Positions 1 through 64,000 of a DNA stretch of 64,000 nt are shown here, piece after piece. A program made the position numbers and the translations under genes. Origin of the DNA: Gammaproteobacteria bacterium. Its GTDB lineage: Bacteria > Pseudomonadota > Gammaproteobacteria > CAJXQU01. Under the pieces are notes generated by a model. It did not search any database. It was not told the DNA's origin and saw only the letters and a list, made by a program, of their open reading frames with translations. The stretch covers positions 201,414 through 265,413 of the forward strand of contig CBDDAG010000003.1 of assembly GCA_965224825.1 (NCBI GenBank). The letters are read 5' to 3'. Each line of letters starts with the position of its first letter. Position 1 is the first letter of the stretch.

Positions 1-9248: not shown

Positions 9249-9340
9249 TGGCGGAGAGAGAGGGATTCGAACCCTCGATACGGTTTAACCCGTATACACG
9301 CTTTCCAAGCGGGCGCCTTCAGCCACTCGGCCACCTCTCC
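9249..9340 (-). tRNA. tRNA-Ser (anticodon GGA), class II with long variable arm, CCA encoded
   Basis: Reverse complement GGAGAGGTGGCCGAGTGGCTGAAGGCGCCCGCTTGGAAAGCGTG...GGTTCGAATCCCTCTCTCTCCGCCA. Near-identical in architecture to E. coli tRNA-Ser(GGA); anticodon loop TTGGAAA. Confidence 0.85.
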
Positions 9341-9395
9341 TGATCTCTGTTTGTATTACTCTACGAAGGGCGAGAAGGGTAAACCAGTTTGGTGT

Positions 9396-9797
9396 TTAGC
9401 GCAATCCTGTTCGGCGGGCTGGTTCTTCAAATTTGATGTTGTTGATACGGCTCATTAATTCTGCTTCGCCTTTTGAAAGACCACAAGTCTGGATCAACTC
9501 GTCTACAGTTGCGCCTTTGTCCATAAGTAGAACAGCTTGTTCATAATGGGAGTCATTGGTGCTCAAAGCGCTGAGATCGTTTTGTCGAACAGTAACGCTT
9601 CTGATCAGTTTTTGTTGCTTTTCAAATCGCTGACTGATTCCGCGCATACACAAGATAAGACCTTGCAGATTCTGATGCATTTGATGTGTGGATTTTTCCT
9701 GCGTTTGCATAGATTGTTTTAGTTGGAAAAACTGCCACCCAAGCCAGCCACAGATGCCCAGACAAATGGTCAACCCTGATATGAGAAATATAATCAT
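9396..9797 (-). CDS. DUF2802-family protein (flagellar-cluster associated, follows cheW as PA1465 does in Pseudomonas)
   Basis: N-terminal TM, C-terminal ...CGLSKGEAELM motif, and position after cheW. Confidence 0.55.
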   Translation of the reverse strand: MIIFLISGLTICLGICGWLGWQFFQLKQSMQTQEKSTHQMHQNLQGLILCMRGISQRFEKQQKLIRSVTVRQNDLSALSTNDSHYEQAVLLMDKGATVDELIQTCGLSKGEAELMSRINNIKFEEPARRTGLR

Positions 9798-10019
9798 GAT
9801 CTATTTTGCTTGTCTATCGTTTCAGGCAAACTCATCAATATGTCCGTTTTCACTTCTGGATGGATATCGTTCAGACTGGCTATTGTCTTCTTCATCTTCT
9901 TGATCTTTTTTCTGACGCTGACGTTCCTCTGCATCTTTTTGTTGCACAGGTTTGACCGGCAGCACCGGAAAAGATTTGATCGAGTTGATTGCCATTCTGA
10001 AAATAAATAAACAATAATA

Positions 10020-10499
10020 TTAGAAGGAGCCTACATCGCTCCATTCGTCATCGCTGAGGAATTTATTTAGATCAACAAGGATCAAAATATCTTCTTCCCG
10101 ACTGAAAACGCCCTGGATGTATTTCGAGCTTTCTTCGTTACCAACATTCGGTGCTGTTTCAATTTGTGAGCCACGCAGGTTCACAACTTCAGCAACACTA
10201 TCTACCAGAATACCAACGATGTTGTTGTCAGATTCGATGATCACAATTCTCGTAGAATCATCAGCTTCTGTTGGCATCAGACCAAAGCGTTTACGTGTTT
10301 CGATAACCGTTACGACATTACCACGCAAGTTGATAATCCCGATAACATAATCAGGAGCACCAGGAACCGGCGCAATTTCGGTCATTCGCAATACTTCCTG
10401 TACCTGCATCACATTAATACCATAAGTTTCGCCATCCAGACGAAAAGTTACCCACTGGATGACCGGATCTTCTACTGCTTCAACTAATGCGTTAGTCAT
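10020..10499 (-). CDS. cheW: chemotaxis coupling protein CheW
   Basis: 159 aa single CheW domain (FRLDGETYGINVMQVQEV...IGIINLRG). Confidence 0.9.
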   Translation of the reverse strand: MTNALVEAVEDPVIQWVTFRLDGETYGINVMQVQEVLRMTEIAPVPGAPDYVIGIINLRGNVVTVIETRKRFGLMPTEADDSTRIVIIESDNNIVGILVDSVAEVVNLRGSQIETAPNVGNEESSKYIQGVFSREEDILILVDLNKFLSDDEWSDVGSF

Positions 10500-10577
10500 A
10501 ATACTTTTCCTGTTCTGTTTGTTTTGCTTTAATCAAAATTGATTAATTAAAATTAAATAAAGCATGGTTTGTGCCAA

Positions 10578-11234
10578 TTATTTGATCGGCTTTGCACCAT
10601 CATCGAGATACTTAATAAATTCATCGCCGTCGAGCAATGCGCAGAGGTGTTCTTTGATCATGCCAAGCATCCAGGGACGACGTCTTTCTGCACCACTCCA
10701 ACGAACCTGTTCTGGTTCCAGCATAACGGCACGATCAGCGCTGTGACAGGCAAGCCCCCAGCGACCATCACCAATTTGTACAATGAACTCGGGAGCTTTC
10801 AGTTCTTCATCACCATCAACTTCACGGTTATTACTTAATAAAAAGAGTTTTCGAGCATTGACCACTTGAATACTCTGGCCATGTGATTTGAATGTTCCAT
10901 CCACCCACGAAGCAGTATTCGGTAATTGAGTAAGTTCATCAGGATATTTTCTGATACCACTCATGGCCTCCATTGGGATCGCGATATCCATTCCATCAAT
11001 ATCAATAAACAGGGTTTGAAATGCTTTTTCTGCCCATTCCGGTTGTCCATCCAACAACGTGTTTTCGGCAACCTCTTCTGCTTGTTCAGTATCGACTTTG
11101 GTAATAGTTTCGGGTGCAATTTGATCTTCTACGATTGCTGTTTCAGGTTGTTCATGAAACAATCCCTCGAGATAAAGGCTCAGTGCTTCTCTCTGATCAG
11201 AAATTTTGACTTGTCCTTCTAATATCGTACTCAT
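10578..11234 (-). CDS. CheW-like domain protein (PA1463-type)
   Basis: 218 aa, acidic N-terminus plus CheW-like fold; conserved position between the parA-like gene and cheW. Confidence 0.7.
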   Translation of the reverse strand: MSTILEGQVKISDQREALSLYLEGLFHEQPETAIVEDQIAPETITKVDTEQAEEVAENTLLDGQPEWAEKAFQTLFIDIDGMDIAIPMEAMSGIRKYPDELTQLPNTASWVDGTFKSHGQSIQVVNARKLFLLSNNREVDGDEELKAPEFIVQIGDGRWGLACHSADRAVMLEPEQVRWSGAERRRPWMLGMIKEHLCALLDGDEFIKYLDDGAKPIK

Positions 11235-12016
11235 GAGATGCTTTCCAATTCTCTTTCCAGCAGATCATCCAGTAAAGCCTGATATGCCAGAGAACCTCGT
11301 GATTGAGGTTTCATTAAAGGTAAAGGCAGGCCAGCTTTACTGGCTTCTCTGAAATTTGTATCCACCGGGATCACCATTTCCCACAACTTTTCGGCATAGT
11401 TTTCCTGAAGAAATTTCAGACTGTCATGCGAGGCACGGGTGCGTCGATCAAACATGGTCGGGATGATCAGTTCTTCAAATGGAAGTTTGTGTGCATGACG
11501 CATGAGTTCAAATGTATGTTGAATTCGTTCCAGCCCTTTTAGCGCCAAAAATTCTGTTTGTACCGGAACGATCACACGATCGCTGGCCGCCAATGCATTG
11601 ACTAAAAGAACACCTAACATGGGAGGACAGTCGATGATCACATGATCAAAATGGCTTCCCCAACGATCCAGTGCATTTTTGATCACAACACCCATGCCAC
11701 CACGTGATCCGAATTGTCGATCAAGTGAAACCAGTGATGTGGACGCGGGTAATAAACTGAGTTTTGGCACTCTGGTTCGTTGTAAAACAGAGGCCATCGA
11801 AATTTTCGTATTGTTCGCTGCGGCCTGAAAAAGTGAATAAACACTTTCTTCGACTGAATCTGGATCAAGACCAAAATAACTGGTCATCGAACCATGCGGA
11901 TCGAGATCGATCATTAGGGTCTCATGTCCTCTGTCAGCAAGAATTCCTGCCAGAGAAACAGCCGTAGTTGTTTTACCAACGCCACCTTTTTGATTAGCGA
12001 TTGTCCAGACCTTCAT
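11231..12016 (-). CDS. ParA/MinD-family ATPase of the flagellar/chemotaxis cluster
   Basis: Deviant Walker A KGGVGKTT; 261 aa; overlaps neighbouring genes by 4 nt. Confidence 0.8.
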   Translation of the reverse strand: MKVWTIANQKGGVGKTTTAVSLAGILADRGHETLMIDLDPHGSMTSYFGLDPDSVEESVYSLFQAAANNTKISMASVLQRTRVPKLSLLPASTSLVSLDRQFGSRGGMGVVIKNALDRWGSHFDHVIIDCPPMLGVLLVNALAASDRVIVPVQTEFLALKGLERIQHTFELMRHAHKLPFEELIIPTMFDRRTRASHDSLKFLQENYAEKLWEMVIPVDTNFREASKAGLPLPLMKPQSRGSLAYQALLDDLLERELESIS

Positions 12017-12909
12017 TCTTCAAAACCCTCAGGACCAAGAGGTGTAATCGTATGTAAAATTTCCGGGCCATTATTATTTTGCTCAGCCTCACGAGATTCT
12101 GATCGTGCAGCATCCACCTGCAATCGAGAGGCATCTGTAGAAATCATGATCACAATACGACGGTTTTCATTCCGCCCAACAGCGGTTGAATTGTCAGCAA
12201 TGGGTCTGTATTCACCATAGCCCACTGCGGCCATTCTTTGCGGATCAATTTCCTGTTGTGTGAAATGATTAACAACACTGGCAGCACGCGCAGCAGATAG
12301 TTCCCAGTTAGATGGAAAAGTTGCCGTTTTGATCGGACGATCATCGGTAAACCCTTCAACACGAAGCGGGTTTCTGAAATCAGAAATAACTTCAATGAGT
12401 TGATCCAGAACGGGACCTGCCTGATCAGATAATTTTGCATGTCCACTGCCAAATAACACCTGGCTGCTCATGTTGATCTCGACCCACTTTTCATTAAGCT
12501 CCACATCAAATCCAGCTTCTTCCAGTTTTTCTGCAGCACCTTTGAGTTCATTGACGATCTGCTCACCATCTTTATAACCTTCAGGAATTTCATCATTTCC
12601 TTCATTCGGTGATTCGTAACCAGTTCTTGGTTTGTAGTCCGGCAAAATACCTTCGCCCGATCTGATTTGTTTTTCTGGATCTATGGTTCTGAGAATTTCA
12701 CCAATTTGAATCGGTTCAAGACCACGTAAAGGATGTTCATGAAATGCATCTTCCATTGAAGAAGATAAGACTCGAAATTTGCCCTCATTCACAGACGACA
12801 CAGAATACATAACCACAAAAAAAGCAAACAAAAGCGTAATGAAATCGGCATAGGAAACTAACCATCGCTCATGGTTTTCGTGTTCCTCTTCGTATCGTCT
12901 ATTACGCAT
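12013..12909 (-). CDS. motD: flagellar stator protein MotD (MotB-like, OmpA-type peptidoglycan-binding domain)
   Basis: N-terminal TM with conserved Asp region (LVSYADFITLLFAFF); C-terminal OmpA-like domain. Confidence 0.8.
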   Translation of the reverse strand: MRNRRYEEEHENHERWLVSYADFITLLFAFFVVMYSVSSVNEGKFRVLSSSMEDAFHEHPLRGLEPIQIGEILRTIDPEKQIRSGEGILPDYKPRTGYESPNEGNDEIPEGYKDGEQIVNELKGAAEKLEEAGFDVELNEKWVEINMSSQVLFGSGHAKLSDQAGPVLDQLIEVISDFRNPLRVEGFTDDRPIKTATFPSNWELSAARAASVVNHFTQQEIDPQRMAAVGYGEYRPIADNSTAVGRNENRRIVIMISTDASRLQVDAARSESREAEQNNNGPEILHTITPLGPEGFEE

Positions 12910-12946
12910 GGCTGAATATAATACTGTTTAAAAATTCTTCTGCTAA

Positions 12947-13687
12947 TTAGTGCAAGAATGATTCTAGTCTGAGTGCAATCACCTGTGGATTTTCACCTTC
13001 CGCAATAGCTATCAAACCTTCCGTCAACATGTCCTGATAGCGTGATCGTTGGCGAACAATACTTTTCAACTTGGCCGCGGCAGGTAATAAAAACAGATTG
13101 GCAATACCAACTCCATATATTGTGGCAACAAAAGCCACAGCAATACCGCCACCTAATTTACTTGGATCAGAAAGGTTTCCCATAACATGAATCAAACCCA
13201 TTACCGCACCAATAATACCAACTGTTGGCGCATAACCGCCCATACCTTCAAACACTTTTGCAGCCTGGAAATCACGATCTTCCTGAGCAATAATTTCCAG
13301 CTCCATCGTCTTTCTAACGACTTCTGGTTCATTGCCATCGACCAGCAATTGCAAACCTTTTCGGGAAAAAATATCAGTCTCCGTTTCAGATGCTTTTTCA
13401 AGCCCAAGCAAACCTTCACGACGGGCAACATTGCTCCACTGTAAAATTTTATCCAGTGATTCCTGCATCGGTAAAACAGGTGGTTTGACCAACCATGGCA
13501 ACATCTTCATTGATCGCAAAAATATATGCAGAGGTGACTGCACCATAATGGCACCCAGTGTCCCCCCTGTGACTATCAGAAAAGCTGGCCCATTGATCAA
13601 AGTACCCAGATGGCCACCTTCAAGGGACTGTCCAAGAATGATCGCACCGAAGGCAACAACAACACCGATAAGTGTTAAAAAATCCAT
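12947..13687 (-). CDS. motC: flagellar stator protein MotC (MotA/PomA-like)
   Basis: 246 aa, 4 TM helices, MotA/ExbB family. Confidence 0.8.
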   Translation of the reverse strand: MDFLTLIGVVVAFGAIILGQSLEGGHLGTLINGPAFLIVTGGTLGAIMVQSPLHIFLRSMKMLPWLVKPPVLPMQESLDKILQWSNVARREGLLGLEKASETETDIFSRKGLQLLVDGNEPEVVRKTMELEIIAQEDRDFQAAKVFEGMGGYAPTVGIIGAVMGLIHVMGNLSDPSKLGGGIAVAFVATIYGVGIANLFLLPAAAKLKSIVRQRSRYQDMLTEGLIAIAEGENPQVIALRLESFLH

Positions 13688-13689
13688 AC

Positions 13690-14742
13690 TTATATTTCCT
13701 CAACCAAAGCTTCGCTAGCAGACATACTCAAAGTCTCACTAATTAGATCAAGCGACATAATCTGATCGGTTATCCCAGCCTTCGCAACAGCCATGGGCAT
13801 ACCATAAACAACAGAGCTGGCTTCATCCTGCGCCCAGATTTCTGATCCACCCTGTTTTAATTTTCGTGCACCTTCACATCCATCAGATCCCATTCCTGTA
13901 AGAATTAATGCGAGAACCTTGCTGGGATAAATTTCAGCAAGTGATTGATATGTGACGTCGATACAAGGTCGATAATTTAATGATGGGTCACCTTCGGTAA
14001 CTTCAAGTACAACTTCCCTGCCATTTTTTCTTGCCATCATTTGCTGCCCGCCAGGAGCAACATATGCACAACCTGGAAACAAGGCATCACCATTTTCTGC
14101 CTGCTTCACAGAAATGTTACACATCTGATTTAATCGTTCAGAAAACATCGGCGTGAACGTACCGGGCATGTGTTGAATAACTACGATCGGTAATGGGAAA
14201 TCCTGCGGAAGGTTTTTTAAAACTTGTTGTACGGCGACAGGCCCGCCAGTGGATGCACCCACGGCCAGAATATCGAAATTTCCCAGTGTCGCTTTCACAG
14301 TGTTCTTTTGCTTGATATTGACCGCTTTCAGAGGTGGTTTTTTTCTTTTCTTCGCAACAGAAATAACACTATTACAAATCTTTTTTCCTGCCTTCTCTCG
14401 ATGCTCTACAATCTCATGAAAATCCTTGGTCAGAAAATCCACAGCTCCAGCATCCATCGCTTCAAAAGTCGCTTTCGCACCGCGCTTAGTTGCTGATGAA
14501 ATCATTAACACAGGCGTTGGACAAGCAGCCATAATTTTTCTTACTGCGGAGATCCCATCCATCACCGGCATCTCAACATCCATCGTGATCACATCCGGTT
14601 TTAAAGCCTGTGTTTTCTCTATCGCCTCTTGACCATTCGATGCAATACCGACGACTTCAATCGACGGATCAGCATCCAGCACTTCCTGTAATCGGTGCTG
14701 GTAAAAAATGGAGTCATCAACGACAAGGACACGGATTTTCAT
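13690..14742 (-). CDS. cheB: chemotaxis response regulator protein-glutamate methylesterase CheB
   Basis: Receiver domain (VLVVDDS...D) plus methylesterase domain (GASTGGP, catalytic triad region). Confidence 0.9.
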   Translation of the reverse strand: MKIRVLVVDDSIFYQHRLQEVLDADPSIEVVGIASNGQEAIEKTQALKPDVITMDVEMPVMDGISAVRKIMAACPTPVLMISSATKRGAKATFEAMDAGAVDFLTKDFHEIVEHREKAGKKICNSVISVAKKRKKPPLKAVNIKQKNTVKATLGNFDILAVGASTGGPVAVQQVLKNLPQDFPLPIVVIQHMPGTFTPMFSERLNQMCNISVKQAENGDALFPGCAYVAPGGQQMMARKNGREVVLEVTEGDPSLNYRPCIDVTYQSLAEIYPSKVLALILTGMGSDGCEGARKLKQGGSEIWAQDEASSVVYGMPMAVAKAGITDQIMSLDLISETLSMSASEALVEEI

Positions 14743-14765
14743 TGGTTTCTAATAATTTCTCGCAA

Positions 14766-16853
14766 TCAATATCTGCTTGCGTAATGTCCGATCAGACTTG
14801 GTAGATCAAGAATCAAAGCAATTCGGCCATCACCCGTAATCGTGGCTCCGGCAAGACCTTTAGTACCTTGTAGATTAGAGCCCAAAGGTTTGATAACTAC
14901 CTCTTCCTGTCCGATCAAATGATCAACTAATAAGCCAACCTGTTGTGTGCCAACATTAACGATAACAACATGCCCCGGACTTTTACTTTCGACACCAAAC
15001 CCGGCATTCGCTACCAACCATTGACTCAGGTTGAATATTGGCAAAGCTTTACCACGAACAACCAACACATTCTGCCCATCAACGACGTTGGTTTCGCCCT
15101 GATCAAAATCCATAATTTCTTTTACATTAACTAATGGCAGAGCAAAAATTTGTTCTCCCAGAATCACCATCAGCGTTGGCATAATCGCCAGTGTTAACGG
15201 TAGTTTAATTGAGAGTTTTGTACCTTCACCAAACTTGGAATCAATTTCGACAATACCGTTCAATTGGCTGATACGGGTTTTCACCACGTCCATACCAACA
15301 CCACGACCGGACACATCTGAGACCTCAACTTTGGTAGAAAAACCGGCAGAGAAAATCAGCTCGAAACATTCACGATCATCAAGTCGCGCAGCAGCATCAG
15401 CATCCATCATGCCTTTTTCCACCGCCTTGGCACGTAGCACTTCAGGATCCATTCCGGCACCATCATCAGAAATAGTGATCAAAACATGATCACCTTCCTG
15501 TGCAGCACCAAGTCTCAAAGTACCCTGCCTATCTTTACCGTTCGCTTCACGAACATCTGGCATTTCGATACCATGATCGACAGCATTTCGAACCAGATGC
15601 ACTAATGGATCAGCTAATGCTTCAACCAGGTTTTTATCCAGATCGGTATCTTCACCAAACATTTCCAGATTGATTTCGCGCCCCAAAGTTCTGGCAAGAT
15701 CTCTAACCACACGTGGGAACTTACCAAATATTTTCTTGATCGGTTGCATTCGTGTTTTCAACACGACCGTTTGTAAATCTGCGGTGATCACATCCAATGA
15801 TGCTGCTGTCTTTGTCATGTCCTCATTGCCGATGGTTTCTTCGAGATTCGACATACGATTCCTGATCAAAACCAACTCACCCACCAGATTCATAATACTA
15901 TCCAGCGTACTGGTTTCTACACGCACTGTGCTTTCTGCTGCTGGCGGAGGTGTTTTCGCTTTCGGCTTAGCTTCTTTTTCTTTAGCCGGAGCTATTTCTT
16001 TTGCTTCCGGTTTTGATTCTTCTGCTTTCGCCTGTTCTGGCTCTTTTTCAGATTCTTCTTTTGATGCTTCAACTTTTTCTTCTGGAGCAGCCTGAACTGC
16101 CTCAGTAGAAGTTGCTTCATCAGAACTTACTGCACCATGTTTTCCTTTGCCATGAAGGTCATCCAAAAGTTGATCAAACTCATCTTCGGTAATATCACCC
16201 TCTTTCGCTTCCATCTTAGTGATAGCTTTTTCTGCAGGCTTATCTTCTGATGAAACCGTTGTTGGCGATCCACCTGAACCATGAAGGTCATCCAAAAGCG
16301 CTTCAAATTCATCTTCTGTAATATCACCTTCTTTAGCTTCAATTTTTGTGACAGCTTTTTCTTCTGGCGCTTCTTTTCCGCCCAGGGCATCAACTATTCC
16401 ATCAAATTCCTGTTCCGTAATATCTTCAGAAGACGCTGCCGGAGTTGTGCCCTCAAGCACACCATCTTTATCTGCCAAAATTGTTAGCTTACCCATCAAT
16501 TCCGCTGGTGCGGCATCAGGATCTTCACCTGTTCTAATTTGATCAAACATATCATTCAGAACATCAAGAACATTCAGTACGATATCCATCAGATCAGCAT
16601 CAATTTTTCGTTCGCCCTGACGCAACAAATCAAAAATGTCTTCACATTTATGTGCAACATGCACCAGGCTATCCATCGCTAGGAATCCGGCACCACCTTT
16701 AATGGTATGGAATCCACGGAAGACTGCATTCAGAAGATCAGCATCATCTGGAGAAGTTTCCAAATCAACTGCCTGTTCATTTAATAGTTCAAGAATCTCA
16801 CCTGCCTCAACAAGAAAGTCCTGTACAATTTCATCATTTAGATCGATAGCCAT
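14766..16853 (-). CDS. cheA: chemotaxis histidine kinase CheA
   Basis: P1 Hpt (HTIKGGAGFL), long acidic linker with internal repeats, dimerisation, HATPase (DDGAGMD) and CheW-like P5. Confidence 0.9.
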   Translation of the reverse strand: MAIDLNDEIVQDFLVEAGEILELLNEQAVDLETSPDDADLLNAVFRGFHTIKGGAGFLAMDSLVHVAHKCEDIFDLLRQGERKIDADLMDIVLNVLDVLNDMFDQIRTGEDPDAAPAELMGKLTILADKDGVLEGTTPAASSEDITEQEFDGIVDALGGKEAPEEKAVTKIEAKEGDITEDEFEALLDDLHGSGGSPTTVSSEDKPAEKAITKMEAKEGDITEDEFDQLLDDLHGKGKHGAVSSDEATSTEAVQAAPEEKVEASKEESEKEPEQAKAEESKPEAKEIAPAKEKEAKPKAKTPPPAAESTVRVETSTLDSIMNLVGELVLIRNRMSNLEETIGNEDMTKTAASLDVITADLQTVVLKTRMQPIKKIFGKFPRVVRDLARTLGREINLEMFGEDTDLDKNLVEALADPLVHLVRNAVDHGIEMPDVREANGKDRQGTLRLGAAQEGDHVLITISDDGAGMDPEVLRAKAVEKGMMDADAAARLDDRECFELIFSAGFSTKVEVSDVSGRGVGMDVVKTRISQLNGIVEIDSKFGEGTKLSIKLPLTLAIMPTLMVILGEQIFALPLVNVKEIMDFDQGETNVVDGQNVLVVRGKALPIFNLSQWLVANAGFGVESKSPGHVVIVNVGTQQVGLLVDHLIGQEEVVIKPLGSNLQGTKGLAGATITGDGRIALILDLPSLIGHYASRY
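16150..16420. repeat. tandem ~110-125 bp repeats inside the cheA linker (encode KxEAKEGDITEDEF(E/D)xLLDDLHG modules, 2 full and 1 partial)
   Basis: ccatgaaggtcatccaaaag...aatatcacc(c/t)tctttcgcttc recurs at about 16151 and 16278. Confidence 0.65.
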
Positions 16854-16914
16854 AATATTTCTCTATATGTTCTCAATGGAAAACAAAAATTTATTTTTTA
16901 ACTTTTTATACTCT

Positions 16915-17679
16915 TTAGAAACCAAGACTTGAAAGCAGATCGTCAACATCATCCTGACCGTTCACCACATTGTCTTTGCTTTCAGCATTCATCTGTGGTC
17001 CTTCTGCTTCAACTTCACTGACTACTTTTTTCGGTGCAGCTTGTACACCCGTTGCACGAACGAGACCAACCAGCGATTCTTCAACATGTTGCACAACATC
17101 AATGACTTTTCGAATAACCTGACCGGTAATGTCCTGAAAATCCTGTGCCATTAAAATATTGTTCAAACCCACATGAATCTTGTCAGAATTAACGGTTAAT
17201 TCGTCCAGGAAATCAACGAGCTCATCACCCATTTTCTTGAACTCTTCAACATCCATTTCACGCCGCTGAAATTTTGACCAGCCTTCCTGTAACTGTCCGG
17301 CACGAGTACGGATCGTCTCGGACACAGGAAGTATTTCTTCAACAGAATCCATGGTTCGATTTGCTGCTGCTTCGGTTTTTTCTATGACAAAATTTAGTCG
17401 CTCTTTGGCATCCGGAATTTCATTTTCTGCCATTCCTGCCAGATCGGACTCTGTACGAACGCTTGATAGAGAGTCGTGTAACTCCCTTGTCAGTTTTCCG
17501 ATTTCTTCAAACAGACGTGATTCACGTTCTGCAACGATCATTCCTAAAACTTCATCAGTCTGCTCTTCGTTACCTTCCTGAATCGCATCCAGTAAATCAT
17601 TTGCCAGATCTAGTTGTGTTGTTTCCACAATATTCTCCTCCTTATCAGACCGGTTATGCCGGGGTTTCGATGCGTTCAA
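16915..17679 (-). CDS. cheZ: CheY-P phosphatase CheZ
   Basis: 254 aa acidic coiled-coil protein with a CheZ-type C-terminus (DDLLSSLGF); gene order cheY-cheZ. Confidence 0.85.
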
Positions 17680-18046
17680 AAATCTTGTCGATTTTTTCTT
17701 TCAGGGTTCCTGCCGTGAATGGTTTTACTACATATCCATTAACGCCAGCCTGTGCAGCTTCAATAATCTGTTCACGTTTTGATTCTGCAGTCACCATCAA
17801 CACAGGAAGATCTTTCAGATTTGGATCAGCCCTGACAGCTTTCAACAAATCAATCCCCTGCATACCGGGCATATTCCAGTCAGTGACCAGAAAATCAAAA
17901 CCGCCGGCTTCCAGTTTTGGCAATGCTGTCTGTCCATCATCCGCTTCGTCTGTGTTGGTAAAACCCAGATCGCGCAACAAGTTTTTTATAATTCGTCTCA
18001 TGGTTGAAAAGTCATCCACAATAAGAATTTTCATATCTTTATTCAC
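17654..18046 (-). CDS. cheY: chemotaxis response regulator CheY
   Basis: 130 aa receiver ([13 protein letters not shown]...[10 protein letters not shown]...GYVVKPF). Confidence 0.9.
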
Positions 18047-18064
18047 AATATTTCTCCGTACTTT

Positions 18065-18808
18065 CTATAAAAGATTTATCCAGTCCTGCATTCTTGATTT
18101 CAGTCTGACCAATGCCTGTGAATGGATTTGGCAAACTCTTGATTCACTGACACCGAGTACTTCTCCGGTCTCACGCAAATTCAATTCTTCTTCGTAATAA
18201 AGCGACATCACTAATCGTTCTCGATCAGGTAACGTTGAAATGGCTTTCGTTAAAGCTTCTTTAAACTTCTCCTTTTCCACTTGTTCCGGTGGTGAAATGG
18301 TGTTTTCAACCAGGCTTTCAGAAAAACCTTCTTCACCGGTTACCAGATCTTCAAAGCTAAACATGCGATGACCACTGGCATGCTGCAAAATTTGATAATA
18401 CTCATCCAGCGTGATCTCCATGTGTTCGGCCACTTCAGAATCTTTTGCATCACGACCTGTTTTGCCTTCAACTTCGTTGACTGCCTTGGTCAGCTCTCTT
18501 ACTTTTCGATGTAAAGATCGTGGAGCCCAGTCACCTTTCCGAATCTCATCAAGCATCGATCCCCTGATCCGAATACCGGCATAAGTTTCAAAACTGGCTC
18601 CCTGAGATGGATCATAATTTCTTGATGCTTCCAGCAATCCGATCATTCCGGACTGGATTAGATCATCAACCTGAACACTCGGCGGTAATCGCGTCATCAA
18701 ATGATAGGCGATTCGTTTTACTAACAAACCATGTTGTTCTATCAGATCATTGCTGGCAGGGGCTTTTTCCCTTTTGGCTGTCTTCTTGTACGCCGCCACT
18801 TGACTCAT
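18065..18808 (-). CDS. fliA: flagellar sigma factor FliA (sigma-28)
   Basis: Sigma-70 family regions 2 and 4 (DLIQSGMIGLLEA; LNLRETGEVLGVSESRVCQIHSQA). Confidence 0.9.
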   Translation of the reverse strand: MSQVAAYKKTAKREKAPASNDLIEQHGLLVKRIAYHLMTRLPPSVQVDDLIQSGMIGLLEASRNYDPSQGASFETYAGIRIRGSMLDEIRKGDWAPRSLHRKVRELTKAVNEVEGKTGRDAKDSEVAEHMEITLDEYYQILQHASGHRMFSFEDLVTGEEGFSESLVENTISPPEQVEKEKFKEALTKAISTLPDRERLVMSLYYEEELNLRETGEVLGVSESRVCQIHSQALVRLKSRMQDWINLL

Positions 18809-19695
18809 AATTGCACCTGTTTCTGTTTAGGTTCCGCCTGTACCAATTGCTCAACGAAAAATTGAAGATTTCCATTGGCTTTTTTGGGTACCGACCATTT
18901 ATCGGTTCGATCTGCCAGTCTCTTATATGCCCGTGCTGCGGCTGATCCTGGCAATGCATCAAAAATTGCTTTTCGCTGCTGAACGACCTTACGTGAGTTC
19001 AAGTCGTAAGGAATTGTCCCTACAAGATCCAGCGAAACATTTAAAAATTGTTCGGTTACATCAACTAATTTCTGGAAAATTTTTGCACCTTCCATGGTGC
19101 TTTGTGCCATGTTGGCAAGAATTCTAAATCGACTGATTCCATGATCCTGGTTCAGGACTTTGATCGTCGCATATGCATCGGTGATCGAAGCAGGTTCATT
19201 ACAAACCACCAACATCACTTCTTGTGCTGCAGTACAAAACTTCACGGTACTGGAATTTATCCCGGCAGCCGTATCAATGATCAAAACATCAGCCTGTTTT
19301 GATAAAGAACTAAAAGCATGGATCAATCCTGCCTGCTGAGGTTCTGACAGATCTGCCATCTGCTTGACGCCCGATGATGCCGGAATAACTTTAATTCCAC
19401 GTGGCCCGGGGATAATAATATCTTCCAGATCACACTCTCCATTTAGAACATGTGAGAGATTTAATTTATGTCTCAGCCCCAACATCACATCAACATTTGC
19501 CAACCCAAGATCAGCATCCATTAACATGACACGTTTACCTTTTTCGGCCATCGCCAGTGCCATGTTAATAGCAGCGGTTGTTTTACCAACGCCACCTTTA
19601 CCACTGGTCACAGCAATGACGCGAGTCGTCTCACTACTGTCATACTGGCTTACTGAGCTAGTCGTTGTCCGTGGAGAAATTTCGACAACATTCAT
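18805..19695 (-). CDS. fleN: flagellar number regulator FleN/FlhG (MinD-like ATPase)
   Basis: Deviant Walker A GKGGVGKTT; lies between flhF and fliA. Confidence 0.85.
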   Translation of the reverse strand: MNVVEISPRTTTSSVSQYDSSETTRVIAVTSGKGGVGKTTAAINMALAMAEKGKRVMLMDADLGLANVDVMLGLRHKLNLSHVLNGECDLEDIIIPGPRGIKVIPASSGVKQMADLSEPQQAGLIHAFSSLSKQADVLIIDTAAGINSSTVKFCTAAQEVMLVVCNEPASITDAYATIKVLNQDHGISRFRILANMAQSTMEGAKIFQKLVDVTEQFLNVSLDLVGTIPYDLNSRKVVQQRKAIFDALPGSAAARAYKRLADRTDKWSVPKKANGNLQFFVEQLVQAEPKQKQVQL

Positions 19696-21134
19696 GACAT
19701 TTCTCCTTTCAACATTTGTTCCATCATCAGGTCTTCAGTCCTATCAAAAGCATTCATACTTTTTGATATAGCAACTGCCTTGCCAACTAAGTCCTGAATT
19801 TGTGAAATTTTTAGATCATCGGGAATATTTTGCCCTTCACTGTAATACGTGACTGGTAATTTGTGTTCAACAATGGCCGATAAAACCGGTCCAAGTGAAG
19901 CCGATTCATCAACTTTTGTGATCATGCATCCACAAGGGTTGATCGGTTTAAATGCCTCAATCATCTGTTGTAATGCATCAGCCTGGACTGTTGCAGATAA
20001 CACCATATAAGCCTTTAGCATTGGTGTGCTGCTCTTGATCATTTTCAGGTTTTCGGCCAGTCTTTCATCCCGATAACTTAATCCTGCCGAATCAATAAGC
20101 ACCAATGGTTTTTCCAGAAAACCATCCAGTGCAGCTTGTAACTCTTGTTCAGAGCCAACGGCACGAACTGGAATTTTCAAGATACTGCCAAGATTCTTAA
20201 GTTGATCAAAAGCACCGAAGCGTTGTGAGTCTGTCGTAATCAAAGCAACACTTTCACGACCATGTCGTGCGGCATATTGAACAGCCAGTTTTGCGATCAG
20301 TGTCGTTTTACCAACACCAGCAGGGCCAACCAGTGCCACAACACCACCATTTGTTAGAATCGTGTCACCTGCGATCGGAACTTGTCTGGCAAACATTGCC
20401 AGTGCTCGATACCAGGCTTTACGATGACCAAGATCTTCCTGAATTCGATAAGCGATGTGACGAGCAACACCCGGCGTTAAACCCAGTGCCACTAATTTTC
20501 TTAATACGCCCGCTCGTACTGGTGATTGACGACTCATTTCACCCCAGGCAAAACCTGAGATCTGAGTCTCTACCAGAGACTTAAGCGAATGTAACTCCCT
20601 GCGCATGTCATCAATTAATGAATCCTGCGTCCAGACAACTTCCGATGATTGGCTCGGAATTTCTTGCTTTGGACTCTCGTGTTTGATTGATTTTTCTGCT
20701 TCAACAATCGTATCAGTTGCAGCGGTCAACTGCTGATCAAACGAATATTTTGCTGCACTGGATAATTCAACTTTGAAATCCAGATCGGGTAAATCCTCTG
20801 ACTCTACTTCCTGTGCTTGTGGACGAGCCGGTGTATATTCAAATTTTGGTTTCTTGATGGTTGGTGCCTGAGTGTTATTGATCAGCTCTTTAGCATGTTC
20901 AACATCCTGACTGACGGGCTGTTCAACAGTTTGATCAACATCAGGAAATGTATATTTTTTTGCTTCCGTTTTCGTCGGTTCCAACAGTGACTCGTCGTAA
21001 TCAACTGCGGCAGTAATCTCAATACCTTCAGGTACTTTTTTGTTTGATAAAATAACAGCATCCGGTCCGTGAAGATCCCGAACGAGTGCCAGCGCAGTGC
21101 GCATATCCTTGGCCACATGGCGACTTACATTCAT
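19692..21134 (-). CDS. flhF: flagellar biosynthesis SRP-type GTPase FlhF
   Basis: SRP-GTPase G domain (GPAGVGKTTLIAKLA, DSAG). Confidence 0.85.
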   Translation of the reverse strand: MNVSRHVAKDMRTALALVRDLHGPDAVILSNKKVPEGIEITAAVDYDESLLEPTKTEAKKYTFPDVDQTVEQPVSQDVEHAKELINNTQAPTIKKPKFEYTPARPQAQEVESEDLPDLDFKVELSSAAKYSFDQQLTAATDTIVEAEKSIKHESPKQEIPSQSSEVVWTQDSLIDDMRRELHSLKSLVETQISGFAWGEMSRQSPVRAGVLRKLVALGLTPGVARHIAYRIQEDLGHRKAWYRALAMFARQVPIAGDTILTNGGVVALVGPAGVGKTTLIAKLAVQYAARHGRESVALITTDSQRFGAFDQLKNLGSILKIPVRAVGSEQELQAALDGFLEKPLVLIDSAGLSYRDERLAENLKMIKSSTPMLKAYMVLSATVQADALQQMIEAFKPINPCGCMITKVDESASLGPVLSAIVEHKLPVTYYSEGQNIPDDLKISQIQDLVGKAVAISKSMNAFDRTEDLMMEQMLKGEMS

Positions 21135-21189
21135 GTGTTTCGCCTCCTTTTATTAATAGTCATCTTTATCATCCTATGTTTCCTAAATC

Positions 21190-23280
21190 CTATTGCCCGC
21201 CTACGCTGGCAATAATTGTGATCTGTTTGCTTTCCGGTATCTCACTAAATGCAAGAACGTTCATACTCGGAACGCTGTGCTTGATAAACCTAGCCAGGAA
21301 TTCCCTGAGATTATCTGGCACCAATAAAATCGCTGGTTGACCTGCCTGTTCCTGTTGATCACTAATGTCTTTCAGTGACTGCAACATCTGGCTCGCAAGT
21401 CCCGGTTCAAGTGCAACTCCGCCATCGCTCATGGCTTTTACTGACTGTTGCAATAACTGTTCCAGAGTTCCATCCAAAGTGATAACCGGTAGATCTTCGT
21501 TCATACCGTTGATTTGTTGGACGATCATGCGTCCCAACGCGATCCGAACAGCAGCAGTGAGAGCGACGGGATCCTGACTTTGTGGTGCGAATTCTGAAAG
21601 CACTTCGATAATCGTTCGCATGTCACGAATGGGTACTGATTCTCTTAAAAGGTTTTGCAGAACCTTGACGACTATCCCAAGTGGTAAAATTTTTGGAACC
21701 AGATCTTCGATCAGTTTCGGTGAGGTTTCCGCCAGCCGATCAAGTAACTGTTGAACTTCATCATGTCCCAGTAATTCGTGAGCATGATCCTGTAATGTCT
21801 GACTTAGATGAGTGGCTACGACGGTGCTGGAATCAACAACGGTGTAGCCCAATGATTGCGCCTGATCACGTTGTGGTGGATCAATCCACCATGCTTCCAG
21901 ACCAAAGACCGGATCATGTCCGGGCAGTCCATTGATCTCCCCATAAACCTGTCCAGGGTTGATCGCCAATTCTTTTTCCATATGGATCTCATCTTCATTG
22001 ATCGTCGCACCCATAAGACTAATCCGGTAAGACGATGGACCCAGATCAAGATTGTCTCGAATATGAACTGGCGGAACGAGAAAACCCAGTTCCTGAGATA
22101 ATTTTTTACGCACACCTTTCAGGCGACCCAATAATTCACCACCCTGATTTTTATCTACAAGAGGAATGAGTCGATAGCCTACTTCAAGACCAATGGCATC
22201 GATCGGCATCACATCATCCCAACTTAATTCTTTGTTCTCTGGTTCTGCTGGTGGAGGTGGTGCTTCTGCTTCAACACGTGCCAACGCTTCCTCTTCCTTT
22301 CTCTGTTTTGACATGTAATAAGCACCCGCTCCAGAAGCACCCGCAAGTGTCAGGAAAACAAGGTTTGGCATGCCAGGGATAATGCCCATCAATCCGATCA
22401 GACCAGCAGAAACACCCAGTGTTTTTGGATTGGCGAATAACTGTGTGACGATTTCTTCGCCCATATCCTGTTCAGTGGAAACACGGGTCACCATGATCGC
22501 GGTTGCAGTCGAAAGCAATAGCGAAGGTATTTGTGCGACCAGACCATCACCAATCGTCAGCAATGTGAAAACACGAGCAGCATCACCGATGCTCATTCCA
22601 TATTGCATTGCACCGATCGCCAGTCCACCAAGAAGGTTGATCACCAGAATAATAATACCGGCGATAGCATCACCTTTTACAAATTTGCTGGCACCATCCA
22701 TTGATCCATAAAAGTCTGCTTCCTGCGTGACTTCCTGACGACGTATTCGTGCTTCGTCCTGATCAATCACACCGGCATTCAGATCCGCATCGATGGCCAT
22801 TTGTTTGCCCGGCATTGCGTCTAAGGTAAACCGGGCGGTTACTTCTGAAATTCGACCAGCACCTTTTGTCACAACGACAAAGTTGATGATCACGAGGATC
22901 GCAAATACGACAAAACCGACGGTATAGTTTCCGCCAACAACAAAATCACCAAAGGCTTCGATAACTTTTCCGGCAGCTCCGGTGCCTTCTTTTCCGTGCA
23001 ATAAAACAACACGGGTCGAGGCGATGTTCAAACTAAGTCTTAGTAATGTCGAAATCAGCAGGATTGTCGGAAAAACGCCAAAATCCAGTGGCCGTCTGCT
23101 ATAAATCACCGCCAGTAATATGACCAGCGACAGAGAGATATTGAAGGTAAAAAGAAGATCGAGAAAAAACGTCGGCATTGGCATCATCATCATTGCCAAC
23201 ATCGATAGCAACAATAACGGAACACCAAGTCCGTATTTGTTTAGTTCTTTAAATCCACCTAAAGCTAATGGTTGCGCCAT
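21190..23280 (-). CDS. flhA: flagellar export apparatus protein FlhA
   Basis: 696 aa, N-terminal 8-TM domain plus cytoplasmic FlhA_C. Confidence 0.95.
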   Translation of the reverse strand: MAQPLALGGFKELNKYGLGVPLLLLSMLAMMMMPMPTFFLDLLFTFNISLSLVILLAVIYSRRPLDFGVFPTILLISTLLRLSLNIASTRVVLLHGKEGTGAAGKVIEAFGDFVVGGNYTVGFVVFAILVIINFVVVTKGAGRISEVTARFTLDAMPGKQMAIDADLNAGVIDQDEARIRRQEVTQEADFYGSMDGASKFVKGDAIAGIIILVINLLGGLAIGAMQYGMSIGDAARVFTLLTIGDGLVAQIPSLLLSTATAIMVTRVSTEQDMGEEIVTQLFANPKTLGVSAGLIGLMGIIPGMPNLVFLTLAGASGAGAYYMSKQRKEEEALARVEAEAPPPPAEPENKELSWDDVMPIDAIGLEVGYRLIPLVDKNQGGELLGRLKGVRKKLSQELGFLVPPVHIRDNLDLGPSSYRISLMGATINEDEIHMEKELAINPGQVYGEINGLPGHDPVFGLEAWWIDPPQRDQAQSLGYTVVDSSTVVATHLSQTLQDHAHELLGHDEVQQLLDRLAETSPKLIEDLVPKILPLGIVVKVLQNLLRESVPIRDMRTIIEVLSEFAPQSQDPVALTAAVRIALGRMIVQQINGMNEDLPVITLDGTLEQLLQQSVKAMSDGGVALEPGLASQMLQSLKDISDQQEQAGQPAILLVPDNLREFLARFIKHSVPSMNVLAFSEIPESKQITIIASVGGQ

Positions 23281-23292
23281 TTTACTAACTAT

Positions 23293-24420
23293 TTACCTTC
23301 TCAATTCATCGGGTATTGGGAGATCCTTTGGCACAGGTTGTATGTCAGTCGCTTTGGGATTTGCCTTAATCTGGAAGACATATGCCAACACTTGTGCCAC
23401 CGCTTTATACAAGCCGGCCGGAATTTCCTGGTTTATCTCAGTGCTGTAATACAAGGCTCGTGCCAACGGTGGCGTTTCGAGGATCGGAATGTGATTATTT
23501 TGCCCAATTTCACGAATTTTGAAGGCAATTTCGTCCGCACCTTTAGCCACAACTTTTGGCGCGCCACCGTTTTCCGTATCGTATTTTAGAGCGATAGAAA
23601 AGTGGGTCGGGTTGGTGACGATAACATCGGCTTTCGGCACTTCTTCCATCATTCTTTGCTGTGCCATTTCCTGCTGTTTCTGACGGACTTTTGCCTTCAC
23701 TTCCGGCATACCATCCGTATCTTTGTGTTCCTGCTTGATCTGCTCTCGAGTCATTTTGAGTTTTTTACTGTTCTGCCAAAGTTGCTGAGGAACATCGACA
23801 AAAACGATCAAAAGAGTTGCGGAACTGACCAGTAGAAATGTCCATGCAACCACTCCCGCAACATGCTCAAGACTACCGTTTAGATCGCCCTGACCTATGT
23901 TCATAATCTCGGGTATCTGTTTTTTGATCATAAAAAAAGCGGCCACTGCGATCACGGAAAACTTAAGCAATGTTTTAAATAATTCAACCAGACTATTCGG
24001 ACCAAAAACACGTTTAATCCCGCTGAGCGGATTCATTTTACTGGCTTTGAATTTGACCGCATCGATACTGAAATTCCACCCACTCAACAACATCGGCGAA
24101 ACCAGCGCGACAAAGACCATCACAACCACAAAGGGAAGCATGATCAGAACCATGTTATTGAGTGCGCCAAGAAAAATGGCTGGTAACTCTCTGGCGGCAA
24201 GATCAACATCCGCAGCACGCATAAAAAATGATTTCATGTTGTCGGAGATCCCGCTCACCATCCCTGGGCCTAGTGTCAACATGGAGATAGATGCTGCCAT
24301 CAACATCATCATGGTTGTCAGATCTTTTGATCGTGGAATGTCCCCTTTTTTGCGTGCGTCTTCTTTGCGCTTGGGGGTGGCTTCTTCGGTCCGATCCTGC
24401 CCAGTATCTTCTTCAGCCAT
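23293..24420 (-). CDS. flhB: flagellar export switch protein FlhB
   Basis: 375 aa with a conserved NPTH autocleavage motif (VIVTNPTHFSIAL). Confidence 0.9.
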   Translation of the reverse strand: MAEEDTGQDRTEEATPKRKEDARKKGDIPRSKDLTTMMMLMAASISMLTLGPGMVSGISDNMKSFFMRAADVDLAARELPAIFLGALNNMVLIMLPFVVVMVFVALVSPMLLSGWNFSIDAVKFKASKMNPLSGIKRVFGPNSLVELFKTLLKFSVIAVAAFFMIKKQIPEIMNIGQGDLNGSLEHVAGVVAWTFLLVSSATLLIVFVDVPQQLWQNSKKLKMTREQIKQEHKDTDGMPEVKAKVRQKQQEMAQQRMMEEVPKADVIVTNPTHFSIALKYDTENGGAPKVVAKGADEIAFKIREIGQNNHIPILETPPLARALYYSTEINQEIPAGLYKAVAQVLAYVFQIKANPKATDIQPVPKDLPIPDELRR

Positions 24421-24423
24421 GAG

Positions 24424-25206
24424 TTATGGACTCTCTATTCTTGCAAGACTTTTTGCATGCAAAAAAGCCTGTTCAAAAAGATCAGTAAAGTGACCTTGCA
24501 TATTCGATAAGGTCATTGAAATTATAAACATGCCCATGATCATCATGATCGGGAAACCCACTGCAAAAATATTTAATTGTGGTGCGGCACGGGTCATAAC
24601 ACCGAAGGAAAGGTTGACGATCATCATTGCGGCAATTGCAGGTAATGCGATCAGGACTGCACTGGAAAGTAACCATCCTCCCCACTGAACGACACCCCAT
24701 GCGTCGTCACGTGTGATCCCGTCTATTCCGATTGGCAAGGTTTTGAAACTATCGGTAACGACCTGAATCATGATCAAATGACCATTCAAACTGAAGAACA
24801 TCAAAGTTGCGAGAATGACATAGAACTGACTAACCACCGGAACCTGTCTGCCTGAAGCCGGATCAACCATCGCGGCAAAACCAAGTCCCATTTGCATCGC
24901 GATCACTTCTCCACCCACTTCCAGCACCATGAAAATTATTCTGATCACGATCCCCATTCCTGCTCCAATCATGACCTGTTGAACGGTGATCATCAGACCT
25001 GTTGCGGAAACAGGATCAATGTAGTCAAACGGGGGAACAGAAGGTGCAACAATAATCGCAATACTGACCGCCAGAATTAAGCGCAGCGTGACGGGAACGG
25101 TTCTGGTACCAATGAATGGTGCTGTCATCAATAAACCAGCTATGCGAAAAAAAGGCCATAACCAGGCTTCGATCAGTCCGATTAGCTGGGTATCTGTGAA
25201 TAACAC
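24424..25206 (-). CDS. fliR: flagellar export protein FliR
   Basis: 260 aa polytopic membrane protein; position in the fliPQR module. Confidence 0.85.
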   Translation of the reverse strand: MLFTDTQLIGLIEAWLWPFFRIAGLLMTAPFIGTRTVPVTLRLILAVSIAIIVAPSVPPFDYIDPVSATGLMITVQQVMIGAGMGIVIRIIFMVLEVGGEVIAMQMGLGFAAMVDPASGRQVPVVSQFYVILATLMFFSLNGHLIMIQVVTDSFKTLPIGIDGITRDDAWGVVQWGGWLLSSAVLIALPAIAAMMIVNLSFGVMTRAAPQLNIFAVGFPIMMIMGMFIISMTLSNMQGHFTDLFEQAFLHAKSLARIESP

Positions 25207-25208
25207 TT

Positions 25209-25481
25209 TTAACCTCCAACGACTGTTGGAATGGTTTCAAATATTTGCAGGGTAAAATCGGTTAGTAGTCTCAGCATCAACGGGCCACCAAGCGACAACA
25301 CCAGCATGGTAACAAGTAACTTGGGAATAAAACTTAAGGTCTGTTCATTGATCTGTGTAGCGGCCTGAAAGATACTGACCAGCAAGCCAACGGCCAGTGC
25401 AGGCAACAACATGATCATCATCAGCGTTGTTGCCAACTCTAATGCTCTGTGTCCAATGGTGATGGCAAATTCTGGCGTCAT
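25209..25481 (-). CDS. fliQ: flagellar export protein FliQ
   Basis: 90 aa, two TM helices. Confidence 0.9.
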
Positions 25482-26215
25482 GTGTAGAAACTCGCTGCCA
25501 GCGATCCAACAATCATTACCCAGCCATCTACCAGAACAAATAACATGATCTTGAACGGGAGTGAGATAATCATAGGGGACAACATCATCATACCCATGGA
25601 CATCAGAACACTGGCGACCACCAGATCAATCACCAGAAAAGGAATAAAAATAAGGAAGCCGATCTGGAAGGCTGTTTTTAATTCACTGGTTAAAAAAGAG
25701 GGGACTAAAATTGATAATGGCACATCTGCTGGCTGACTAAACTCTCCAGCTTTAGCAATCCCGGAAAACATTTTTATGTCCGTTTCTCTTGTCTGCGCCA
25801 TCATAAATTCGCGCAAGGGAAGACTGGCAACCTGCAATGCTTCCATCATGTCCATTTCCTCATTCAAATAAGGTGTCGCAGCATCTTCATAAATCTTGTC
25901 GAAGACGGGAGCCATGATGAAAAAAGTAAGAAATAATGCAATCCCGATCAGAATCTGACTGGAAGGCGTTTGTGCTGTTCCCAATGCCTGACGGAGAATG
26001 GCTAAAACAATAATGATCCGCGTAAAAGAGGTCATCATCAAAAATATTGCCGGTAACAAGGTCAATACTGTCATCAGTATCAACACTTGCAAGGTCAAGC
26101 TATAACTTTGTCCACCATCTTCATTCGTTGTTATGGTCAGCGCTTCCAGACCGCCGGCAGCCATGACTGACGATGAGAAAAACATCATGCTCACGATCAG
26201 AAAAATTCTTTTCAT
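25478..26215 (-). CDS. fliP: flagellar export protein FliP
   Basis: 245 aa with signal peptide; conserved FliP core. Confidence 0.9.
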
Positions 26216-26655
26216 GACTGATCCTTTGATTCTTCTTGTTGAGGATTCAGCCTGTTTTTTAACTGCTTTTGTAATAGTCCAGAAAAGCCATTTTCGGTTG
26301 TATTTTCTTGTGGGTCGATCACGGCTTCATCAAACGTTGCGATCGAAGAAATTCCACCTGGAGACACACCGATCAAGACCTGTTTCTCTCCAACCTGGAT
26401 AAGCAACACACGATCACGGGCGCTAACAGAAACGCCATCAATAACCTGCATTTTTCCGCCAGTATTAGAACGAAAGTTTCCCATGCGTTTTAATACAAAA
26501 ACGATCGCACCGAATAACAATAAAACTGCAGCCAGCCCGGCAAATACCTGGATAATACTTCCTGCCGAGAGTGGCTCCATGAGAGGTGCTTTTTTTTCTT
26601 CTGCAAGAACGACAGAAGGAATGATCAGGAATATAAAAAAGAAAAAATGTTTCAT
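26212..26655 (-). CDS. fliO: flagellar protein FliO
   Basis: 147 aa with single TM; position between fliN and fliP. Confidence 0.6.
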
Positions 26656-26665
26656 GTTTTTTTAT

Positions 26666-27214
26666 TTATTTGAGTTTCTTAACTCGTTCCTGAGCACTGA
26701 TTACATCTGTCAGACGAATACCAAATTTTTCATTGACGACCACGACTTCACCATGTGCAACCAACGTTCCATTAACCAGAACATCCAGTGGTTCACCAGC
26801 GAGTCGATCAAGTTCTACGACAGAACCCTGATTCAATTGCAAAAGGTTTCTGATTGCGATTTTTGTACTACCAATCTCAACAGCCAGCGTCACAGGAATA
26901 TCCAGAATCTGGTCAAGATTTCCACCATCGCCCCCTGCTCCGGCACCCGGATCAGCTGTTAATTGCTCAAATCCTGCAACACTAGCATCGACAGCAGCTT
27001 CGCCTTCAGCTTGCTCAGATAAAGCATCACCCCAATCGGCATCATCACCGCCAGCAGACTCACCTTCAGCCTGTTCAGCAAGTGCGTCACCCCAGTCAGC
27101 CTCTTCACCACCAGTAGCTTCACCTTCGGCTTGTTCAGCCATGGCATCACCCCAATCCGCATCTGCAGAAGCATCTTCCGATACCTCTTGATCTTCTGTT
27201 ACTTCGTCTGTCAT
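26666..27214 (-). CDS. fliN: flagellar motor switch protein FliN with N-terminal tandem 20-aa acidic repeats
   Basis: C-terminal SpoA domain (LDQILDIPVTLAVEIGSTKIAIRNLLQL...); N-terminal region has 3 copies of ADWGDALAEQAEGE..GG... Confidence 0.85.
   Translation of the reverse strand: MTDEVTEDQEVSEDASADADWGDAMAEQAEGEATGGEEADWGDALAEQAEGESAGGDDADWGDALSEQAEGEAAVDASVAGFEQLTADPGAGAGGDGGNLDQILDIPVTLAVEIGSTKIAIRNLLQLNQGSVVELDRLAGEPLDVLVNGTLVAHGEVVVVNEKFGIRLTDVISAQERVKKLK
27001..27180. repeat. three imperfect 60-bp tandem repeats inside fliN (encode the 20-aa ADWGDALAEQAEGE..GG.. repeats)
   Basis: The three 60-nt lines starting at 27001, 27061 and 27121 are clearly homologous (cacc-ttcagc-ctgttcagc...tcacccca-tc-gc). 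Confidence 0.7.
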
Positions 27215-27239
27215 TTGTTACTCCTAACTAATTGCTGTT

Positions 27240-28223
27240 CTAGTTGATGGAACCAAAAACCTCATCCACTTTCAAAGCACAATTTCCACGAGACTCTCCG
27301 TATCGAGCTTTGAAAACGGGTACACCATCAACTTTTGCTACTACATGATCTTCAATATCCACCGGAATAATGTCACCTTCCTGCATATCAAGAACATCAC
27401 GTAAAGTAATTTCTCTACTGGTTAAAATACTGTTTATTTCCACAGGTGCCGTCGCCAGCTCTTCGCGTAAAGACATCACCCAACGTTCATCCGTATCCGA
27501 TGCATCACTCTGCATACCGGCATCAAGCATTTCTCTGATCGGTTCGATGGTCGAATAAGGTAAAGCGATCTGTAACGAACCGCCTCCACCATCCAGATCA
27601 ACATGAAAATTAGAAACAATCATAACTTCACTGGGACTCACCACGTTTGCAAATTGTGGGTTCACTTCAGAATTCAAATACTGATAATCGATGTCCATAA
27701 CCGGCTTCCAGGCCTTTTGCATATCACCAAAAATCTCTTCCAGAACATTCATGACAATCCGCATTTCTGTCGCCGAAAAATCACGTCCCTCGATCTTGGT
27801 ATGAAAGCGTCCTGCACCACCGAAAAAATTATCCACCAATGAATAAACCAGTTTCGGATTCATTACGAAAAGTACTGTTCCGCGTAATGGGTTCATTTTC
27901 ACCATGTTCATATTTGAAGGCATAAACAAAGTGTGGATGTATTCTCCAAACTTCATCATTTCGATACCTTCAACCGAGATCTCAGGTGAACGTCTTAAAA
28001 TATTAAATAAGCTGACACGGAAATTTCGAGCAAATCGCTCATTGATCATCTCAAGTGTCGGTAGACGACCACGAACAATTCGATCCTGCGAATTAAAGTC
28101 ATAACCCTTCGCCGATCCGTCTTCAGCTTCCTCTTCCTGATTAGCGGTTTCGACATCACCGCCATCCACTCCATTTAAAAGAGCATCGATCTCATCCTGC
28201 GAAAGAATATCTGCGCCAGCCAT
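27240..28223 (-). CDS. fliM: flagellar motor switch protein FliM
   Basis: 327 aa with a CheY-P binding N-terminal LSQDEIDALL motif. Confidence 0.9.
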   Translation of the reverse strand: MAGADILSQDEIDALLNGVDGGDVETANQEEEAEDGSAKGYDFNSQDRIVRGRLPTLEMINERFARNFRVSLFNILRRSPEISVEGIEMMKFGEYIHTLFMPSNMNMVKMNPLRGTVLFVMNPKLVYSLVDNFFGGAGRFHTKIEGRDFSATEMRIVMNVLEEIFGDMQKAWKPVMDIDYQYLNSEVNPQFANVVSPSEVMIVSNFHVDLDGGGGSLQIALPYSTIEPIREMLDAGMQSDASDTDERWVMSLREELATAPVEINSILTSREITLRDVLDMQEGDIIPVDIEDHVVAKVDGVPVFKARYGESRGNCALKVDEVFGSIN

Positions 28224-28256
28224 ACTTTTTCCTTATCTTGTCCTTATGATCCGATT

Positions 28257-28793
28257 TTATTGCGTGACGAAAGATGTATATAAAAGGTCATCAACATTTT
28301 TTCCACCCATCGCCTCTTTCAAAACACTCTGAATTTCTCCAAGTGCCTCGGCTCGCATATTTTCTTTTCCATCTGCTGTTCCCAGATCTTCAAATTTCTG
28401 ACGACTGAAAACCATATTCACAACATGCTGGATCTTCGGAAGGTGTTTCTTAATATCATCCAGCCTGTCTTCATCTTCAGTCATCAAAGTCACTTCTGCT
28501 TTTAGAAAACGGGTTTTACCATCTGCCGTCTGATAATTAACCACGACTGGTTTTGCAAACGGTAGATAAGCAATATCCTTAGGCTCTGCCTCTTCTTCAG
28601 CAGCTTCTTCACCCTCAGCAACAGCCTCTTCATCACCGCCCATAAAGTACATCGCGCCACCAGCACCGCCACCAAGAACCAGCAAAGCACCAACGATCAT
28701 AATGATCAGCTTTTTCTTGCTACCACCAGACTTATTCTCTTCTGCGCCTTCTTCTGCACCTTCTTCAAGACCTTCTTCATTTTCATCAACCAT
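28257..28793 (-). CDS. fliL: flagellar basal body-associated protein FliL
   Basis: 178 aa, acidic N-terminus, single TM, FliL domain; first gene of the fliLMNOPQR operon. Confidence 0.75.
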   Translation of the reverse strand: MVDENEEGLEEGAEEGAEENKSGGSKKKLIIMIVGALLVLGGGAGGAMYFMGGDEEAVAEGEEAAEEEAEPKDIAYLPFAKPVVVNYQTADGKTRFLKAEVTLMTEDEDRLDDIKKHLPKIQHVVNMVFSRQKFEDLGTADGKENMRAEALGEIQSVLKEAMGGKNVDDLLYTSFVTQ

Positions 28794-28871
28794 CGTTCTG
28801 TCCTCTTCGTTTCACTTACGCTAAGGTAGCAATCGCCATGCCATAAGCCATTACCTATATCTAACAAACAG

Positions 28872-28887
28872 TTACAAGAATCCTGCC
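28872..28887 (-). promoter_or_regulatory. sigma54 (RpoN) -24/-12 promoter candidate upstream of fliL
   Basis: Minus strand reads TGGCAG-gattc-TTGTA (consensus TGGCAC-N5-TTGCA) about 65 nt upstream of the fliL ATG. Confidence 0.4.
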
Positions 28888-28998
28888 AATCCCATGACAG
28901 GCAATTGACTCTTTTTTCACCTCAAAAAACACGCACAATTTGATCCAGGTCTGCAGCGCATTACAATGAGGAATAACAGACAAAGAAATCAAAGAGTG

Positions 28999-29403
28999 AT
29001 GACGCACAATAAAGACAAAGAAATCAAAGAGTTAAGAATAGACAAATGGCTCTGGGTAACTCGCTTCTACAAAACACGTGGACTCGCCTCAGAAGCGATC
29101 AAAGGAGGGAAAATTGACGTCAATGGATCGCATGCAAAACCATCAAAAACTGTGCAGATCAATGATCTGATCAAGATCAAAAAAAGCCCCTTCGTCTATG
29201 AAATTACCGTCAAAGGAGTGTCAAAACATCGTGGATCTGCCAGTGTTGCCGTTCTCCTTTACGAAGAATCAGAACAAAGTATTGCCACCAGAGCAAAACT
29301 TTCAGAACAACTAAAAGCCGAATCAGCCTTACGCCCGGCAACACCAGGACGACCCAGTAAACGTGATCGAAGAAATATTATTCGCTTTACACGGAAGAGT
29401 TAG
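28999..29403 (+). CDS. hslR: ribosome-associated heat shock protein Hsp15 (S4-domain)
   Basis: RIDKWLWVTRFYKTRGLASEAIKGGKIDVNG... parallels E. coli Hsp15. The ORF-track start at 28966 is probably a frame extension created by a 19-nt direct repeat; start placed at ATG 28999. Confidence 0.7.
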   Translation: MTHNKDKEIKELRIDKWLWVTRFYKTRGLASEAIKGGKIDVNGSHAKPSKTVQINDLIKIKKSPFVYEITVKGVSKHRGSASVAVLLYEESEQSIATRAKLSEQLKAESALRPATPGRPSKRDRRNIIRFTRKS

Positions 29404-29409
29404 ATCACG

Positions 29410-30021
29410 ATGACGCTGAGCAATATCGTCGCACTATTTACCACCATGCTTGTTCTGGCAGCAATCCCCAGTATCAGTGTGTTGGCCGTCACAGCAAGAT
29501 CAGCTTCATCCGGATTTGTTCACGGTGTTTTTACAACCATTGGGATCGTGCTTGGCGATATTATTTTTATACTGATCGCTATTTTTGGTTTATCGATCCT
29601 TGCTGAATCTATGGGCAGTTTCTTTGTCCTGATCAAATATCTTGGAGGCACTTATCTGATCTGGCTGGGAATTTCTTTGTGGCGATCAAAACCACTAAAT
29701 ACGGAAACTGAAAGTGCAACAGAAACTTCCCTGTTATCCAGTTTCCTGACAGGACTTTTTATTACATTAGGCGATCAAAAAGCAATCCTGTTTTATCTTG
29801 GGTTCTTCCCTGCTTTTCTTGATCTATCGACACTCTCTTTTGCTGACACAAGTATCATTATAATGATCGCTATCATGACAGTTGGTGGTGTAAAACTTTG
29901 CTATGCATTCATGGCGAGTAGATCGAAATTGTTTATTAGCCCCATAGCTAAAAAAAGAATAGACATTATTGCGGGCGGTGTGATGATTGTTATTGGGATG
30001 GTTTTAATGATAAAGGCTTAA
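29410..30021 (+). CDS. LysE/RhtB family amino-acid exporter
   Basis: 203 aa, 6 TM helices; N-terminal pattern typical of RhtB/LysE translocators. Confidence 0.75.
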   Translation: MTLSNIVALFTTMLVLAAIPSISVLAVTARSASSGFVHGVFTTIGIVLGDIIFILIAIFGLSILAESMGSFFVLIKYLGGTYLIWLGISLWRSKPLNTETESATETSLLSSFLTGLFITLGDQKAILFYLGFFPAFLDLSTLSFADTSIIIMIAIMTVGGVKLCYAFMASRSKLFISPIAKKRIDIIAGGVMIVIGMVLMIKA

Positions 30022-30079
30022 AAAAAATGTATTAGCAAGAACTAAAGATATTACTTTTACACCAATCTCTAAATCTTTC

Positions 30080-30110
30080 AGAAAATAAAAAGCCCCCGCT
30101 GGGAGGGCTT
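30080..30110 (-). terminator. strong minus-strand intrinsic terminator (GCCCUCCCAGCGGGGGC + UUUUUAUUUU)
   Basis: The hairpin is better as minus-strand RNA (G-U wobble versus a C-A mismatch on plus) and the U-tract is present only on the minus strand. Confidence 0.6.
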
Positions 30111-30192
30111 TGGTCGCTTAGAAGCGTTGCCTACGAAATAACAATTTCATTGGTATGAAAAGCAAAATCAATAGACCTTAGTCGGTTACACT
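30082..30192 (-). ncRNA. candidate tracrRNA-like / repeat-derived small RNA (about 110 nt) divergent from cas9
   Basis: The 5' end is an exact copy of repeat nt 1-20 (plus-strand 30173-30192 is its reverse complement). It sits 8 nt downstream of a TATACT -10 and ends at the terminator at 30080-30110. The tail contains a CGCUU-CU-AAGCG hairpin. Pairing geometry with the array is non-canonical (see findings). Confidence 0.3.
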
Positions 30193-30200
30193 AAGAATTC

Positions 30201-30229
30201 AGTATAAAGGGAGAGCAACTCATGAGCAA
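30201..30229 (-). promoter_or_regulatory. sigma70-like promoter (TTGCTC-17nt-TATACT) on the minus strand, overlapping the cas9 RBS and start codon
   Basis: -10 TATACT = plus 30201-30206; -35 TTGCTC = plus 30224-30229; 17-nt spacer. The predicted TSS is at the first base of the half-repeat. Confidence 0.4.
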
Positions 30230-33200
30230 GAAAATCCTTGGCCTTGATTTAGGTAGTAATTCAATCGGATGGGCTTTACTTGATGAATCAAATGGTAAAG
30301 CAAGCGGAATTATTAATATTGGAAGTCGAATCTTTATTAAAGCGGTAGAAGAAAAAGTTCCGACACCAAAAAATGTAAAGCGCCGTGATATGCGGCTCGG
30401 TAGGCGTGTTATTCAACGCCGAGCAAGACGTAAACAGCGCATGTTAAATTATCTTGTGTCGCTCAATTTACTACCAAAAGAATTGCAAGGTCATACTCAA
30501 CCAGAAATTGAATTGAATAAATTAGGCGATCCTTATGAGTTGAGGATGAAAGGTTTATATGCACAGTTAACCCCGCATGAATTTGGCCGAGTATTACTTC
30601 ATTTTGTCTCAAGGCGTGGTTTTCTGAGCACCAAAAAACAAGTGGCAGGTGACTTAATTGATGATCCTGATACCGTTGCTTTTTTGAATGACCTGGATGA
30701 CAAGCCGACAAAGGACAAAGAAGAAGGCGCATTCAAAGCAGATATTAGCGAAGTAAGAAAATCTATAAATGAAGCTGGTGCAAGAACATTGGGTGAATAT
30801 CTGCACAAGTTAACGCAAGGTGAATGTAAACGGAATCGAAGCCATGAAGGTGGGCACCTGCGAACTGATAGAAAAATGTATCAAGATGAATTAGATCTGA
30901 TTTGGCAACAGCAAAGTCAGTATTTCATAGATCTTCCTGATGACTTTATGGCAAAAGATAAAGGCATCAAAAAGATCATATTTTATCAACGCCCACTAAA
31001 ACTTAAAAAAGACAGGATAGGAAAATGCTCGTTAGAACCTAAAAATAATCGTGCAGCACTGGCCTGGTTAGAGGTGCAACGTTTTCGTTATTTACAAGAT
31101 GTGAATAATTTACAATATTTTGAACGACATTCTGACCAATGGCTAAATATAAGTGATGAAGATAAAGGAAAGCTGACAGAATATTTTGAGCACCACTCTA
31201 AAATCACCATTACAGCATTAAAAAAACTGTTTGGTTTTGACAAACTCACCAAGATTAATTTAGAAGCTAAAAACCTTAAAGGCAACATTACTGCCTGTGA
31301 AATTAGATCAGTCTTAGGTGAGCAGTGGGATAATTATTCGGGTGAAGATCAAATCAAACTGGTTGAAGACATATTATCGATCAAGAAAAAATCAGCACTA
31401 AAAACAAGACTCATCAATCATTGGAATTTAGGTACATCAAAAGCCATAGAATTATGCCTACTTGAATTTGAACCTGGTCATAGCAATCTTTCTTTAAAAG
31501 CAATTAACAAGCTTCTACCTTTTTTACAGCAAGGTTTAATTTATAGCAGAAAAGATAAAGCAACAGGTGAGCTGGGTGCATTGCAAGCGGCGGGCTATGA
31601 TGATGAAATTCAAGATCAAGAAGACTGCGACAAATTAGGAAAACCGATAACCACCAGTAATCCAATTGTTAATAAAGGCATGCACGAACTGAAACGTGTT
31701 ATCAATGCCATTATTAAGGAATATGGCAAGCCGGATATTATTCGTATTGAAATGGCGCGCGATTTGGAGATGAATACCAAACGCTATAAAGAAAATGAGG
31801 CCAGACAGAAAAAAAATAAAGAAGAAAATGAAAAAGCAGTTAAAGCCTACAAGGATCTAAATTTAGGCAAATACCCTAGTTATGATGACAAAATAAAATA
31901 TCGTCTTTGGCTGGAGCAAGATCGCCGATGTGCCTACAGTAATAAACCTATTCCTCTTAATACGATATTCACCGCCGACGTTGAAATAGATCATGTGTTG
32001 CCATATAAAAAATCACTTGATGATTCTTATATGAACAAAGTCCTATGTTACACCTCAGAAAATCGTAACAAAGGCGATAGAACACCTAAAGATGCATGGG
32101 GCGGCAATGAGGACAAATGGACTCAAATTACCCATGCTATAAGCGGCTGGAAAGGTGTTGATTCTAAAGTAAAACGTTTTTTTCAAACAGAAACCGATCT
32201 CCAGCAACGTGATTTTATTTCATCACAACTCAATGATACGCGCTATATTTCAAAACTAGCCTTAGATTATGTTAAACAACTAGGCTGTGATGTTTCAGTA
32301 ACAAAAGGGTTTGTAGTTTCACAAATTCGTCACCAATGGGGATTGAATGATCTTATTGGCGAAACAGATAAAAAAGAGCGTACCGATCATCGTCATCATG
32401 CTATTGATGCGGTGGTGATCGCAGCAACTTCTCGTAGTTTATACACAAAAGCAGTGAGCGAAATCGAACGAGGCAAGCTGAAAATTAAACCGCCTTATCC
32501 TGAACTTAGAAATGAACTTGCCGAACAACTTAAACACACCATCATTTCACATGCCAGCCAACGAAAATTATCCGGTGGTTTGCATGAGGAAACGGGGGCA
32601 GGATATATTGAAAAGCATGGTGGTCTGGTTTACCGGAAAACCCTAAATCCAAATTTCAGCACTAAAAAAGCAAAAAGTATTGTTGATGACACTGTACAAA
32701 AAATAGTTCTCGAACATTTAGGAAATCATGATGACGATCCTAAAAAAGCTTTTGCTGATGGTTTTGCTGTTTATCACCAGGATGGTAAAACACCGATCAA
32801 ACGGGTACGTATTTTGCAGTCTAAAACTACACGTAAAAAACTTGACGCAAGCAAATTTGGTGTCAAAGACAAAGAAGGTAAGGTTTTCAAATGGCTTGCC
32901 TACGGTAATTTACATCACGTGGAAATTATCAGGAATAAGAAAACAGGAAAATATAGCGGTAAATTTGTAACAACGATGGAAGCCCATCACAGAGTGAAAG
33001 GTATTGGTATGCAAAAACAGAATATCATCAAAACGGATCATGGAAGTGATTATGAATTTTTGATGGCCTTGCATATTAATGATCTTGTGAGTATTGAAAA
33101 AGAAAAGACGCAAGTTTTTTATCGAGTTCAAAAACTAGACTCAGGTTCAAATAGAATGGTCTTGAGATTACACACTGCATCTACACTCAACAATAAAGAT

Positions 33201-33290
33201 GAAGAAATATATATTTCAATTAATGAAAAATCTTTTTCCAGTTTAAAACTCCAGAAACTTCAAATGAACGCTATAGGAAAGATCTTCTAG
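30222..33290 (+). CDS. cas9: Cas9 endonuclease, type II-C (1022 aa)
   Basis: RuvC-I ILGLDLGSNSIGWA (catalytic Asp); Arg-rich bridge helix RRDMRLGRRVIQRRARRKQR; RuvC-II IIRIEMARD; HNH DVEIDHVLPY...NKVLCYTSENRNKGDRTP; RuvC-III HHAIDAVVIA. Followed by cas1-cas2 with no csn2 or cas4. Confidence 0.95.
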   Translation: MSKKILGLDLGSNSIGWALLDESNGKASGIINIGSRIFIKAVEEKVPTPKNVKRRDMRLGRRVIQRRARRKQRMLNYLVSLNLLPKELQGHTQPEIELNKLGDPYELRMKGLYAQLTPHEFGRVLLHFVSRRGFLSTKKQVAGDLIDDPDTVAFLNDLDDKPTKDKEEGAFKADISEVRKSINEAGARTLGEYLHKLTQGECKRNRSHEGGHLRTDRKMYQDELDLIWQQQSQYFIDLPDDFMAKDKGIKKIIFYQRPLKLKKDRIGKCSLEPKNNRAALAWLEVQRFRYLQDVNNLQYFERHSDQWLNISDEDKGKLTEYFEHHSKITITALKKLFGFDKLTKINLEAKNLKGNITACEIRSVLGEQWDNYSGEDQIKLVEDILSIKKKSALKTRLINHWNLGTSKAIELCLLEFEPGHSNLSLKAINKLLPFLQQGLIYSRKDKATGELGALQAAGYDDEIQDQEDCDKLGKPITTSNPIVNKGMHELKRVINAIIKEYGKPDIIRIEMARDLEMNTKRYKENEARQKKNKEENEKAVKAYKDLNLGKYPSYDDKIKYRLWLEQDRRCAYSNKPIPLNTIFTADVEIDHVLPYKKSLDDSYMNKVLCYTSENRNKGDRTPKDAWGGNEDKWTQITHAISGWKGVDSKVKRFFQTETDLQQRDFISSQLNDTRYISKLALDYVKQLGCDVSVTKGFVVSQIRHQWGLNDLIGETDKKERTDHRHHAIDAVVIAATSRSLYTKAVSEIERGKLKIKPPYPELRNELAEQLKHTIISHASQRKLSGGLHEETGAGYIEKHGGLVYRKTLNPNFSTKKAKSIVDDTVQKIVLEHLGNHDDDPKKAFADGFAVYHQDGKTPIKRVRILQSKTTRKKLDASKFGVKDKEGKVFKWLAYGNLHHVEIIRNKKTGKYSGKFVTTMEAHHRVKGIGMQKQNIIKTDHGSDYEFLMALHINDLVSIEKEKTQVFYRVQKLDSGSNRMVLRLHTASTLNNKDEEIYISINEKSFSSLKLQKLQMNAIGKIF

Positions 33291-34192
33291 TGATAAAACG
33301 TATTATCGACATTAGCGAACAAGCCTATGTTCATATGAAACATAGGCAACTATTGATCGATAAAGAAGGAAAAACTGTTGGAAAAATTCCGATAGAAGAT
33401 CTTGGTGTATTAATCTTTCAGCATCCTGCAATCGTCGTCACTCAGGCCGTTATCATTGCATGTCAGGAAAACAATGTTGTAATTGTTTTTTGTGACTCCC
33501 GACATTTACCCTATTCTGTAGTTCTACCCATTAGTGAAGGACATAGTCTTCATACAAAAGTTTTGCGACAACAACTAGCGATCACTACACCAACAAAAAA
33601 ACGCTTGTGGCAACAGATCGTAAAATACAAAATCAGAGAACAGGCCAATACTTTGAGCCTGGCAGGTAAGAACAATAAAGCTTTATTGCGACTTGAGGGA
33701 AAAGTAAAGACAGGTGACTTACAAAATCATGAAGCACAGGCAGCTAAAGTTTATTGGCGCTTATTATTTGGTGATGAGTTTAGACGTGATGTAGATGCAG
33801 AAGGATTAAACAGTATCCTGAATTATGGTTATGCCATTATGCGTGCAATGGTTGCCAGAGCAATTGTTGGTAGTGGACTACACCCTGCTCTCGGTTTGCA
33901 TCACCGAAACCAATACAACGGTCTTTGCCTTGCTGATGATCTTATGGAGCCATTTCGCCCCTGGGTAGATCTTACCGTTTATGAGTTGTTCGATGAAAGC
34001 AAAACACTAGAAATTAATACTGAAATCAAACAAGTTCTACTAGGTATGTTAAGTAAAAAAGTGATCTGGAAGGGAGAAAGTATGCCACTAATGATTGCTT
34101 GTCATTCCTTGACTGCAGATCTCAAAAGAGCCTATCAAGACACGAAAGAAAAACTTTATTTTCCACAACTGGAAAACCGGATCGCTGCTTGA
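33290..34192 (+). CDS. cas1: CRISPR integrase Cas1 (GTG start overlapping the cas9 stop by 1 nt)
   Basis: 300 aa; typical type II Cas1 length and conserved acidic and His residues; operon position. Confidence 0.9.
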   Translation: MIKRIIDISEQAYVHMKHRQLLIDKEGKTVGKIPIEDLGVLIFQHPAIVVTQAVIIACQENNVVIVFCDSRHLPYSVVLPISEGHSLHTKVLRQQLAITTPTKKRLWQQIVKYKIREQANTLSLAGKNNKALLRLEGKVKTGDLQNHEAQAAKVYWRLLFGDEFRRDVDAEGLNSILNYGYAIMRAMVARAIVGSGLHPALGLHHRNQYNGLCLADDLMEPFRPWVDLTVYELFDESKTLEINTEIKQVLLGMLSKKVIWKGESMPLMIACHSLTADLKRAYQDTKEKLYFPQLENRIAA

Positions 34193-34212
34193 ATTTCGGC
34201 GGACTGAATACT

Positions 34213-34518
34213 ATGTGGGTAATCGTACTTTTTGATCTTCCTACGGATACAAAAGAAGCCAGAAAACAATATTCCAAATTCCGAAAGTTTTTACTTGATG
34301 ATGGTTTCACCATGATGCAGTATTCAGTTTATATGCGTCATAGTTCTAGCGAAGAAAACGCACAAGTTCATATCAAACGTGTAAAATCAACATTACCCGC
34401 AGATGGTGAAGTACGAGTTTTCAAAATAACCGATAAACAGTTTGGGAAAATAGAAGTTTTCTATGGTAAAAAACAAAAGCCTGTTGAAGAAACACCAGAA
34501 CAACTCCTGTTTTTCTGA
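34213..34518 (+). CDS. cas2: Cas2
   Basis: 101 aa MWVIVLFDLPTDTKEARKQYSKFRKFLLDDGF... (Cas2 fold) starting 21 nt after the cas1 stop. The ORF-track 34099 start is an out-of-frame overlap with cas1. Confidence 0.85.
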   Translation: MWVIVLFDLPTDTKEARKQYSKFRKFLLDDGFTMMQYSVYMRHSSSEENAQVHIKRVKSTLPADGEVRVFKITDKQFGKIEVFYGKKQKPVEETPEQLLFF

Positions 34519-34534
34519 TCGAAAAACAGGAGTT
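34502..34534. promoter_or_regulatory. perfect 14-bp inverted repeat spanning the cas2 stop codon, in the array leader
   Basis: AACTCCTGTTTTTC-TGATC-GAAAAACAGGAGTT; the cas2 TGA lies in the loop. Followed by a TATAAAT -10-like box (34541-34547) 21 nt before repeat 1. Confidence 0.5.
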
Positions 34535-34567
34535 TCCCCTTATAAATCAAACTACTCTATGCGCTGT

Positions 34568-34999
34568 AGTGTAACCGACTAAGGTCTACGCGCAATTCAC
34601 AACTAATTTTGCTGGTGACAATTCTGGGTTAGGAGTGTAACCGACTAAGGTCTACGCGCAATTCACAACCACCGAACGGATGGGGCTGCAAGTGTCGGGA
34701 GTGTAACCGACTAAGGTCTACGCGCAATTCACAACATGAAGATTACTGCAAACAGATGGTTGCAGAGTGTAACCGACTAAGGTCTACGCGCAATTCACAA
34801 CCCATTACTATAACGGGCTAATGTAATACATAGTGTAACCGACTAAGGTCTACGCGCAATTCACAACAATAATGACTCAATCTACGGTAACTCCCGTAGT
34901 GTAACCGACTAAGGTCTACGCGCAATTCACAACCTGCCAGTGATTGGTTCAGATATCCGCAGTAGTGTGACATGATCAAATGATTTAACCCCTTCCATA
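34568..34999 (+). CRISPR. CRISPR array: 6 identical 36-nt repeats (AGTGTAACCGACTAAGGTCTACGCGCAATTCACAAC), 30-nt spacers, plus a degenerate terminal repeat
   Basis: Repeats at 34568, 34634, 34700, 34766, 34832 and 34898 (period 66). Six unique spacers. Terminal unit 34964-34999 AGTGTGACATG... matches only about 15 of 36 positions. The reverse orientation reads GTTGTGAATTGCGCGTAGACCTTAGTCGGTTACACT (type II-C-like GTTGTG start). Confidence 0.95.
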
Positions 35000-35020
35000 A
35001 CGGAAGGGGTTTCTGTTTTT
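34989..35020 (+). terminator. plus-strand intrinsic terminator immediately after the array
   Basis: CCCCTTCC-ATAAC-GGAAGGGG followed by TTTCTGTTTTTATT. Confidence 0.7.
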
Positions 35021-35050
35021 ATTAGATTTAACTTCTTAGAAACTCTAAGA

Positions 35051-36265
35051 TCAATATTTAGCACTCGACTCATCATAAAGAAGTCCTTTTTCTTTACTCT
35101 GTGACCGAATTGAACTAAAGATCTGAGCATCGAGTGAATCTTTATCAGCACCAGTTTCTTCCACTTTCTTTTTCAAAAAAGCATCTCGTTCCTCAGCGAT
35201 ACTTTGAATATTTTTTCTCAAGTCATCACGTTCTCTGGCTGCCTTTTCTACATATTCTTCCTGTGCTTTTGGTGACATAGCCTGCATGGGTTCTGGGAGT
35301 TCATTCTTTTCAATGTTGGAAAGATCAACACGTCCACTGGTGATAGCTTCGACCAGTTCACCTTCACCAAGGAAGTTTGCTTTACCACTTGTTGAGCTAT
35401 TAAATGCAGCACGACGAGCCTTTGATTCATTACTGGCTTCTCGATGAAGTTTATCTGTCACCACCAATTTATTGGCCTGTTTTAGTTTTGCTTCCTTGTC
35501 GCCATAGTAGATTCGCGTATCGTCCAATTTGGCAGATAACTCAGCCAGTTTTTTATCAAACGGTGTCGCAATAGCAACAGCATTTCCTGATTGCTCTACC
35601 TGAAAATAATTCCCCTGACCGAGGCTGGCAATTTCCTGCCAATTTGCTGTGGCGTTTTGATTTTGTCCGCATTGAATGGCATTAATAATAATGCCTTTTT
35701 GTTTTGCAATGGCCATCGTTTCCGGATATTTCACATCATCCTGATAATCCATATGGGGGGGCGCATCACCCACCAGAAAGATTACTTTGTAGGTTTGCTG
35801 ATCCTGATTCCATGACATTTTATGGACAGCGTCATAGAGTGCCTGATTGACACTCTCAGGACCATCACCACCGCCATCGGCTTTAAAGTCCATTAATTTC
35901 GAATACATGGAATCCAGATCGTTGGATAATTCCACGGTCTGAGTGACATAAGCATCACCGCGATCTCGATAGGCAACCAACCCCATTTTTATGTCCGGTG
36001 CATTTTGTGCCGAGGCCATAGTACTGGCAATCGACCAGATTTTTTCTTTCGCCGCATGGATCAGATCACCCATACTGCCTGTGGTATCAAGTACAAAAAC
36101 CACTTCGATCTTTGGATGCTCATTCGCCACCGGCATGAGAACGGCTGGATCGATAATTGGTGGCGTATTAGTTGGATTAGCGATCGCCTGTTTAGCGGCT
36201 GGAAAAAATGCAACAGTTGCAGCGGTTGCGGCGAAAATACTTATTGCGAATATTTTTTTGTTCAT
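35051..36265 (-). CDS. secreted von Willebrand factor A (VWA) domain protein with C-terminal charged coiled-coil tail
   Basis: AAGGAG RBS plus ATG at 36265 (MNKKIFAISIFAATAATVA signal). MIDAS DTTGSM; 404 aa. Confidence 0.7.
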   Translation of the reverse strand: MNKKIFAISIFAATAATVAFFPAAKQAIANPTNTPPIIDPAVLMPVANEHPKIEVVFVLDTTGSMGDLIHAAKEKIWSIASTMASAQNAPDIKMGLVAYRDRGDAYVTQTVELSNDLDSMYSKLMDFKADGGGDGPESVNQALYDAVHKMSWNQDQQTYKVIFLVGDAPPHMDYQDDVKYPETMAIAKQKGIIINAIQCGQNQNATANWQEIASLGQGNYFQVEQSGNAVAIATPFDKKLAELSAKLDDTRIYYGDKEAKLKQANKLVVTDKLHREASNESKARRAAFNSSTSGKANFLGEGELVEAITSGRVDLSNIEKNELPEPMQAMSPKAQEEYVEKAARERDDLRKNIQSIAEERDAFLKKKVEETGADKDSLDAQIFSSIRSQSKEKGLLYDESSAKY

Positions 36266-36293
36266 GATTAAATCTCCTTTTATGTTGTGCAAT

Positions 36294-36868
36294 TTAGTGT
36301 GTTGAAAGTTTTCGGACGGCGGCTTCTGCCTCACGATAAGCGCGTTGAAAATCGACATCGCTTGTGTCCAAGGTTGATCTGTTAGACGTAGATTGTTTGA
36401 TGCTGGTTGGTATCGCTACAAACAAAGCCTGTGTCAGAAAGAAACACCAGATGGTTAAAAATAGACTTCCCGTATAACTGGCTGCCCAGAATGCTGTCGC
36501 AACAGATAACCCGTTCAAACCAAGATCGGCTAGCGATGCAAACAAGCTGGAATAAAAATACATTGATCGAACTAACCAGATTGTGATCAGATGTATCAAT
36601 ACAAAAAGTGTAATAGACGGCCAGAAAAACCAGGTGGCCATAGCAATAACTGACCAACTGACGATGACTGTCAATCGACCTATACGTTCTTTGCTTCTGC
36701 TCAATAGATACAGGATATATCCAAGACTGAATCCACTGATCAATAACCTGATGATGAAACTATCAGAAAACATTGATGACAAAACAAAGTAGCCAACGCT
36801 GCCAATAAAACTACTGATCAGTGCAACGATTACACCTTCAAAAAAAGTGACACTTTTCGTTTTCATGA
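36294..36868 (-). CDS. polytopic membrane protein (5 TM), unknown function
   Basis: ATGA stop/start overlap with the upstream pspA-like gene (translational coupling). Confidence 0.5.
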
Positions 36869-37396
36869 CTGACTCCATTTTTGTTTTTCATGCAGGAAGG
36901 CAACTTCTATATCTTCGTCCTGCACAGTAAATGAAGAGTCACCCCAACTAGCTACCGATTGATCAGTGTTGTCTTGTGTAAATATTTCAGCTTTTTGCTT
37001 CATACTGCCAAGTTGAGATTGTTGTTCTTTAAGCTGTGTTTTTAGATGATCAATACTCTCTTCCAATACAGATGTTTTTCTGGATAAGGATTTCAGTGTT
37101 TGTTGTCCTTCCAGTTTTCTTTTGATCAACGTTCGAGCCAGATCATCTTTCTTCGACTTGAAGCAGAGCGCCAGTTGATCTTCAATTTCAGTGAGAGACT
37201 GTTTTACTTCCTCTTCCTTACCGGAAAGCTGCTTATGCTCATATTCCTGTAACTTGATCTGTCGCTCATCATGAGCCAGCGTTTCTTCCATTTCACGAAT
37301 AGCCTGTTTGAGCAGCATTTCAGGTTCTTCGATCTGATCCAGTACGGCATTCATATCCGCGTGAAACAATCTTGAGATTCTTGTGATTAAAGCCAT
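36863..37396 (-). CDS. PspA/IM30-family protein (short, 177 aa)
   Basis: N-terminus MALITRISRLFHADMNAVLDQIEEPEMLLKQAIREMEETL parallels E. coli PspA [40 protein letters not shown]; coiled-coil throughout. Confidence 0.7.
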   Translation of the reverse strand: MALITRISRLFHADMNAVLDQIEEPEMLLKQAIREMEETLAHDERQIKLQEYEHKQLSGKEEEVKQSLTEIEDQLALCFKSKKDDLARTLIKRKLEGQQTLKSLSRKTSVLEESIDHLKTQLKEQQSQLGSMKQKAEIFTQDNTDQSVASWGDSSFTVQDEDIEVAFLHEKQKWSQS

Positions 37397-37568
37397 TTGT
37401 TGTTACCTCCTTCATAAGATTTCGATTAGAGTGCACAGTCTAGGTTTGAAGGTGGAGAAGAAATAGACACACTTTGGTAAAAGGTTTTACAGCGATTTTT
37501 ACAAAAAATTTACATAAGCAAACTGGTCTCTTGCTAAACTGTATTGTCTATTTCTATAAATCTGGGCT

Positions 37569-38270
37569 ATGAAACAAAAAATAAGCATTCTGATCATTGA
37601 AGACGAAGTCGCGATCCGTACCGGTCTTATCGACGTGTTTGTCTATCATGGTTATGAGGTGGATTTTTCCGGCGATGGAACCGAGGGTCTGGAAAAAGCA
37701 TTACAGGGTAATTTTGATCTGATTCTGCTGGATGTCATGTTACCTGGCTTAAACGGCTTTGAGATCTGCAACCGAATTCGTGAACAGAATCGTGATCAGG
37801 CGATCATTATGTTGACGGCAAAAAGTAGTGATGAGGATATTATCGAAGGTCTATCATTGGGAGCCGATGATTATGTCGCCAAGCCTTTTTCAGTTGCTCA
37901 ACTAGTGCTGCGAGTACAGGCTGTTTTACGTCGAACACGTAGCGTCATAGAACAGGAACAACTGATCAAACTGGATAAAGATGTCGTGATCGATAGCCAG
38001 AACCTTTCAGGTAATTGTGGTGAAGAAGCACTCACATTCACTCGTCGTGAAATAGATCTTTTGCAATACCTGCAAGCAAATTCAGAACGCCCTGTTTCAC
38101 GAGATGAACTCTTACATAAGGTTTGGGGATATGCGGATAATCTTGATCTGGAGACTCGGACTGTTGATATTCATATTGCAAAATTACGCCGCAAGATCGA
38201 AAAAGATCCTTCACAACCACTATACCTGATGACTGTGCGCGGTGCTGGTTATCGTCTGTTGACTCAATAA
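37569..38270 (+). CDS. OmpR-family response regulator
   Basis: Receiver domain (ILIIEDE...D...LPGLNG...K) plus winged-helix domain (RREIDLLQYL...TVRGAGYRL). Confidence 0.85.
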   Translation: MKQKISILIIEDEVAIRTGLIDVFVYHGYEVDFSGDGTEGLEKALQGNFDLILLDVMLPGLNGFEICNRIREQNRDQAIIMLTAKSSDEDIIEGLSLGADDYVAKPFSVAQLVLRVQAVLRRTRSVIEQEQLIKLDKDVVIDSQNLSGNCGEEALTFTRREIDLLQYLQANSERPVSRDELLHKVWGYADNLDLETRTVDIHIAKLRRKIEKDPSQPLYLMTVRGAGYRLLTQ

Positions 38271-38275
38271 CTACA

Positions 38276-40384
38276 ATGTTACGAAACACTCTCGCTGGTC
38301 TGGATAAAAAACAATTAAGACGATGGTTGTCTTTGTTTTTTCTTGCGCTGGCGATCCCTACTGCTATCTTAATTCAGCAATCCTATAGCCGATTAAAGTG
38401 GGAAACATTCCACCAGCATCAACAAATGGCCGATGAATTAGCAAACCGGATCAACAGTCAGTTTTTACGATTAATTAATCAGGAAGAACAACGACCTTTT
38501 ACGGATTATGCTTTTTTAAACGTGGCGGGAGATCCAACAGCAAATTTTCTGCATCGATCACCACTATCCCAATTCCCGATCAAGTCAGAGATACCGGGTG
38601 TGATCGGTTATTTTCAGGTGGATGCCGCAGGAAAGTTATTGACGCCGATAGTGCCTGATTTAAATGCGTCTTCCAACTACGGAATCTCTGATAAAGAACT
38701 GGCATCACGGATCACTTTACAAGATCAGATTCAAAATATTTTAAGTAAAAATCATCTGGTACAAAATGATGATTCCAAAAGCTTTAAATTAAATAAAGAA
38801 GAAGGACGTAGAAGCATTGAACGATCTGACTCAATCTCAAGTAGTGTCGAAAGTTACAATGAATCAATCACTGATCAAGATGAAATGATGGCTCTTGAAG
38901 AAAAGGATGAGGGGGAATCTCAGGGACAGGTTGCTTTCGACAGGCTTAAGAAAATTTCTCCCACAAGAGAGCAACAACAAAGTAAATTCGGTCGTCTGGA
39001 AGATATTGAATTATCTCAACGTTATAATAATGAACCGGCTAAACAGAAGGTACTGGCAGATAAAGAATTAGTCGTTGGTAAAGTAGAAAAACGGGCACGT
39101 ACTGAACAAAATGTATTACCCGAAGCGATCGAATCGCCAAAATATAAACAGGGCCGAAACTTCGAAAAAGCACAAAGTCCTGCCGAACCTGTAACACAAT
39201 CAGACTCGCCATCATTACGTATTCGCACCTTTGAAAGTGAGATAGATCCTTTCGAATTCAGCTTGCTGGATAGTGGTCATTTTGTTCTATTTAGAAAAGT
39301 CTGGCTCAATGATCAACGTTATATTCAGGGCGTGTTGATTGATCAGGATTTATTTTTGACGAATATCATCAGCTCGGCATTTCGTGAAACATCGTTAGCG
39401 CAAATGAGTAATTTGCTGGTGGTTTTTCAAGGGAATGTGTTGTCAGCATTTTCAAGTCAAACAACACAAGGATATTTATCCAGTAGCCGTGAACTCAATG
39501 GTGAACTGCTATATCAAACACGCTTATCTGATCCATTAAGTGATATGCAACTACTTTTCAGTGTCACCAAGCTTCCTGCCGGGCCGGGGGGCAAAGTGGT
39601 TCTATGGCTGGCGCTTATACTGGCATCTGTTTTATGTGCGGGTTTTTACCTGATGTATCGATTAGGTCTTGGGCAAATCAACCTGGCTAATCAACAACAG
39701 GACTTTGTTTCTGCTGTCAGCCATGAGTTAAAAACACCACTGACCTCTATCCGCATGTATGGCGAAATGTTGCGTGAAGGCTGGGCCAGTGAAGAAAAGA
39801 AAAAGACTTATTATGATTTTATATTTGATGAAAGTGAGCGTTTGTCACGCTTGATCAATAACGTTTTGCATCTGGCAAGAATGACGCGTAATGAACAACA
39901 AGCTGATCTAAAAACCCTGACCGTTGCTGAATTAATGGATAGCGTTCAATCGAAAGTATCGACCCAGATAGAGCGATCAGGATTTAAGCTGGACATGCAA
40001 TGCAATGAAGATGCTACGCAATCTATGATCAAAGTTGATGCAGACTGGTTCACTCAAATCATGATCAACCTGGTCGATAATGCGATCAAGTTTTCTGACA
40101 AAGCCGAGAAAAAAGTAATCCAGCTTGGCTGTCAGAAATTAAGCGACAACACTATTCAATTTAGCGTGCGTGACTTTGGCCCTGGTGTAGCACCGGAACA
40201 AATGAAAAAGATTTTTAAACTTTTTTATCGTACCGAAAGTGAGCTAACCCGAGAAACCGTGGGAACTGGAATTGGTCTGGCATTGGTTCATCAGATGATC
40301 ATGAATATGAATGGTCAGATCGATGTGATCAACAACGATCCAGGTGCTGAACTCAGGGTTAAATTCCCAATTAAACAACACTAA
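38276..40384 (+). CDS. sensor histidine kinase with large (~400 aa) periplasmic sensing region
   Basis: Two TM segments; HisKA H-box VSAVSHELKTPLTSI; HATPase_c N-, G1- and G2-boxes. Confidence 0.85.
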   Translation: MLRNTLAGLDKKQLRRWLSLFFLALAIPTAILIQQSYSRLKWETFHQHQQMADELANRINSQFLRLINQEEQRPFTDYAFLNVAGDPTANFLHRSPLSQFPIKSEIPGVIGYFQVDAAGKLLTPIVPDLNASSNYGISDKELASRITLQDQIQNILSKNHLVQNDDSKSFKLNKEEGRRSIERSDSISSSVESYNESITDQDEMMALEEKDEGESQGQVAFDRLKKISPTREQQQSKFGRLEDIELSQRYNNEPAKQKVLADKELVVGKVEKRARTEQNVLPEAIESPKYKQGRNFEKAQSPAEPVTQSDSPSLRIRTFESEIDPFEFSLLDSGHFVLFRKVWLNDQRYIQGVLIDQDLFLTNIISSAFRETSLAQMSNLLVVFQGNVLSAFSSQTTQGYLSSSRELNGELLYQTRLSDPLSDMQLLFSVTKLPAGPGGKVVLWLALILASVLCAGFYLMYRLGLGQINLANQQQDFVSAVSHELKTPLTSIRMYGEMLREGWASEEKKKTYYDFIFDESERLSRLINNVLHLARMTRNEQQADLKTLTVAELMDSVQSKVSTQIERSGFKLDMQCNEDATQSMIKVDADWFTQIMINLVDNAIKFSDKAEKKVIQLGCQKLSDNTIQFSVRDFGPGVAPEQMKKIFKLFYRTESELTRETVGTGIGLALVHQMIMNMNGQIDVINNDPGAELRVKFPIKQH

Positions 40385-40394
40385 CTTTTGATCA

Positions 40395-40946
40395 TTAATG
40401 TAGATCAACTTGTTTTCGAGATTTTGAATCTAGGAATAATTGTACGCATTCTTCTTGAGAAAACTGTGCGACACCTTTAAATCGGGTTACGGCAATTTCG
40501 CCATCCATCTTCTCTTTAAGTTGATCACGTTCGTGCTCACTCCAGGCATAGTGATCATGTCCTGTCTGTTTACTGGCAATACGAAACACAGGTGGAATGA
40601 TCACAGAGACTAATCCTGAATCTACCAGAGGTCTGAGATACTGATCAAAGAGAGTTAATACCAGTGCTCGCGTGTGAGCACCGTCGATATCTGGATCCAT
40701 TAAGATCAGAATACGAGAATAGTTTAAGGTTTCAGGATTGCAACTTACACCAACACCACAGGCCAGTGCCTGGAATATCTTCGAGCATTCTATATTGGCA
40801 TGTACTTTTTCAGGTGAGGCTTTTGCAACATTAATGAGCTTGCCTTGTATGGCGAGAATGCTCTGATCGGATTTGTTGATTGCCTGACCCAGTGTGCTGG
40901 CAGCGGATTTCCCCTCAACAATAAATAGCTCTTTAATAGCGGCCAT
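40395..40946 (-). CDS. standalone topoisomerase-IIA Toprim + GyrB-tail-like protein (no ATPase domain)
   Basis: Aligns along its whole length to the GyrB Toprim: EGKSAA versus EGDSAG; KLINVAKA versus KILNVEKA; LMDPDIDGAH versus MTDADVDGSH; PPVFRI versus PPLYKV. TGAATG coupling to the upstream tautomerase gene. Confidence 0.6.
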   Translation of the reverse strand: MAAIKELFIVEGKSAASTLGQAINKSDQSILAIQGKLINVAKASPEKVHANIECSKIFQALACGVGVSCNPETLNYSRILILMDPDIDGAHTRALVLTLFDQYLRPLVDSGLVSVIIPPVFRIASKQTGHDHYAWSEHERDQLKEKMDGEIAVTRFKGVAQFSQEECVQLFLDSKSRKQVDLH

Positions 40947-41312
40947 TCAAACTATGAATGACGCAACACCATCACTGAATGACCAGTCGATGTCGTGATT
41001 CTCAACAATCGTGATCAAAACATTAGCCGGATCAATTCCTGGATCTTTTGCAAGATTTTCTACTACCCTTGCATAAAATGCTTGTTTGGATTTATTCGAC
41101 CGACCAGCACGCATCGTAAGATGCATCACGACACGATCACCTTCTCTTTCCTGTAATTGCAAACACTCATCATCTAATTCATGAATGATCTGGTAACGAT
41201 CATCATCAGGAAAAGCCATCGTTTCGATGACAGCAGAATTAATTCCGTCAGCAACTGCTTTTTTATATTCTGGTGACTTGCCTTTGAGTATTGAAATATT
41301 TACCAGTGGCAT
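40947..41312 (-). CDS. tautomerase-family protein (4-OT-like, Pro1 start MPLVNISIL)
   Basis: 121 aa; N-terminal Pro and fold pattern of the tautomerase superfamily. Confidence 0.5.
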   Translation of the reverse strand: MPLVNISILKGKSPEYKKAVADGINSAVIETMAFPDDDRYQIIHELDDECLQLQEREGDRVVMHLTMRAGRSNKSKQAFYARVVENLAKDPGIDPANVLITIVENHDIDWSFSDGVASFIV

Positions 41313-41363
41313 AATTGTTATCCTCTTTTAAAGTTTTGTCCGGCTCCCTCTCAGGGAAGTTTA

Positions 41364-41825
41364 TTAACTTTGTACATTCCAGACATGTGAATGTGTTTTC
41401 CAGTTACCTTGCTGATCGACTTTATAAACACTCGTTAAAATACCACGAAATTGTGTTTGCTCATCTTTGCTCGAAACTTGCCATTCAGCTACTTGATAAA
41501 GGTTACTTCCATCACGATGATAACTGATGGTTTTAATATGATGATCATGCATTCCATTAGCAATAAATGATTTGAAAAGTGCTTCAATTTCTTTTCGACC
41601 CGTGATCACCGTCCCATTACCTGGCGAAAGAATAGCATCCTCTGCATATAGCTGAGCCAGTTCAGCCTCATCTCCACTGTTGAATGCATCGTTCCAGGCT
41701 TCATTAATGCTCGACACGGTATCTTTCAGCTGTTCCGTTTCCGCATTCACCAGGCTCATATGACTTGTAATACTCATCATCACAAGTGACATCATAATAA
41801 AATTTTTCATCTTCATTTTCTCCAT
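41364..41825 (-). CDS. secreted NTF2-like (SnoaL/DUF4440-type) protein
   Basis: Signal peptide; WNDAFNSGD...LYAEDAIL pattern of NTF2-like ketosteroid-isomerase-fold proteins. Confidence 0.45.
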   Translation of the reverse strand: MEKMKMKNFIMMSLVMMSITSHMSLVNAETEQLKDTVSSINEAWNDAFNSGDEAELAQLYAEDAILSPGNGTVITGRKEIEALFKSFIANGMHDHHIKTISYHRDGSNLYQVAEWQVSSKDEQTQFRGILTSVYKVDQQGNWKTHSHVWNVQS

Positions 41826-41892
41826 TTCAAAATAAGGTGTGAATTATGAAAACCTATTTGATACAAGTCTAATATAGATTTAGACTAGTCTG

Positions 41893-42798
41893 ATGCCGCA
41901 TCGATATCACTTTAAATACGAACTTCGCCATCTTCGATCATTCATGACGATTGCGAACCATTTAAGTTTCAGGAAAGCAGCTGAAATCTTACATATCGCA
42001 CAACCCGCGTTATCACGTCAGATTCATCAGCTTGAAGAAGCGTTGGACTGTCAATTATTTGATCGTCGAAAACAACGCATCCAGCTAACAGAAGCGGGGC
42101 TTTATTTGTATGAAAAATTACCTTCACTGCTGGAACAATTACAAAATGTGACCGATCAAAGTCAGAAAGTCGCAACAGGATTGATTGGTTCATTACGATT
42201 TGGATATTCCGGTGCAGCGATGTCGAGTTTTTTACCATCTATCATTCGTGAGATCCGAAGTACGCTTGATGAATGTGAGTTTCATTTTGTTGAAAAAACA
42301 TCTGATCAACTCATCCTTGATGTCTTGAACGAAAAAATTGATGCTGCCTTCATCCTCTATCATCCGGATGATCCTTTACTGGATGTGATTCCAATAAGAC
42401 CCGAAAAGGTGGGGATTATTCTGCCGGAGGATCACGCTCTGGTTTCAAAAAAGAATATTTCTCTCAAAGATCTTAAAAATGAAACCTTGATTTTATTTCC
42501 ACGCAAGATGAATCCTGTCATGTACGATGAGATTATTACCCATTGCCATCAAGCAGGATTTAGCCCAAAGGTGATAAGAGAAGCCGCACCTCGATCAAAT
42601 GCAATTGGTCTGGTTGCTGCTGGTGAAGGTGTTGCTACGATTGCAGAGTCTTATGCTCACACTTGTGTAAGTGGAACGATTTTTAGAGCCTTAAAACAAC
42701 CTTGCCCGATGATTCGTTTTTGCTGCATTACGAGAACTGATCGTGAAGGAGAGTGGTTATCACTTCTGAAAAATATTATTCAACGTGACTTAAGTTGA
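41893..42798 (+). CDS. LysR-family transcriptional regulator
   Basis: N-terminal HTH (LRSFMTIANHLSFRKAAEILHIAQPALSRQIHQLEEAL) plus LysR substrate-binding domain; divergent from the NTF2-like gene. Confidence 0.8.
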   Translation: MPHRYHFKYELRHLRSFMTIANHLSFRKAAEILHIAQPALSRQIHQLEEALDCQLFDRRKQRIQLTEAGLYLYEKLPSLLEQLQNVTDQSQKVATGLIGSLRFGYSGAAMSSFLPSIIREIRSTLDECEFHFVEKTSDQLILDVLNEKIDAAFILYHPDDPLLDVIPIRPEKVGIILPEDHALVSKKNISLKDLKNETLILFPRKMNPVMYDEIITHCHQAGFSPKVIREAAPRSNAIGLVAAGEGVATIAESYAHTCVSGTIFRALKQPCPMIRFCCITRTDREGEWLSLLKNIIQRDLS

Positions 42799-42808
42799 AT
42801 CAATAAAG

Positions 42809-43357
42809 TTACCTTACCAGAGCTGCTTCCACACTATCTCGTTTTTCTTTTCCAACCAGTTCTTCGATCAAGGTCAGGGCAAAATCCATTGCAGTTCCTG
42901 GTCCACGCGAAGTAATAATTTGTCCATCTATCGTTATGGCATCACCGGTATCATTCGTATTTGGCAAATTAAACTCATCAAGTACGCCGGGATAACTTGT
43001 TACAGATTTATTTTCCAATAATCCAGCTCTAGCGAGAACTTTGGGTGCGGCACAAATTGCAGCAACATATTTCCCATTGTTGATCATATTTTTTATTAAT
43101 AATTGAATACGTGAATCTTGATCAAGATAGTCTGATCCGGGCAATCCGCCGGGAAGAACAACCATGTCATATTCCTGTTTAAGAGCTTCATCAAGCGTTG
43201 TGTCAGGAAGTAGAACTACTCCCTTGCTGGCTTTGACAGAACCTTCTTCAAGTCCTGCTGTTACAACAGAGATTTCTGCTCGACGAAGCAGATCAATAAT
43301 CGTAACAGCTTCTAATTCTTCACAGCCGTTAGCGAGGGGGACGAGGACATTTGCCAT
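42809..43357 (-). CDS. DJ-1/PfpI family protein (YajL-like)
   Basis: Nucleophile elbow AICAAP; overall parallel to E. coli YajL. Confidence 0.8.
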   Translation of the reverse strand: MANVLVPLANGCEELEAVTIIDLLRRAEISVVTAGLEEGSVKASKGVVLLPDTTLDEALKQEYDMVVLPGGLPGSDYLDQDSRIQLLIKNMINNGKYVAAICAAPKVLARAGLLENKSVTSYPGVLDEFNLPNTNDTGDAITIDGQIITSRGPGTAMDFALTLIEELVGKEKRDSVEAALVR

Positions 43358-44124
43358 TGAAAAGAACCCTCGTTTCGATATTCCATAAACTCAGTAATGG
43401 TGATGAGTTTAACACCGTAGTCTTCTATATTTGAAAGTAAATAATCCAGTGTTTCGATCGTTTCTGGATGAGGGTGCGCAATCGCTAATGCTGATCCTCT
43501 TTTTTTTGCGATACTCACTAACTTTCTGAACTGGTTGATGATACTTTCTGAATCCTGCTCATGATCCAGAAACACATCCCGTCTTGTATTCGCGATCCCA
43601 TAAAGCTCTGCAGTATCACCCGGTAAAGTTGTATCGACTGTTTTGCTATTAATAAAGAAGGGAGCATCTGGTCTTTGCAATGCATTCATTAGCCGGTGCA
43701 TGGAAAGCTCATGGTTGGTTAACAAACTTCCCATGTGGTTGTTGATTCCTACTGCACCCGGTACTGAATTAAAATTAGCTTCGAGCGTTTCAATAAACTC
43801 TTCCTGGCTCATGTCACTGGTTAACGCACCGGGACCAAGAAGATGGTTGTTTGTTGTAGCTTCCATAGGAATGTGCAACATAACTTCCTTACCTTTTTCT
43901 TTAGCTCTTTTGGCCATGAAGGTCGCATTTGGTGTTTGTGGAAGAACTGAAAAAGTGAGCGCGCCCGGAAGATCCAGCGCATGAATATCATCCTGTTTAC
44001 GCCAACCAATGTCGTCGATAATGATCGCGATCACAGGTTCGCCCGCTAAGACCGGAGTAGATAGAAAAAAGCCTGATCCAGAGATCAGGCTTGCTGATAA
44101 AATTCCAAATATAAATAGCTTCAT
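43312..44124 (-). CDS. divergent polysaccharide deacetylase family protein (YibQ-like)
   Basis: Signal peptide; AIIIDDIGW motif; conserved neighbourhood with ctpA-envC-gpmI. Confidence 0.7.
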   Translation of the reverse strand: MKLFIFGILSASLISGSGFFLSTPVLAGEPVIAIIIDDIGWRKQDDIHALDLPGALTFSVLPQTPNATFMAKRAKEKGKEVMLHIPMEATTNNHLLGPGALTSDMSQEEFIETLEANFNSVPGAVGINNHMGSLLTNHELSMHRLMNALQRPDAPFFINSKTVDTTLPGDTAELYGIANTRRDVFLDHEQDSESIINQFRKLVSIAKKRGSALAIAHPHPETIETLDYLLSNIEDYGVKLITITEFMEYRNEGSFQWQMSSSPSLTAVKN

Positions 44125-45401
44125 TTTTTCAATAATGCCAGACCTTTTAGCATGTTCAAAGCTTCATATAATTCGTAGTCTTCCTTCGCCAGCGATTCTT
44201 TTTTAGCTGTTCCCTGATCCTGTTCTTCATCTCCCTGAGTAAGATGCCCTGAAAGATCGCGTTCCTTGATCTGCAAGTTTGGCCCGGAAACTTCTTCAAC
44301 ACGAAGTCGTTCGATCACAACATCCGGCTGTATACCTGCCGCCTGAATCGAGCGTCCAGAGGGTGTGTAATATCTTGCTGTGGTAAGTTTTACGGCGGTA
44401 TCATTCTTCATTGGCAAGACGGTTTGTACTGAACCTTTTCCGAATGTCGGCGTACCCATGATCACAGCGCGGCGATGATCTTGCAATGCGCCAGCTACGA
44501 TTTCTGAAGCTGAGGCTGATCCGCCATTGACCAGAACAACCAATGGAGTTTCACCCAGCGCGGCAGATGGTTTTGCATTAAAACGTAGCTCTGAATTTTC
44601 CAACCGTCCTTGTGTATAAACGATCAACCCACTTGTCAGAAAACTATCTGAAACAGCGACAGCGGCGCCCAACAATCCACCTGGATTATTACGCAGATCC
44701 AGAACCATTCCTTTTAATTTATTTCCATTTTCCTTTTTCAGCCTATTCAGCGCCTTGATCAGATCTTCACCCGTATGAGACTGAAAACTTGAGATCCGAA
44801 CATAACCATAACCTGATTCAAGCGTTCTGCTTCTGACACTTTTAACCGTAATAATATCGCGCGTTACAACCACATCGAAAGGTGCTTCTGCGCCTTCACG
44901 AATAATCGTCAAATTAATATCTGTACCCACTTTGCCGCGCATCAATTTGATCGCGTCATTAAGATCCATTCCCTTAACCGGCGTGTTGTCCATCTTGATG
45001 ATCAGATCACCGGCCTGAATTCCGGCACGTTGAGCTGGCGTATCATCAATCGGCGAAATGACTTTTACGAAACCATTCTCCATGCCGACTTCAATTCCGA
45101 GCCCACCGAATTCACCAGTCGTTCCTTCCTGCAGGCCTTGATAAGCTGTGTTATCGAGATAGTTGGAATGTGGATCAAGTCCGGCCAGCATGCCTCGGAT
45201 CGCATTTTCCAGTAGCGTTTTATCATCTACTTCTTCCACATAATCATCTTTGATCTTCTGGAAGACTTCGGTAAACGTTCTGATCTCATCTAATGGGAGG
45301 TTAGAAACCGTTGGCGAAACCTGAGGTTGTTCTTCTGCCTGCACAGGTAAGAACCCGATCAGAAAAAAAAGAGGTATGAAATAAAGATTCTTGTTCATCA
45401 A
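44121..45401 (-). CDS. C-terminal processing peptidase (S41 family, CtpA/Prc-like) with PDZ domain
   Basis: PDZ region (GIEVGMENGFVKVISPIDDTPAQRAGIQAGDLI) plus S41 catalytic region (GGSASASE...K). Confidence 0.85.
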   Translation of the reverse strand: MMNKNLYFIPLFFLIGFLPVQAEEQPQVSPTVSNLPLDEIRTFTEVFQKIKDDYVEEVDDKTLLENAIRGMLAGLDPHSNYLDNTAYQGLQEGTTGEFGGLGIEVGMENGFVKVISPIDDTPAQRAGIQAGDLIIKMDNTPVKGMDLNDAIKLMRGKVGTDINLTIIREGAEAPFDVVVTRDIITVKSVRSRTLESGYGYVRISSFQSHTGEDLIKALNRLKKENGNKLKGMVLDLRNNPGGLLGAAVAVSDSFLTSGLIVYTQGRLENSELRFNAKPSAALGETPLVVLVNGGSASASEIVAGALQDHRRAVIMGTPTFGKGSVQTVLPMKNDTAVKLTTARYYTPSGRSIQAAGIQPDVVIERLRVEEVSGPNLQIKERDLSGHLTQGDEEQDQGTAKKESLAKEDYELYEALNMLKGLALLKK

Positions 45402-45452
45402 TTTTGCTCCACATCAACGTTCTGGTCGATGCTATTTATTAATGGCTTCAGC

Positions 45453-46637
45453 TTATTTAAATTGCCCTTTACACCATGTTGCCGGATTTACCGGCGTTCC
45501 TTTTCGGCGAACTTCGAAATACAGACCACTGTTCTTTCGACCACCACTATCTCCGACACTTGCAATAAGTTCGCCAGTTTTCACCTTATCGCCCACTGAT
45601 CGAAACAAATCCTGATTATGTCCGTACAAACTCATATAACCATCACCGTGATCAATAATGATCAGACGACCAAGATTCCGAAACCAGTCAGAAAAGATCA
45701 CACGACCACCACTAACCGCTTTTACGTCAGATCCAACCTTCGCATTGATCAGCACACCTTGCCAATTTAGAGAGCTATTGTTCCGAGAGGTTCCGTAGCG
45801 GTGGATAATACCACCTGCAGCGGGCCAACGCAGTTTGCCTTTCAGGTTTGCGAATGCTGGAGCATTACGTTTTGCTTTTTCAAGCTGGGCCAATCGTGCG
45901 AGCCTGGCAGCTGTTTTATTCAGAGAGTTGATCAGAGTATTCAGTGTTTCAGCATCTCTTTGCATGCGATTCAATTGTGCAGCTTTACTGGAAACCTTCT
46001 GATCAAGCTGGGCAATGATCAGCTGGCGATCCTGTTTTTTTTGTTCCAGTTTTTGCAAATTATCTTTCTGAGAAAATTGTAATAAACGAAGTTGCTCTGA
46101 TTCATGAACAACTACTTTTTGCGTTTGCTGAAGGTCACTGATCTGTTGACCAACCTGTGCGATTTTTTGTAATCGCGCTGCCGAGAAATAACGATGATAA
46201 ACCATGTTCCGACTAAACGAAGCCGTGTCTTCCTGGTTTAAAACCATTTTCAAAGTACTCTGATTCTGGTTCATGTAAGCAACACGAATTTGTTCCATCA
46301 TAAAATCTTTGTGCTGATTGAATGCTTCGACTTTTTCTTCCTGTTGTTTTTTCAGCGACTCCAATGCTTCATTTTGCTTGCGGATTTTTTCATCCAATTC
46401 TTTGGATTCTTTAATCGCTTTTTCAACTTCCACTTCATTCTGTTCAAGTTGTTTTCTTAGTCCATCAGATTCGCCACGACTTTGACCGATTTCTTTTTTT
46501 ATCTTCTGAATCTGATCACGCAAAGCTTCGAGTTCGGCAGTGCTTTTTCTGGCATCGGCGGCAGGTTCAGCAAAGACGGGTGATGTGAAAATCGTCAAGA
46601 GTGAAAATAAAAAAATACTTGTTCTAATTAAAGTCAT
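45453..46637 (-). CDS. envC: murein hydrolase activator EnvC (coiled-coil + LytM/M23 domain)
   Basis: Long coiled-coil followed by a C-terminal M23-like domain (HGDGYMSLYGHN); precedes gpmI as in enterics. Confidence 0.8.
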   Translation of the reverse strand: MTLIRTSIFLFSLLTIFTSPVFAEPAADARKSTAELEALRDQIQKIKKEIGQSRGESDGLRKQLEQNEVEVEKAIKESKELDEKIRKQNEALESLKKQQEEKVEAFNQHKDFMMEQIRVAYMNQNQSTLKMVLNQEDTASFSRNMVYHRYFSAARLQKIAQVGQQISDLQQTQKVVVHESEQLRLLQFSQKDNLQKLEQKKQDRQLIIAQLDQKVSSKAAQLNRMQRDAETLNTLINSLNKTAARLARLAQLEKAKRNAPAFANLKGKLRWPAAGGIIHRYGTSRNNSSLNWQGVLINAKVGSDVKAVSGGRVIFSDWFRNLGRLIIIDHGDGYMSLYGHNQDLFRSVGDKVKTGELIASVGDSGGRKNSGLYFEVRRKGTPVNPATWCKGQFK

Positions 46638-46688
46638 CTAACAGGCTCGATTAAATAGTTGAATGAATTATAGCGGACTTGTCAGATT

Positions 46689-48311
46689 CTATCGGAAAAT
46701 CTTCGACAAACGTCCCCTTTTGACGCCAGACTCTTTGCCCGTGTATCCAGCTTCTGATTCCAGCTTAACTAATGACTTTCCGGTCATTTCTGGCGGAATT
46801 TCAGCTCCCATCAGATGTAACATTGTTGGTGATAAATCTGTCAGGCTTCCTGAATTCGCCATCGTCGCAGGACGACCAATATAGACCAACGGTACTACAT
46901 TCGTTGTATGCGAAGTATAGGGAACGCCGCGATCCATTTTAGTAGCAACACTACGCATTTGTTCCGCATTGCCATGATCAGCCGTGATCAGAATCTCTCC
47001 ACCGATCGACTGCGCGGCAGCGACAACCCGATCAATACAGGAGTCCACCGTTTCAACAGCCTTGACTGCCGCTTCAAAATTCCCGGTATGGCCAACCATG
47101 TCCGGGTTGGCAAAATTACAAATAATCACGTCATATTTCAGACCATAAATCGCTTCCACCATTCGATCGGTCACAGCCTGCGCGCTCATTTCCGGTTGTT
47201 CGTCATAAGTCCTGACATGAGGCGATGGTACGAGAATTCGATCTTCACCTTCGAACACGCGTTCTTCGCCGCCATTAAAAAAGAAGGTCACATGAGCATA
47301 TTTTTCTGTTTCTGCAATCCGCAACTGGCGCAAACCCAGATCAGAAATATATTTCCCGAAAACATTTTTTAATTCATGCGGTGGAAATGCAGCAGGAATA
47401 TCGAAATCCGCGCTGTATTGAGTCAGTGAAGCAAATGATGATAATTCAGGCTTACGATCACGCTCAAAAAACTTGAATTTTTTATCGATAAATGCGCGAG
47501 TAAGCTGGCGAGCACGATCAGCCCGGTAGTTCATAAACAGAACAACATCACCATCTCTTACTTGTATAGGATTTGTACCGTGAGGAACGATCATAGTCGC
47601 TTGAACAAACTCATCCGATTCACCGCGAACATATGCTTTATCAAGGGCAATATAAGGATCGCTACTTGAAAATTCAGCCCGACCATTCACGATCAAGTCA
47701 TAGCTGGCTTGTGTCCGATCCCAATTACTATTGCGATCCATGGCATAAAAACGGCCGACCACAGAGGCAAAGCGTCCAACGCCCAATTCTGCGAACTTTG
47801 CCTGCATCAATCGAATAGATTCATTCGCGCTTTTCGGTGGCGTATCACGACCGTCAAGAAATGCATGTAAGTAAATCTTTTCCAGCCCACGAGAAGCGGC
47901 CAGTTCGATCATTGCCAGAATATGATCTTCGTGACTATGAACGCCGCCAGGAGAAAGTAGCCCAAGAAGATGTAAGGCTTTGCCATCTTTTTTAAGCTGA
48001 TCAAAGGTCTTGATCAGCATTTCATTCTCGAAAAAACTCCTGTCTTCGATCGCTTCTTTGATCCGTGTGAAATCCTGTTCTATCACCCGACCGGCACCCA
48101 TGTGCATGTGACCAACTTCAGAATTCCCCATCTGTCCATCGGGCAAACCAACATCAGTCCCGGAGCAGCGCAACAACATGTGCGGATAAATAGACCAGAA
48201 ATCTTCCCAAGCAGGCTTGTTCGCACTATGAACGGCGTTGTAAGTGATTGATTCACTATATCCCCAGCCGTCCATGATGACGAGAATAATAGGTCTGTGC
48301 TTTATCTGCAT
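46689..48311 (-). CDS. gpmI: 2,3-bisphosphoglycerate-independent phosphoglycerate mutase
   Basis: Closely parallels E. coli GpmI along its whole length (ILVIMDGWGY, MGNSEVGH, ADHGNAEQM). Confidence 0.9.
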   Translation of the reverse strand: MQIKHRPIILVIMDGWGYSESITYNAVHSANKPAWEDFWSIYPHMLLRCSGTDVGLPDGQMGNSEVGHMHMGAGRVIEQDFTRIKEAIEDRSFFENEMLIKTFDQLKKDGKALHLLGLLSPGGVHSHEDHILAMIELAASRGLEKIYLHAFLDGRDTPPKSANESIRLMQAKFAELGVGRFASVVGRFYAMDRNSNWDRTQASYDLIVNGRAEFSSSDPYIALDKAYVRGESDEFVQATMIVPHGTNPIQVRDGDVVLFMNYRADRARQLTRAFIDKKFKFFERDRKPELSSFASLTQYSADFDIPAAFPPHELKNVFGKYISDLGLRQLRIAETEKYAHVTFFFNGGEERVFEGEDRILVPSPHVRTYDEQPEMSAQAVTDRMVEAIYGLKYDVIICNFANPDMVGHTGNFEAAVKAVETVDSCIDRVVAAAQSIGGEILITADHGNAEQMRSVATKMDRGVPYTSHTTNVVPLVYIGRPATMANSGSLTDLSPTMLHLMGAEIPPEMTGKSLVKLESEAGYTGKESGVKRGRLSKIFR

Positions 48312-48418
48312 TCAGTTAAATTCTTATATTCTTAGGCACTGCGTCTAGTGTATCATGTAGCCTAGCTGTGTCGGATGGACACTCATTCCAACCTTTGTAT
48401 AAATAATCAGGATCATTA

Positions 48419-48841
48419 ATGGGACAACTTTCAGAATTCATCGGTAATCACCTCGTACTATCAATACTATTTCTCATCATTTTATCTCTGTTGATCCAAA
48501 ATCTATTTGCCGATTTCAAACAGGGTGGCTCATCCGTAGAAGCCGCCGAAGCAACCCGTCTGATGAATCGTGAAGATGCCATCATGCTGGATATCCGCAA
48601 CACGGCAGAATTCTCGGACGGGCATATTATCAATGCAACCAATATTCCTTATTCAGAGTTCGACAACCGTAGTTCTGATCTGGAAAAAATACGTGACAAA
48701 CCCGTTATCGTTTGCTGCAAAACAGGCACTTCCGCCAGTCTTGCCGTCACCGCACTGAACAAGCTTGGCTTCGAAAAAATATACCGCTTAAAAGGTGGAA
48801 TCGAAGGCTGGAAACATGCAAGCCTGCCCCTCGCAAGCTGA
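48419..48841 (+). CDS. rhodanese-domain sulfurtransferase with N-terminal TM anchor
   Basis: Active-site CxxGxR loop region VIVCCKTGTSAS. Confidence 0.75.
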   Translation: MGQLSEFIGNHLVLSILFLIILSLLIQNLFADFKQGGSSVEAAEATRLMNREDAIMLDIRNTAEFSDGHIINATNIPYSEFDNRSSDLEKIRDKPVIVCCKTGTSASLAVTALNKLGFEKIYRLKGGIEGWKHASLPLAS

Positions 48842-48927
48842 TGGGTGCTACTATCGCATAAATAAGTTAAATTTATCAGGTAACTTTGTTATCTAATGTG
48901 TTAAATCTAGTAAGGAAATGAAAAAGT

Positions 48928-49392
48928 ATGGCTGACGAACAACAACCACAAGGTCCACAATTAGCAATCCAGAAAATCTACGTGAAAGATCTTTCTTATG
49001 AAGCGCCAAATACACCGGCAATCTTCACTGAACAGATCGAACCACAAGTAGATCTACAAATGCATAACGAAGCAAAATTGCTTGATGAAAATACGCATGA
49101 GATCGTGTTGACAATTACAGTAACCGTTAAGCTTGAAGACAGAACTGTCTATCTGATAGAAGTAAAACAGGCAGGAATTTTCCACCTGGCTGGTTTCACT
49201 GAAGAACAGCTTTCTCATGTCGGAGGAACCGCTTGTCCGAACATCCTGTTTCCTTATGCAAGAGAAGCTATTTCAGATGTTGTTACACGTGGCGGCTTCC
49301 CCCCACTACTGCTGAACCCTGTTAATTTTGACGCGATCTACCAGCAGGAAATGGCGAAACAGCAAAAGGAAACGGGCCAGAAGCCTCACTAG
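48928..49392 (+). CDS. secB: protein-export chaperone SecB
   Basis: QKIYVKDLSYEAPN...CPNILFPYAREAISD parallels E. coli SecB. Confidence 0.9.
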   Translation: MADEQQPQGPQLAIQKIYVKDLSYEAPNTPAIFTEQIEPQVDLQMHNEAKLLDENTHEIVLTITVTVKLEDRTVYLIEVKQAGIFHLAGFTEEQLSHVGGTACPNILFPYAREAISDVVTRGGFPPLLLNPVNFDAIYQQEMAKQQKETGQKPH

Positions 49393-49393
49393 T

Positions 49394-50398
49394 ATGATCA
49401 ACAAACCAATTCTGGTAGCAGGTGCCGGTTCATGGGGAACTGCACTGGCTATCGCTTTGGCCAGAAATGAGCAAACGACCTATCTCTGGGGAAGAAATTC
49501 GGAACATATTGCCGAACTGATCAAGGATCGCAGAAATAACCGTTATCTTCCTGATGCAGAATTTCCGGCTGATCTAAAACCGATCGTCGATCTTGATCAA
49601 CACCTGGAAGAAACCCGCGATATTCTCATTGGCCTACCTTGTAAAGCACTTCGCCCTTTCCTCGAAAAGATCAGTAAGCTGTCGTCGGCAAACGACAAAA
49701 GAATCGTCTGGGCATGTAAAGGTGTTGAGCCAGAAACACAAATGCTTGTTCATGAAATTATCGAAGAAATACTTGGAAAAGATAATCCCGTCGCTGTTCT
49801 ATCCGGGCCAAGTTTCGCTGGAGAAGTCGGATCAAACCTGCCAACAGCGGTCACCATCGCTTCAAAAAATCAGGAATTCCTTGATGATCTGATCACCCGA
49901 TTTCACAACAAATCATTTCGTGCTTACGCCTCGAATGACGTGATCGGTGTAGAAGTAGCAGGTGCTGTTAAAAACGTCATGGCCATTGCTGCCGGAATTT
50001 CCGACGGCCTTGGTTTCGGCGCAAATACTGGTGCAGCCCTTATAACACGTGGCCTTGCAGAAATGACCCGTTTGGGGATTGCGATGGGTGGCCAACAGGA
50101 AACCTTCATGGGACTCGCCGGTTTTGGTGATCTGGTACTCACCTGTACAGACGATCAATCACGCAACCGCCGCTTCGGAAAACTACTCGCCAAAGGCATG
50201 TCCATCGAAGAAGCCGCAGAATCCATCGGGCAGGTAGTCGAAGGTGCACGCACCGCCAACGAAGTAAAAGAACTGTCCCAAAAGTATCACATAGAAATGC
50301 CTATCACCGATCAGGTCACTCGCTTATTGCAAGGAAAATGCTCTCCGAGAGAAGCGGTAGAGACACTGCTTTCGAGAGAACCTAAACAGGAAACCTAA
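49394..50398 (+). CDS. gpsA: NAD(P)H-dependent glycerol-3-phosphate dehydrogenase
   Basis: MINKPILVAGAGSWGTALA Rossmann start 2 nt after the secB stop. The ORF-track 49328 start overlaps secB out of frame. Confidence 0.9.
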   Translation: MINKPILVAGAGSWGTALAIALARNEQTTYLWGRNSEHIAELIKDRRNNRYLPDAEFPADLKPIVDLDQHLEETRDILIGLPCKALRPFLEKISKLSSANDKRIVWACKGVEPETQMLVHEIIEEILGKDNPVAVLSGPSFAGEVGSNLPTAVTIASKNQEFLDDLITRFHNKSFRAYASNDVIGVEVAGAVKNVMAIAAGISDGLGFGANTGAALITRGLAEMTRLGIAMGGQQETFMGLAGFGDLVLTCTDDQSRNRRFGKLLAKGMSIEEAAESIGQVVEGARTANEVKELSQKYHIEMPITDQVTRLLQGKCSPREAVETLLSREPKQET

Positions 50399-50679
50399 CC
50401 CACCAACCATATTATTAAATTTCTTTTAATAACAATAAGATATTCGTTTTTATTGTTGTCAAATAACCACAAACCTGTCGTCCAGAAGCAACACAATCTA
50501 GCTTTTTTAAAACGGAATCCACCATAAAAACCTGTATGTCATTGATTTATATGGCGTCAAACTATTGGCATAACATATGCCTCATTAAATATTGTGGGGA
50601 GTTTTTTTGACTTGGACTATGCTCGACGAGAGTAGATCAACGTCAAATTTTCGCTCAATAACATATGAGGAAAGATGTT

Positions 50680-51348
50680 ATGAAAAAAATATTTAGAATT
50701 GGATTTATGGCAATAATATTCGGTATGAGCCCAAATCTTGCGGCACTAACTATTAACTTGGGAGGTGGCGACTTCACAGCAGATATGGGAGGAACTGGTA
50801 GTCTTGGTGGTTCAGGCGCTGATCTACCAAATAATGCTTTAATACTGACTTTTTTAAATAATGGTCTGGACACAGTTCGATTGACAGTTGATGGTTCTAA
50901 CTTGCCTACTGGTACAGCTAAAGTCTCAGATATATGGTTTAACGTTGATCCGAATCTAATGCTTTCTAGTTTTTCCAATGTCTCTGGAGTATCAGCTTCA
51001 AACATATCTCTTGGCCAAGACACTTTTAACGTAGGCGGTGGTGCTGGCAGCTTTGATGTCAAAATTGAATACGGGGTTTCAGGGCCGACAGGTGATTTCT
51101 TTTCAGGATCCAGTTCAGTCTTCGATTTTACAGGTGTTGGCTTAACAGAAAATGCCTTTAACTTTTTATCTACCGGCGCTGGAGGGAGTCCCAACCCACT
51201 CCATGCTGCATTTCATTTAAATCTCACTGGCAATGGCAATAGTGGTCATTACGGATCAACTTCTCCTGTTCCTATCCCTGCAGCCGTCTGGTTGTTTGGT
51301 TCTGCTCTTGTTGGCCTAGTAGGAATAAAACGCCGGACTGGAGTATAG
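50680..51348 (+). CDS. secreted Gly/Ser/Thr-rich protein with PEP-CTERM-type C-terminal sorting signal
   Basis: Signal peptide MKKIFRIGFMAIIFGMSPNLAA after GAGG; C-terminus SPVPIPAAVWLFGSALVGLVGIKRR is nearly identical to the anchor of the GDSL hydrolase at 1174-2094. Confidence 0.6.
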   Translation: MKKIFRIGFMAIIFGMSPNLAALTINLGGGDFTADMGGTGSLGGSGADLPNNALILTFLNNGLDTVRLTVDGSNLPTGTAKVSDIWFNVDPNLMLSSFSNVSGVSASNISLGQDTFNVGGGAGSFDVKIEYGVSGPTGDFFSGSSSVFDFTGVGLTENAFNFLSTGAGGSPNPLHAAFHLNLTGNGNSGHYGSTSPVPIPAAVWLFGSALVGLVGIKRRTGV

Positions 51349-51436
51349 CTTTTCAAACAAATAGTTGAAGTAGAAAAGCATGCCTGCGTTAAGGCGTGCT
51401 TTCTTGATGTCTATCGCGGTGTAATTTAAAATCCTG

Positions 51437-51619
51437 CTAAGGACACTCTGCCTGTCTAGCCATTTCTTCCAGATCAACAGGTTGATCAAGGTCATCGACA
51501 ACCATCGGATCACCAACACAAACATCACTGTCTATATCGCTGGTTTCGGTTGGAGGTACAGACTGACAGCCTGATAATCCAAGCATGATTATAAAAAAAG
51601 TAAAAATAATAGTTCTCAT
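51437..51619 (-). CDS. small acidic lipoprotein (60 aa), last gene of the Bat-like operon
   Basis: Lipobox LGLSGC; placed 14 nt after the BatD-like gene. Confidence 0.3.
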   Translation of the reverse strand: MRTIIFTFFIIMLGLSGCQSVPPTETSDIDSDVCVGDPMVVDDLDQPVDLEEMARQAECP

Positions 51620-51633
51620 AATTCCAACCTCAT

Positions 51634-53334
51634 TTATATATTATTAAGTGGTGCTAAACTCGAATTGATCAACTCATCCTGCTGCTGTTTTGCACCATCA
51701 TAATTCTCAACGGCTAACAATAAATGCTCACCATCCCATTGTTGATCAACTTTGCCGTAAAGGTTCTGGTTGAGCAAGTCCAATTCCACAGCAAGTTCAT
51801 GACCTCCACGCTCACCAATTTCTGACAAACTGGTTGGAGGATTTTCTTCCCAGATTGATCTCCCCCAATCAAGTAAAGCATCTTTAATTTGTATTGGATC
51901 ACCTTTTCGTATCACTTCCCTGAGTGCTCGTAATGATCTACGTTCATTCAAAATAATGTCTGGTTTTATCTCTAAATTTTCTTTTTTATGTCTTTGTTTC
52001 CACCAGAACAAAGTCGTACTCAACCAACCCAAAGCTAAAACCAAAGAAACCCATGGCCAGATATTTTTTCTTTGACCAACTATTGGTGCTTCTGTATCCA
52101 CAGGCTCAGAGATAAAATCGTTACTCAAAACTTCCTCTGCCTGATCAGGTGATACTTTCTCTGTTCCCGGTAAAACATTGATCACTCTTTCAGGTAGCTC
52201 GGCAATCTCCATTTTTCCAGTTTGCGTATTCCACCATTTCAACTCAACCGCTGGCAATACATACTCTCCAGCTTTGTTTGGAATCATGGCACGTTTTTCC
52301 TGCCGAATTCCAAGCACGCCATCACGTCCGGTTTGATTATGCATCTCAGCCTGATCAGGATAGATTTTAAAATCACCCAGTTCTCCGAGGCTAATTTCCG
52401 GCAATTGTTCAGAGCTTAATCCATCTGCTTTGATCACGATTGTCCGAGTAACAGGTTCACCAGCTATAAGCTTATTCGGATCAGTTATCCACTTTTCTTC
52501 AATCTGAATCTTTTTGGCTGGCAACCATGTATTGCCTGAATAATCTGCAGGAACTGGTTTAATAGTTAAGTTGATCGCTCGTGAGAGTCGCTGTATTTTC
52601 TGACTGTTCTGTCCAAAAGGATCAAAAAGATGTCTTGATCGCTGACTGACCTGACCAGTAAAAACAATTGGCTCAAAAGTGAATTCCCCACTTGCCTGAG
52701 GAAACAACGCATAACGTCTTTGCAACACAATATAGCGTTTATTATTCCTTGATGTTTCAAACTGTCTATCTTCGAGTTTCTCAGCGATCATTTTTCCACC
52801 GCTGATCTTAGGTTCCGACAAACTTGAGTTAAACGTATTCACTGATCGAAATAATCTGATCGTATAAAGGATCTGACCCTGCACCCATGAATTTTCAGGA
52901 ACCGCTTCCACCTCAATAAATATTTCATCGTCCCCTTGATTATTAGCTGAACCATTGGCTGAACTCTGTTGTACATTTTTTACCGTGATCTGTACTGTCG
53001 GACTCTGTTCTTTTCCAAATTTTATTGATGGAACTTCCAACACACCATCACGTTTCGCCTTCACTTCTACCAGCCACTCGTTGCTGCTGGTTGATTTGCC
53101 ATTGTAAAGAGAAAGGTTGCTACGTTTATGTTTGCTCAAAATAGAAAAATCTTTCCCCAATGGAGAAAAATCTGGATCACTAACCGAGCCGACAGCCTGA
53201 AAGGAAATGGTGAAAGAATCGTTCATAGAAACGACATCTCGATCCAATGTCACTTTTAGACCACCGGCATTTACTGCACCAGTAATAATGATCAGAAAGA
53301 AAAATACAAACGATCTAATTACAGCTCTCACCAT
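51634..53334 (-). CDS. BatD-like protein (signal peptide, C-terminal TM)
   Basis: Position after the two VWA genes in a MoxR-DUF58-VWA-VWA operon; 566 aa with N-terminal signal and a late TM helix (IWPWVSLVLALGWLSTTLFWW). Confidence 0.6.
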   Translation of the reverse strand: MVRAVIRSFVFFFLIIITGAVNAGGLKVTLDRDVVSMNDSFTISFQAVGSVSDPDFSPLGKDFSILSKHKRSNLSLYNGKSTSSNEWLVEVKAKRDGVLEVPSIKFGKEQSPTVQITVKNVQQSSANGSANNQGDDEIFIEVEAVPENSWVQGQILYTIRLFRSVNTFNSSLSEPKISGGKMIAEKLEDRQFETSRNNKRYIVLQRRYALFPQASGEFTFEPIVFTGQVSQRSRHLFDPFGQNSQKIQRLSRAINLTIKPVPADYSGNTWLPAKKIQIEEKWITDPNKLIAGEPVTRTIVIKADGLSSEQLPEISLGELGDFKIYPDQAEMHNQTGRDGVLGIRQEKRAMIPNKAGEYVLPAVELKWWNTQTGKMEIAELPERVINVLPGTEKVSPDQAEEVLSNDFISEPVDTEAPIVGQRKNIWPWVSLVLALGWLSTTLFWWKQRHKKENLEIKPDIILNERRSLRALREVIRKGDPIQIKDALLDWGRSIWEENPPTSLSEIGERGGHELAVELDLLNQNLYGKVDQQWDGEHLLLAVENYDGAKQQQDELINSSLAPLNNI

Positions 53335-55190
53335 TGTTGTTCCTCAAGTTCATTTTTCATTTCCTGTCTCTTGTATTGATACTCAAATTTTCGACGCAAC
53401 AAACCGCCCGGATCATCTGGAATGGCTCGCAACGCTGCTTCAACAGCCTGCTTTGTTTCGTCATCAAAAGACTCTGCTTGTTCAGCCTGTTTTAAAAGAT
53501 CTTCCTGTTCTTCATCCTGCATATCCTGATCTTGTTCCTTTCCTGTAGCAGGGTTATTTCCTTCTTTTGGGTCTTCTTCAGGTTCACCCTGCTGATCGGA
53601 CTCCCCATCTTTTCCTTCATTCTTTTTATCTTCTGGTGATGTGTCCTGTTTTTGTTTTTCTTTTTCTTTTTCTGATGAATCTTCTGACTCAGACTCATCA
53701 CCCTCCTTGCCTTCGCCATCCTCAGATTTTTTCTCTTGATCACCTTCCTGTTCTTGCTTCTTTTGCTCTTCCAAAGCTTTTTTTACCTGATCATAATTAT
53801 ATTTAACATCATCAAGTTCTGGATTTTTTTTCAATGCTTGATTATAAGATTCCAGCGCTTCTTCAAGCTTCCCCATTTTTGCCAATGCATTACCTTTATT
53901 ATACAAAGCTTCTGCATCATCAAAACTTTCCCAGCTTTGTAAAGCACCTTCGTAATCCTCAGCTTGATATTGGGCGCTACCTTTCCAACGCTGGTCTTCA
54001 AAAAGCTCGACCGCTTTTTCAGCCTCGCCTTCTTGTAATAATTCATGCCCCTGCTGATCAGGTCGTTTCCATAAACTGGTCTCTATTTTTTGATTGGCCA
54101 TACTTTCTGGTGCATGTAGAAAACCTGAAACACAAAAAACAAAAACAACCAGATAACCTTTACGAAAAGCAAAAGCTGCAAAAGGAATAATCAACAATAA
54201 AATCCAAGGTCCCTTTTCACGCCATTGATCTGATTTCATTTCCGACTCACTCGCTGAACTCTCATCAGGTTTTTTATCAAATTGAATCGTCAGCTTATTA
54301 ACATCTTTATCACCAGCAGAATACTTCTGATAAACCCCTCCACCTGATTTTGCCACCACTTTCAAGGGAGCTTCCTTTAGTGCTGGCAGGATAATATTGC
54401 CCGAAGCATCCGAAAAAAAACCACCTTTAGAATCTGGGATCGGCGCACCTTCTTTTGTGCCCATACCTAAAATTGAAACACGATATCCTTCTTTTTTAAC
54501 CTCAGCGGAAACAGCTGAATCCCGATCACTTTTGAGTCCATCCGTGATCAATAAAATTTCTCCTTTTGAGGAACCTGCCTGTTTTAGTAATTCACTGGCT
54601 TTTAACATCGCCCGATCTGCACGACTACCCTGTTGCGGCATTAGATCAGTTGTTAGCGCTTTAAGCTGTGACAAAATCGTATCGGCATCATCGGTAAGTG
54701 GTGTGACTGTATATGCATCAGCGGCAAAAACTAAAAGAGCCGTTTGTCCTTCTTTGCGTTGTTTCAATAGATCGGCAATTTTAAATCTGGCTCTGATCAA
54801 ACGGCTTGGCTTCAGATCAGCAGCATCCATTGATCGTGATAAATCCAATGCGATCACCAATGCAGAATCATTACGAAAAACAGGTTGAGGTAATTGTTCC
54901 CAGACGGGGCCCGCAGATGCAATGATGGTTAGTAATCCCATCAAACTAAGCAGAACTTTTGGCCATTTTCGTGAACGACTTTCTTTACTGATTAAAACAT
55001 GTGGCAACAAAGCTTCATCGATCACACCTTCCCAGCCTCTCTGACTCAATTTCTCTTTTGTCATTCGCCAGATCACAAATGCCAATGGAATGATCGCCAG
55101 AAACCAGAAAGGTCTTAAAAAATGGAAGCCCATCTCGATCATAATAAACAGACCATCGCTGCCAGAAAAAGTGCGGCACCAGATGGCCAA
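53328..55190 (-). CDS. VWA + TPR protein (BatB-like) with long E/K/D-rich low-complexity C-terminus
   Basis: VWA domain, TPR repeats (AEDYEGALQSWESFDD...YNKGNALAKMGKLEEALESY), then about 150 aa of charged low complexity. Confidence 0.75.
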   Translation of the reverse strand: MAIWCRTFSGSDGLFIMIEMGFHFLRPFWFLAIIPLAFVIWRMTKEKLSQRGWEGVIDEALLPHVLISKESRSRKWPKVLLSLMGLLTIIASAGPVWEQLPQPVFRNDSALVIALDLSRSMDAADLKPSRLIRARFKIADLLKQRKEGQTALLVFAADAYTVTPLTDDADTILSQLKALTTDLMPQQGSRADRAMLKASELLKQAGSSKGEILLITDGLKSDRDSAVSAEVKKEGYRVSILGMGTKEGAPIPDSKGGFFSDASGNIILPALKEAPLKVVAKSGGGVYQKYSAGDKDVNKLTIQFDKKPDESSASESEMKSDQWREKGPWILLLIIPFAAFAFRKGYLVVFVFCVSGFLHAPESMANQKIETSLWKRPDQQGHELLQEGEAEKAVELFEDQRWKGSAQYQAEDYEGALQSWESFDDAEALYNKGNALAKMGKLEEALESYNQALKKNPELDDVKYNYDQVKKALEEQKKQEQEGDQEKKSEDGEGKEGDESESEDSSEKEKEKQKQDTSPEDKKNEGKDGESDQQGEPEEDPKEGNNPATGKEQDQDMQDEEQEDLLKQAEQAESFDDETKQAVEAALRAIPDDPGGLLRRKFEYQYKRQEMKNELEEQQW

Positions 55191-56146
55191 TGGAAAAGTG
55201 ATTTGTGTGGTCGAAACTGTTGTGGATCATGTTCCACCGGCTCTAGCTCATCAAGTATGGCATAGATCTCTTTCAGCTCTTTGGTGTCTCGCGCTCGAAA
55301 ATATTTTCCACCTGTTTTTTCAGCGATCGCTGTCAAGGTTTTTTCATCCAGATCCAGTGATGGATTAATGCGTCGCGTTCCGAACAAACTACGAACTAAC
55401 ATTTCATCGGCACCGATACCAACCGTGTATATTTTAAGACCTTCATGCGCAGCCAGATCAGCGGCTTGTAAAGGTTCGATAACACCGGCTGTATTTGCAC
55501 CATCGGTTAGCAAGATCAGAACCTTATTGATCTTTTCACCTTCCGCTTCTTTTTCTCGTAGTCGTTTCACAGCCAGTCCGATCGCATCACCAATCGCGGT
55601 TGATCTTCCTGCCAGGCCCAATGCAGATTCATCCAGTAAAGTTCTGATAGTTTTCCAGTCAAATGTCAGTGGAGCCTGTAAATATGCTTGCTGCCCAAAC
55701 AGGATCAAACCGATACGATCACCCGTGCGTCGTTCTATAAATTCTCCCGCAACAAGCTTGCTGGCTTCTAGTCGATTGATCAAACGACCATTCAATTGAA
55801 AATCTTCCTGCTCCATACTGATCGACAGATCCACCGCCATCATCAGATCACGTCCACTGATCGGGATCTCGACTGCCTCGCCAACCCATTGTGGTCTGGC
55901 GGCCGCGAGTATTAAAAGTAACCATGCAAACATTGCTAACCACAATTTGAGTTGACTGCTTTTTTCAACTATCGCCTTACCCGTCAAGGATTTGAAATCA
56001 TCCAGAAAAGGTATACGTAAAGCGGCATCTTTTGCCATTTCAGCAGGTGAGAATAATTTTCTGACCAAATAGGGGATCGGGATCAGAAAAAATACCCATG
56101 GCCATTCAAAATTTATCATGGCAGTTTCTCGATCCAATCTTCGCAA
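55139..56146 (-). CDS. VWA domain membrane protein (BatA-like)
   Basis: Two N-terminal TM helices plus VWA (DLSISM MIDAS). Confidence 0.75.
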   Translation of the reverse strand: MRRLDRETAMINFEWPWVFFLIPIPYLVRKLFSPAEMAKDAALRIPFLDDFKSLTGKAIVEKSSQLKLWLAMFAWLLLILAAARPQWVGEAVEIPISGRDLMMAVDLSISMEQEDFQLNGRLINRLEASKLVAGEFIERRTGDRIGLILFGQQAYLQAPLTFDWKTIRTLLDESALGLAGRSTAIGDAIGLAVKRLREKEAEGEKINKVLILLTDGANTAGVIEPLQAADLAAHEGLKIYTVGIGADEMLVRSLFGTRRINPSLDLDEKTLTAIAEKTGGKYFRARDTKELKEIYAILDELEPVEHDPQQFRPHKSLFHWPSGAALFLAAMVCLL

Positions 56147-56586
56147 AGTGCAATCAATCCATTCGCATCAAATTTTGGATCTTTTTCGTAAGGTGCTGTT
56201 ATCAAAGATTTTCCAACACCTTCAGAAAAACGTTTTTCATCCATCTCATCATCAAGAAACTTCAGCCACTTTTCTCCAGTTAAACCTGCGCTGTCTTCAC
56301 GTGGAAAAACACTCAGACAAACACGACGTAATAATACTGAAAGCTCTTCAACCAGCAATTTCTGATCGTTATGTTGTTGAAAGTTTTTCTGAATAATATT
56401 TATTTCTTTTCCAGCCAAAACTTTTGCTGATCGATTCTTTTCTAACCAACGTTTTCTTAACCAGAATACAAAAATTATCAAACATAGAATGGCTAATAAA
56501 ACTAACCACCAGCCAATCGCAGGTGGCCACCAGGATACAGGCTCTGGCAAATGAATATCTCGAAGATCGAGGTTCTCAGTGAGCAT
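56116..56586 (-). CDS. DUF4381-family membrane protein
   Basis: LRDIHLPEPVSWWPPAIGWW N-terminal signature. Confidence 0.5.
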   Translation of the reverse strand: MLTENLDLRDIHLPEPVSWWPPAIGWWLVLLAILCLIIFVFWLRKRWLEKNRSAKVLAGKEINIIQKNFQQHNDQKLLVEELSVLLRRVCLSVFPREDSAGLTGEKWLKFLDDEMDEKRFSEGVGKSLITAPYEKDPKFDANGLIALCEDWIEKLP

Positions 56587-57487
56587 AGGCGCTCAGCTTT
56601 TTGATCGGATCATCGGTCGTTAAACAACTGATCAAATGCATTCGATAACGTCCGGCGATCTGCTCAAGAAACTCCTTATGCTGTTTAAATTGTTGCTGAT
56701 ATTTTTCCAGATTCGACTTGTCATGTGTATTGATGATCAGTTCTTGATCGTTACTGCTATTGCCACTACTCAGACGAAAGGTTCCATTCGCTGGCAAACG
56801 TTCTTCCAGCACATCATGAATTGGTAACATGACGACTTCGCAATGTTTTGAAAGTCTGGCCATTTCTGATTCGGCATTTTCCAGATCACGAAAGTCACTC
56901 AGCATATAAACAAGGCTACCGGGACGCACCAGACGGTTTAGTCGCGTGACCGCTGTTTTTATATTTGTTTGATCATGTTGATCTATTGATTGCTCCGTCC
57001 ATGCGGGATGACTCACCAGACGATTGATCAAATGTAGAACACCTTGCTTTCCCTGTCCGGGTTTTAATTCATGGTGTTCATTTTCCGAAAAGATCAGACC
57101 ACCAATTCGATCACCTTGCTGAGCAGCATTCCACGCGATCAAAGCTGCTGTTCTGGCTGCGAAAACAGATTTGAAAACTCCCTGAGTTGCAAAAAACATC
57201 GGTGCGCGATAATCCACCCAGACAAAAACTGGACGTTCACGTTCTTCACGAAATAATTTAGTGTGTGGTTTTCCAGTGCGAGCAGTGACACGCCAGTCCA
57301 TATTCCGAATATCATCACCGGGTTGATAAAGACGTGACTCATCGAATTCCATTCCACGGCCTTTGAGGTTAGAGGTGTAATCACCACTCTGAGATGCTTT
57401 AGGTCGACGTGGACGTTTTCTCAATATAGCTGTGCTCGCATTGAGCGCGATCAGTTCGGGGACAGTGACTTGTACGGGGGAAGTCAT
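56576..57487 (-). CDS. DUF58 protein (MoxR-associated VWA-like)
   Basis: GRGMEFDESRLYQPGDDIRNMDW motif. Confidence 0.8.
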   Translation of the reverse strand: MTSPVQVTVPELIALNASTAILRKRPRRPKASQSGDYTSNLKGRGMEFDESRLYQPGDDIRNMDWRVTARTGKPHTKLFREERERPVFVWVDYRAPMFFATQGVFKSVFAARTAALIAWNAAQQGDRIGGLIFSENEHHELKPGQGKQGVLHLINRLVSHPAWTEQSIDQHDQTNIKTAVTRLNRLVRPGSLVYMLSDFRDLENAESEMARLSKHCEVVMLPIHDVLEERLPANGTFRLSSGNSSNDQELIINTHDKSNLEKYQQQFKQHKEFLEQIAGRYRMHLISCLTTDDPIKKLSAYAH

Positions 57488-57496
57488 CTTTTTATT

Positions 57497-58468
57497 TTAT
57501 GGAACAGCGATTCTGGCGATCAATTCATCGATAACTTTATCGGCGTTCATGCCTTCAGCCTCTGCTTCATAATCAAGAATGATCCGATGTCTGAGAACAT
57601 CAGGAGCAACAGCCTGAATATCTTCCGGCCCGACATAATCCCGACCAGCTACCCATGCATGAGCACGAGCACAACGATCAAGACTGATCGTCGCACGAGG
57701 ACTTCCACCCCATTCTATCCAGCGCGCAAGATCATCACCATATTTTTCAGGTTGTCTTGTTGCCAGCACGATCTGCAATAAATATTCTTCAATATTATCC
57801 GCCATGTGGATCGCAAGAACTTCTTTGCGCGCTTCAAAAATATCCTGTTGACTAATCGTTTCATGTTGATCGCGATTCTGATCAGAAGTGAGTTCATCAC
57901 TGGCTTCTTTTCTTGCTAACCGCAAGATCGCCAGCTCATCTTCACCGGAAGGATAATCAACCGTCACATGCATCAAAAAACGATCAAGTTGCGCTTCGGG
58001 CAAAGGATAAGTTCCTTCCTGTTCGATTGGGTTTTGTGTTGCCATGACGAGGAAAAGTTGTGGCAGGTCGTAGGTCTGTTTACCCACGGTGATCTGACGT
58101 TCAGCCATCGCTTCTAGCAAAGCCGACTGAACCTTTGCCGGAGCGCGATTGATCTCATCAGCCAACACCAGATTATGGAATAAAGGCCCTTGCTGGAATT
58201 CAAACTTACCTTCCTGAGGTCGATATATTTCAGTTCCGGTCAGATCTGCTGGCAACAGATCCGGCGTAAATTGTACTCGATGAAAACTACCATCAATACT
58301 TTCCCCCAAAACCTTTACCGCTCGGGTCTTTGCCAGACCAGGAGCACCTTCGACGAGTAAATGTCCATCAGCTAATATTGCTATCAATAAACGGTTGACC
58401 AGCTTTTTCTGACCAATGATCTGCTTCTGAACCAGACTTTCCAGTTGTTTAATTTTTTTATGCGGCAT
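57497..58468 (-). CDS. MoxR-family AAA+ ATPase
   Basis: Walker A GAPGLAKT; Walker B LLADEINRA; 323 aa. Confidence 0.9.
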   Translation of the reverse strand: MPHKKIKQLESLVQKQIIGQKKLVNRLLIAILADGHLLVEGAPGLAKTRAVKVLGESIDGSFHRVQFTPDLLPADLTGTEIYRPQEGKFEFQQGPLFHNLVLADEINRAPAKVQSALLEAMAERQITVGKQTYDLPQLFLVMATQNPIEQEGTYPLPEAQLDRFLMHVTVDYPSGEDELAILRLARKEASDELTSDQNRDQHETISQQDIFEARKEVLAIHMADNIEEYLLQIVLATRQPEKYGDDLARWIEWGGSPRATISLDRCARAHAWVAGRDYVGPEDIQAVAPDVLRHRIILDYEAEAEGMNADKVIDELIARIAVP

Positions 58469-58626
58469 GAGTAATTACTCAATCATTAAAATTTGAATCA
58501 TCAGGTAGTGAAACCTCTGATGGAGAGAGCAAGATCTTACATAAAAAAATGAGGAAAAGAAGTTCTTAAGAGAAATTTAGAAAAATCTATTGAAAGGGAT
58601 GAAACTGGAAAACGCTACTTTAGTAT

Positions 58627-59262
58627 TTAAACTTCTCTTTCCAGAGCAGTTTTTTCCATTTTCTTTTTCTGGATGGCCAGTTCTATTCTTTTTTTCTGCG
58701 CGGCCTGTTCAGCATTCTTTTTCTGCGCGGCCTGTTGAACACCCTCATCCTCAGCAGCTTTTTTCATTTTATGCTTCAGAGTCTCAGTGTTAAGAAGTTG
58801 AGTGTATGCCACGGTGGGACTTTGATCATATTGCAAACCATAGCGCGCTTTTTTGTTATCAATAGCACCCGCGTACATTACCGTTGTAGAAATTTCAAAC
58901 TCAGGTACTTCACCTTTTTTACCATCTGAGATCAACAAAGTGATGATATCCCCTTTGTTCAAACCTTTAGCGGCCTCAATACCGAGCCCACTAATACTCG
59001 CATCAGTCACCACACATTTTTTTGAGTTTCCTAACAAGCCAAATTTTGGCTGTTCTGAAGTTGAATATTTTGCAACAAACGATCCATCAGAAATCCGCAT
59101 ATCACGACGATTATTCGCTAACGCCTCAGCAGCAGCCCTATTTTGAGCATCTTTGATCGCGCCACGCCGAAAACGACCTGTCGCAGATTCCATCTCGATG
59201 TGTTCTTCTAGAGAATCCTCAAGATCGATCTCAGATGTGTCTGTTAGATTAGATTGATCCAA
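58627..59262 (-). CDS. PilZ-domain protein with repetitive QQAAQKK C-terminal tail
   Basis: RxxxR (NRRDMR) and DxSxxG (DASISGLG) c-di-GMP-binding motifs. Confidence 0.55.
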   Translation of the reverse strand: MDQSNLTDTSEIDLEDSLEEHIEMESATGRFRRGAIKDAQNRAAAEALANNRRDMRISDGSFVAKYSTSEQPKFGLLGNSKKCVVTDASISGLGIEAAKGLNKGDIITLLISDGKKGEVPEFEISTTVMYAGAIDNKKARYGLQYDQSPTVAYTQLLNTETLKHKMKKAAEDEGVQQAAQKKNAEQAAQKKRIELAIQKKKMEKTALEREV

Positions 59263-59353
59263 AACTTATTGTCCGAAAACTATTCCTTAAGTTATATAAA
59301 CACGGCCACAATTTGACCAGCTTTGAATATTATCGGCAGAAATTGAGAAAGGT

Positions 59354-61033
59354 TTACTTTTTCTTCCAGGCTTTAACTAGCAAAATAATGCTACAACCAG
59401 ACAACAACCAGATCGAGAGTGGGGTTTTCAAGAAAGTCAGTGTGCCAGGATTCTGAGATCCATTACTCAAGCCCAGCAATAATGCCGCTGCAACAATCAA
59501 AGCAGCGGCGATCACGGTTAACATATTCCGTTCATTTGCCAGCCGGATCTCCTGTTTAAGGCTCTCGTAAGCTTCTTTATCCGAACGAACCTGGAATTGG
59601 CCTTTTCTCATTTTTTCCAGCACATCGATCGCTGCACCGGGGATCTCTGGGAGTTTTTCTATCCAACCGGGGAGGTTTTCTTTCGTGGATTGAAACAAGT
59701 GCCGGACGCCCGTTTGTTCACTCATCCAGCGTTTCATCGTAGGTCTGGCGGTCTCCCACATATCCAGATCAGGATAAAGCTGGCGACCAACACCTTCGAT
59801 ATTCACCAGTGTTTTTTGTAGCAAAAGTAATTGCGGAAGAACTTCCATCTCAAAACGTTGTGCTGTCTGAAAGAGCCTGAGTAATAAATGGCCGAAGGAA
59901 ATTTCCCGTAGTGGTTTCTCGAAGATTGGTTCACAAACACTACGGATCGCAAACTCAAAGTCATCCACACGTGTTCCTTCTGGCACCCAGCCTGATTCGA
60001 TATGCAGCTCGGCGACTCTTTTATAATCTCGACTCAGGAAGGCCATGAAGTTATTCGCCAGATAATGTTGATCTTCTTCACTAAGACTACCCATGATCCC
60101 GAAATCGACCAGCGCCAATTTTAACGGATCAGTCTCCGTTGCAGGAATAACAAAAAGATTTCCTGGGTGCATGTCTGCGTGGAAAAACCGATCACGGAAA
60201 ACCTGGGTGAAAAAGATATCTATTCCGATCTCGGCAACTTCTTTACGACTGACTCCTGCCCTTTCCAGCTTTTCGGTTTCGTCTATATGAATCCCATGAA
60301 TCCGTTCCATCACCAGCACATTTTTTCGTGCCAGATCCCAGTCAATTTCAGGGATATAAAGTCGATCAGAATCTTTGAAATTACGCTTTAGCTGAGAAGC
60401 ATTTGCCGCTTCACGCATCAAATCAAGTTCGTCCAGAATGACTTTTCGATATTCTTCGACCACACCTACCGGACGCATTTTTCGTCCATGATCTGAATAT
60501 TTTTCTGCCAGCTCAGCCAATGTCATGACCAGTCCCATATCTCGTTTGATCACTGTTTCGATATCAGGTCGGACAACCTTGACCACAACATCACGACCAT
60601 CCGCCAAACGAGCGGCATGAACCTGAGCGATCGAAGCTGATGCTAATGGCTCATCATCAAACTCAAGAAAAACCTCATTCACTGGCTTGCCATAAGCTTC
60701 TGCGATGATTTTCCTGGCCTCTTCGACCGGAAAAGGTGGCACGCTATCTTGTAATTTTGCCAGTTGATCAGCCAGTTCTTCTGGCAATAAATCACGACGA
60801 GTAGACAACAGTTGGCCAAACTTAACGAAAATCGGCCCAAGATCTTCCAGTGCATGCAACATGCGTTCTTCTTTCGGCGCGTAATCGCGGCGACGCCAAT
60901 TCCAGGGCAGGAGATACATGAGATAACGGATCGGGCGAAACAGGTGGGTGGTAAGAACGATCTCATCCAGACCATGGCGGATCAAAACGCGCTGGATGCC
61001 TATTAAACGAATAAACTGACCGGGTGTGATCAT
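59354..61033 (-). CDS. ubiB: ubiquinone biosynthesis protein kinase UbiB (ABC1 family)
   Basis: ABC1/ADCK kinase-like motifs (ASIAQVH, HADMHPGNL, DFG); C-terminal TM helices; gene order ubiE-ubiJ-ubiB. Confidence 0.9.
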   Translation of the reverse strand: MITPGQFIRLIGIQRVLIRHGLDEIVLTTHLFRPIRYLMYLLPWNWRRRDYAPKEERMLHALEDLGPIFVKFGQLLSTRRDLLPEELADQLAKLQDSVPPFPVEEARKIIAEAYGKPVNEVFLEFDDEPLASASIAQVHAARLADGRDVVVKVVRPDIETVIKRDMGLVMTLAELAEKYSDHGRKMRPVGVVEEYRKVILDELDLMREAANASQLKRNFKDSDRLYIPEIDWDLARKNVLVMERIHGIHIDETEKLERAGVSRKEVAEIGIDIFFTQVFRDRFFHADMHPGNLFVIPATETDPLKLALVDFGIMGSLSEEDQHYLANNFMAFLSRDYKRVAELHIESGWVPEGTRVDDFEFAIRSVCEPIFEKPLREISFGHLLLRLFQTAQRFEMEVLPQLLLLQKTLVNIEGVGRQLYPDLDMWETARPTMKRWMSEQTGVRHLFQSTKENLPGWIEKLPEIPGAAIDVLEKMRKGQFQVRSDKEAYESLKQEIRLANERNMLTVIAAALIVAAALLLGLSNGSQNPGTLTFLKTPLSIWLLSGCSIILLVKAWKKK

Positions 61034-61036
61034 GTG

Positions 61037-61633
61037 CTAGCTTCCTGCCAATCGAGTTATTCTTTGCTCAAGACGATCTACACCATTTCGTAGATCATCA
61101 ACATCATTCATAAAACTATCAATTTCGACGCTGTTCGGCACAATTTCGCTTTCAATTCGCAGATATTCGCCGATGTTTTGCTCCATGCTTTCATGCGACT
61201 CTTTTGCCCAGCCGGAAAGTGATCGGACAAAATTGCCGATTTGATGAGCGGCCACGTCGCCCACTTTATGTGAAAGTAATTCTTCCCAGTCCAGATCCAG
61301 ACGTTTGATCATCTGTTGTAGATGTTGTCCCAATGCCAGATCTCCGCTGATCTCTACATCGCCATCAAAACTTGCTGGTTGATCATCTTTTTGTCTGGTC
61401 ATTTTTAACAACGCAAAAGGTGATCCTTTGATCAGAACATGAACATCGCCAGCATATTCTGGCTGCAAATGGATTCCATCTTTCTGCGGCATAATGTAGA
61501 TCGTTTTATCCGGCCCGATCAATTCCACGGCCATTACTTTGCCATTCATCGCCACTACGTCATTCATCAGATCAGGATCTGTTTGCAATACGTCATTGAT
61601 CAGTTTTTGAGCACGTTCGAGGATAAAGCTCAC
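61037..61633 (-). CDS. ubiJ: ubiquinone biosynthesis accessory factor UbiJ (SCP2-like)
   Basis: 198 aa between ubiE and ubiB, 4-nt overlap with ubiE. Confidence 0.6.
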
Positions 61634-62382
61634 AACTTCACTCCACGATGCACGGCAACCACGCCTCCCGTCAGATTGTTATAAGTATTCATACCAAATC
61701 CGGCATCTTCCAGCATGCCGATCAAGGTTTCCTGATCAGGATGTTTACGGATGGATTCCACCAGATATTGGTAACTCTCCCGATCACCGGTGAGCATTTC
61801 GCCAAACTTTGGAATAAATTTGAAAGAATATTGTTCGTAAAGTTTGTCCAGCGCCGGGATCACCATTTTTGAAAACTCAAGAATCATCAACTTGCCGCCC
61901 GGTTTCAATGATCGATAGATTGATGCCAGCGCTTTTTCTTTGTTAGTTACATTCCGCAGACCAAAGGCAATCGTCACCACATCAAAAGAATTTTCCGGAA
62001 ATGGCAAAGTTTCTGCATTAGCCTGAACGTAGTTGATATTGCTGATCAAGCCTTTGTTCGTCATACGATCACGACCAACATTGAGCATTTCACCATTGAT
62101 ATCGGCCAGTGTGATCTCGCCTTCTTTGCCCACTTTTTTTGCCAGTAATGCTGCAATATCGCCCGTACCGCCGGCCAGATCGAGCACCGAATGACCTTTT
62201 CGAGCACCAGAAGCAGCCACAGCAAAAGGCTTCCAGATCCGGTGCATGCCCATGGACATGACATCGTTCATCAGATCATATTTGGAAGCTACGGAAGTAA
62301 AAACTTCAGCGACTCGTCCCTGCTTTTCATCAACAGGAACTTCTTCATAGCCGAAGTGTGTGGTTTCATTCATTACTGACAA
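61630..62382 (-). CDS. ubiE: demethylmenaquinone/2-methoxy-6-polyprenyl-1,4-benzoquinol methyltransferase UbiE
   Basis: [32 protein letters not shown]...[13 protein letters not shown]-methyltransferase motifs. Confidence 0.9.
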
Positions 62383-62385
62383 TCC

Positions 62386-62790
62386 TTACGATTTCTTTGG
62401 TTTTACATAGAGGACCAGGCTATGTTCTTCCAAAACATAACCATTTGCTTCGGCAATTTCACGCTGTCGTCGTTCGATCTCTTCGTCCTGAAACTCAATA
62501 ATCTTGCCAGTTTCAAGGCAGATCATATGATCATGATGCTCACCCTCAGCTAGCTCAAAAACAGAATGTCCCTCTTCGAAGTTATGTCGAACAACTAACC
62601 CTGCTGCCTCGAATTGCGTTAGAACACGGTAAATTGTCGCCAGCCCAACATCTTCATCCGCTTCGATCAGCGCCTTATAAACATCTTCCGCACTCATATG
62701 CCGCTGTTTGCTATTCTCAAGTATCTGTAAAATACGGATACGTGGTAAAGTAACTTTTAGCCCAGCTTTTTTTATATCTTGAGTTTCCAC
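62386..62790 (-). CDS. fur: ferric uptake regulator Fur
   Basis: LKKAGLKVTLPRIRILQILE... winged helix plus HHDH metal-site motif. Confidence 0.9.
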   Translation of the reverse strand: METQDIKKAGLKVTLPRIRILQILENSKQRHMSAEDVYKALIEADEDVGLATIYRVLTQFEAAGLVVRHNFEEGHSVFELAEGEHHDHMICLETGKIIEFQDEEIERRQREIAEANGYVLEEHSLVLYVKPKKS

Positions 62791-62894
62791 AGAGTTTCTT
62801 TTTTATCTCAGGTAAAATAGAGTTCAAATTTTAACATTGATCCGACTTTTGCCATAATAGCCAGATCAAATAGAACTAAACTAGCGAAAAATAT

Positions 62895-63623
62895 ATGTCA
62901 TCAAAGCACCACATTCTAATCTTTTCTCTAACTTTTCTGTTCCTGCAGGGCTGTTCGAACAACAGTAGCATTTTCTCAAAAGACAACTTGCCTCTGGTAC
63001 ATCGAGTCGATGTTCAACAGGGTAATGTGATCACTCAGGACATGCTGGCCAAACTTAAGCTCGGCATGGAGAAAAAGAAAGTCCGCTTCATTATGGGTAC
63101 ACCGCTGATCACAGATACTTTTCACTCTGATCGCTGGGATTATGTTTATACTTATAAAGAAGGTCGCGAACAACGTGAACAACGTCGTGTTACCCTCTTC
63201 TTCAAAGACGATCTACTTGCGCGGGTTGATGGCGATGTAAATCCTGCACGTGGAAAAATTCAAACAGATTCCCGTACCGTCGAAAGTGTCGAAGTACCTC
63301 CGGCTCAACCACCAGGTCTTTTTTCACGCGTTAAGGAAAAACTGACTTTTGGCAAAGATAAACCAAAAGTGGAACAAGAAACTAGTGATGAAGCTGTTCA
63401 GGCTGTGGAGTCTGAAATGGAAAGCGAGCAAGCTAAGGTTTCAGAAGAATCTGATCTGGAAACAACATCTGATGATGTAATGGAAGATGCTACAGAAATG
63501 GTGGAAGAACCTACTGATACTGAGGAAGAAAAAGGATTCTTTGGGAAGATGTGGGAAGAAGAAGGCGAAGTTGATCCGAACGATCCCGTTGTAAATGATC
63601 CTGATCTTAATCCGAGTCTTTAA
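62895..63623 (+). CDS. bamE: outer-membrane assembly lipoprotein BamE (SmpA/OmlA) with long acidic C-terminal extension
   Basis: Lipobox FLQGCS; the VDVQQGNVITQDMLAKLKLGM core parallels E. coli BamE; divergent from fur as in pseudomonads. C-terminal ~120 aa are D/E-rich. Confidence 0.75.
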   Translation: MSSKHHILIFSLTFLFLQGCSNNSSIFSKDNLPLVHRVDVQQGNVITQDMLAKLKLGMEKKKVRFIMGTPLITDTFHSDRWDYVYTYKEGREQREQRRVTLFFKDDLLARVDGDVNPARGKIQTDSRTVESVEVPPAQPPGLFSRVKEKLTFGKDKPKVEQETSDEAVQAVESEMESEQAKVSEESDLETTSDDVMEDATEMVEEPTDTEEEKGFFGKMWEEEGEVDPNDPVVNDPDLNPSL

Positions 63624-63705
63624 TCACCTTCAGATTTAAGGTTGGAGCTTACTGGGCTTCGTTCTCCCGAATTTCACTCGTTTTCATCCAGACTTACAAC
63701 CAAGA

Positions 63706-63945
63706 TTATAAACAATAATCTTTAAGCCTCTCTCTCTGATATTCCATCATAGTATCAGCCTGCTTTTTCCTTTCACCCTTCAGTTTCCCTGCCGCCATAT
63801 CTGTTTTGTATCTAGCTTCATAACCGGCCATAATTTTCTTGCGCTCAAGACAACGCTCGGGATGTTCGGCAAGATAATCTCTGCGGTCTTGTTCAAAACA
63901 AGCATCACTAAAACAATTATCATCACCCTGCTTTTCCTGAAGCAC
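63706..63945 (-). CDS. small Cys-containing hypothetical protein (79 aa)
   Basis: ORF only; no recognisable family. Confidence 0.2.
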   Translation of the reverse strand: MLQEKQGDDNCFSDACFEQDRRDYLAEHPERCLERKKIMAGYEARYKTDMAAGKLKGERKKQADTMMEYQRERLKDYCL

Positions 63946-64000
63946 TTTTGATTTCGCAACAGGATTATCATTTGGAGCCGCTTCCGGCGTTTTATAATTC

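What the first reader, a model, noticed from the sequence alone, without database searches (positions are those of the whole stretch)
30076..30229. Inverted 20-nt half-repeat 29 nt upstream of the cas9 ATG, bracketed by a divergent sigma70-like promoter and a strong minus-strand terminator: a tracrRNA-like small RNA whose pairing geometry does not fit the canonical Cas9 model
Plus-strand 30173-30192 (AGACCTTAGTCGGTTACACT) is the exact reverse complement of CRISPR repeat nt 1-20 (AGTGTAACCGACTAAGGTCT).

Evidence for a minus-strand small RNA:
- On the minus strand the 20-mer sits 8 nt downstream of TATACT (plus 30201-30206).
- TTGCTC lies 17 nt further upstream (plus 30224-30229), directly on top of the cas9 start codon.
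- About 90 nt downstream is GCCCUCCCAGCGGGGGC followed by UUUUUAUUUU (30080-30110), a far better terminator for the minus strand than for the plus strand.
- This predicts a ~110-nt minus-strand RNA: 5' half-repeat, structured tail (CGCUU-CU-AAGCG hairpin, plus a GCAACGCU octamer that also occurs in the N. meningitidis tracrRNA tail), then terminator.
- That architecture matches a tracrRNA gene divergent from cas9, as in S. pyogenes.

The conflict:
- As a minus-strand RNA the 20-mer is identical, not complementary, to the repeat 5' part of plus-strand crRNAs.
- It is complementary only to the 3' 20 nt of minus-strand crRNA repeats.
- Cas9 systems require the anti-repeat to pair with the repeat 5' portion.
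- The only transcript with canonical complementarity would be a plus-strand RNA reading through 30173-30192, i.e. the cas9 5' UTR itself. It has only a weak TGGTATGAA -10 at 30151-30159 and no room for a tracr tail before the ATG.
- No other anti-repeat exists in the locus intergenic regions.

Possible explanations:
- a non-canonically placed tracrRNA;
- a cas9 mRNA leader carrying a perfect anti-repeat, allowing crRNA-dependent RNase III control of cas9;
- a relic leader plus first repeat now producing a tracrRNA-titrating decoy RNA (scaRNA-like).

The promoter overlapping the cas9 RBS and ATG also implies transcriptional interference between the sRNA and cas9.
Basis: partly seen in the sequence, partly recalled or inferred. 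Interest (0 to 1): 0.85.

Follow-up and report, generated by a model that had tools for sequence, protein, structure and literature searches.

The report
Ordinary type II-C tracrRNA gene
The inverted half-repeat just upstream of cas9 is the start of a normal tracrRNA gene whose pairing with the CRISPR RNA is canonical once the array is read on the minus strand, so it is a well-supported but ordinary feature.

Summary
Plus 30172-30192 is an exact inverted copy of 21 nt of the CRISPR repeat. It has a sigma70-like promoter on the minus strand and a minus-strand intrinsic terminator about 90 nt downstream.

The claimed conflict with the canonical Cas9 model does not hold.
- The anti-repeat does not stop at the perfect 21-mer. 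It runs imperfectly to about tracr nt 41 and pairs with the guide-proximal 5' part of the repeat: UGUGAA:UUCAUA, then GCG:UGC.
- A nexus-like hairpin, a second hairpin and the terminator follow.

Comparative evidence:
- The same element lies on the minus strand upstream of cas9 in 73 of 80 related loci. The other 7 lack enough upstream sequence.
- It co-varies with each locus's own repeat: 96% of cells paired against 38-45% for slid controls, and 20 pairs with compensatory changes.
- G.U pairs outnumber A.C mismatches 120 to 10. This shows that the minus-sense RNAs are the pairing partners.

Verdict: a new member of a known kind. It is the tracrRNA of an uncharacterised marine and methanotroph Cas9 clade.

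One mildly interesting point remains. The tracr -35 sits on the cas9 start codon in nearly all loci.

The parts
30082..30192 (-). tracrRNA gene. The predicted primary transcript is about 105-111 nt, from about 30192 to the U-run at 30082-30091.
   Evidence: A profile of the element hits the minus strand upstream of cas9 in the window and in 73 of 80 related loci. The predicted fold with the repeat gives z = -9.6.
30172..30192 (-). Anti-repeat, perfect part (tracr nt 1-21). It pairs with repeat nt 16-36 to form the upper stem.
   Evidence: Exact match. Across loci 98% of cells are paired and 11 pairs show compensatory changes.
30152..30171 (-). Anti-repeat, imperfect part (tracr nt 22-41: UUGAUUUUGCUUUUCAUACC). 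It pairs with the guide-proximal repeat nt 1-15. It forms a middle stem (GCG:UGC), a bulge, a U-rich internal loop and a lower stem (UGUGAA:UUCAUA).
   Evidence: RNAcofold and MFE folds. RNAalifold consensus. The lower stem is 100% paired in 40 loci and the middle stem 88% paired, with 3 covarying pairs.
30130..30153 (-). Nexus-like hairpin directly after the anti-repeat (CCAAUGAAAU-UGUU-AUUUCGUAGG).
   Evidence: MFE fold. 93% of cells are paired, with A-U to G-C swaps at two pairs.
30115..30126 (-). Second tail hairpin (CGCU-UCUA-AGCG).
   Evidence: 96% of cells are paired, with 2 covarying pairs.
30082..30111 (-). Intrinsic terminator (AAAGCCCUCCC-AGC-GGGGGCUUU plus a U-run).
   Evidence: Terminator scan. 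The stem is conserved in all 40 aligned loci; some carry an inserted extension.
30201..30206 (-). tracrRNA promoter -10 (TATACT), 8 nt upstream of tracr nt 1.
   Evidence: 68 of 74 loci have TAnnnT 4-10 nt upstream of tracr nt 1. 39 of them have TG within the 3 nt before it.
30224..30229 (-). tracrRNA promoter -35 (TTGCTC), 17-nt spacer. It is the complement of cas9 codons 1-3.
   Evidence: 57 of 74 loci have TTGnnn at 16-18 nt spacing. Loci where the tracr gene is moved away from cas9 still keep a TTGCA -35.
30222..33290 (+). cas9 (1022 aa, type II-C).
   Evidence: ORF. Pfam Cas9_a, HNH_4 and RuvC_III. The nearest solved structures are Nme-type Cas9s.
33290..34192 (+). cas1.
   Evidence: ORF. 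Pfam Cas_Cas1 on the identical contig.
34213..34518 (+). cas2.
   Evidence: Gene call and Pfam CRISPR_Cas2 on the identical contig, mapped to window coordinates.
34568..34933 (-). CRISPR array: 6 repeats and 5 spacers. The functional strand is inferred to be minus. The crRNA repeat is GUUGUGAAUUGCGCGUAGACCUUAGUCGGUUACACU. It carries TTG (nt 9-11) and TAnAnT (nt 31-36) in a promoter-like arrangement.
   Evidence: Strand inferred from G.U against A.C (120 to 10). Invariant T31, A32, A34, T36 and T9, T10, G11.
34964..34971 (-). Truncated, degenerate terminal repeat at the cas-distal end (plus AGTGTGAC). It keeps part of the promoter-bearing half of the repeat.
   Evidence: Sequence. The same kind of truncated distal repeat occurs in L007, L014, L015, L021, L022 and L061.

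Best explanation
The element is the tracrRNA gene of a type II-C CRISPR-Cas9 locus (cas9-cas1-cas2-array). It is transcribed divergently from cas9 on the minus strand.

**Transcription unit.** A sigma70-type promoter drives it: -35 TTGCTC overlapping the cas9 start codon, and -10 TATACT. Transcription starts at about 30192 and ends at the intrinsic terminator at 30111-30082.

**Orientation of the array.** The array is also read on the minus strand, opposite to the cas operon. It probably uses promoters embedded in each repeat (TTG at repeat nt 9-11, TAnAnT at nt 31-36), as in N. meningitidis and C. jejuni.

**Pairing.** The first roughly 41 nt of the tracrRNA pair with the whole 36-nt repeat.
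- nt 1-21 pair perfectly with the repeat 3' part and form the upper stem. By analogy this is the part where RNase III cuts.
- nt 22-41 pair imperfectly with the repeat 5' part, which stays attached to the guide. This part comprises a middle stem, a tracr-side bulge, a U-rich internal loop and a lower stem.
- A nexus-like hairpin, a second hairpin and the terminator hairpin form the Cas9-binding tail.

**Shown here:** the sequence anatomy, its conservation, its covariation with the repeat, and the strand asymmetry of the pairing.

**Inferred:** actual transcription, RNase III processing, Cas9 binding, and repeat-promoter activity.
For: 1. **Exact 21-nt inverted repeat copy.** It is unique in the window.
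2. **Whole-repeat pairing.** Cofolding with the minus-sense repeat pairs the entire repeat: -44.3 kcal/mol against -14.7 for the plus-sense repeat. A repeat-GAAA-tracr chimera folds at -67.7 kcal/mol, z = -9.6, into lower stem, bulge, upper stem, nexus and hairpins.
3. **Presence in relatives.** 80 related cas9 loci were fetched. The element is on the minus strand upstream of cas9 in 73 of them, mostly 28-32 nt from the ATG. The 7 without it start inside cas9 or have only 179 nt of upstream sequence.
4. **Covariation.** In 40 loci with an array, the anti-repeat tracks the locus's own repeat. On alignment A2, 96.4% of cells are paired against 38-45% when the partner is slid. 20 pairs and 106 cells show changes on both sides. 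0 of 500 shuffles reach the observed value.
5. **Strand test.** There are 120 G.U cells against 10 A.C cells. Pairing between plus-strand transcripts would invert that ratio.
6. **Promoter conservation.** 68 of 74 loci have a -10, and 57 of 74 also have a -35 at 16-18 nt spacing.
7. **Terminator.** Predicted by the scan and conserved.
8. **Locus type.** The locus is cas9-cas1-cas2 only, and the nearest solved Cas9s are Nme-type.
9. **Literature.** Arrays are transcribed opposite to the cas operon in Nme, Cje and Fno. Anti-repeats lie mostly upstream of cas9 in types II-A and II-C. The degenerate-last-repeat rule mispredicts orientation in Nme and Cje (PMC3737331). Promoters sit inside each repeat in Nme and Cje (PMC5965381).
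10. **Array ends.** Degenerate or truncated repeats lie at the cas-distal end here too.
11. **Array terminator.** A hairpin with a U-run oriented for the minus strand follows the array.
Against: - There is no RNA data, so transcription, the 5' and 3' ends and processing are all predicted.
- The guide-proximal lower stem (6-7 bp with one G.U) is almost invariant across loci. It is supported by conservation and by A-U to G.U changes only, not by compensatory changes.
- In the window itself the middle stem is weaker than in most orthologs, because the repeat reads GCGCGU rather than GCAGAU or GCGGGU.
- Covariation of the upper stem alone cannot separate 'complement of the minus-sense repeat' from 'copy of the plus-sense repeat'. 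The strand call rests on the G.U against A.C asymmetry, the tail and terminator strand, and analogy with Nme and Cje.
- An independent PAM-side test of array orientation failed for lack of protospacer hits.
- No Rfam family matches. This is expected, because tracrRNAs lack a common sequence or structure.
Confidence: 0.9

Rival explanations
1. Besides being the tracrRNA gene, the region could act as a regulatory overlap with cas9. The tracr promoter sits on the cas9 RBS and start codon. If cas9 transcription starts upstream of 30172, the cas9 5' leader would carry a repeat-like 21-mer perfectly complementary to the tracrRNA 5' end. That would allow promoter occlusion, or RNase III-mediated antisense control of cas9 by tracrRNA. 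A variant of this idea: the plus-strand copy of the repeat -10 box (TACACT, 30187-30192) is itself the cas9 promoter.
For: - The -35 of the tracr promoter overlaps the cas9 ATG, and the distance from the anti-repeat to the ATG is held at 27-32 nt in most loci.
- The scan found no sigma70-like plus-strand promoter between the upstream gene and cas9. The cas9 promoter is therefore unidentified and must lie in or near the tracr gene.
- The TAnAnT box is invariant in the repeat, and hence also in the complement of the anti-repeat.
Against: - The TTGCTC conservation is confounded with the conserved Met-Ser-Lys codons of Cas9.
- The plus-strand TACACT has no recognisable -35. Its conservation is already explained by pairing with the repeat.
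- Loci where the tracr gene sits 64-420 nt from cas9 (L016, L019, L021, L052-L054) show that the tight overlap is not obligatory.
- There is no RNA data.
Confidence: 0.15
2. The element is a relic (leader plus partial first repeat) or a scaRNA-like decoy. On this view it is identical in sense to plus-strand crRNA repeats and titrates a true tracrRNA encoded elsewhere.
For: The 5' 21 nt are identical to the plus-strand repeat 5' end. Truncated repeats that keep the same half occur at array ends. A plus-strand terminator follows the array, so plus-strand array transcripts probably exist.
Against: - The 3' two-thirds of the element form a conserved, covarying tail of nexus, hairpin and terminator, typical of tracrRNAs.
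- The sequence after the 21-mer keeps complementarity to the minus-sense repeat 5' part through G.U pairs (48 G.U and 0 A.C cells in the lower stem). These would be mismatches in the opposite sense.
- No other anti-repeat exists in the 64-kb window.
- In the 73 loci where the element was found, the profile gave one significant match each, always on the minus strand upstream of cas9. The only exception is a weak repeat-derived match inside the L024 array.
- The repeat starts with GUUGUG only in the minus sense.
Confidence: 0.02
3. The inverted 20-mer is a chance match or an assembly artefact.
For: None beyond its short length.
Against: 0 matches are expected in shuffles. The same architecture occurs in 73 independent assemblies from different taxa.
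Confidence: 0.005

Closest known systems
N. meningitidis type II-C CRISPR-Cas9 (tracrRNA, and crRNAs made from repeat-embedded promoters; Zhang et al. 2013, as summarised in PMC5965381 and PMC3737331)
   Same: - A cas9-cas1-cas2-array locus, with Nme-type Cas9s as the nearest solved structures.
- A 36-nt repeat starting with GUUGU, and an array read opposite to the cas operon.
- A -10-like box at the repeat 3' end (TACACT here; TACAAT or TATAAT in some orthologs).
- The degenerate repeat sits at the end that would mispredict orientation.
- A tracrRNA of about 110 nt whose 5' end pairs with the repeat 3' end and whose anti-repeat spans the whole repeat.
   Different: - The tracr gene lies upstream of cas9 and is divergent from it. 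From my own recollection the Nme gene lies downstream of cas9; I did not check this here.
- The tail sequence and hairpins differ. Only the octamer GCAACGCU is shared with the window's RNA, and it is not conserved in orthologs.
- The upper stem is perfect over 21 bp.
- The repeat lacks the full TGn extended -10 motif: it has G at -14 only.
S. pyogenes type II-A tracrRNA (Deltcheva et al. 2011; modular sgRNA anatomy of lower stem, bulge, upper stem, nexus and hairpins; the anatomy is cited from my own knowledge of Briner et al. 2014)
   Same: The gene is encoded upstream of cas9 on the opposite strand. The duplex has the same modules: lower stem, bulge, upper stem, then a nexus-like hairpin and 3' hairpins ending in a terminator.
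   Different: In S. pyogenes the array is transcribed in the same direction as the cas genes from a leader promoter. There is no sequence similarity, and no Rfam family match was found for this element.
F. novicida scaRNA, and the long-form tracrRNA that auto-represses cas9 in S. pyogenes (Workman et al. 2021; both cited from my own knowledge)
   Same: Both are small RNAs or RNA isoforms in type II loci with repeat-related sequence next to the cas9 promoter region. They show that such overlaps can be regulatory.
   Different: The element here has a full anti-repeat and a tracr tail, and it is the only anti-repeat in the locus. Nothing here shows targeting of the cas9 promoter.

Membership tests
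tracrRNA (type II CRISPR-Cas) | An anti-repeat complementary to the cognate CRISPR repeat, including the guide-proximal 5' part of the repeat | tested here: met
   The whole 36-nt repeat pairs with tracr nt 1 to about 41. Across 40 loci the lower stem is 100% paired, the middle stem 88% and the upper stem 98%.
tracrRNA (type II CRISPR-Cas) | Encoded within or next to a cas9 locus | tested here: met
   The tracr 5' end is 29 nt upstream of the cas9 ATG. The position is the same in 73 of 80 related loci.
tracrRNA (type II CRISPR-Cas) | The anti-repeat co-evolves with the repeat of the same locus | tested here: met
   Locus-specific repeat variants are mirrored in the anti-repeat. 14 of the 32 repeat:anti-repeat pairs show changes on both sides (20 pairs and 106 cells over the whole structure). 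Whole-structure controls: 0 of 500 shuffles reach the observed value, and slid versions give 38-45% paired.
tracrRNA (type II CRISPR-Cas) | An independent transcription unit with its own promoter and an intrinsic terminator | tested here: met
   Tested in silico only. The -10 and -35 elements are conserved. The terminator is predicted and conserved.
tracrRNA (type II CRISPR-Cas) | A structured 3' tail (nexus and hairpins) downstream of the anti-repeat | tested here: met
   The nexus-like hairpin is 93% paired, with A-U to G-C swaps. Hairpin 2 is 96% paired. The terminator stem is 97% paired.
tracrRNA (type II CRISPR-Cas) | Expressed, co-processed with pre-crRNA by RNase III, bound by Cas9 and required for interference | not testable with these tools
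   This needs RNA-seq or northern blots, an rnc mutant, Cas9 co-immunoprecipitation and a cleavage assay.
Type II-C CRISPR-Cas of the Nme/Cje kind (array read antisense to the cas operon, promoters in the repeats) | Only cas9, cas1 and cas2 are present, with no csn2 or cas4 | tested here: met
   ORFs and Pfam calls. The flanking genes are a LysE-family gene and an unrelated convergent gene.
Type II-C CRISPR-Cas of the Nme/Cje kind (array read antisense to the cas operon, promoters in the repeats) | The array is transcribed opposite to the cas operon | tested here: met
   The evidence is indirect.
- The tracr strand is fixed by its promoter, tail and terminator.
- G.U against A.C is 120 to 10, which requires minus-sense crRNA.
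- A hairpin with a U-run oriented for the minus strand follows the array.
- No RNA data are available.
Type II-C CRISPR-Cas of the Nme/Cje kind (array read antisense to the cas operon, promoters in the repeats) | A promoter element embedded in each repeat | tested here: inconclusive
   - The motif is present. Positions T31, A32, A34 and T36 are invariant while nt 33 and 35 vary. TTG at nt 9-11 is invariant although unpaired, with a 16-nt spacer.
- Truncated distal repeats keep this half.
- There is no full TGn extended -10, and promoter activity is untested.
scaRNA-like decoy or relic repeat | A repeat-derived RNA that needs a separate tracrRNA as its partner | tested here: not met
   No second anti-repeat exists in the window. 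The element itself carries the conserved tracr tail.
Curated Rfam RNA families | A match to a covariance model at or near the gathering score | tested here: not met
   Over this region there is only a spurious Phe_leader hit: 22.7 bits against a gathering score of 55, E = 3.4. tracrRNAs are known to lack a common sequence or structure (PMC3737331).

The most novel reading that the evidence does not exclude
The most novel reading not excluded is that the conserved overlap is a regulatory device. The tracrRNA -35 sits on the cas9 start codon. The tracr transcription start and a repeat-derived -10 box pointing at cas9 lie within about 15 bp of each other. RNA polymerase might then fire either tracrRNA or cas9 from mutually exclusive promoters. 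Alternatively, tracrRNA might pair with a repeat-like 21-mer in the cas9 leader. Either mechanism would couple Cas9 level to guide-RNA supply in this type II-C clade.
Probability: 0.12. Interest if true: 0.5.

Novelty: new member of a known kind. Interest (0 to 1): 0.15.

Why it matters
Mostly it does not. The element is a textbook tracrRNA, and the apparent paradox dissolves.

There is some practical value. The analysis defines the crRNA orientation, the full repeat:anti-repeat duplex and the tail modules for a large uncharacterised clade of compact Cas9s of about 1020-1040 aa. These come from marine sulfur-oxidiser and methanotroph lineages, sponge symbionts, Binatia and others. That is the information needed to design a single-guide RNA for them.

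It also gives a clean comparative example of two things. Array orientation in type II-C loci can be called from the G.U against A.C asymmetry of the anti-repeat. And the degenerate-last-repeat rule mispredicts orientation in such loci.

The conserved overlap of the tracr promoter with the cas9 start codon is a modest lead for work on cas9 regulation.

Tried and rejected
- **Rfam scan of 28000-37000 at E <= 10.** It gave only spurious sub-threshold hits and no CRISPR-related family.
- **PAM-side test of array orientation.**
  - 24-mers from all 5 window spacers had no exact match in IMG/VR viral contigs.
  - The whole arrays of L030 and L068 against the phage collection gave one non-credible hit (E = 0.2) and nothing.
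  - I abandoned the test.
- **A second anti-repeat.** A search for GGTCTACGCGCAATTCACAAC with up to 3 mismatches, and a window-wide duplex scan, found none outside the array and this element.
- **A plus-strand tracrRNA reading into cas9.** I rejected this. There is no room for a tail, no terminator, and the G.U pairs would become A.C mismatches.
- **Plus-strand crRNA paired with the minus-strand RNA.** The duplex energy is only -14.7 kcal/mol against -44.3.
- **A cas9 promoter.**
  - The scan found no convincing sigma70-like site on the plus strand between 30022 and 30221.
  - TGGTATGAA lacks the final T of a -10 element.
  - TACACT inside the anti-repeat has no -35.
- **Literature search for the repeat sequence.** It found only a genome paper listing the L019 array, with no mention of tracrRNA.
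- **The insert between the tracr gene and cas9 in L019 and L021.** It is AT-rich and has no conserved ORF.
- **The tracr RNA folded alone.** It is not unusually stable (z = -1.5). The signal lies in the duplex and in covariation, not in single-sequence energy.
Full report
**1. What is in the sequence**

The window holds a compact type II-C CRISPR locus.
- cas9 lies at 30222-33290 (1022 aa), cas1 at 33290-34192 and cas2 at 34213-34518.
- The array lies at 34568-34933, with six 36-nt repeats and 30-nt spacers.
- No csn2 or cas4 is present.
- The nearest solved Cas9 structures are Nme-type II-C enzymes.

- AGTGTAACCGACTAAGGTCT occurs once on the minus strand at 30173-30192 and six times on the plus strand in the array. 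Shuffles give 0 expected.
- Identity continues for one more base, so the match is 21 nt (30172-30192).

- A minus-strand terminator lies at 30111-30089, followed by a T-run.
- TATACT lies 8 nt upstream of the 20-mer.
- TTGCTC lies 17 nt further up and overlaps the cas9 ATG.

**2. The supposed conflict**

On that basis a minus-strand RNA could pair only with the 3' 20 nt of a minus-strand crRNA repeat, which would be non-canonical.

I folded the minus-strand RNA (30192 to 30082) with the minus-sense repeat GUUGUGAAUUGCGCGUAGACCUUAGUCGGUUACACU. The result is a duplex over the entire repeat:
- tracr nt 1-21 pair perfectly with repeat nt 16-36;
- U23.G15 and G24-C14 follow;
- a 4-nt tracr bulge comes next;
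- then U29.G13, G30-C12 and C31-G11;
- a UU/UU internal loop follows;
- then a lower stem of U34-A8, U35-A7, C36-G6, A37-U5, U38.G4 and A39-U3.

The duplex energy is -44.3 kcal/mol, against -14.7 for the plus-sense repeat. A repeat-GAAA-tracr chimera folds at -67.7 kcal/mol with z = -9.6.

The anti-repeat is about 41 nt long, and the repeat 5' portion, the part that stays attached to the guide, is paired. This gives the usual lower stem, bulge and upper stem layout. Directly after it come a nexus-like hairpin (CCAAUGAAAU-UGUU-AUUUCGUAGG), a second hairpin (CGCU-UCUA-AGCG) and the terminator hairpin.

Pairing of the tracrRNA 5' end with the repeat 3' end is what every primary tracrRNA:pre-crRNA duplex does. 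It is not a deviation.

**3. Comparative test**

The Cas9 has thousands of homologs. I fetched 80 genome loci with relatives at 38-79% identity. They come from marine sulfur oxidisers, methanotrophs, sponge symbionts, Binatia and others.

- **Arrays.** 42 of the fetched loci had a full-length 36-nt repeat at 66-bp period downstream of cas2, in the same orientation as in the window. Three more arrays were truncated by contig ends.
- **Presence of the element.** A profile of the element finds it on the minus strand upstream of cas9 in 73 of 80 loci plus the window. Its 5' end is mostly 28-32 nt from the ATG. The 7 loci without it start inside cas9 or have only 179 nt of upstream sequence.
- **Tracking of the repeat.** The 5' 20 nt follow each locus's own repeat. 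Examples:

| Locus | Repeat | Element |
|---|---|---|
| L022 | ATTGTAACCGACTATCGCCT | ATTGTAACCGACTATCGCTT |
| L023 | AGTGTAACCAACTATAGCCT | identical |
| L044 | AGTGTAACTCACCAAGGTCT | identical |
| L064 | ACTTTAACCGACTACAGTTT | AGTTTAACCGACTACAGTTT |

- **Consensus structure.** I aligned 40 distinct repeat-GAAA-tracr chimeras (A2). RNAalifold pairs the whole repeat with the tracr 5' region.
- **Pair counts for an explicit structure**:
  - 96.4% of cells are paired, against 38-45% when the 3' partner is slid by 1-3 columns.
  - 20 pairs and 106 cells have changes on both sides.
  - 0 of 500 shuffles reach the observed value.

| Helix | Cells paired | Variation |
|---|---|---|
| Lower stem | 100% | nearly invariant; 7 loci have G.U at the pair that is A-U in the other 33 |
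| Middle stem | 88% | 3 covarying pairs |
| Upper stem | 98% | 11 covarying pairs |
| Nexus-like hairpin | 93% | A-U to G-C swaps |
| Hairpin 2 | 96% | 2 covarying pairs |
| Terminator | 97% | 2 covarying pairs |

- **The bulge.** Loci such as L023, L037 and L043 lack the 4-nt bulge and pair continuously from repeat nt 11 to 36.

**4. Which strand of the array is read**

Upper-stem covariation cannot by itself tell 'complement of the minus-sense repeat' from 'copy of the plus-sense repeat'. Several independent points settle the matter.

1. Among the 32 repeat:anti-repeat pairs in 40 loci there are 120 G.U cells and only 10 A.C cells. The lower stem has 48 G.U and 0 A.C. Between plus-sense transcripts these would swap, so selection acts on the minus-sense RNAs.
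2. The promoter, the conserved tail and the terminator of the small RNA are all on the minus strand.
3. In the minus sense the repeat begins with GUUGUG, like other type II repeats (my own knowledge).
4. The minus-sense repeat carries a promoter-like pattern.
   - T31, A32, A34 and T36 are invariant while nt 33 and 35 vary.
   - TTG at nt 9-11 is invariant although unpaired.
   - The spacer between the two elements is 16 nt.
   - Variants of the box include TACAAT and TATAAT.
5. Degenerate or truncated repeats sit at the cas-distal end. The truncated ones keep exactly the half that carries the -10-like box.
6. A hairpin straddling the cas2 stop codon is followed by a U-rich run on the minus strand in many loci. 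It fits a terminator for minus-strand array transcripts. This point is confounded with the Cas2 C-terminal codons.

All of this matches published type II-C biology.
- Anti-repeats lie mostly upstream of cas9 in types II-A and II-C.
- The degenerate-last-repeat rule mispredicts orientation in Nme and Cje (PMC3737331).
- Promoters lie within each repeat in Nme and Cje (PMC5965381).

**5. Promoter of the small RNA**

- Across 74 loci, 68 have TAnnnT 4-10 nt upstream of tracr nt 1, and 39 of these have TG within the 3 nt before it.
- 57 also have TTGnnn at 16-18 nt spacing.
- The -35 is usually TTGCTC or TTGCCC, the complement of cas9 codons 1-3 (ATG AGC AAG). Its conservation is therefore partly confounded with the Cas9 N-terminus.
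- Loci where the tracr gene is displaced from cas9 (L016, L052-L054) still keep a TTGCA -35 and a good -10. L019 and L021 keep a TATAAT -10.

**6. What remains open**

- **The cas9 promoter was not identified.**
  - The scan found no sigma70-like plus-strand site between the upstream LysE-family gene and cas9.
  - The complement of tracr nt 1-6 puts a copy of the repeat -10 box (TACACT, 30187-30192) 30 nt before the ATG. It lacks a -35, and its conservation is already explained by pairing.
- **Possible interference.** The tight overlap of the tracr promoter with the cas9 start could cause promoter competition. If cas9 transcription starts further upstream, it could allow antisense pairing between tracrRNA and the cas9 leader. 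I give it about 0.12-0.15.
- **Experimental steps are inferred.** Transcription, RNase III processing, Cas9 binding and repeat-promoter activity were not shown.
- **The PAM-side test found no protospacers**.

**7. Comparison and verdict**

- The element works like a tracrRNA. By every sequence-level criterion I could test, it is one.
- Its locus behaves like the Nme/Cje kind of type II-C system.
- It differs from Nme in gene position (upstream and divergent) and in tail sequence.
- No Rfam family matches, and I found no paper describing the tracrRNA of this clade.

It is therefore a new member of a known kind, with low surprise value. The practical output is a defined guide-RNA architecture for a large clade of compact Cas9s.

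Noticed in passing
window 34502-34535 (around the cas2 stop codon at 34516-34518); the same position in most of L001-L080: A strong palindromic hairpin (AACTCCTGTTTTTC-TGATC-GAAAAACAGGAGTT) straddles the cas2 stop codon. Orthologs have a hairpin there with different stem sequences. Many (for example L001, L068, L019) have a GCUUUUUC run after it on the minus strand. It looks like the terminator of minus-strand array transcripts, but it overlaps the Cas2 C-terminal codons.
   Followed up: partly
window 34964-34971; the cas-distal array ends of L007, L014, L015, L021, L022 and L061: Terminal repeats at the cas-distal end are truncated. They keep only the plus-strand 5' half, which is the minus-strand 3' half carrying the TAnAnT box. 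Point-mutated repeats are also concentrated at that end. This is the piece needed to drive the most distal crRNA from a repeat-embedded promoter.
   Followed up: partly
window 34987-35011 (+): A good plus-strand intrinsic terminator lies just after the array (10-bp stem, then TCTGTTTTTA). It suggests that the cas operon reads through the array antisense to the crRNAs and stops here. The convergent gene at 35051-36358 (-) has no U-run of its own after this hairpin.
   Followed up: no
window 30187-30192 (+): The complement of tracr nt 1-6 is a copy of the repeat's -10-like box (TACACT). It points at cas9, 30 nt before the ATG and only about 9 bp from the opposing tracr -10. It could be the otherwise unidentified cas9 promoter, but it has no -35.
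   Followed up: partly
L019 3582-4001 and L021 3603-4001; also L016 (134 nt), L052-L054 (64-70 nt): In the Gsub sponge symbiont (L019) and the Ruthturnera MAG (L021), an AT-rich insert of about 370-400 nt with no conserved ORF separates the tracr gene from cas9. The tracr gene keeps its own TATAAT -10 there. The overlap with the cas9 start codon is therefore common but not obligatory.
   Followed up: partly
alignment A2 columns 62-67 (window 30167-30171): The 4-nt tracr-side bulge (UUGA, UCGA or UCAA) is absent in L023, L037 and L043 and reduced in L074 and L080. In the three that lack it, repeat nt 11-36 pair continuously. The bulge module is therefore variable within this Cas9 clade.
   Followed up: no
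window 26992-27163: A 60-nt tandem repeat, 2.9 copies at 75% match, lies in what appears to be coding sequence upstream of the CRISPR locus. It is unrelated to the finding.
   Followed up: no

Follow-up and report, generated by a model that had tools for sequence, protein, structure and literature searches.

An apparently complete, probably active type II-C CRISPR-Cas9 locus with a divergent tracrRNA in an uncultured gammaproteobacterium

The 64,000-nt stretch of DNA analysed here (the window) very probably carries a complete, likely active type II-C CRISPR-Cas9 adaptive-immunity system. We are similarly confident that it comprises four components: a divergent tracrRNA, the genes cas9-cas1-cas2, a 49-bp leader for acquisition, and an array that is read in the direction opposite to the cas genes. 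Taken as a whole, this is an intact but ordinary phage-defence system of an uncultured gammaproteobacterium. Its practical value is modest, and nothing in it would surprise a CRISPR specialist. The analysis nevertheless specifies the guide-RNA design for a 1022-aa Cas9 in full (crRNA strand, predicted tracrRNA ends, and duplex geometry), and the enzyme comes from a large clade, so far untouched by experiment, whose tracrRNA is well conserved. The locus is also another clear example of a type II-C array whose orientation is unreadable from leader position or repeat degeneracy.

Cas genes and subtype

The cas9 gene (30222..33290, plus strand) encodes 1022 aa with intact RuvC and HNH domains, as judged from family profiles and catalytic alignment. 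The tight packing of cas9, cas1, and cas2 in the original prediction is borne out. The GTG start of cas1 (33290..34192, plus strand; type II/NMENI subtype) overlaps the TAG stop of cas9 (33288-33290) by one base, and a profile search identifies its product as TIGR03639 type II Cas1 (294 bits). The third gene, cas2, occupies 34213..34518 on the plus strand. The open reading frame that begins with TTG at 34099 extends too far at its 5' end, because the family matches begin only at residue 39. The start choices are ATG 34213, adopted here (101 aa, as in the related locus L081), and TTG 34189 (109 aa, as in the related locus L082).

The predicted absence of csn2 and cas4 holds: neither was found by NCBIfam, Pfam, or PADLOC scans of every flanking ORF from 28966 to 40384. 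These ORFs comprise Hsp15, LysE, VWA, an unknown protein, PspA, a response regulator, and a histidine kinase, with no cas gene among them. The VWA gene (35051-36358, minus strand) is convergent with the cas operon. Between it and the array, a terminator scan located a GC-rich hairpin with a T-run (34987..35011, plus strand), a terminator predicted to stop plus-strand transcription that reads through out of the cas operon.

The locus displays the defining features of type II, namely a Cas9 with split RuvC and inserted HNH, a tracrRNA, and an adjacent array with cas1-cas2. Its operon consists of cas9, cas1, and cas2 alone, as in II-C, without the csn2 of II-A or the cas4 of II-B. The compact II-C reading is supported by this gene set together with repeat and spacer lengths of 36 and 30 nt, and the subtype assignment draws on locus architecture and the nearest solved Cas9 relatives rather than on a tree.

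Family searches identify the 1022-aa protein as Cas9 (TIGR01865 equivalog, 631 bits; cutoff, 100), with the Pfam domains HNH_4, RuvC_III, and Cas9_a. All catalytic motifs named beforehand are retained: D9 in RuvC-I, E510 in RuvC-II, H591 and N614 in HNH, and H725, H726, and D729 in RuvC-III. These residues are invariant in an alignment of 22 relatives and fall on the corresponding motifs of GeoCas9 and Nme1Cas9. Inactivating substitutions, which the original prediction had regarded as grounds for its own refutation, are absent from these positions, and the motifs indicate a nuclease-competent enzyme. An AlphaFold2 model built from the 22-sequence alignment reached a pLDDT of 59 and a pTM of 0.28, too poor for a fold search. 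Among solved structures, the best relatives are 8uza and 6jdq/6jdv (E = 1e-65 to 1e-68); we take 8uza/8uzb to be GeoCas9 and 6jdq/6jdv to be Nme1Cas9, both of them II-C enzymes. Matches presumed to be the II-A enzymes St1Cas9 (1e-44) and SaCas9 (1e-36) rank lower in this list, which carries no organism names. For the same reason, SpyCas9 (II-A) and FnoCas9 (II-B) can only be called apparently missing from the 44 solved sequences at E <= 1e-5.

Of 8000 candidate proteins scored, 3609 are Cas9 homologues (E <= 1e-20), and the best 120 of these share 65-81% identity with the window protein. More than 100 Cas9s at this level of identity occur in environmental, largely marine, metagenomes. Sequence comparison thus presents this Cas9 as one uncharacterised member of a large environmental clade and not as a rarity; NCBI/ENA already contain its exact sequence. 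It may be a new editor orthologue, as first suggested, but that suggestion is generic.

The CRISPR array and the tracrRNA gene

The array (34568..34933, minus strand) consists of six identical repeats of 36 nt and five internal spacers of 30 nt, the lengths originally described, with a period of 66. Its trailer end (34934..34999, minus strand) contains the oldest spacer (34934-34963) and a degenerate terminal repeat (34964-34999), so that there are six spacers in all, each unique and 30 nt long. The degenerate seventh repeat keeps 7 of the first 8 nt, and its recognisable part is AGTGTGAC. Terminal repeats of 11 relatives likewise retain just the half that bears the -10-like box; shuffles give 0.00-0.01 expected chance matches for repeat halves.

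On the minus strand, the functional repeat reads GTTGTGAATTGCGCGTAGACCTTAGTCGGTTACACT, or GUUGUGAAUUGCGCGUAGACCUUAGUCGGUUACACU as RNA. A -10-like TACACT closes every repeat, and TTGCGC stands 16 nt ahead of it. Across 42 repeat variants, T9, T10, and G11 as well as T31, A32, A34, and T36 (TTG…TAnAnT) are invariant, positions 33 and 35 vary, and neighbouring paired positions covary. The window repeat is unique among these variants in having C at position 14, with one duplex pair broken. Since the -10-like box of the trailer repeat reads CACACT, the oldest spacer may be poorly expressed. The repeat itself is not unusual, contrary to the first description: about 55 related loci share its family, and its first 12 nt, GUUGUGAAUUGC, also open the repeat of Jejuia pallidilutea Cas9, a characterised Bacteroidetes II-C system.

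A tracrRNA gene of about 108 nt lies just upstream of cas9 on the minus strand (30085..30194), as identified from its anti-repeat, covariation, and terminator. The locus had been called apparently intact, which stands, but this gene had been overlooked; intactness required a tracrRNA, and the minus-strand element supplies the missing component. Its 5' end is predicted near 30192-30194 (minus strand). From there, the minus strand encodes a 21-nt anti-repeat upper stem that is a perfect complement of the minus-strand repeat (30192->30172), an internal-loop strand (30171->30164), the lower-stem strand GCUUUUCAUACC (30163->30152), a hairpin (30149->30134), a GG/CC-closed hairpin (30133->30112), and a terminator hairpin followed by a U-run, found by terminator scan (30111->30089). 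The promoter -10 box, TATACT (30201..30206, minus strand), is located 8 nt upstream of the anti-repeat start AGUG. It sits within the cas9 5' leader and adjoins the cas9 Shine-Dalgarno sequence AAGGGAGAG. In about 30 related loci, TATAAT or TATACT, often after TGTG, precedes the anti-repeat by 7-9 nt.

In the window, the 21-nt anti-repeat is the sole copy of this sequence outside the array. A minus-strand element upstream of cas9 that covaries with its own repeat is present in 34 of 38 relatives and displaced in three more, and the tracrRNA tail is highly conserved. A joint crRNA and tracrRNA alignment of 29 loci yields 49 pairs, with 97.4% paired and compensatory change in 20 pairs. None of 500 shuffles reaches this value, and slid registers give 40-46%. 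In this comparison, the tracrRNA pairs with the minus-strand repeat along its whole length: nt 1-7 of the repeat form a lower stem, an internal loop follows, and 21 bp make up a perfect upper stem. Rfam returned no tracrRNA or CRISPR-DR family match, even at E <= 1. A plus-strand tracrRNA running into cas9 was rejected: that direction offers no terminator, and the conserved -10 box, terminator, and G-U pairs all favour the minus strand.

The same intergenic region raises the idea, which we regard as doubtful, that the cas9 and tracrRNA promoters are interlocked in a compact regulatory and integration architecture undescribed for type II-C. On the cas9 strand, the anti-repeat DNA carries at 30187-30192 the same TACACT -10-like box that closes each repeat, 29 nt before the cas9 ATG. 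It lies 8 nt from the tracrRNA -10 box, a spacing kept in about 30 relatives. If both boxes were used, cas9 would be driven by a repeat-type promoter, and there would be either competition between the two RNA polymerases or an antisense overlap of both RNAs at their 5' ends. Such an arrangement would build a coupling of Cas9 and tracrRNA dosage into the whole clade. The hairpin over the cas2 stop and the leader motif AAATCAA, both described below, would then belong to the same compact architecture.

Spacer acquisition, spacer targets, and activity

The acquisition-side leader extends from the cas2 stop to repeat 1 (34519..34567). Its predicted length of 49 bp is exact and it marks the acquisition end, but it does not appear to be the crRNA promoter. 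The 3' arm of a hairpin (34502-34534) spanning the cas2 stop codon falls within it; this hairpin has z < -2 in 37 of 53 loci. The leader motif AAATCAA is found at 34544-34550, positions -24 to -18 from repeat 1. Over 53 distinct loci, repeat 1 keeps its distance from the cas2 stop and the leader motifs are conserved, with C at -20 in 79%, A at -19 in 92%, and TT at -13/-12 in 91-92%.

Comparison with related strains shows where spacers are gained. Locus L081, from a second strain, encodes a 100% identical Cas9, has the same flanking genes, and holds 20 spacers. The cas2-distal spacer is the only one that L081 and the window share: new spacers enter beside cas2, and the cas2-distal spacer is ancestral. 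The leader-repeat junction is identical in L081 and L082, adjoining spacers differ between strains, and these two loci have cas2-proximal spacers in common. Cas1-Cas2, probably with the help of Cas9, would integrate spacers at the leader-repeat junction with the conserved leader motifs as a guide. The strain comparison thus portrays a system turning over spacers in nature.

On three IMG/VR contigs, spacer 2 agrees in 26-28 of its 30 nt with a Mu-F-like phage head-morphogenesis gene; these are diverged homologues, and their flanks are inconsistent. In IMG/VR, exact 22-mers taken from eight spacers gave no match for any other spacer. BLAST of the window and L081 arrays against INPHARED phages and PLSDB plasmids, the search proposed for inferring the PAM, returned only a chance 31/35-nt match. 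JGI metagenomes held no match to the 30-mer or 26-mer of spacer 2, the 857 spacers of relatives had no meaningful match in any collected locus, and the L079 and L035 arrays had none in the phage collection. No exact protospacer was found in the phage, plasmid, IMG/VR, or metagenome collections searched. These searches yielded no PAM. Nor can one be transferred from relatives, since even close Nme orthologues differ in PAM (PMC9433092).

The lack of an identifiable phage target for most spacers could be read as a sign of an active system with a mainly non-defence role, such as restricting natural transformation in the manner of N. meningitidis or regulating genes through Cas9. Precedents exist in II-C and II-B systems (PMC5965381, PMC12477760, PMC13431127). 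We consider such a role improbable. The six spacers were originally reported without a self-match, and indeed neither a spacer match of at least 18 nt nor a repeat-like match occurs in the rest of the window. Moreover, the sole spacer match is the phage head-morphogenesis gene, and a lack of matches is no surprise when the host is uncultured and its phages have not been sampled.

Very little credence is given to a silent or decaying remnant whose genes look intact while acquisition or interference has been lost. The array is short, exact protospacers are missing from every collection searched, and one relative, L071, has a cas9 split by an IS element. Against this, none of the three ORFs is truncated and the catalytic residues are invariant; the six repeats do not differ from one another, and the tracrRNA gene keeps its promoter, anti-repeat, and terminator intact. 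In addition, two strains with 100% identical Cas9 share the oldest spacer only, which implies recent acquisition or turnover. An active phage-defence system remains the preferred reading.

Array transcription and comparison with known systems

The tracrRNA strand, G-U pairs, and duplex geometry together indicate that the array is transcribed antisense to the cas operon. Functional crRNAs would come from the minus strand because the sole anti-repeat RNA matches the plus-strand repeat sense; a plus-strand repeat transcript is identical, not complementary, to the anti-repeat. Column 4-78 of the alignment is G-U in 29 of 29 sequences and would be C-A on the opposite strand. The conventional polarity, implicit in the original prediction, in which a promoter in the 49-bp leader drives plus-strand transcription and the crRNA repeat reads AGUGUAACC…, is scarcely credible: a leader at the cas2 side with a degenerate repeat at the far end is the usual start-side signature in other CRISPR types, and a plus-strand terminator follows the array, yet the window's only anti-repeat belongs to a minus-strand gene with its own -10 box and terminator, this tracrRNA has the plus-strand repeat sense and therefore cannot pair with a plus-strand crRNA, the G-U pairs and lower stem fit a minus-strand crRNA only, a promoter scan called nothing in the leader, and Chylinski et al. 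described the same misleading signature in N. meningitidis and C. jejuni (PMC3737331). With antisense transcription, the leader is the predicted 3' end of crRNA transcription and not a promoter.

The crRNAs probably start at promoter-like boxes within each repeat. A sigma-70-like promoter in each repeat (TTGCGC-N16-TACACT), as in N. meningitidis and C. jejuni, would yield short 5'-triphosphate crRNAs whose first nucleotide lies a few nt into the spacer. Unlike that of Neisseria repeats, the -10-like box has no TG extension, the -35-like hexamer matches at only 3 of 6 positions, and a generic consensus promoter scan made no call at the repeat box; contacts with Cas9 or Cas1-Cas2 could account for the invariant repeat positions instead. 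In each crRNA, a guide of about 22-25 nt, reverse-complementary to the plus-strand spacer, would precede GUUGUGAAUUGC…. The crRNA would anneal to the tracrRNA, with RNase III trimming optional, and load into Cas9, whose HNH and RuvC domains would cut PAM-flanked DNA. The PAM would lie 3' of the protospacer in the minus-strand sense.

The closest relatives form an environmental, largely marine, proteobacterial Cas9 clade to which the locus belongs and which includes Cycloclasticus, Methylococcales, SUP05/Thioglobus, and sponge symbionts. The window shares with it 45-81% Cas9 identity, the repeat family, the tracrRNA and its position, and a leader of about 50 bp. A Gsub CRISPR array of this clade has been tabulated (PMC5361782). 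A literature search found no functional study of the clade, and the supplements of a 79-orthologue Cas9 catalogue do not contain its guide RNA.

Among characterised systems, N. meningitidis II-C (Nme1Cas9/Nme2Cas9) has the same cas9-cas1-cas2 set without a fourth gene, 36-nt repeats that open with GTTGT and close in a TAnAnT box, and 30-nt spacers. Its array also runs opposite to the cas operon, with the leader and new spacers transcription-distal (PMC3737331; PMC12477760). Nme1Cas9 is colinear with the window Cas9 over residues 5-743 and 769-1020 (phmmer E about 3e-66) and has the same catalytic motifs. The relationship is nonetheless distant (about 227 bits over the full length): the window Cas9 is 60 aa shorter, the repeat interior and tracrRNA tail are unrelated, and the TG extension is missing from the -10-like box. 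GeoCas9 of Geobacillus stearothermophilus, among the best solved matches (E = 1.6e-67), is of a similar size class and has the same RuvC-I, RuvC-II, HNH, and RuvC-III motifs. Its alignment, however, is broken into three stretches and is weak in the C-terminal (PAM-interacting) part, and its thermophilic Firmicute host and guide RNA differ from those of the window locus. C. jejuni II-C (CjCas9) resembles the locus in its minimal cas operon and 36-nt repeats, and its array is transcribed antisense from promoters in the repeats (PMC3737331, PMC5965381), whereas the similarity of the Cas9 proteins is much weaker (E = 5e-34) and confined to the N-terminal half.

Cas genes, genomic setting, and relatives

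The original prediction of a complete type II-C CRISPR-Cas9 locus is upheld by gene families, array, and catalytic residues, and every feature it listed lies where it had been placed. On the plus strand, cas9 (30222-33290, 1022 codons) matches the TIGR01865 Cas9 equivalog at 631 bits (cutoff 100) as well as the Pfam families HNH_4, RuvC_III, and Cas9_a. The cas1 gene scores 294 bits with the type II Cas1 model TIGR03639 and starts at a GTG at 33290, which shares one base with the TAG stop of cas9, as had been predicted. The third gene, cas2, has family matches that begin at residue 39 of its longest ORF; its start is therefore placed at ATG 34213 (101 aa) or TTG 34189 (109 aa), with the end at 34518. 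The genes past the array encode a VWA protein, a protein of unknown function, a PspA-like protein, and a two-component pair, with no cas gene among them.

Retention of the Cas9 catalytic motifs, also part of the original prediction, was confirmed by alignment with 21 relatives (66-82% identical), in which D9, E510, H591, N614, H725, H726, and D729 are invariant. When Cas9 is aligned by HMMER to solved chains that we take to be those of GeoCas9 and Nme1Cas9, these residues coincide with the RuvC-I Asp, the IxIExAR Glu, the HNH (V)EIDH…N, and the HHAxDA motifs. Neither the relatives nor the solved chains revealed an inactivating substitution.

The window is chromosomal and derives from an uncultured gammaproteobacterium. 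Upstream of the locus lies a long flagellar and chemotaxis cluster on the minus strand (10578-28793; cheA, flhF, flhA, fliM, fliL), preceded by genes for a di-haem cytochrome c peroxidase (3273-5036) and tRNA-Ser(GGA) (9249-9340). Downstream are the housekeeping genes gpmI and ubiB and a BatA/BatB-like VWA gene cluster (51634-57487). Over cas9 and cas1 (30001-34000), GC content drops to 0.37-0.38, compared with 0.41-0.46 elsewhere in the window, and both the GC and the AT skew change sign. Because the cas genes are AT-richer and their clade is spread across phyla, horizontal acquisition would fit these observations.

The exact Cas9 protein is already present in NCBI and ENA, on a 1.04-Mb contig. 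Among 8000 candidate proteins scored, 3609 were homologues at E ≤ 1e-20; identity is 65-81% for the best 120 of these. Where named, the relatives come from environmental, mostly marine bacteria, including Cycloclasticus, Thioglobus/SUP05, Methylococcales, and sponge and mussel symbionts. When each species was represented by a single genome, 133 genomes encoded a relative; the best 80 of the 133 (45-77% identical) include a few non-gammaproteobacterial MAGs. The closest solved structures (E = 1e-61 to 1e-68) are type II-C Cas9s, presumably GeoCas9 and Nme1/Nme2Cas9, and they outrank entries that we assign to St1Cas9 and SaCas9. SpyCas9 and FnoCas9 were not apparent among the structure sequences at E ≤ 1e-5, which are listed without organism names. 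In one gammaproteobacterial MAG (L071, 4001-8329), cas9 is split into ORFs of 359 and 669 aa by a 1.2-kb insertion; since the insertion encodes an HTH and rve-integrase transposase, this gene is an IS-inactivated copy.

A literature search found no experimental work on any clade member. The sole appearance found was the clade repeat, tabulated for a sponge symbiont that corresponds to one of the related loci, L019 (PMC5361782). The clade guide RNA is absent from a 79-orthologue catalogue. The locus is a previously uncharacterised representative of a known type of system.

The tracrRNA gene and the guide RNA

The core of the original prediction stands. Four points need amending: the tracrRNA that was overlooked, the strand from which the array is read, the role of the leader, and the supposed unusualness of the repeat. 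The tracrRNA gene lies on the minus strand just upstream of cas9 (30085-30194). Its anti-repeat appears on the plus strand at 30172-30192 as TAGACCTTAGTCGGTTACACT. This sequence is perfectly reverse-complementary to nt 1-21 of the plus-strand repeat, and no other copy exists in the window outside the array. On the minus strand, a TATACT -10 box (30206 to 30201) lies 8 nt upstream of an AGUG start, which is directly followed by the anti-repeat, a tail of about 65 nt that is near-identical among relatives, and a predicted terminator consisting of a GC-rich hairpin and a U-run (30111-30089).

This arrangement recurs across the clade. Of 38 related loci, 34 have a matching minus-strand element some 30 nt ahead of the cas9 ATG, and this element covaries with the repeat of its own locus (for example, CCAACTATAGCC or ACTCACCAAGG). 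Three further SUP05/Ruthia-like loci (L017, L019, and L021) carry it on the same strand, 300-420 nt further upstream (around 3584-3697). TATAAT or TATACT, often preceded by TGTG, is found 7-9 nt upstream of the anti-repeat start in about 30 related loci. Rfam held no family for either the tracrRNA or the repeat.

Joining the minus-strand repeat of each locus to its own tracrRNA gave a fold alignment of 29 loci. In the consensus, repeat nt 1-7 pair with tracrRNA UUCAUAC as a lower stem, followed by a short GC clamp, an internal loop, and an upper stem of 23 bp. The 3' part of the tracrRNA forms a small hairpin (GAAAU…AUUUC, switching to GGAAU…UUCC), a second hairpin, and the terminator. Pairing holds in 97.4% of cells over the 49 pairs, 20 of which show compensatory changes; none of 500 shuffles matched the observed pairing and covariation, and a slid register lowered pairing to 40-46%. 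The guide RNA of this 1022-aa orthologue is thus fully specified, with the predicted sgRNA 5'-N22-24-GUUGUGAAUUGCGCGUAGACC-GAAA-GGUCUAUUGAUUUUGCUUUUCAUACCAAUGAAAUUGUUAUUUCGUAGGCAACGCUUCUAAGCGACCAAAGCCCUCCCAGCGGGGGCUUUUU-3'. An uncharacterised orthologue with a specified guide RNA has some practical value, though it is not surprising in kind.

Orientation and transcription of the array

The array (34568-34933) comprises six identical 36-nt repeats at 66-nt spacing and six different 30-nt spacers; the lengths of repeat and spacer are those originally described. A degenerate seventh repeat (34964-34999) retains only AGTGTGAC; the chance expectation for half-repeat patterns in the window is 0.00-0.01. 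The repeat had been called unusual. This does not hold, as about 55 related loci share the repeat family in the same position and orientation, which makes the window repeat typical of its clade. The repeat of the Jejuia pallidilutea Cas9, a characterised II-C repeat from Bacteroidetes, opens with the same 12 nt as the window repeat. In minus-strand sense, the window repeat reads GCGCG at positions 11-15. Its C at position 14 is shared by none of the other repeat variants, of which there are 42 in all, and disrupts a G-U/G-C pair with the tracrRNA that is kept in other loci and enlarges the internal loop. One relative (L025) has a different layout, with a 20-repeat array (20-1654) upstream of tracrRNA and cas9.

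The minus-strand anti-repeat has the sense of the plus-strand repeat, so the tracrRNA can pair with array transcripts only if these come from the minus strand. G-U pairs recur at several positions of the duplex, in many loci or in all of them (29 of 29 for column 4-78), and would turn C-A on the opposite strand. Judged by the tracrRNA strand and these pairs, the functional repeat is predicted to be GUUGUGAAUUGCGCGUAGACCUUAGUCGGUUACACU, read antisense to the cas operon. The guides would then be reverse complements of the plus-strand spacers, and the PAM would have to adjoin the end of each spacer that is 5' in plus-strand sense. Transcription opposite to the cas operon, deduced here from sequence, has been found experimentally for the II-C arrays of N. 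meningitidis and C. jejuni, for which orientation predicted from repeat degeneracy was wrong (PMC3737331).

Such transcripts probably start at promoters embedded in the repeats, by analogy with Neisseria and Campylobacter, where transcription starts at about the sixth nucleotide of each spacer (PMC5965381, PMC12477760). Among the 42 variants, repeat positions 31, 32, 34, and 36 (T, A, A, T) are constant, whereas 33 and 35 vary; T9, T10, and G11 are also invariant, two of these three being unpaired in the duplex. These positions yield a weak sigma-70 pattern, TTGCnn-N16-TAnAnT, at the 3' end of every repeat, and the truncated trailer repeat of 11 relatives keeps exactly the box-bearing half. 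Against repeat promoters, a generic promoter scan did not call the embedded boxes, and the TG extension of Neisseria repeats is absent here. The conserved positions could instead reflect protein contacts. The trailer box reads CACACT in minus-strand sense instead of the TACACT of the other repeats, and transcription of the oldest spacer may therefore be poor.

The anti-repeat also contains, in plus-strand sense, a TACACT box identical to the one ending each repeat; it lies 29 nt ahead of the cas9 start codon ATG. Together with the tracrRNA box it forms a back-to-back pair of -10-like boxes (30187-30206), 8 nt apart, whose spacing is kept in relatives. They may act as divergent, overlapping promoters and so link the expression of cas9 to that of the tracrRNA.

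Spacer targets and acquisition

The six spacers are unique and, as originally noted, have no match elsewhere in the 64-kb window. Targets were sought for the 25 spacers of this exact Cas9, from the window and from L081, an assembly with an identical protein. The original prediction had proposed a spacer search to infer the PAM; searches of INPHARED, PLSDB, IMG/VR, and JGI metagenomes returned no exact protospacer. Spacer 2 (34670-34699) matches three IMG/VR viral contigs (L083 at 5931-5960, L084, and L085) at 26-28 of 30 nt, and the mismatches fall at the end predicted to be distal to the PAM; the design of the search biased this outcome. The match covers the codons of a conserved PPNGWGCKC motif in a viral ORF that, judged by eye from this motif, looks like a Mu-F/SPP1-gp7-type head-morphogenesis protein. 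These matches are homologues of the true spacer 2 target, and their flanks disagree, so that no PAM can be read from them. Nor was a PAM transferred from relatives, since close II-C orthologues differ in PAM (PMC9433092).

Strain comparison defines the growing end of the array. L081 (ENA ERZ25073254) has the same neighbours (fliM, fliL, hsp15, and lysE on one side, the VWA gene on the other), and its array (7347-8664) holds 20 spacers, of which only the cas2-distal one, beside the degenerate repeat, is common to the window. A further assembly with identical Cas9, L082 (5162-5490), carries the first five, cas2-proximal spacers of L081 with one SNP. The 49-bp segment between the cas2 stop and repeat 1 is identical in all three, and the window and L081 arrays differ. 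Spacers thus turn over at strain level, and the sharing of only the cas2-distal spacer in one pair versus the cas2-proximal spacers in the other indicates that new spacers enter beside cas2 and that the 49-bp segment is the acquisition leader.

Leader length is conserved in 53 distinct related loci, with a T-run at the cas2 3' end (-58 to -52). The motif AAATCAA lies at -24 to -18 (34544-34550 in the window), with C at -20 in 79% and A at -19 in 92% of the 53 loci; TT at -13/-12 occurs in 91-92%, where the window has CT (34555-34556). Both motifs may form an integration or host-factor site. A 14-bp hairpin (34502-34534) holds the cas2 stop codon in its loop, its 5' arm encoding the last Cas2 residues and its 3' arm lying in the leader. 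It lacks a flanking T-run and hence is not a canonical terminator; an equivalent hairpin of different sequence occurs in 37 of the 53 loci (z < -2).

The minimal 49-bp leader of the original prediction is therefore real and conserved, but it would lie on the downstream side with respect to crRNA transcription. The arrangement parallels N. meningitidis, where the leader flanks the array end that receives new spacers and crRNAs arise from repeat-internal promoters (PMC12477760). As far as sequence tells, the locus is a complete type II-C CRISPR-Cas9 system that would work like those of Neisseria and Campylobacter.
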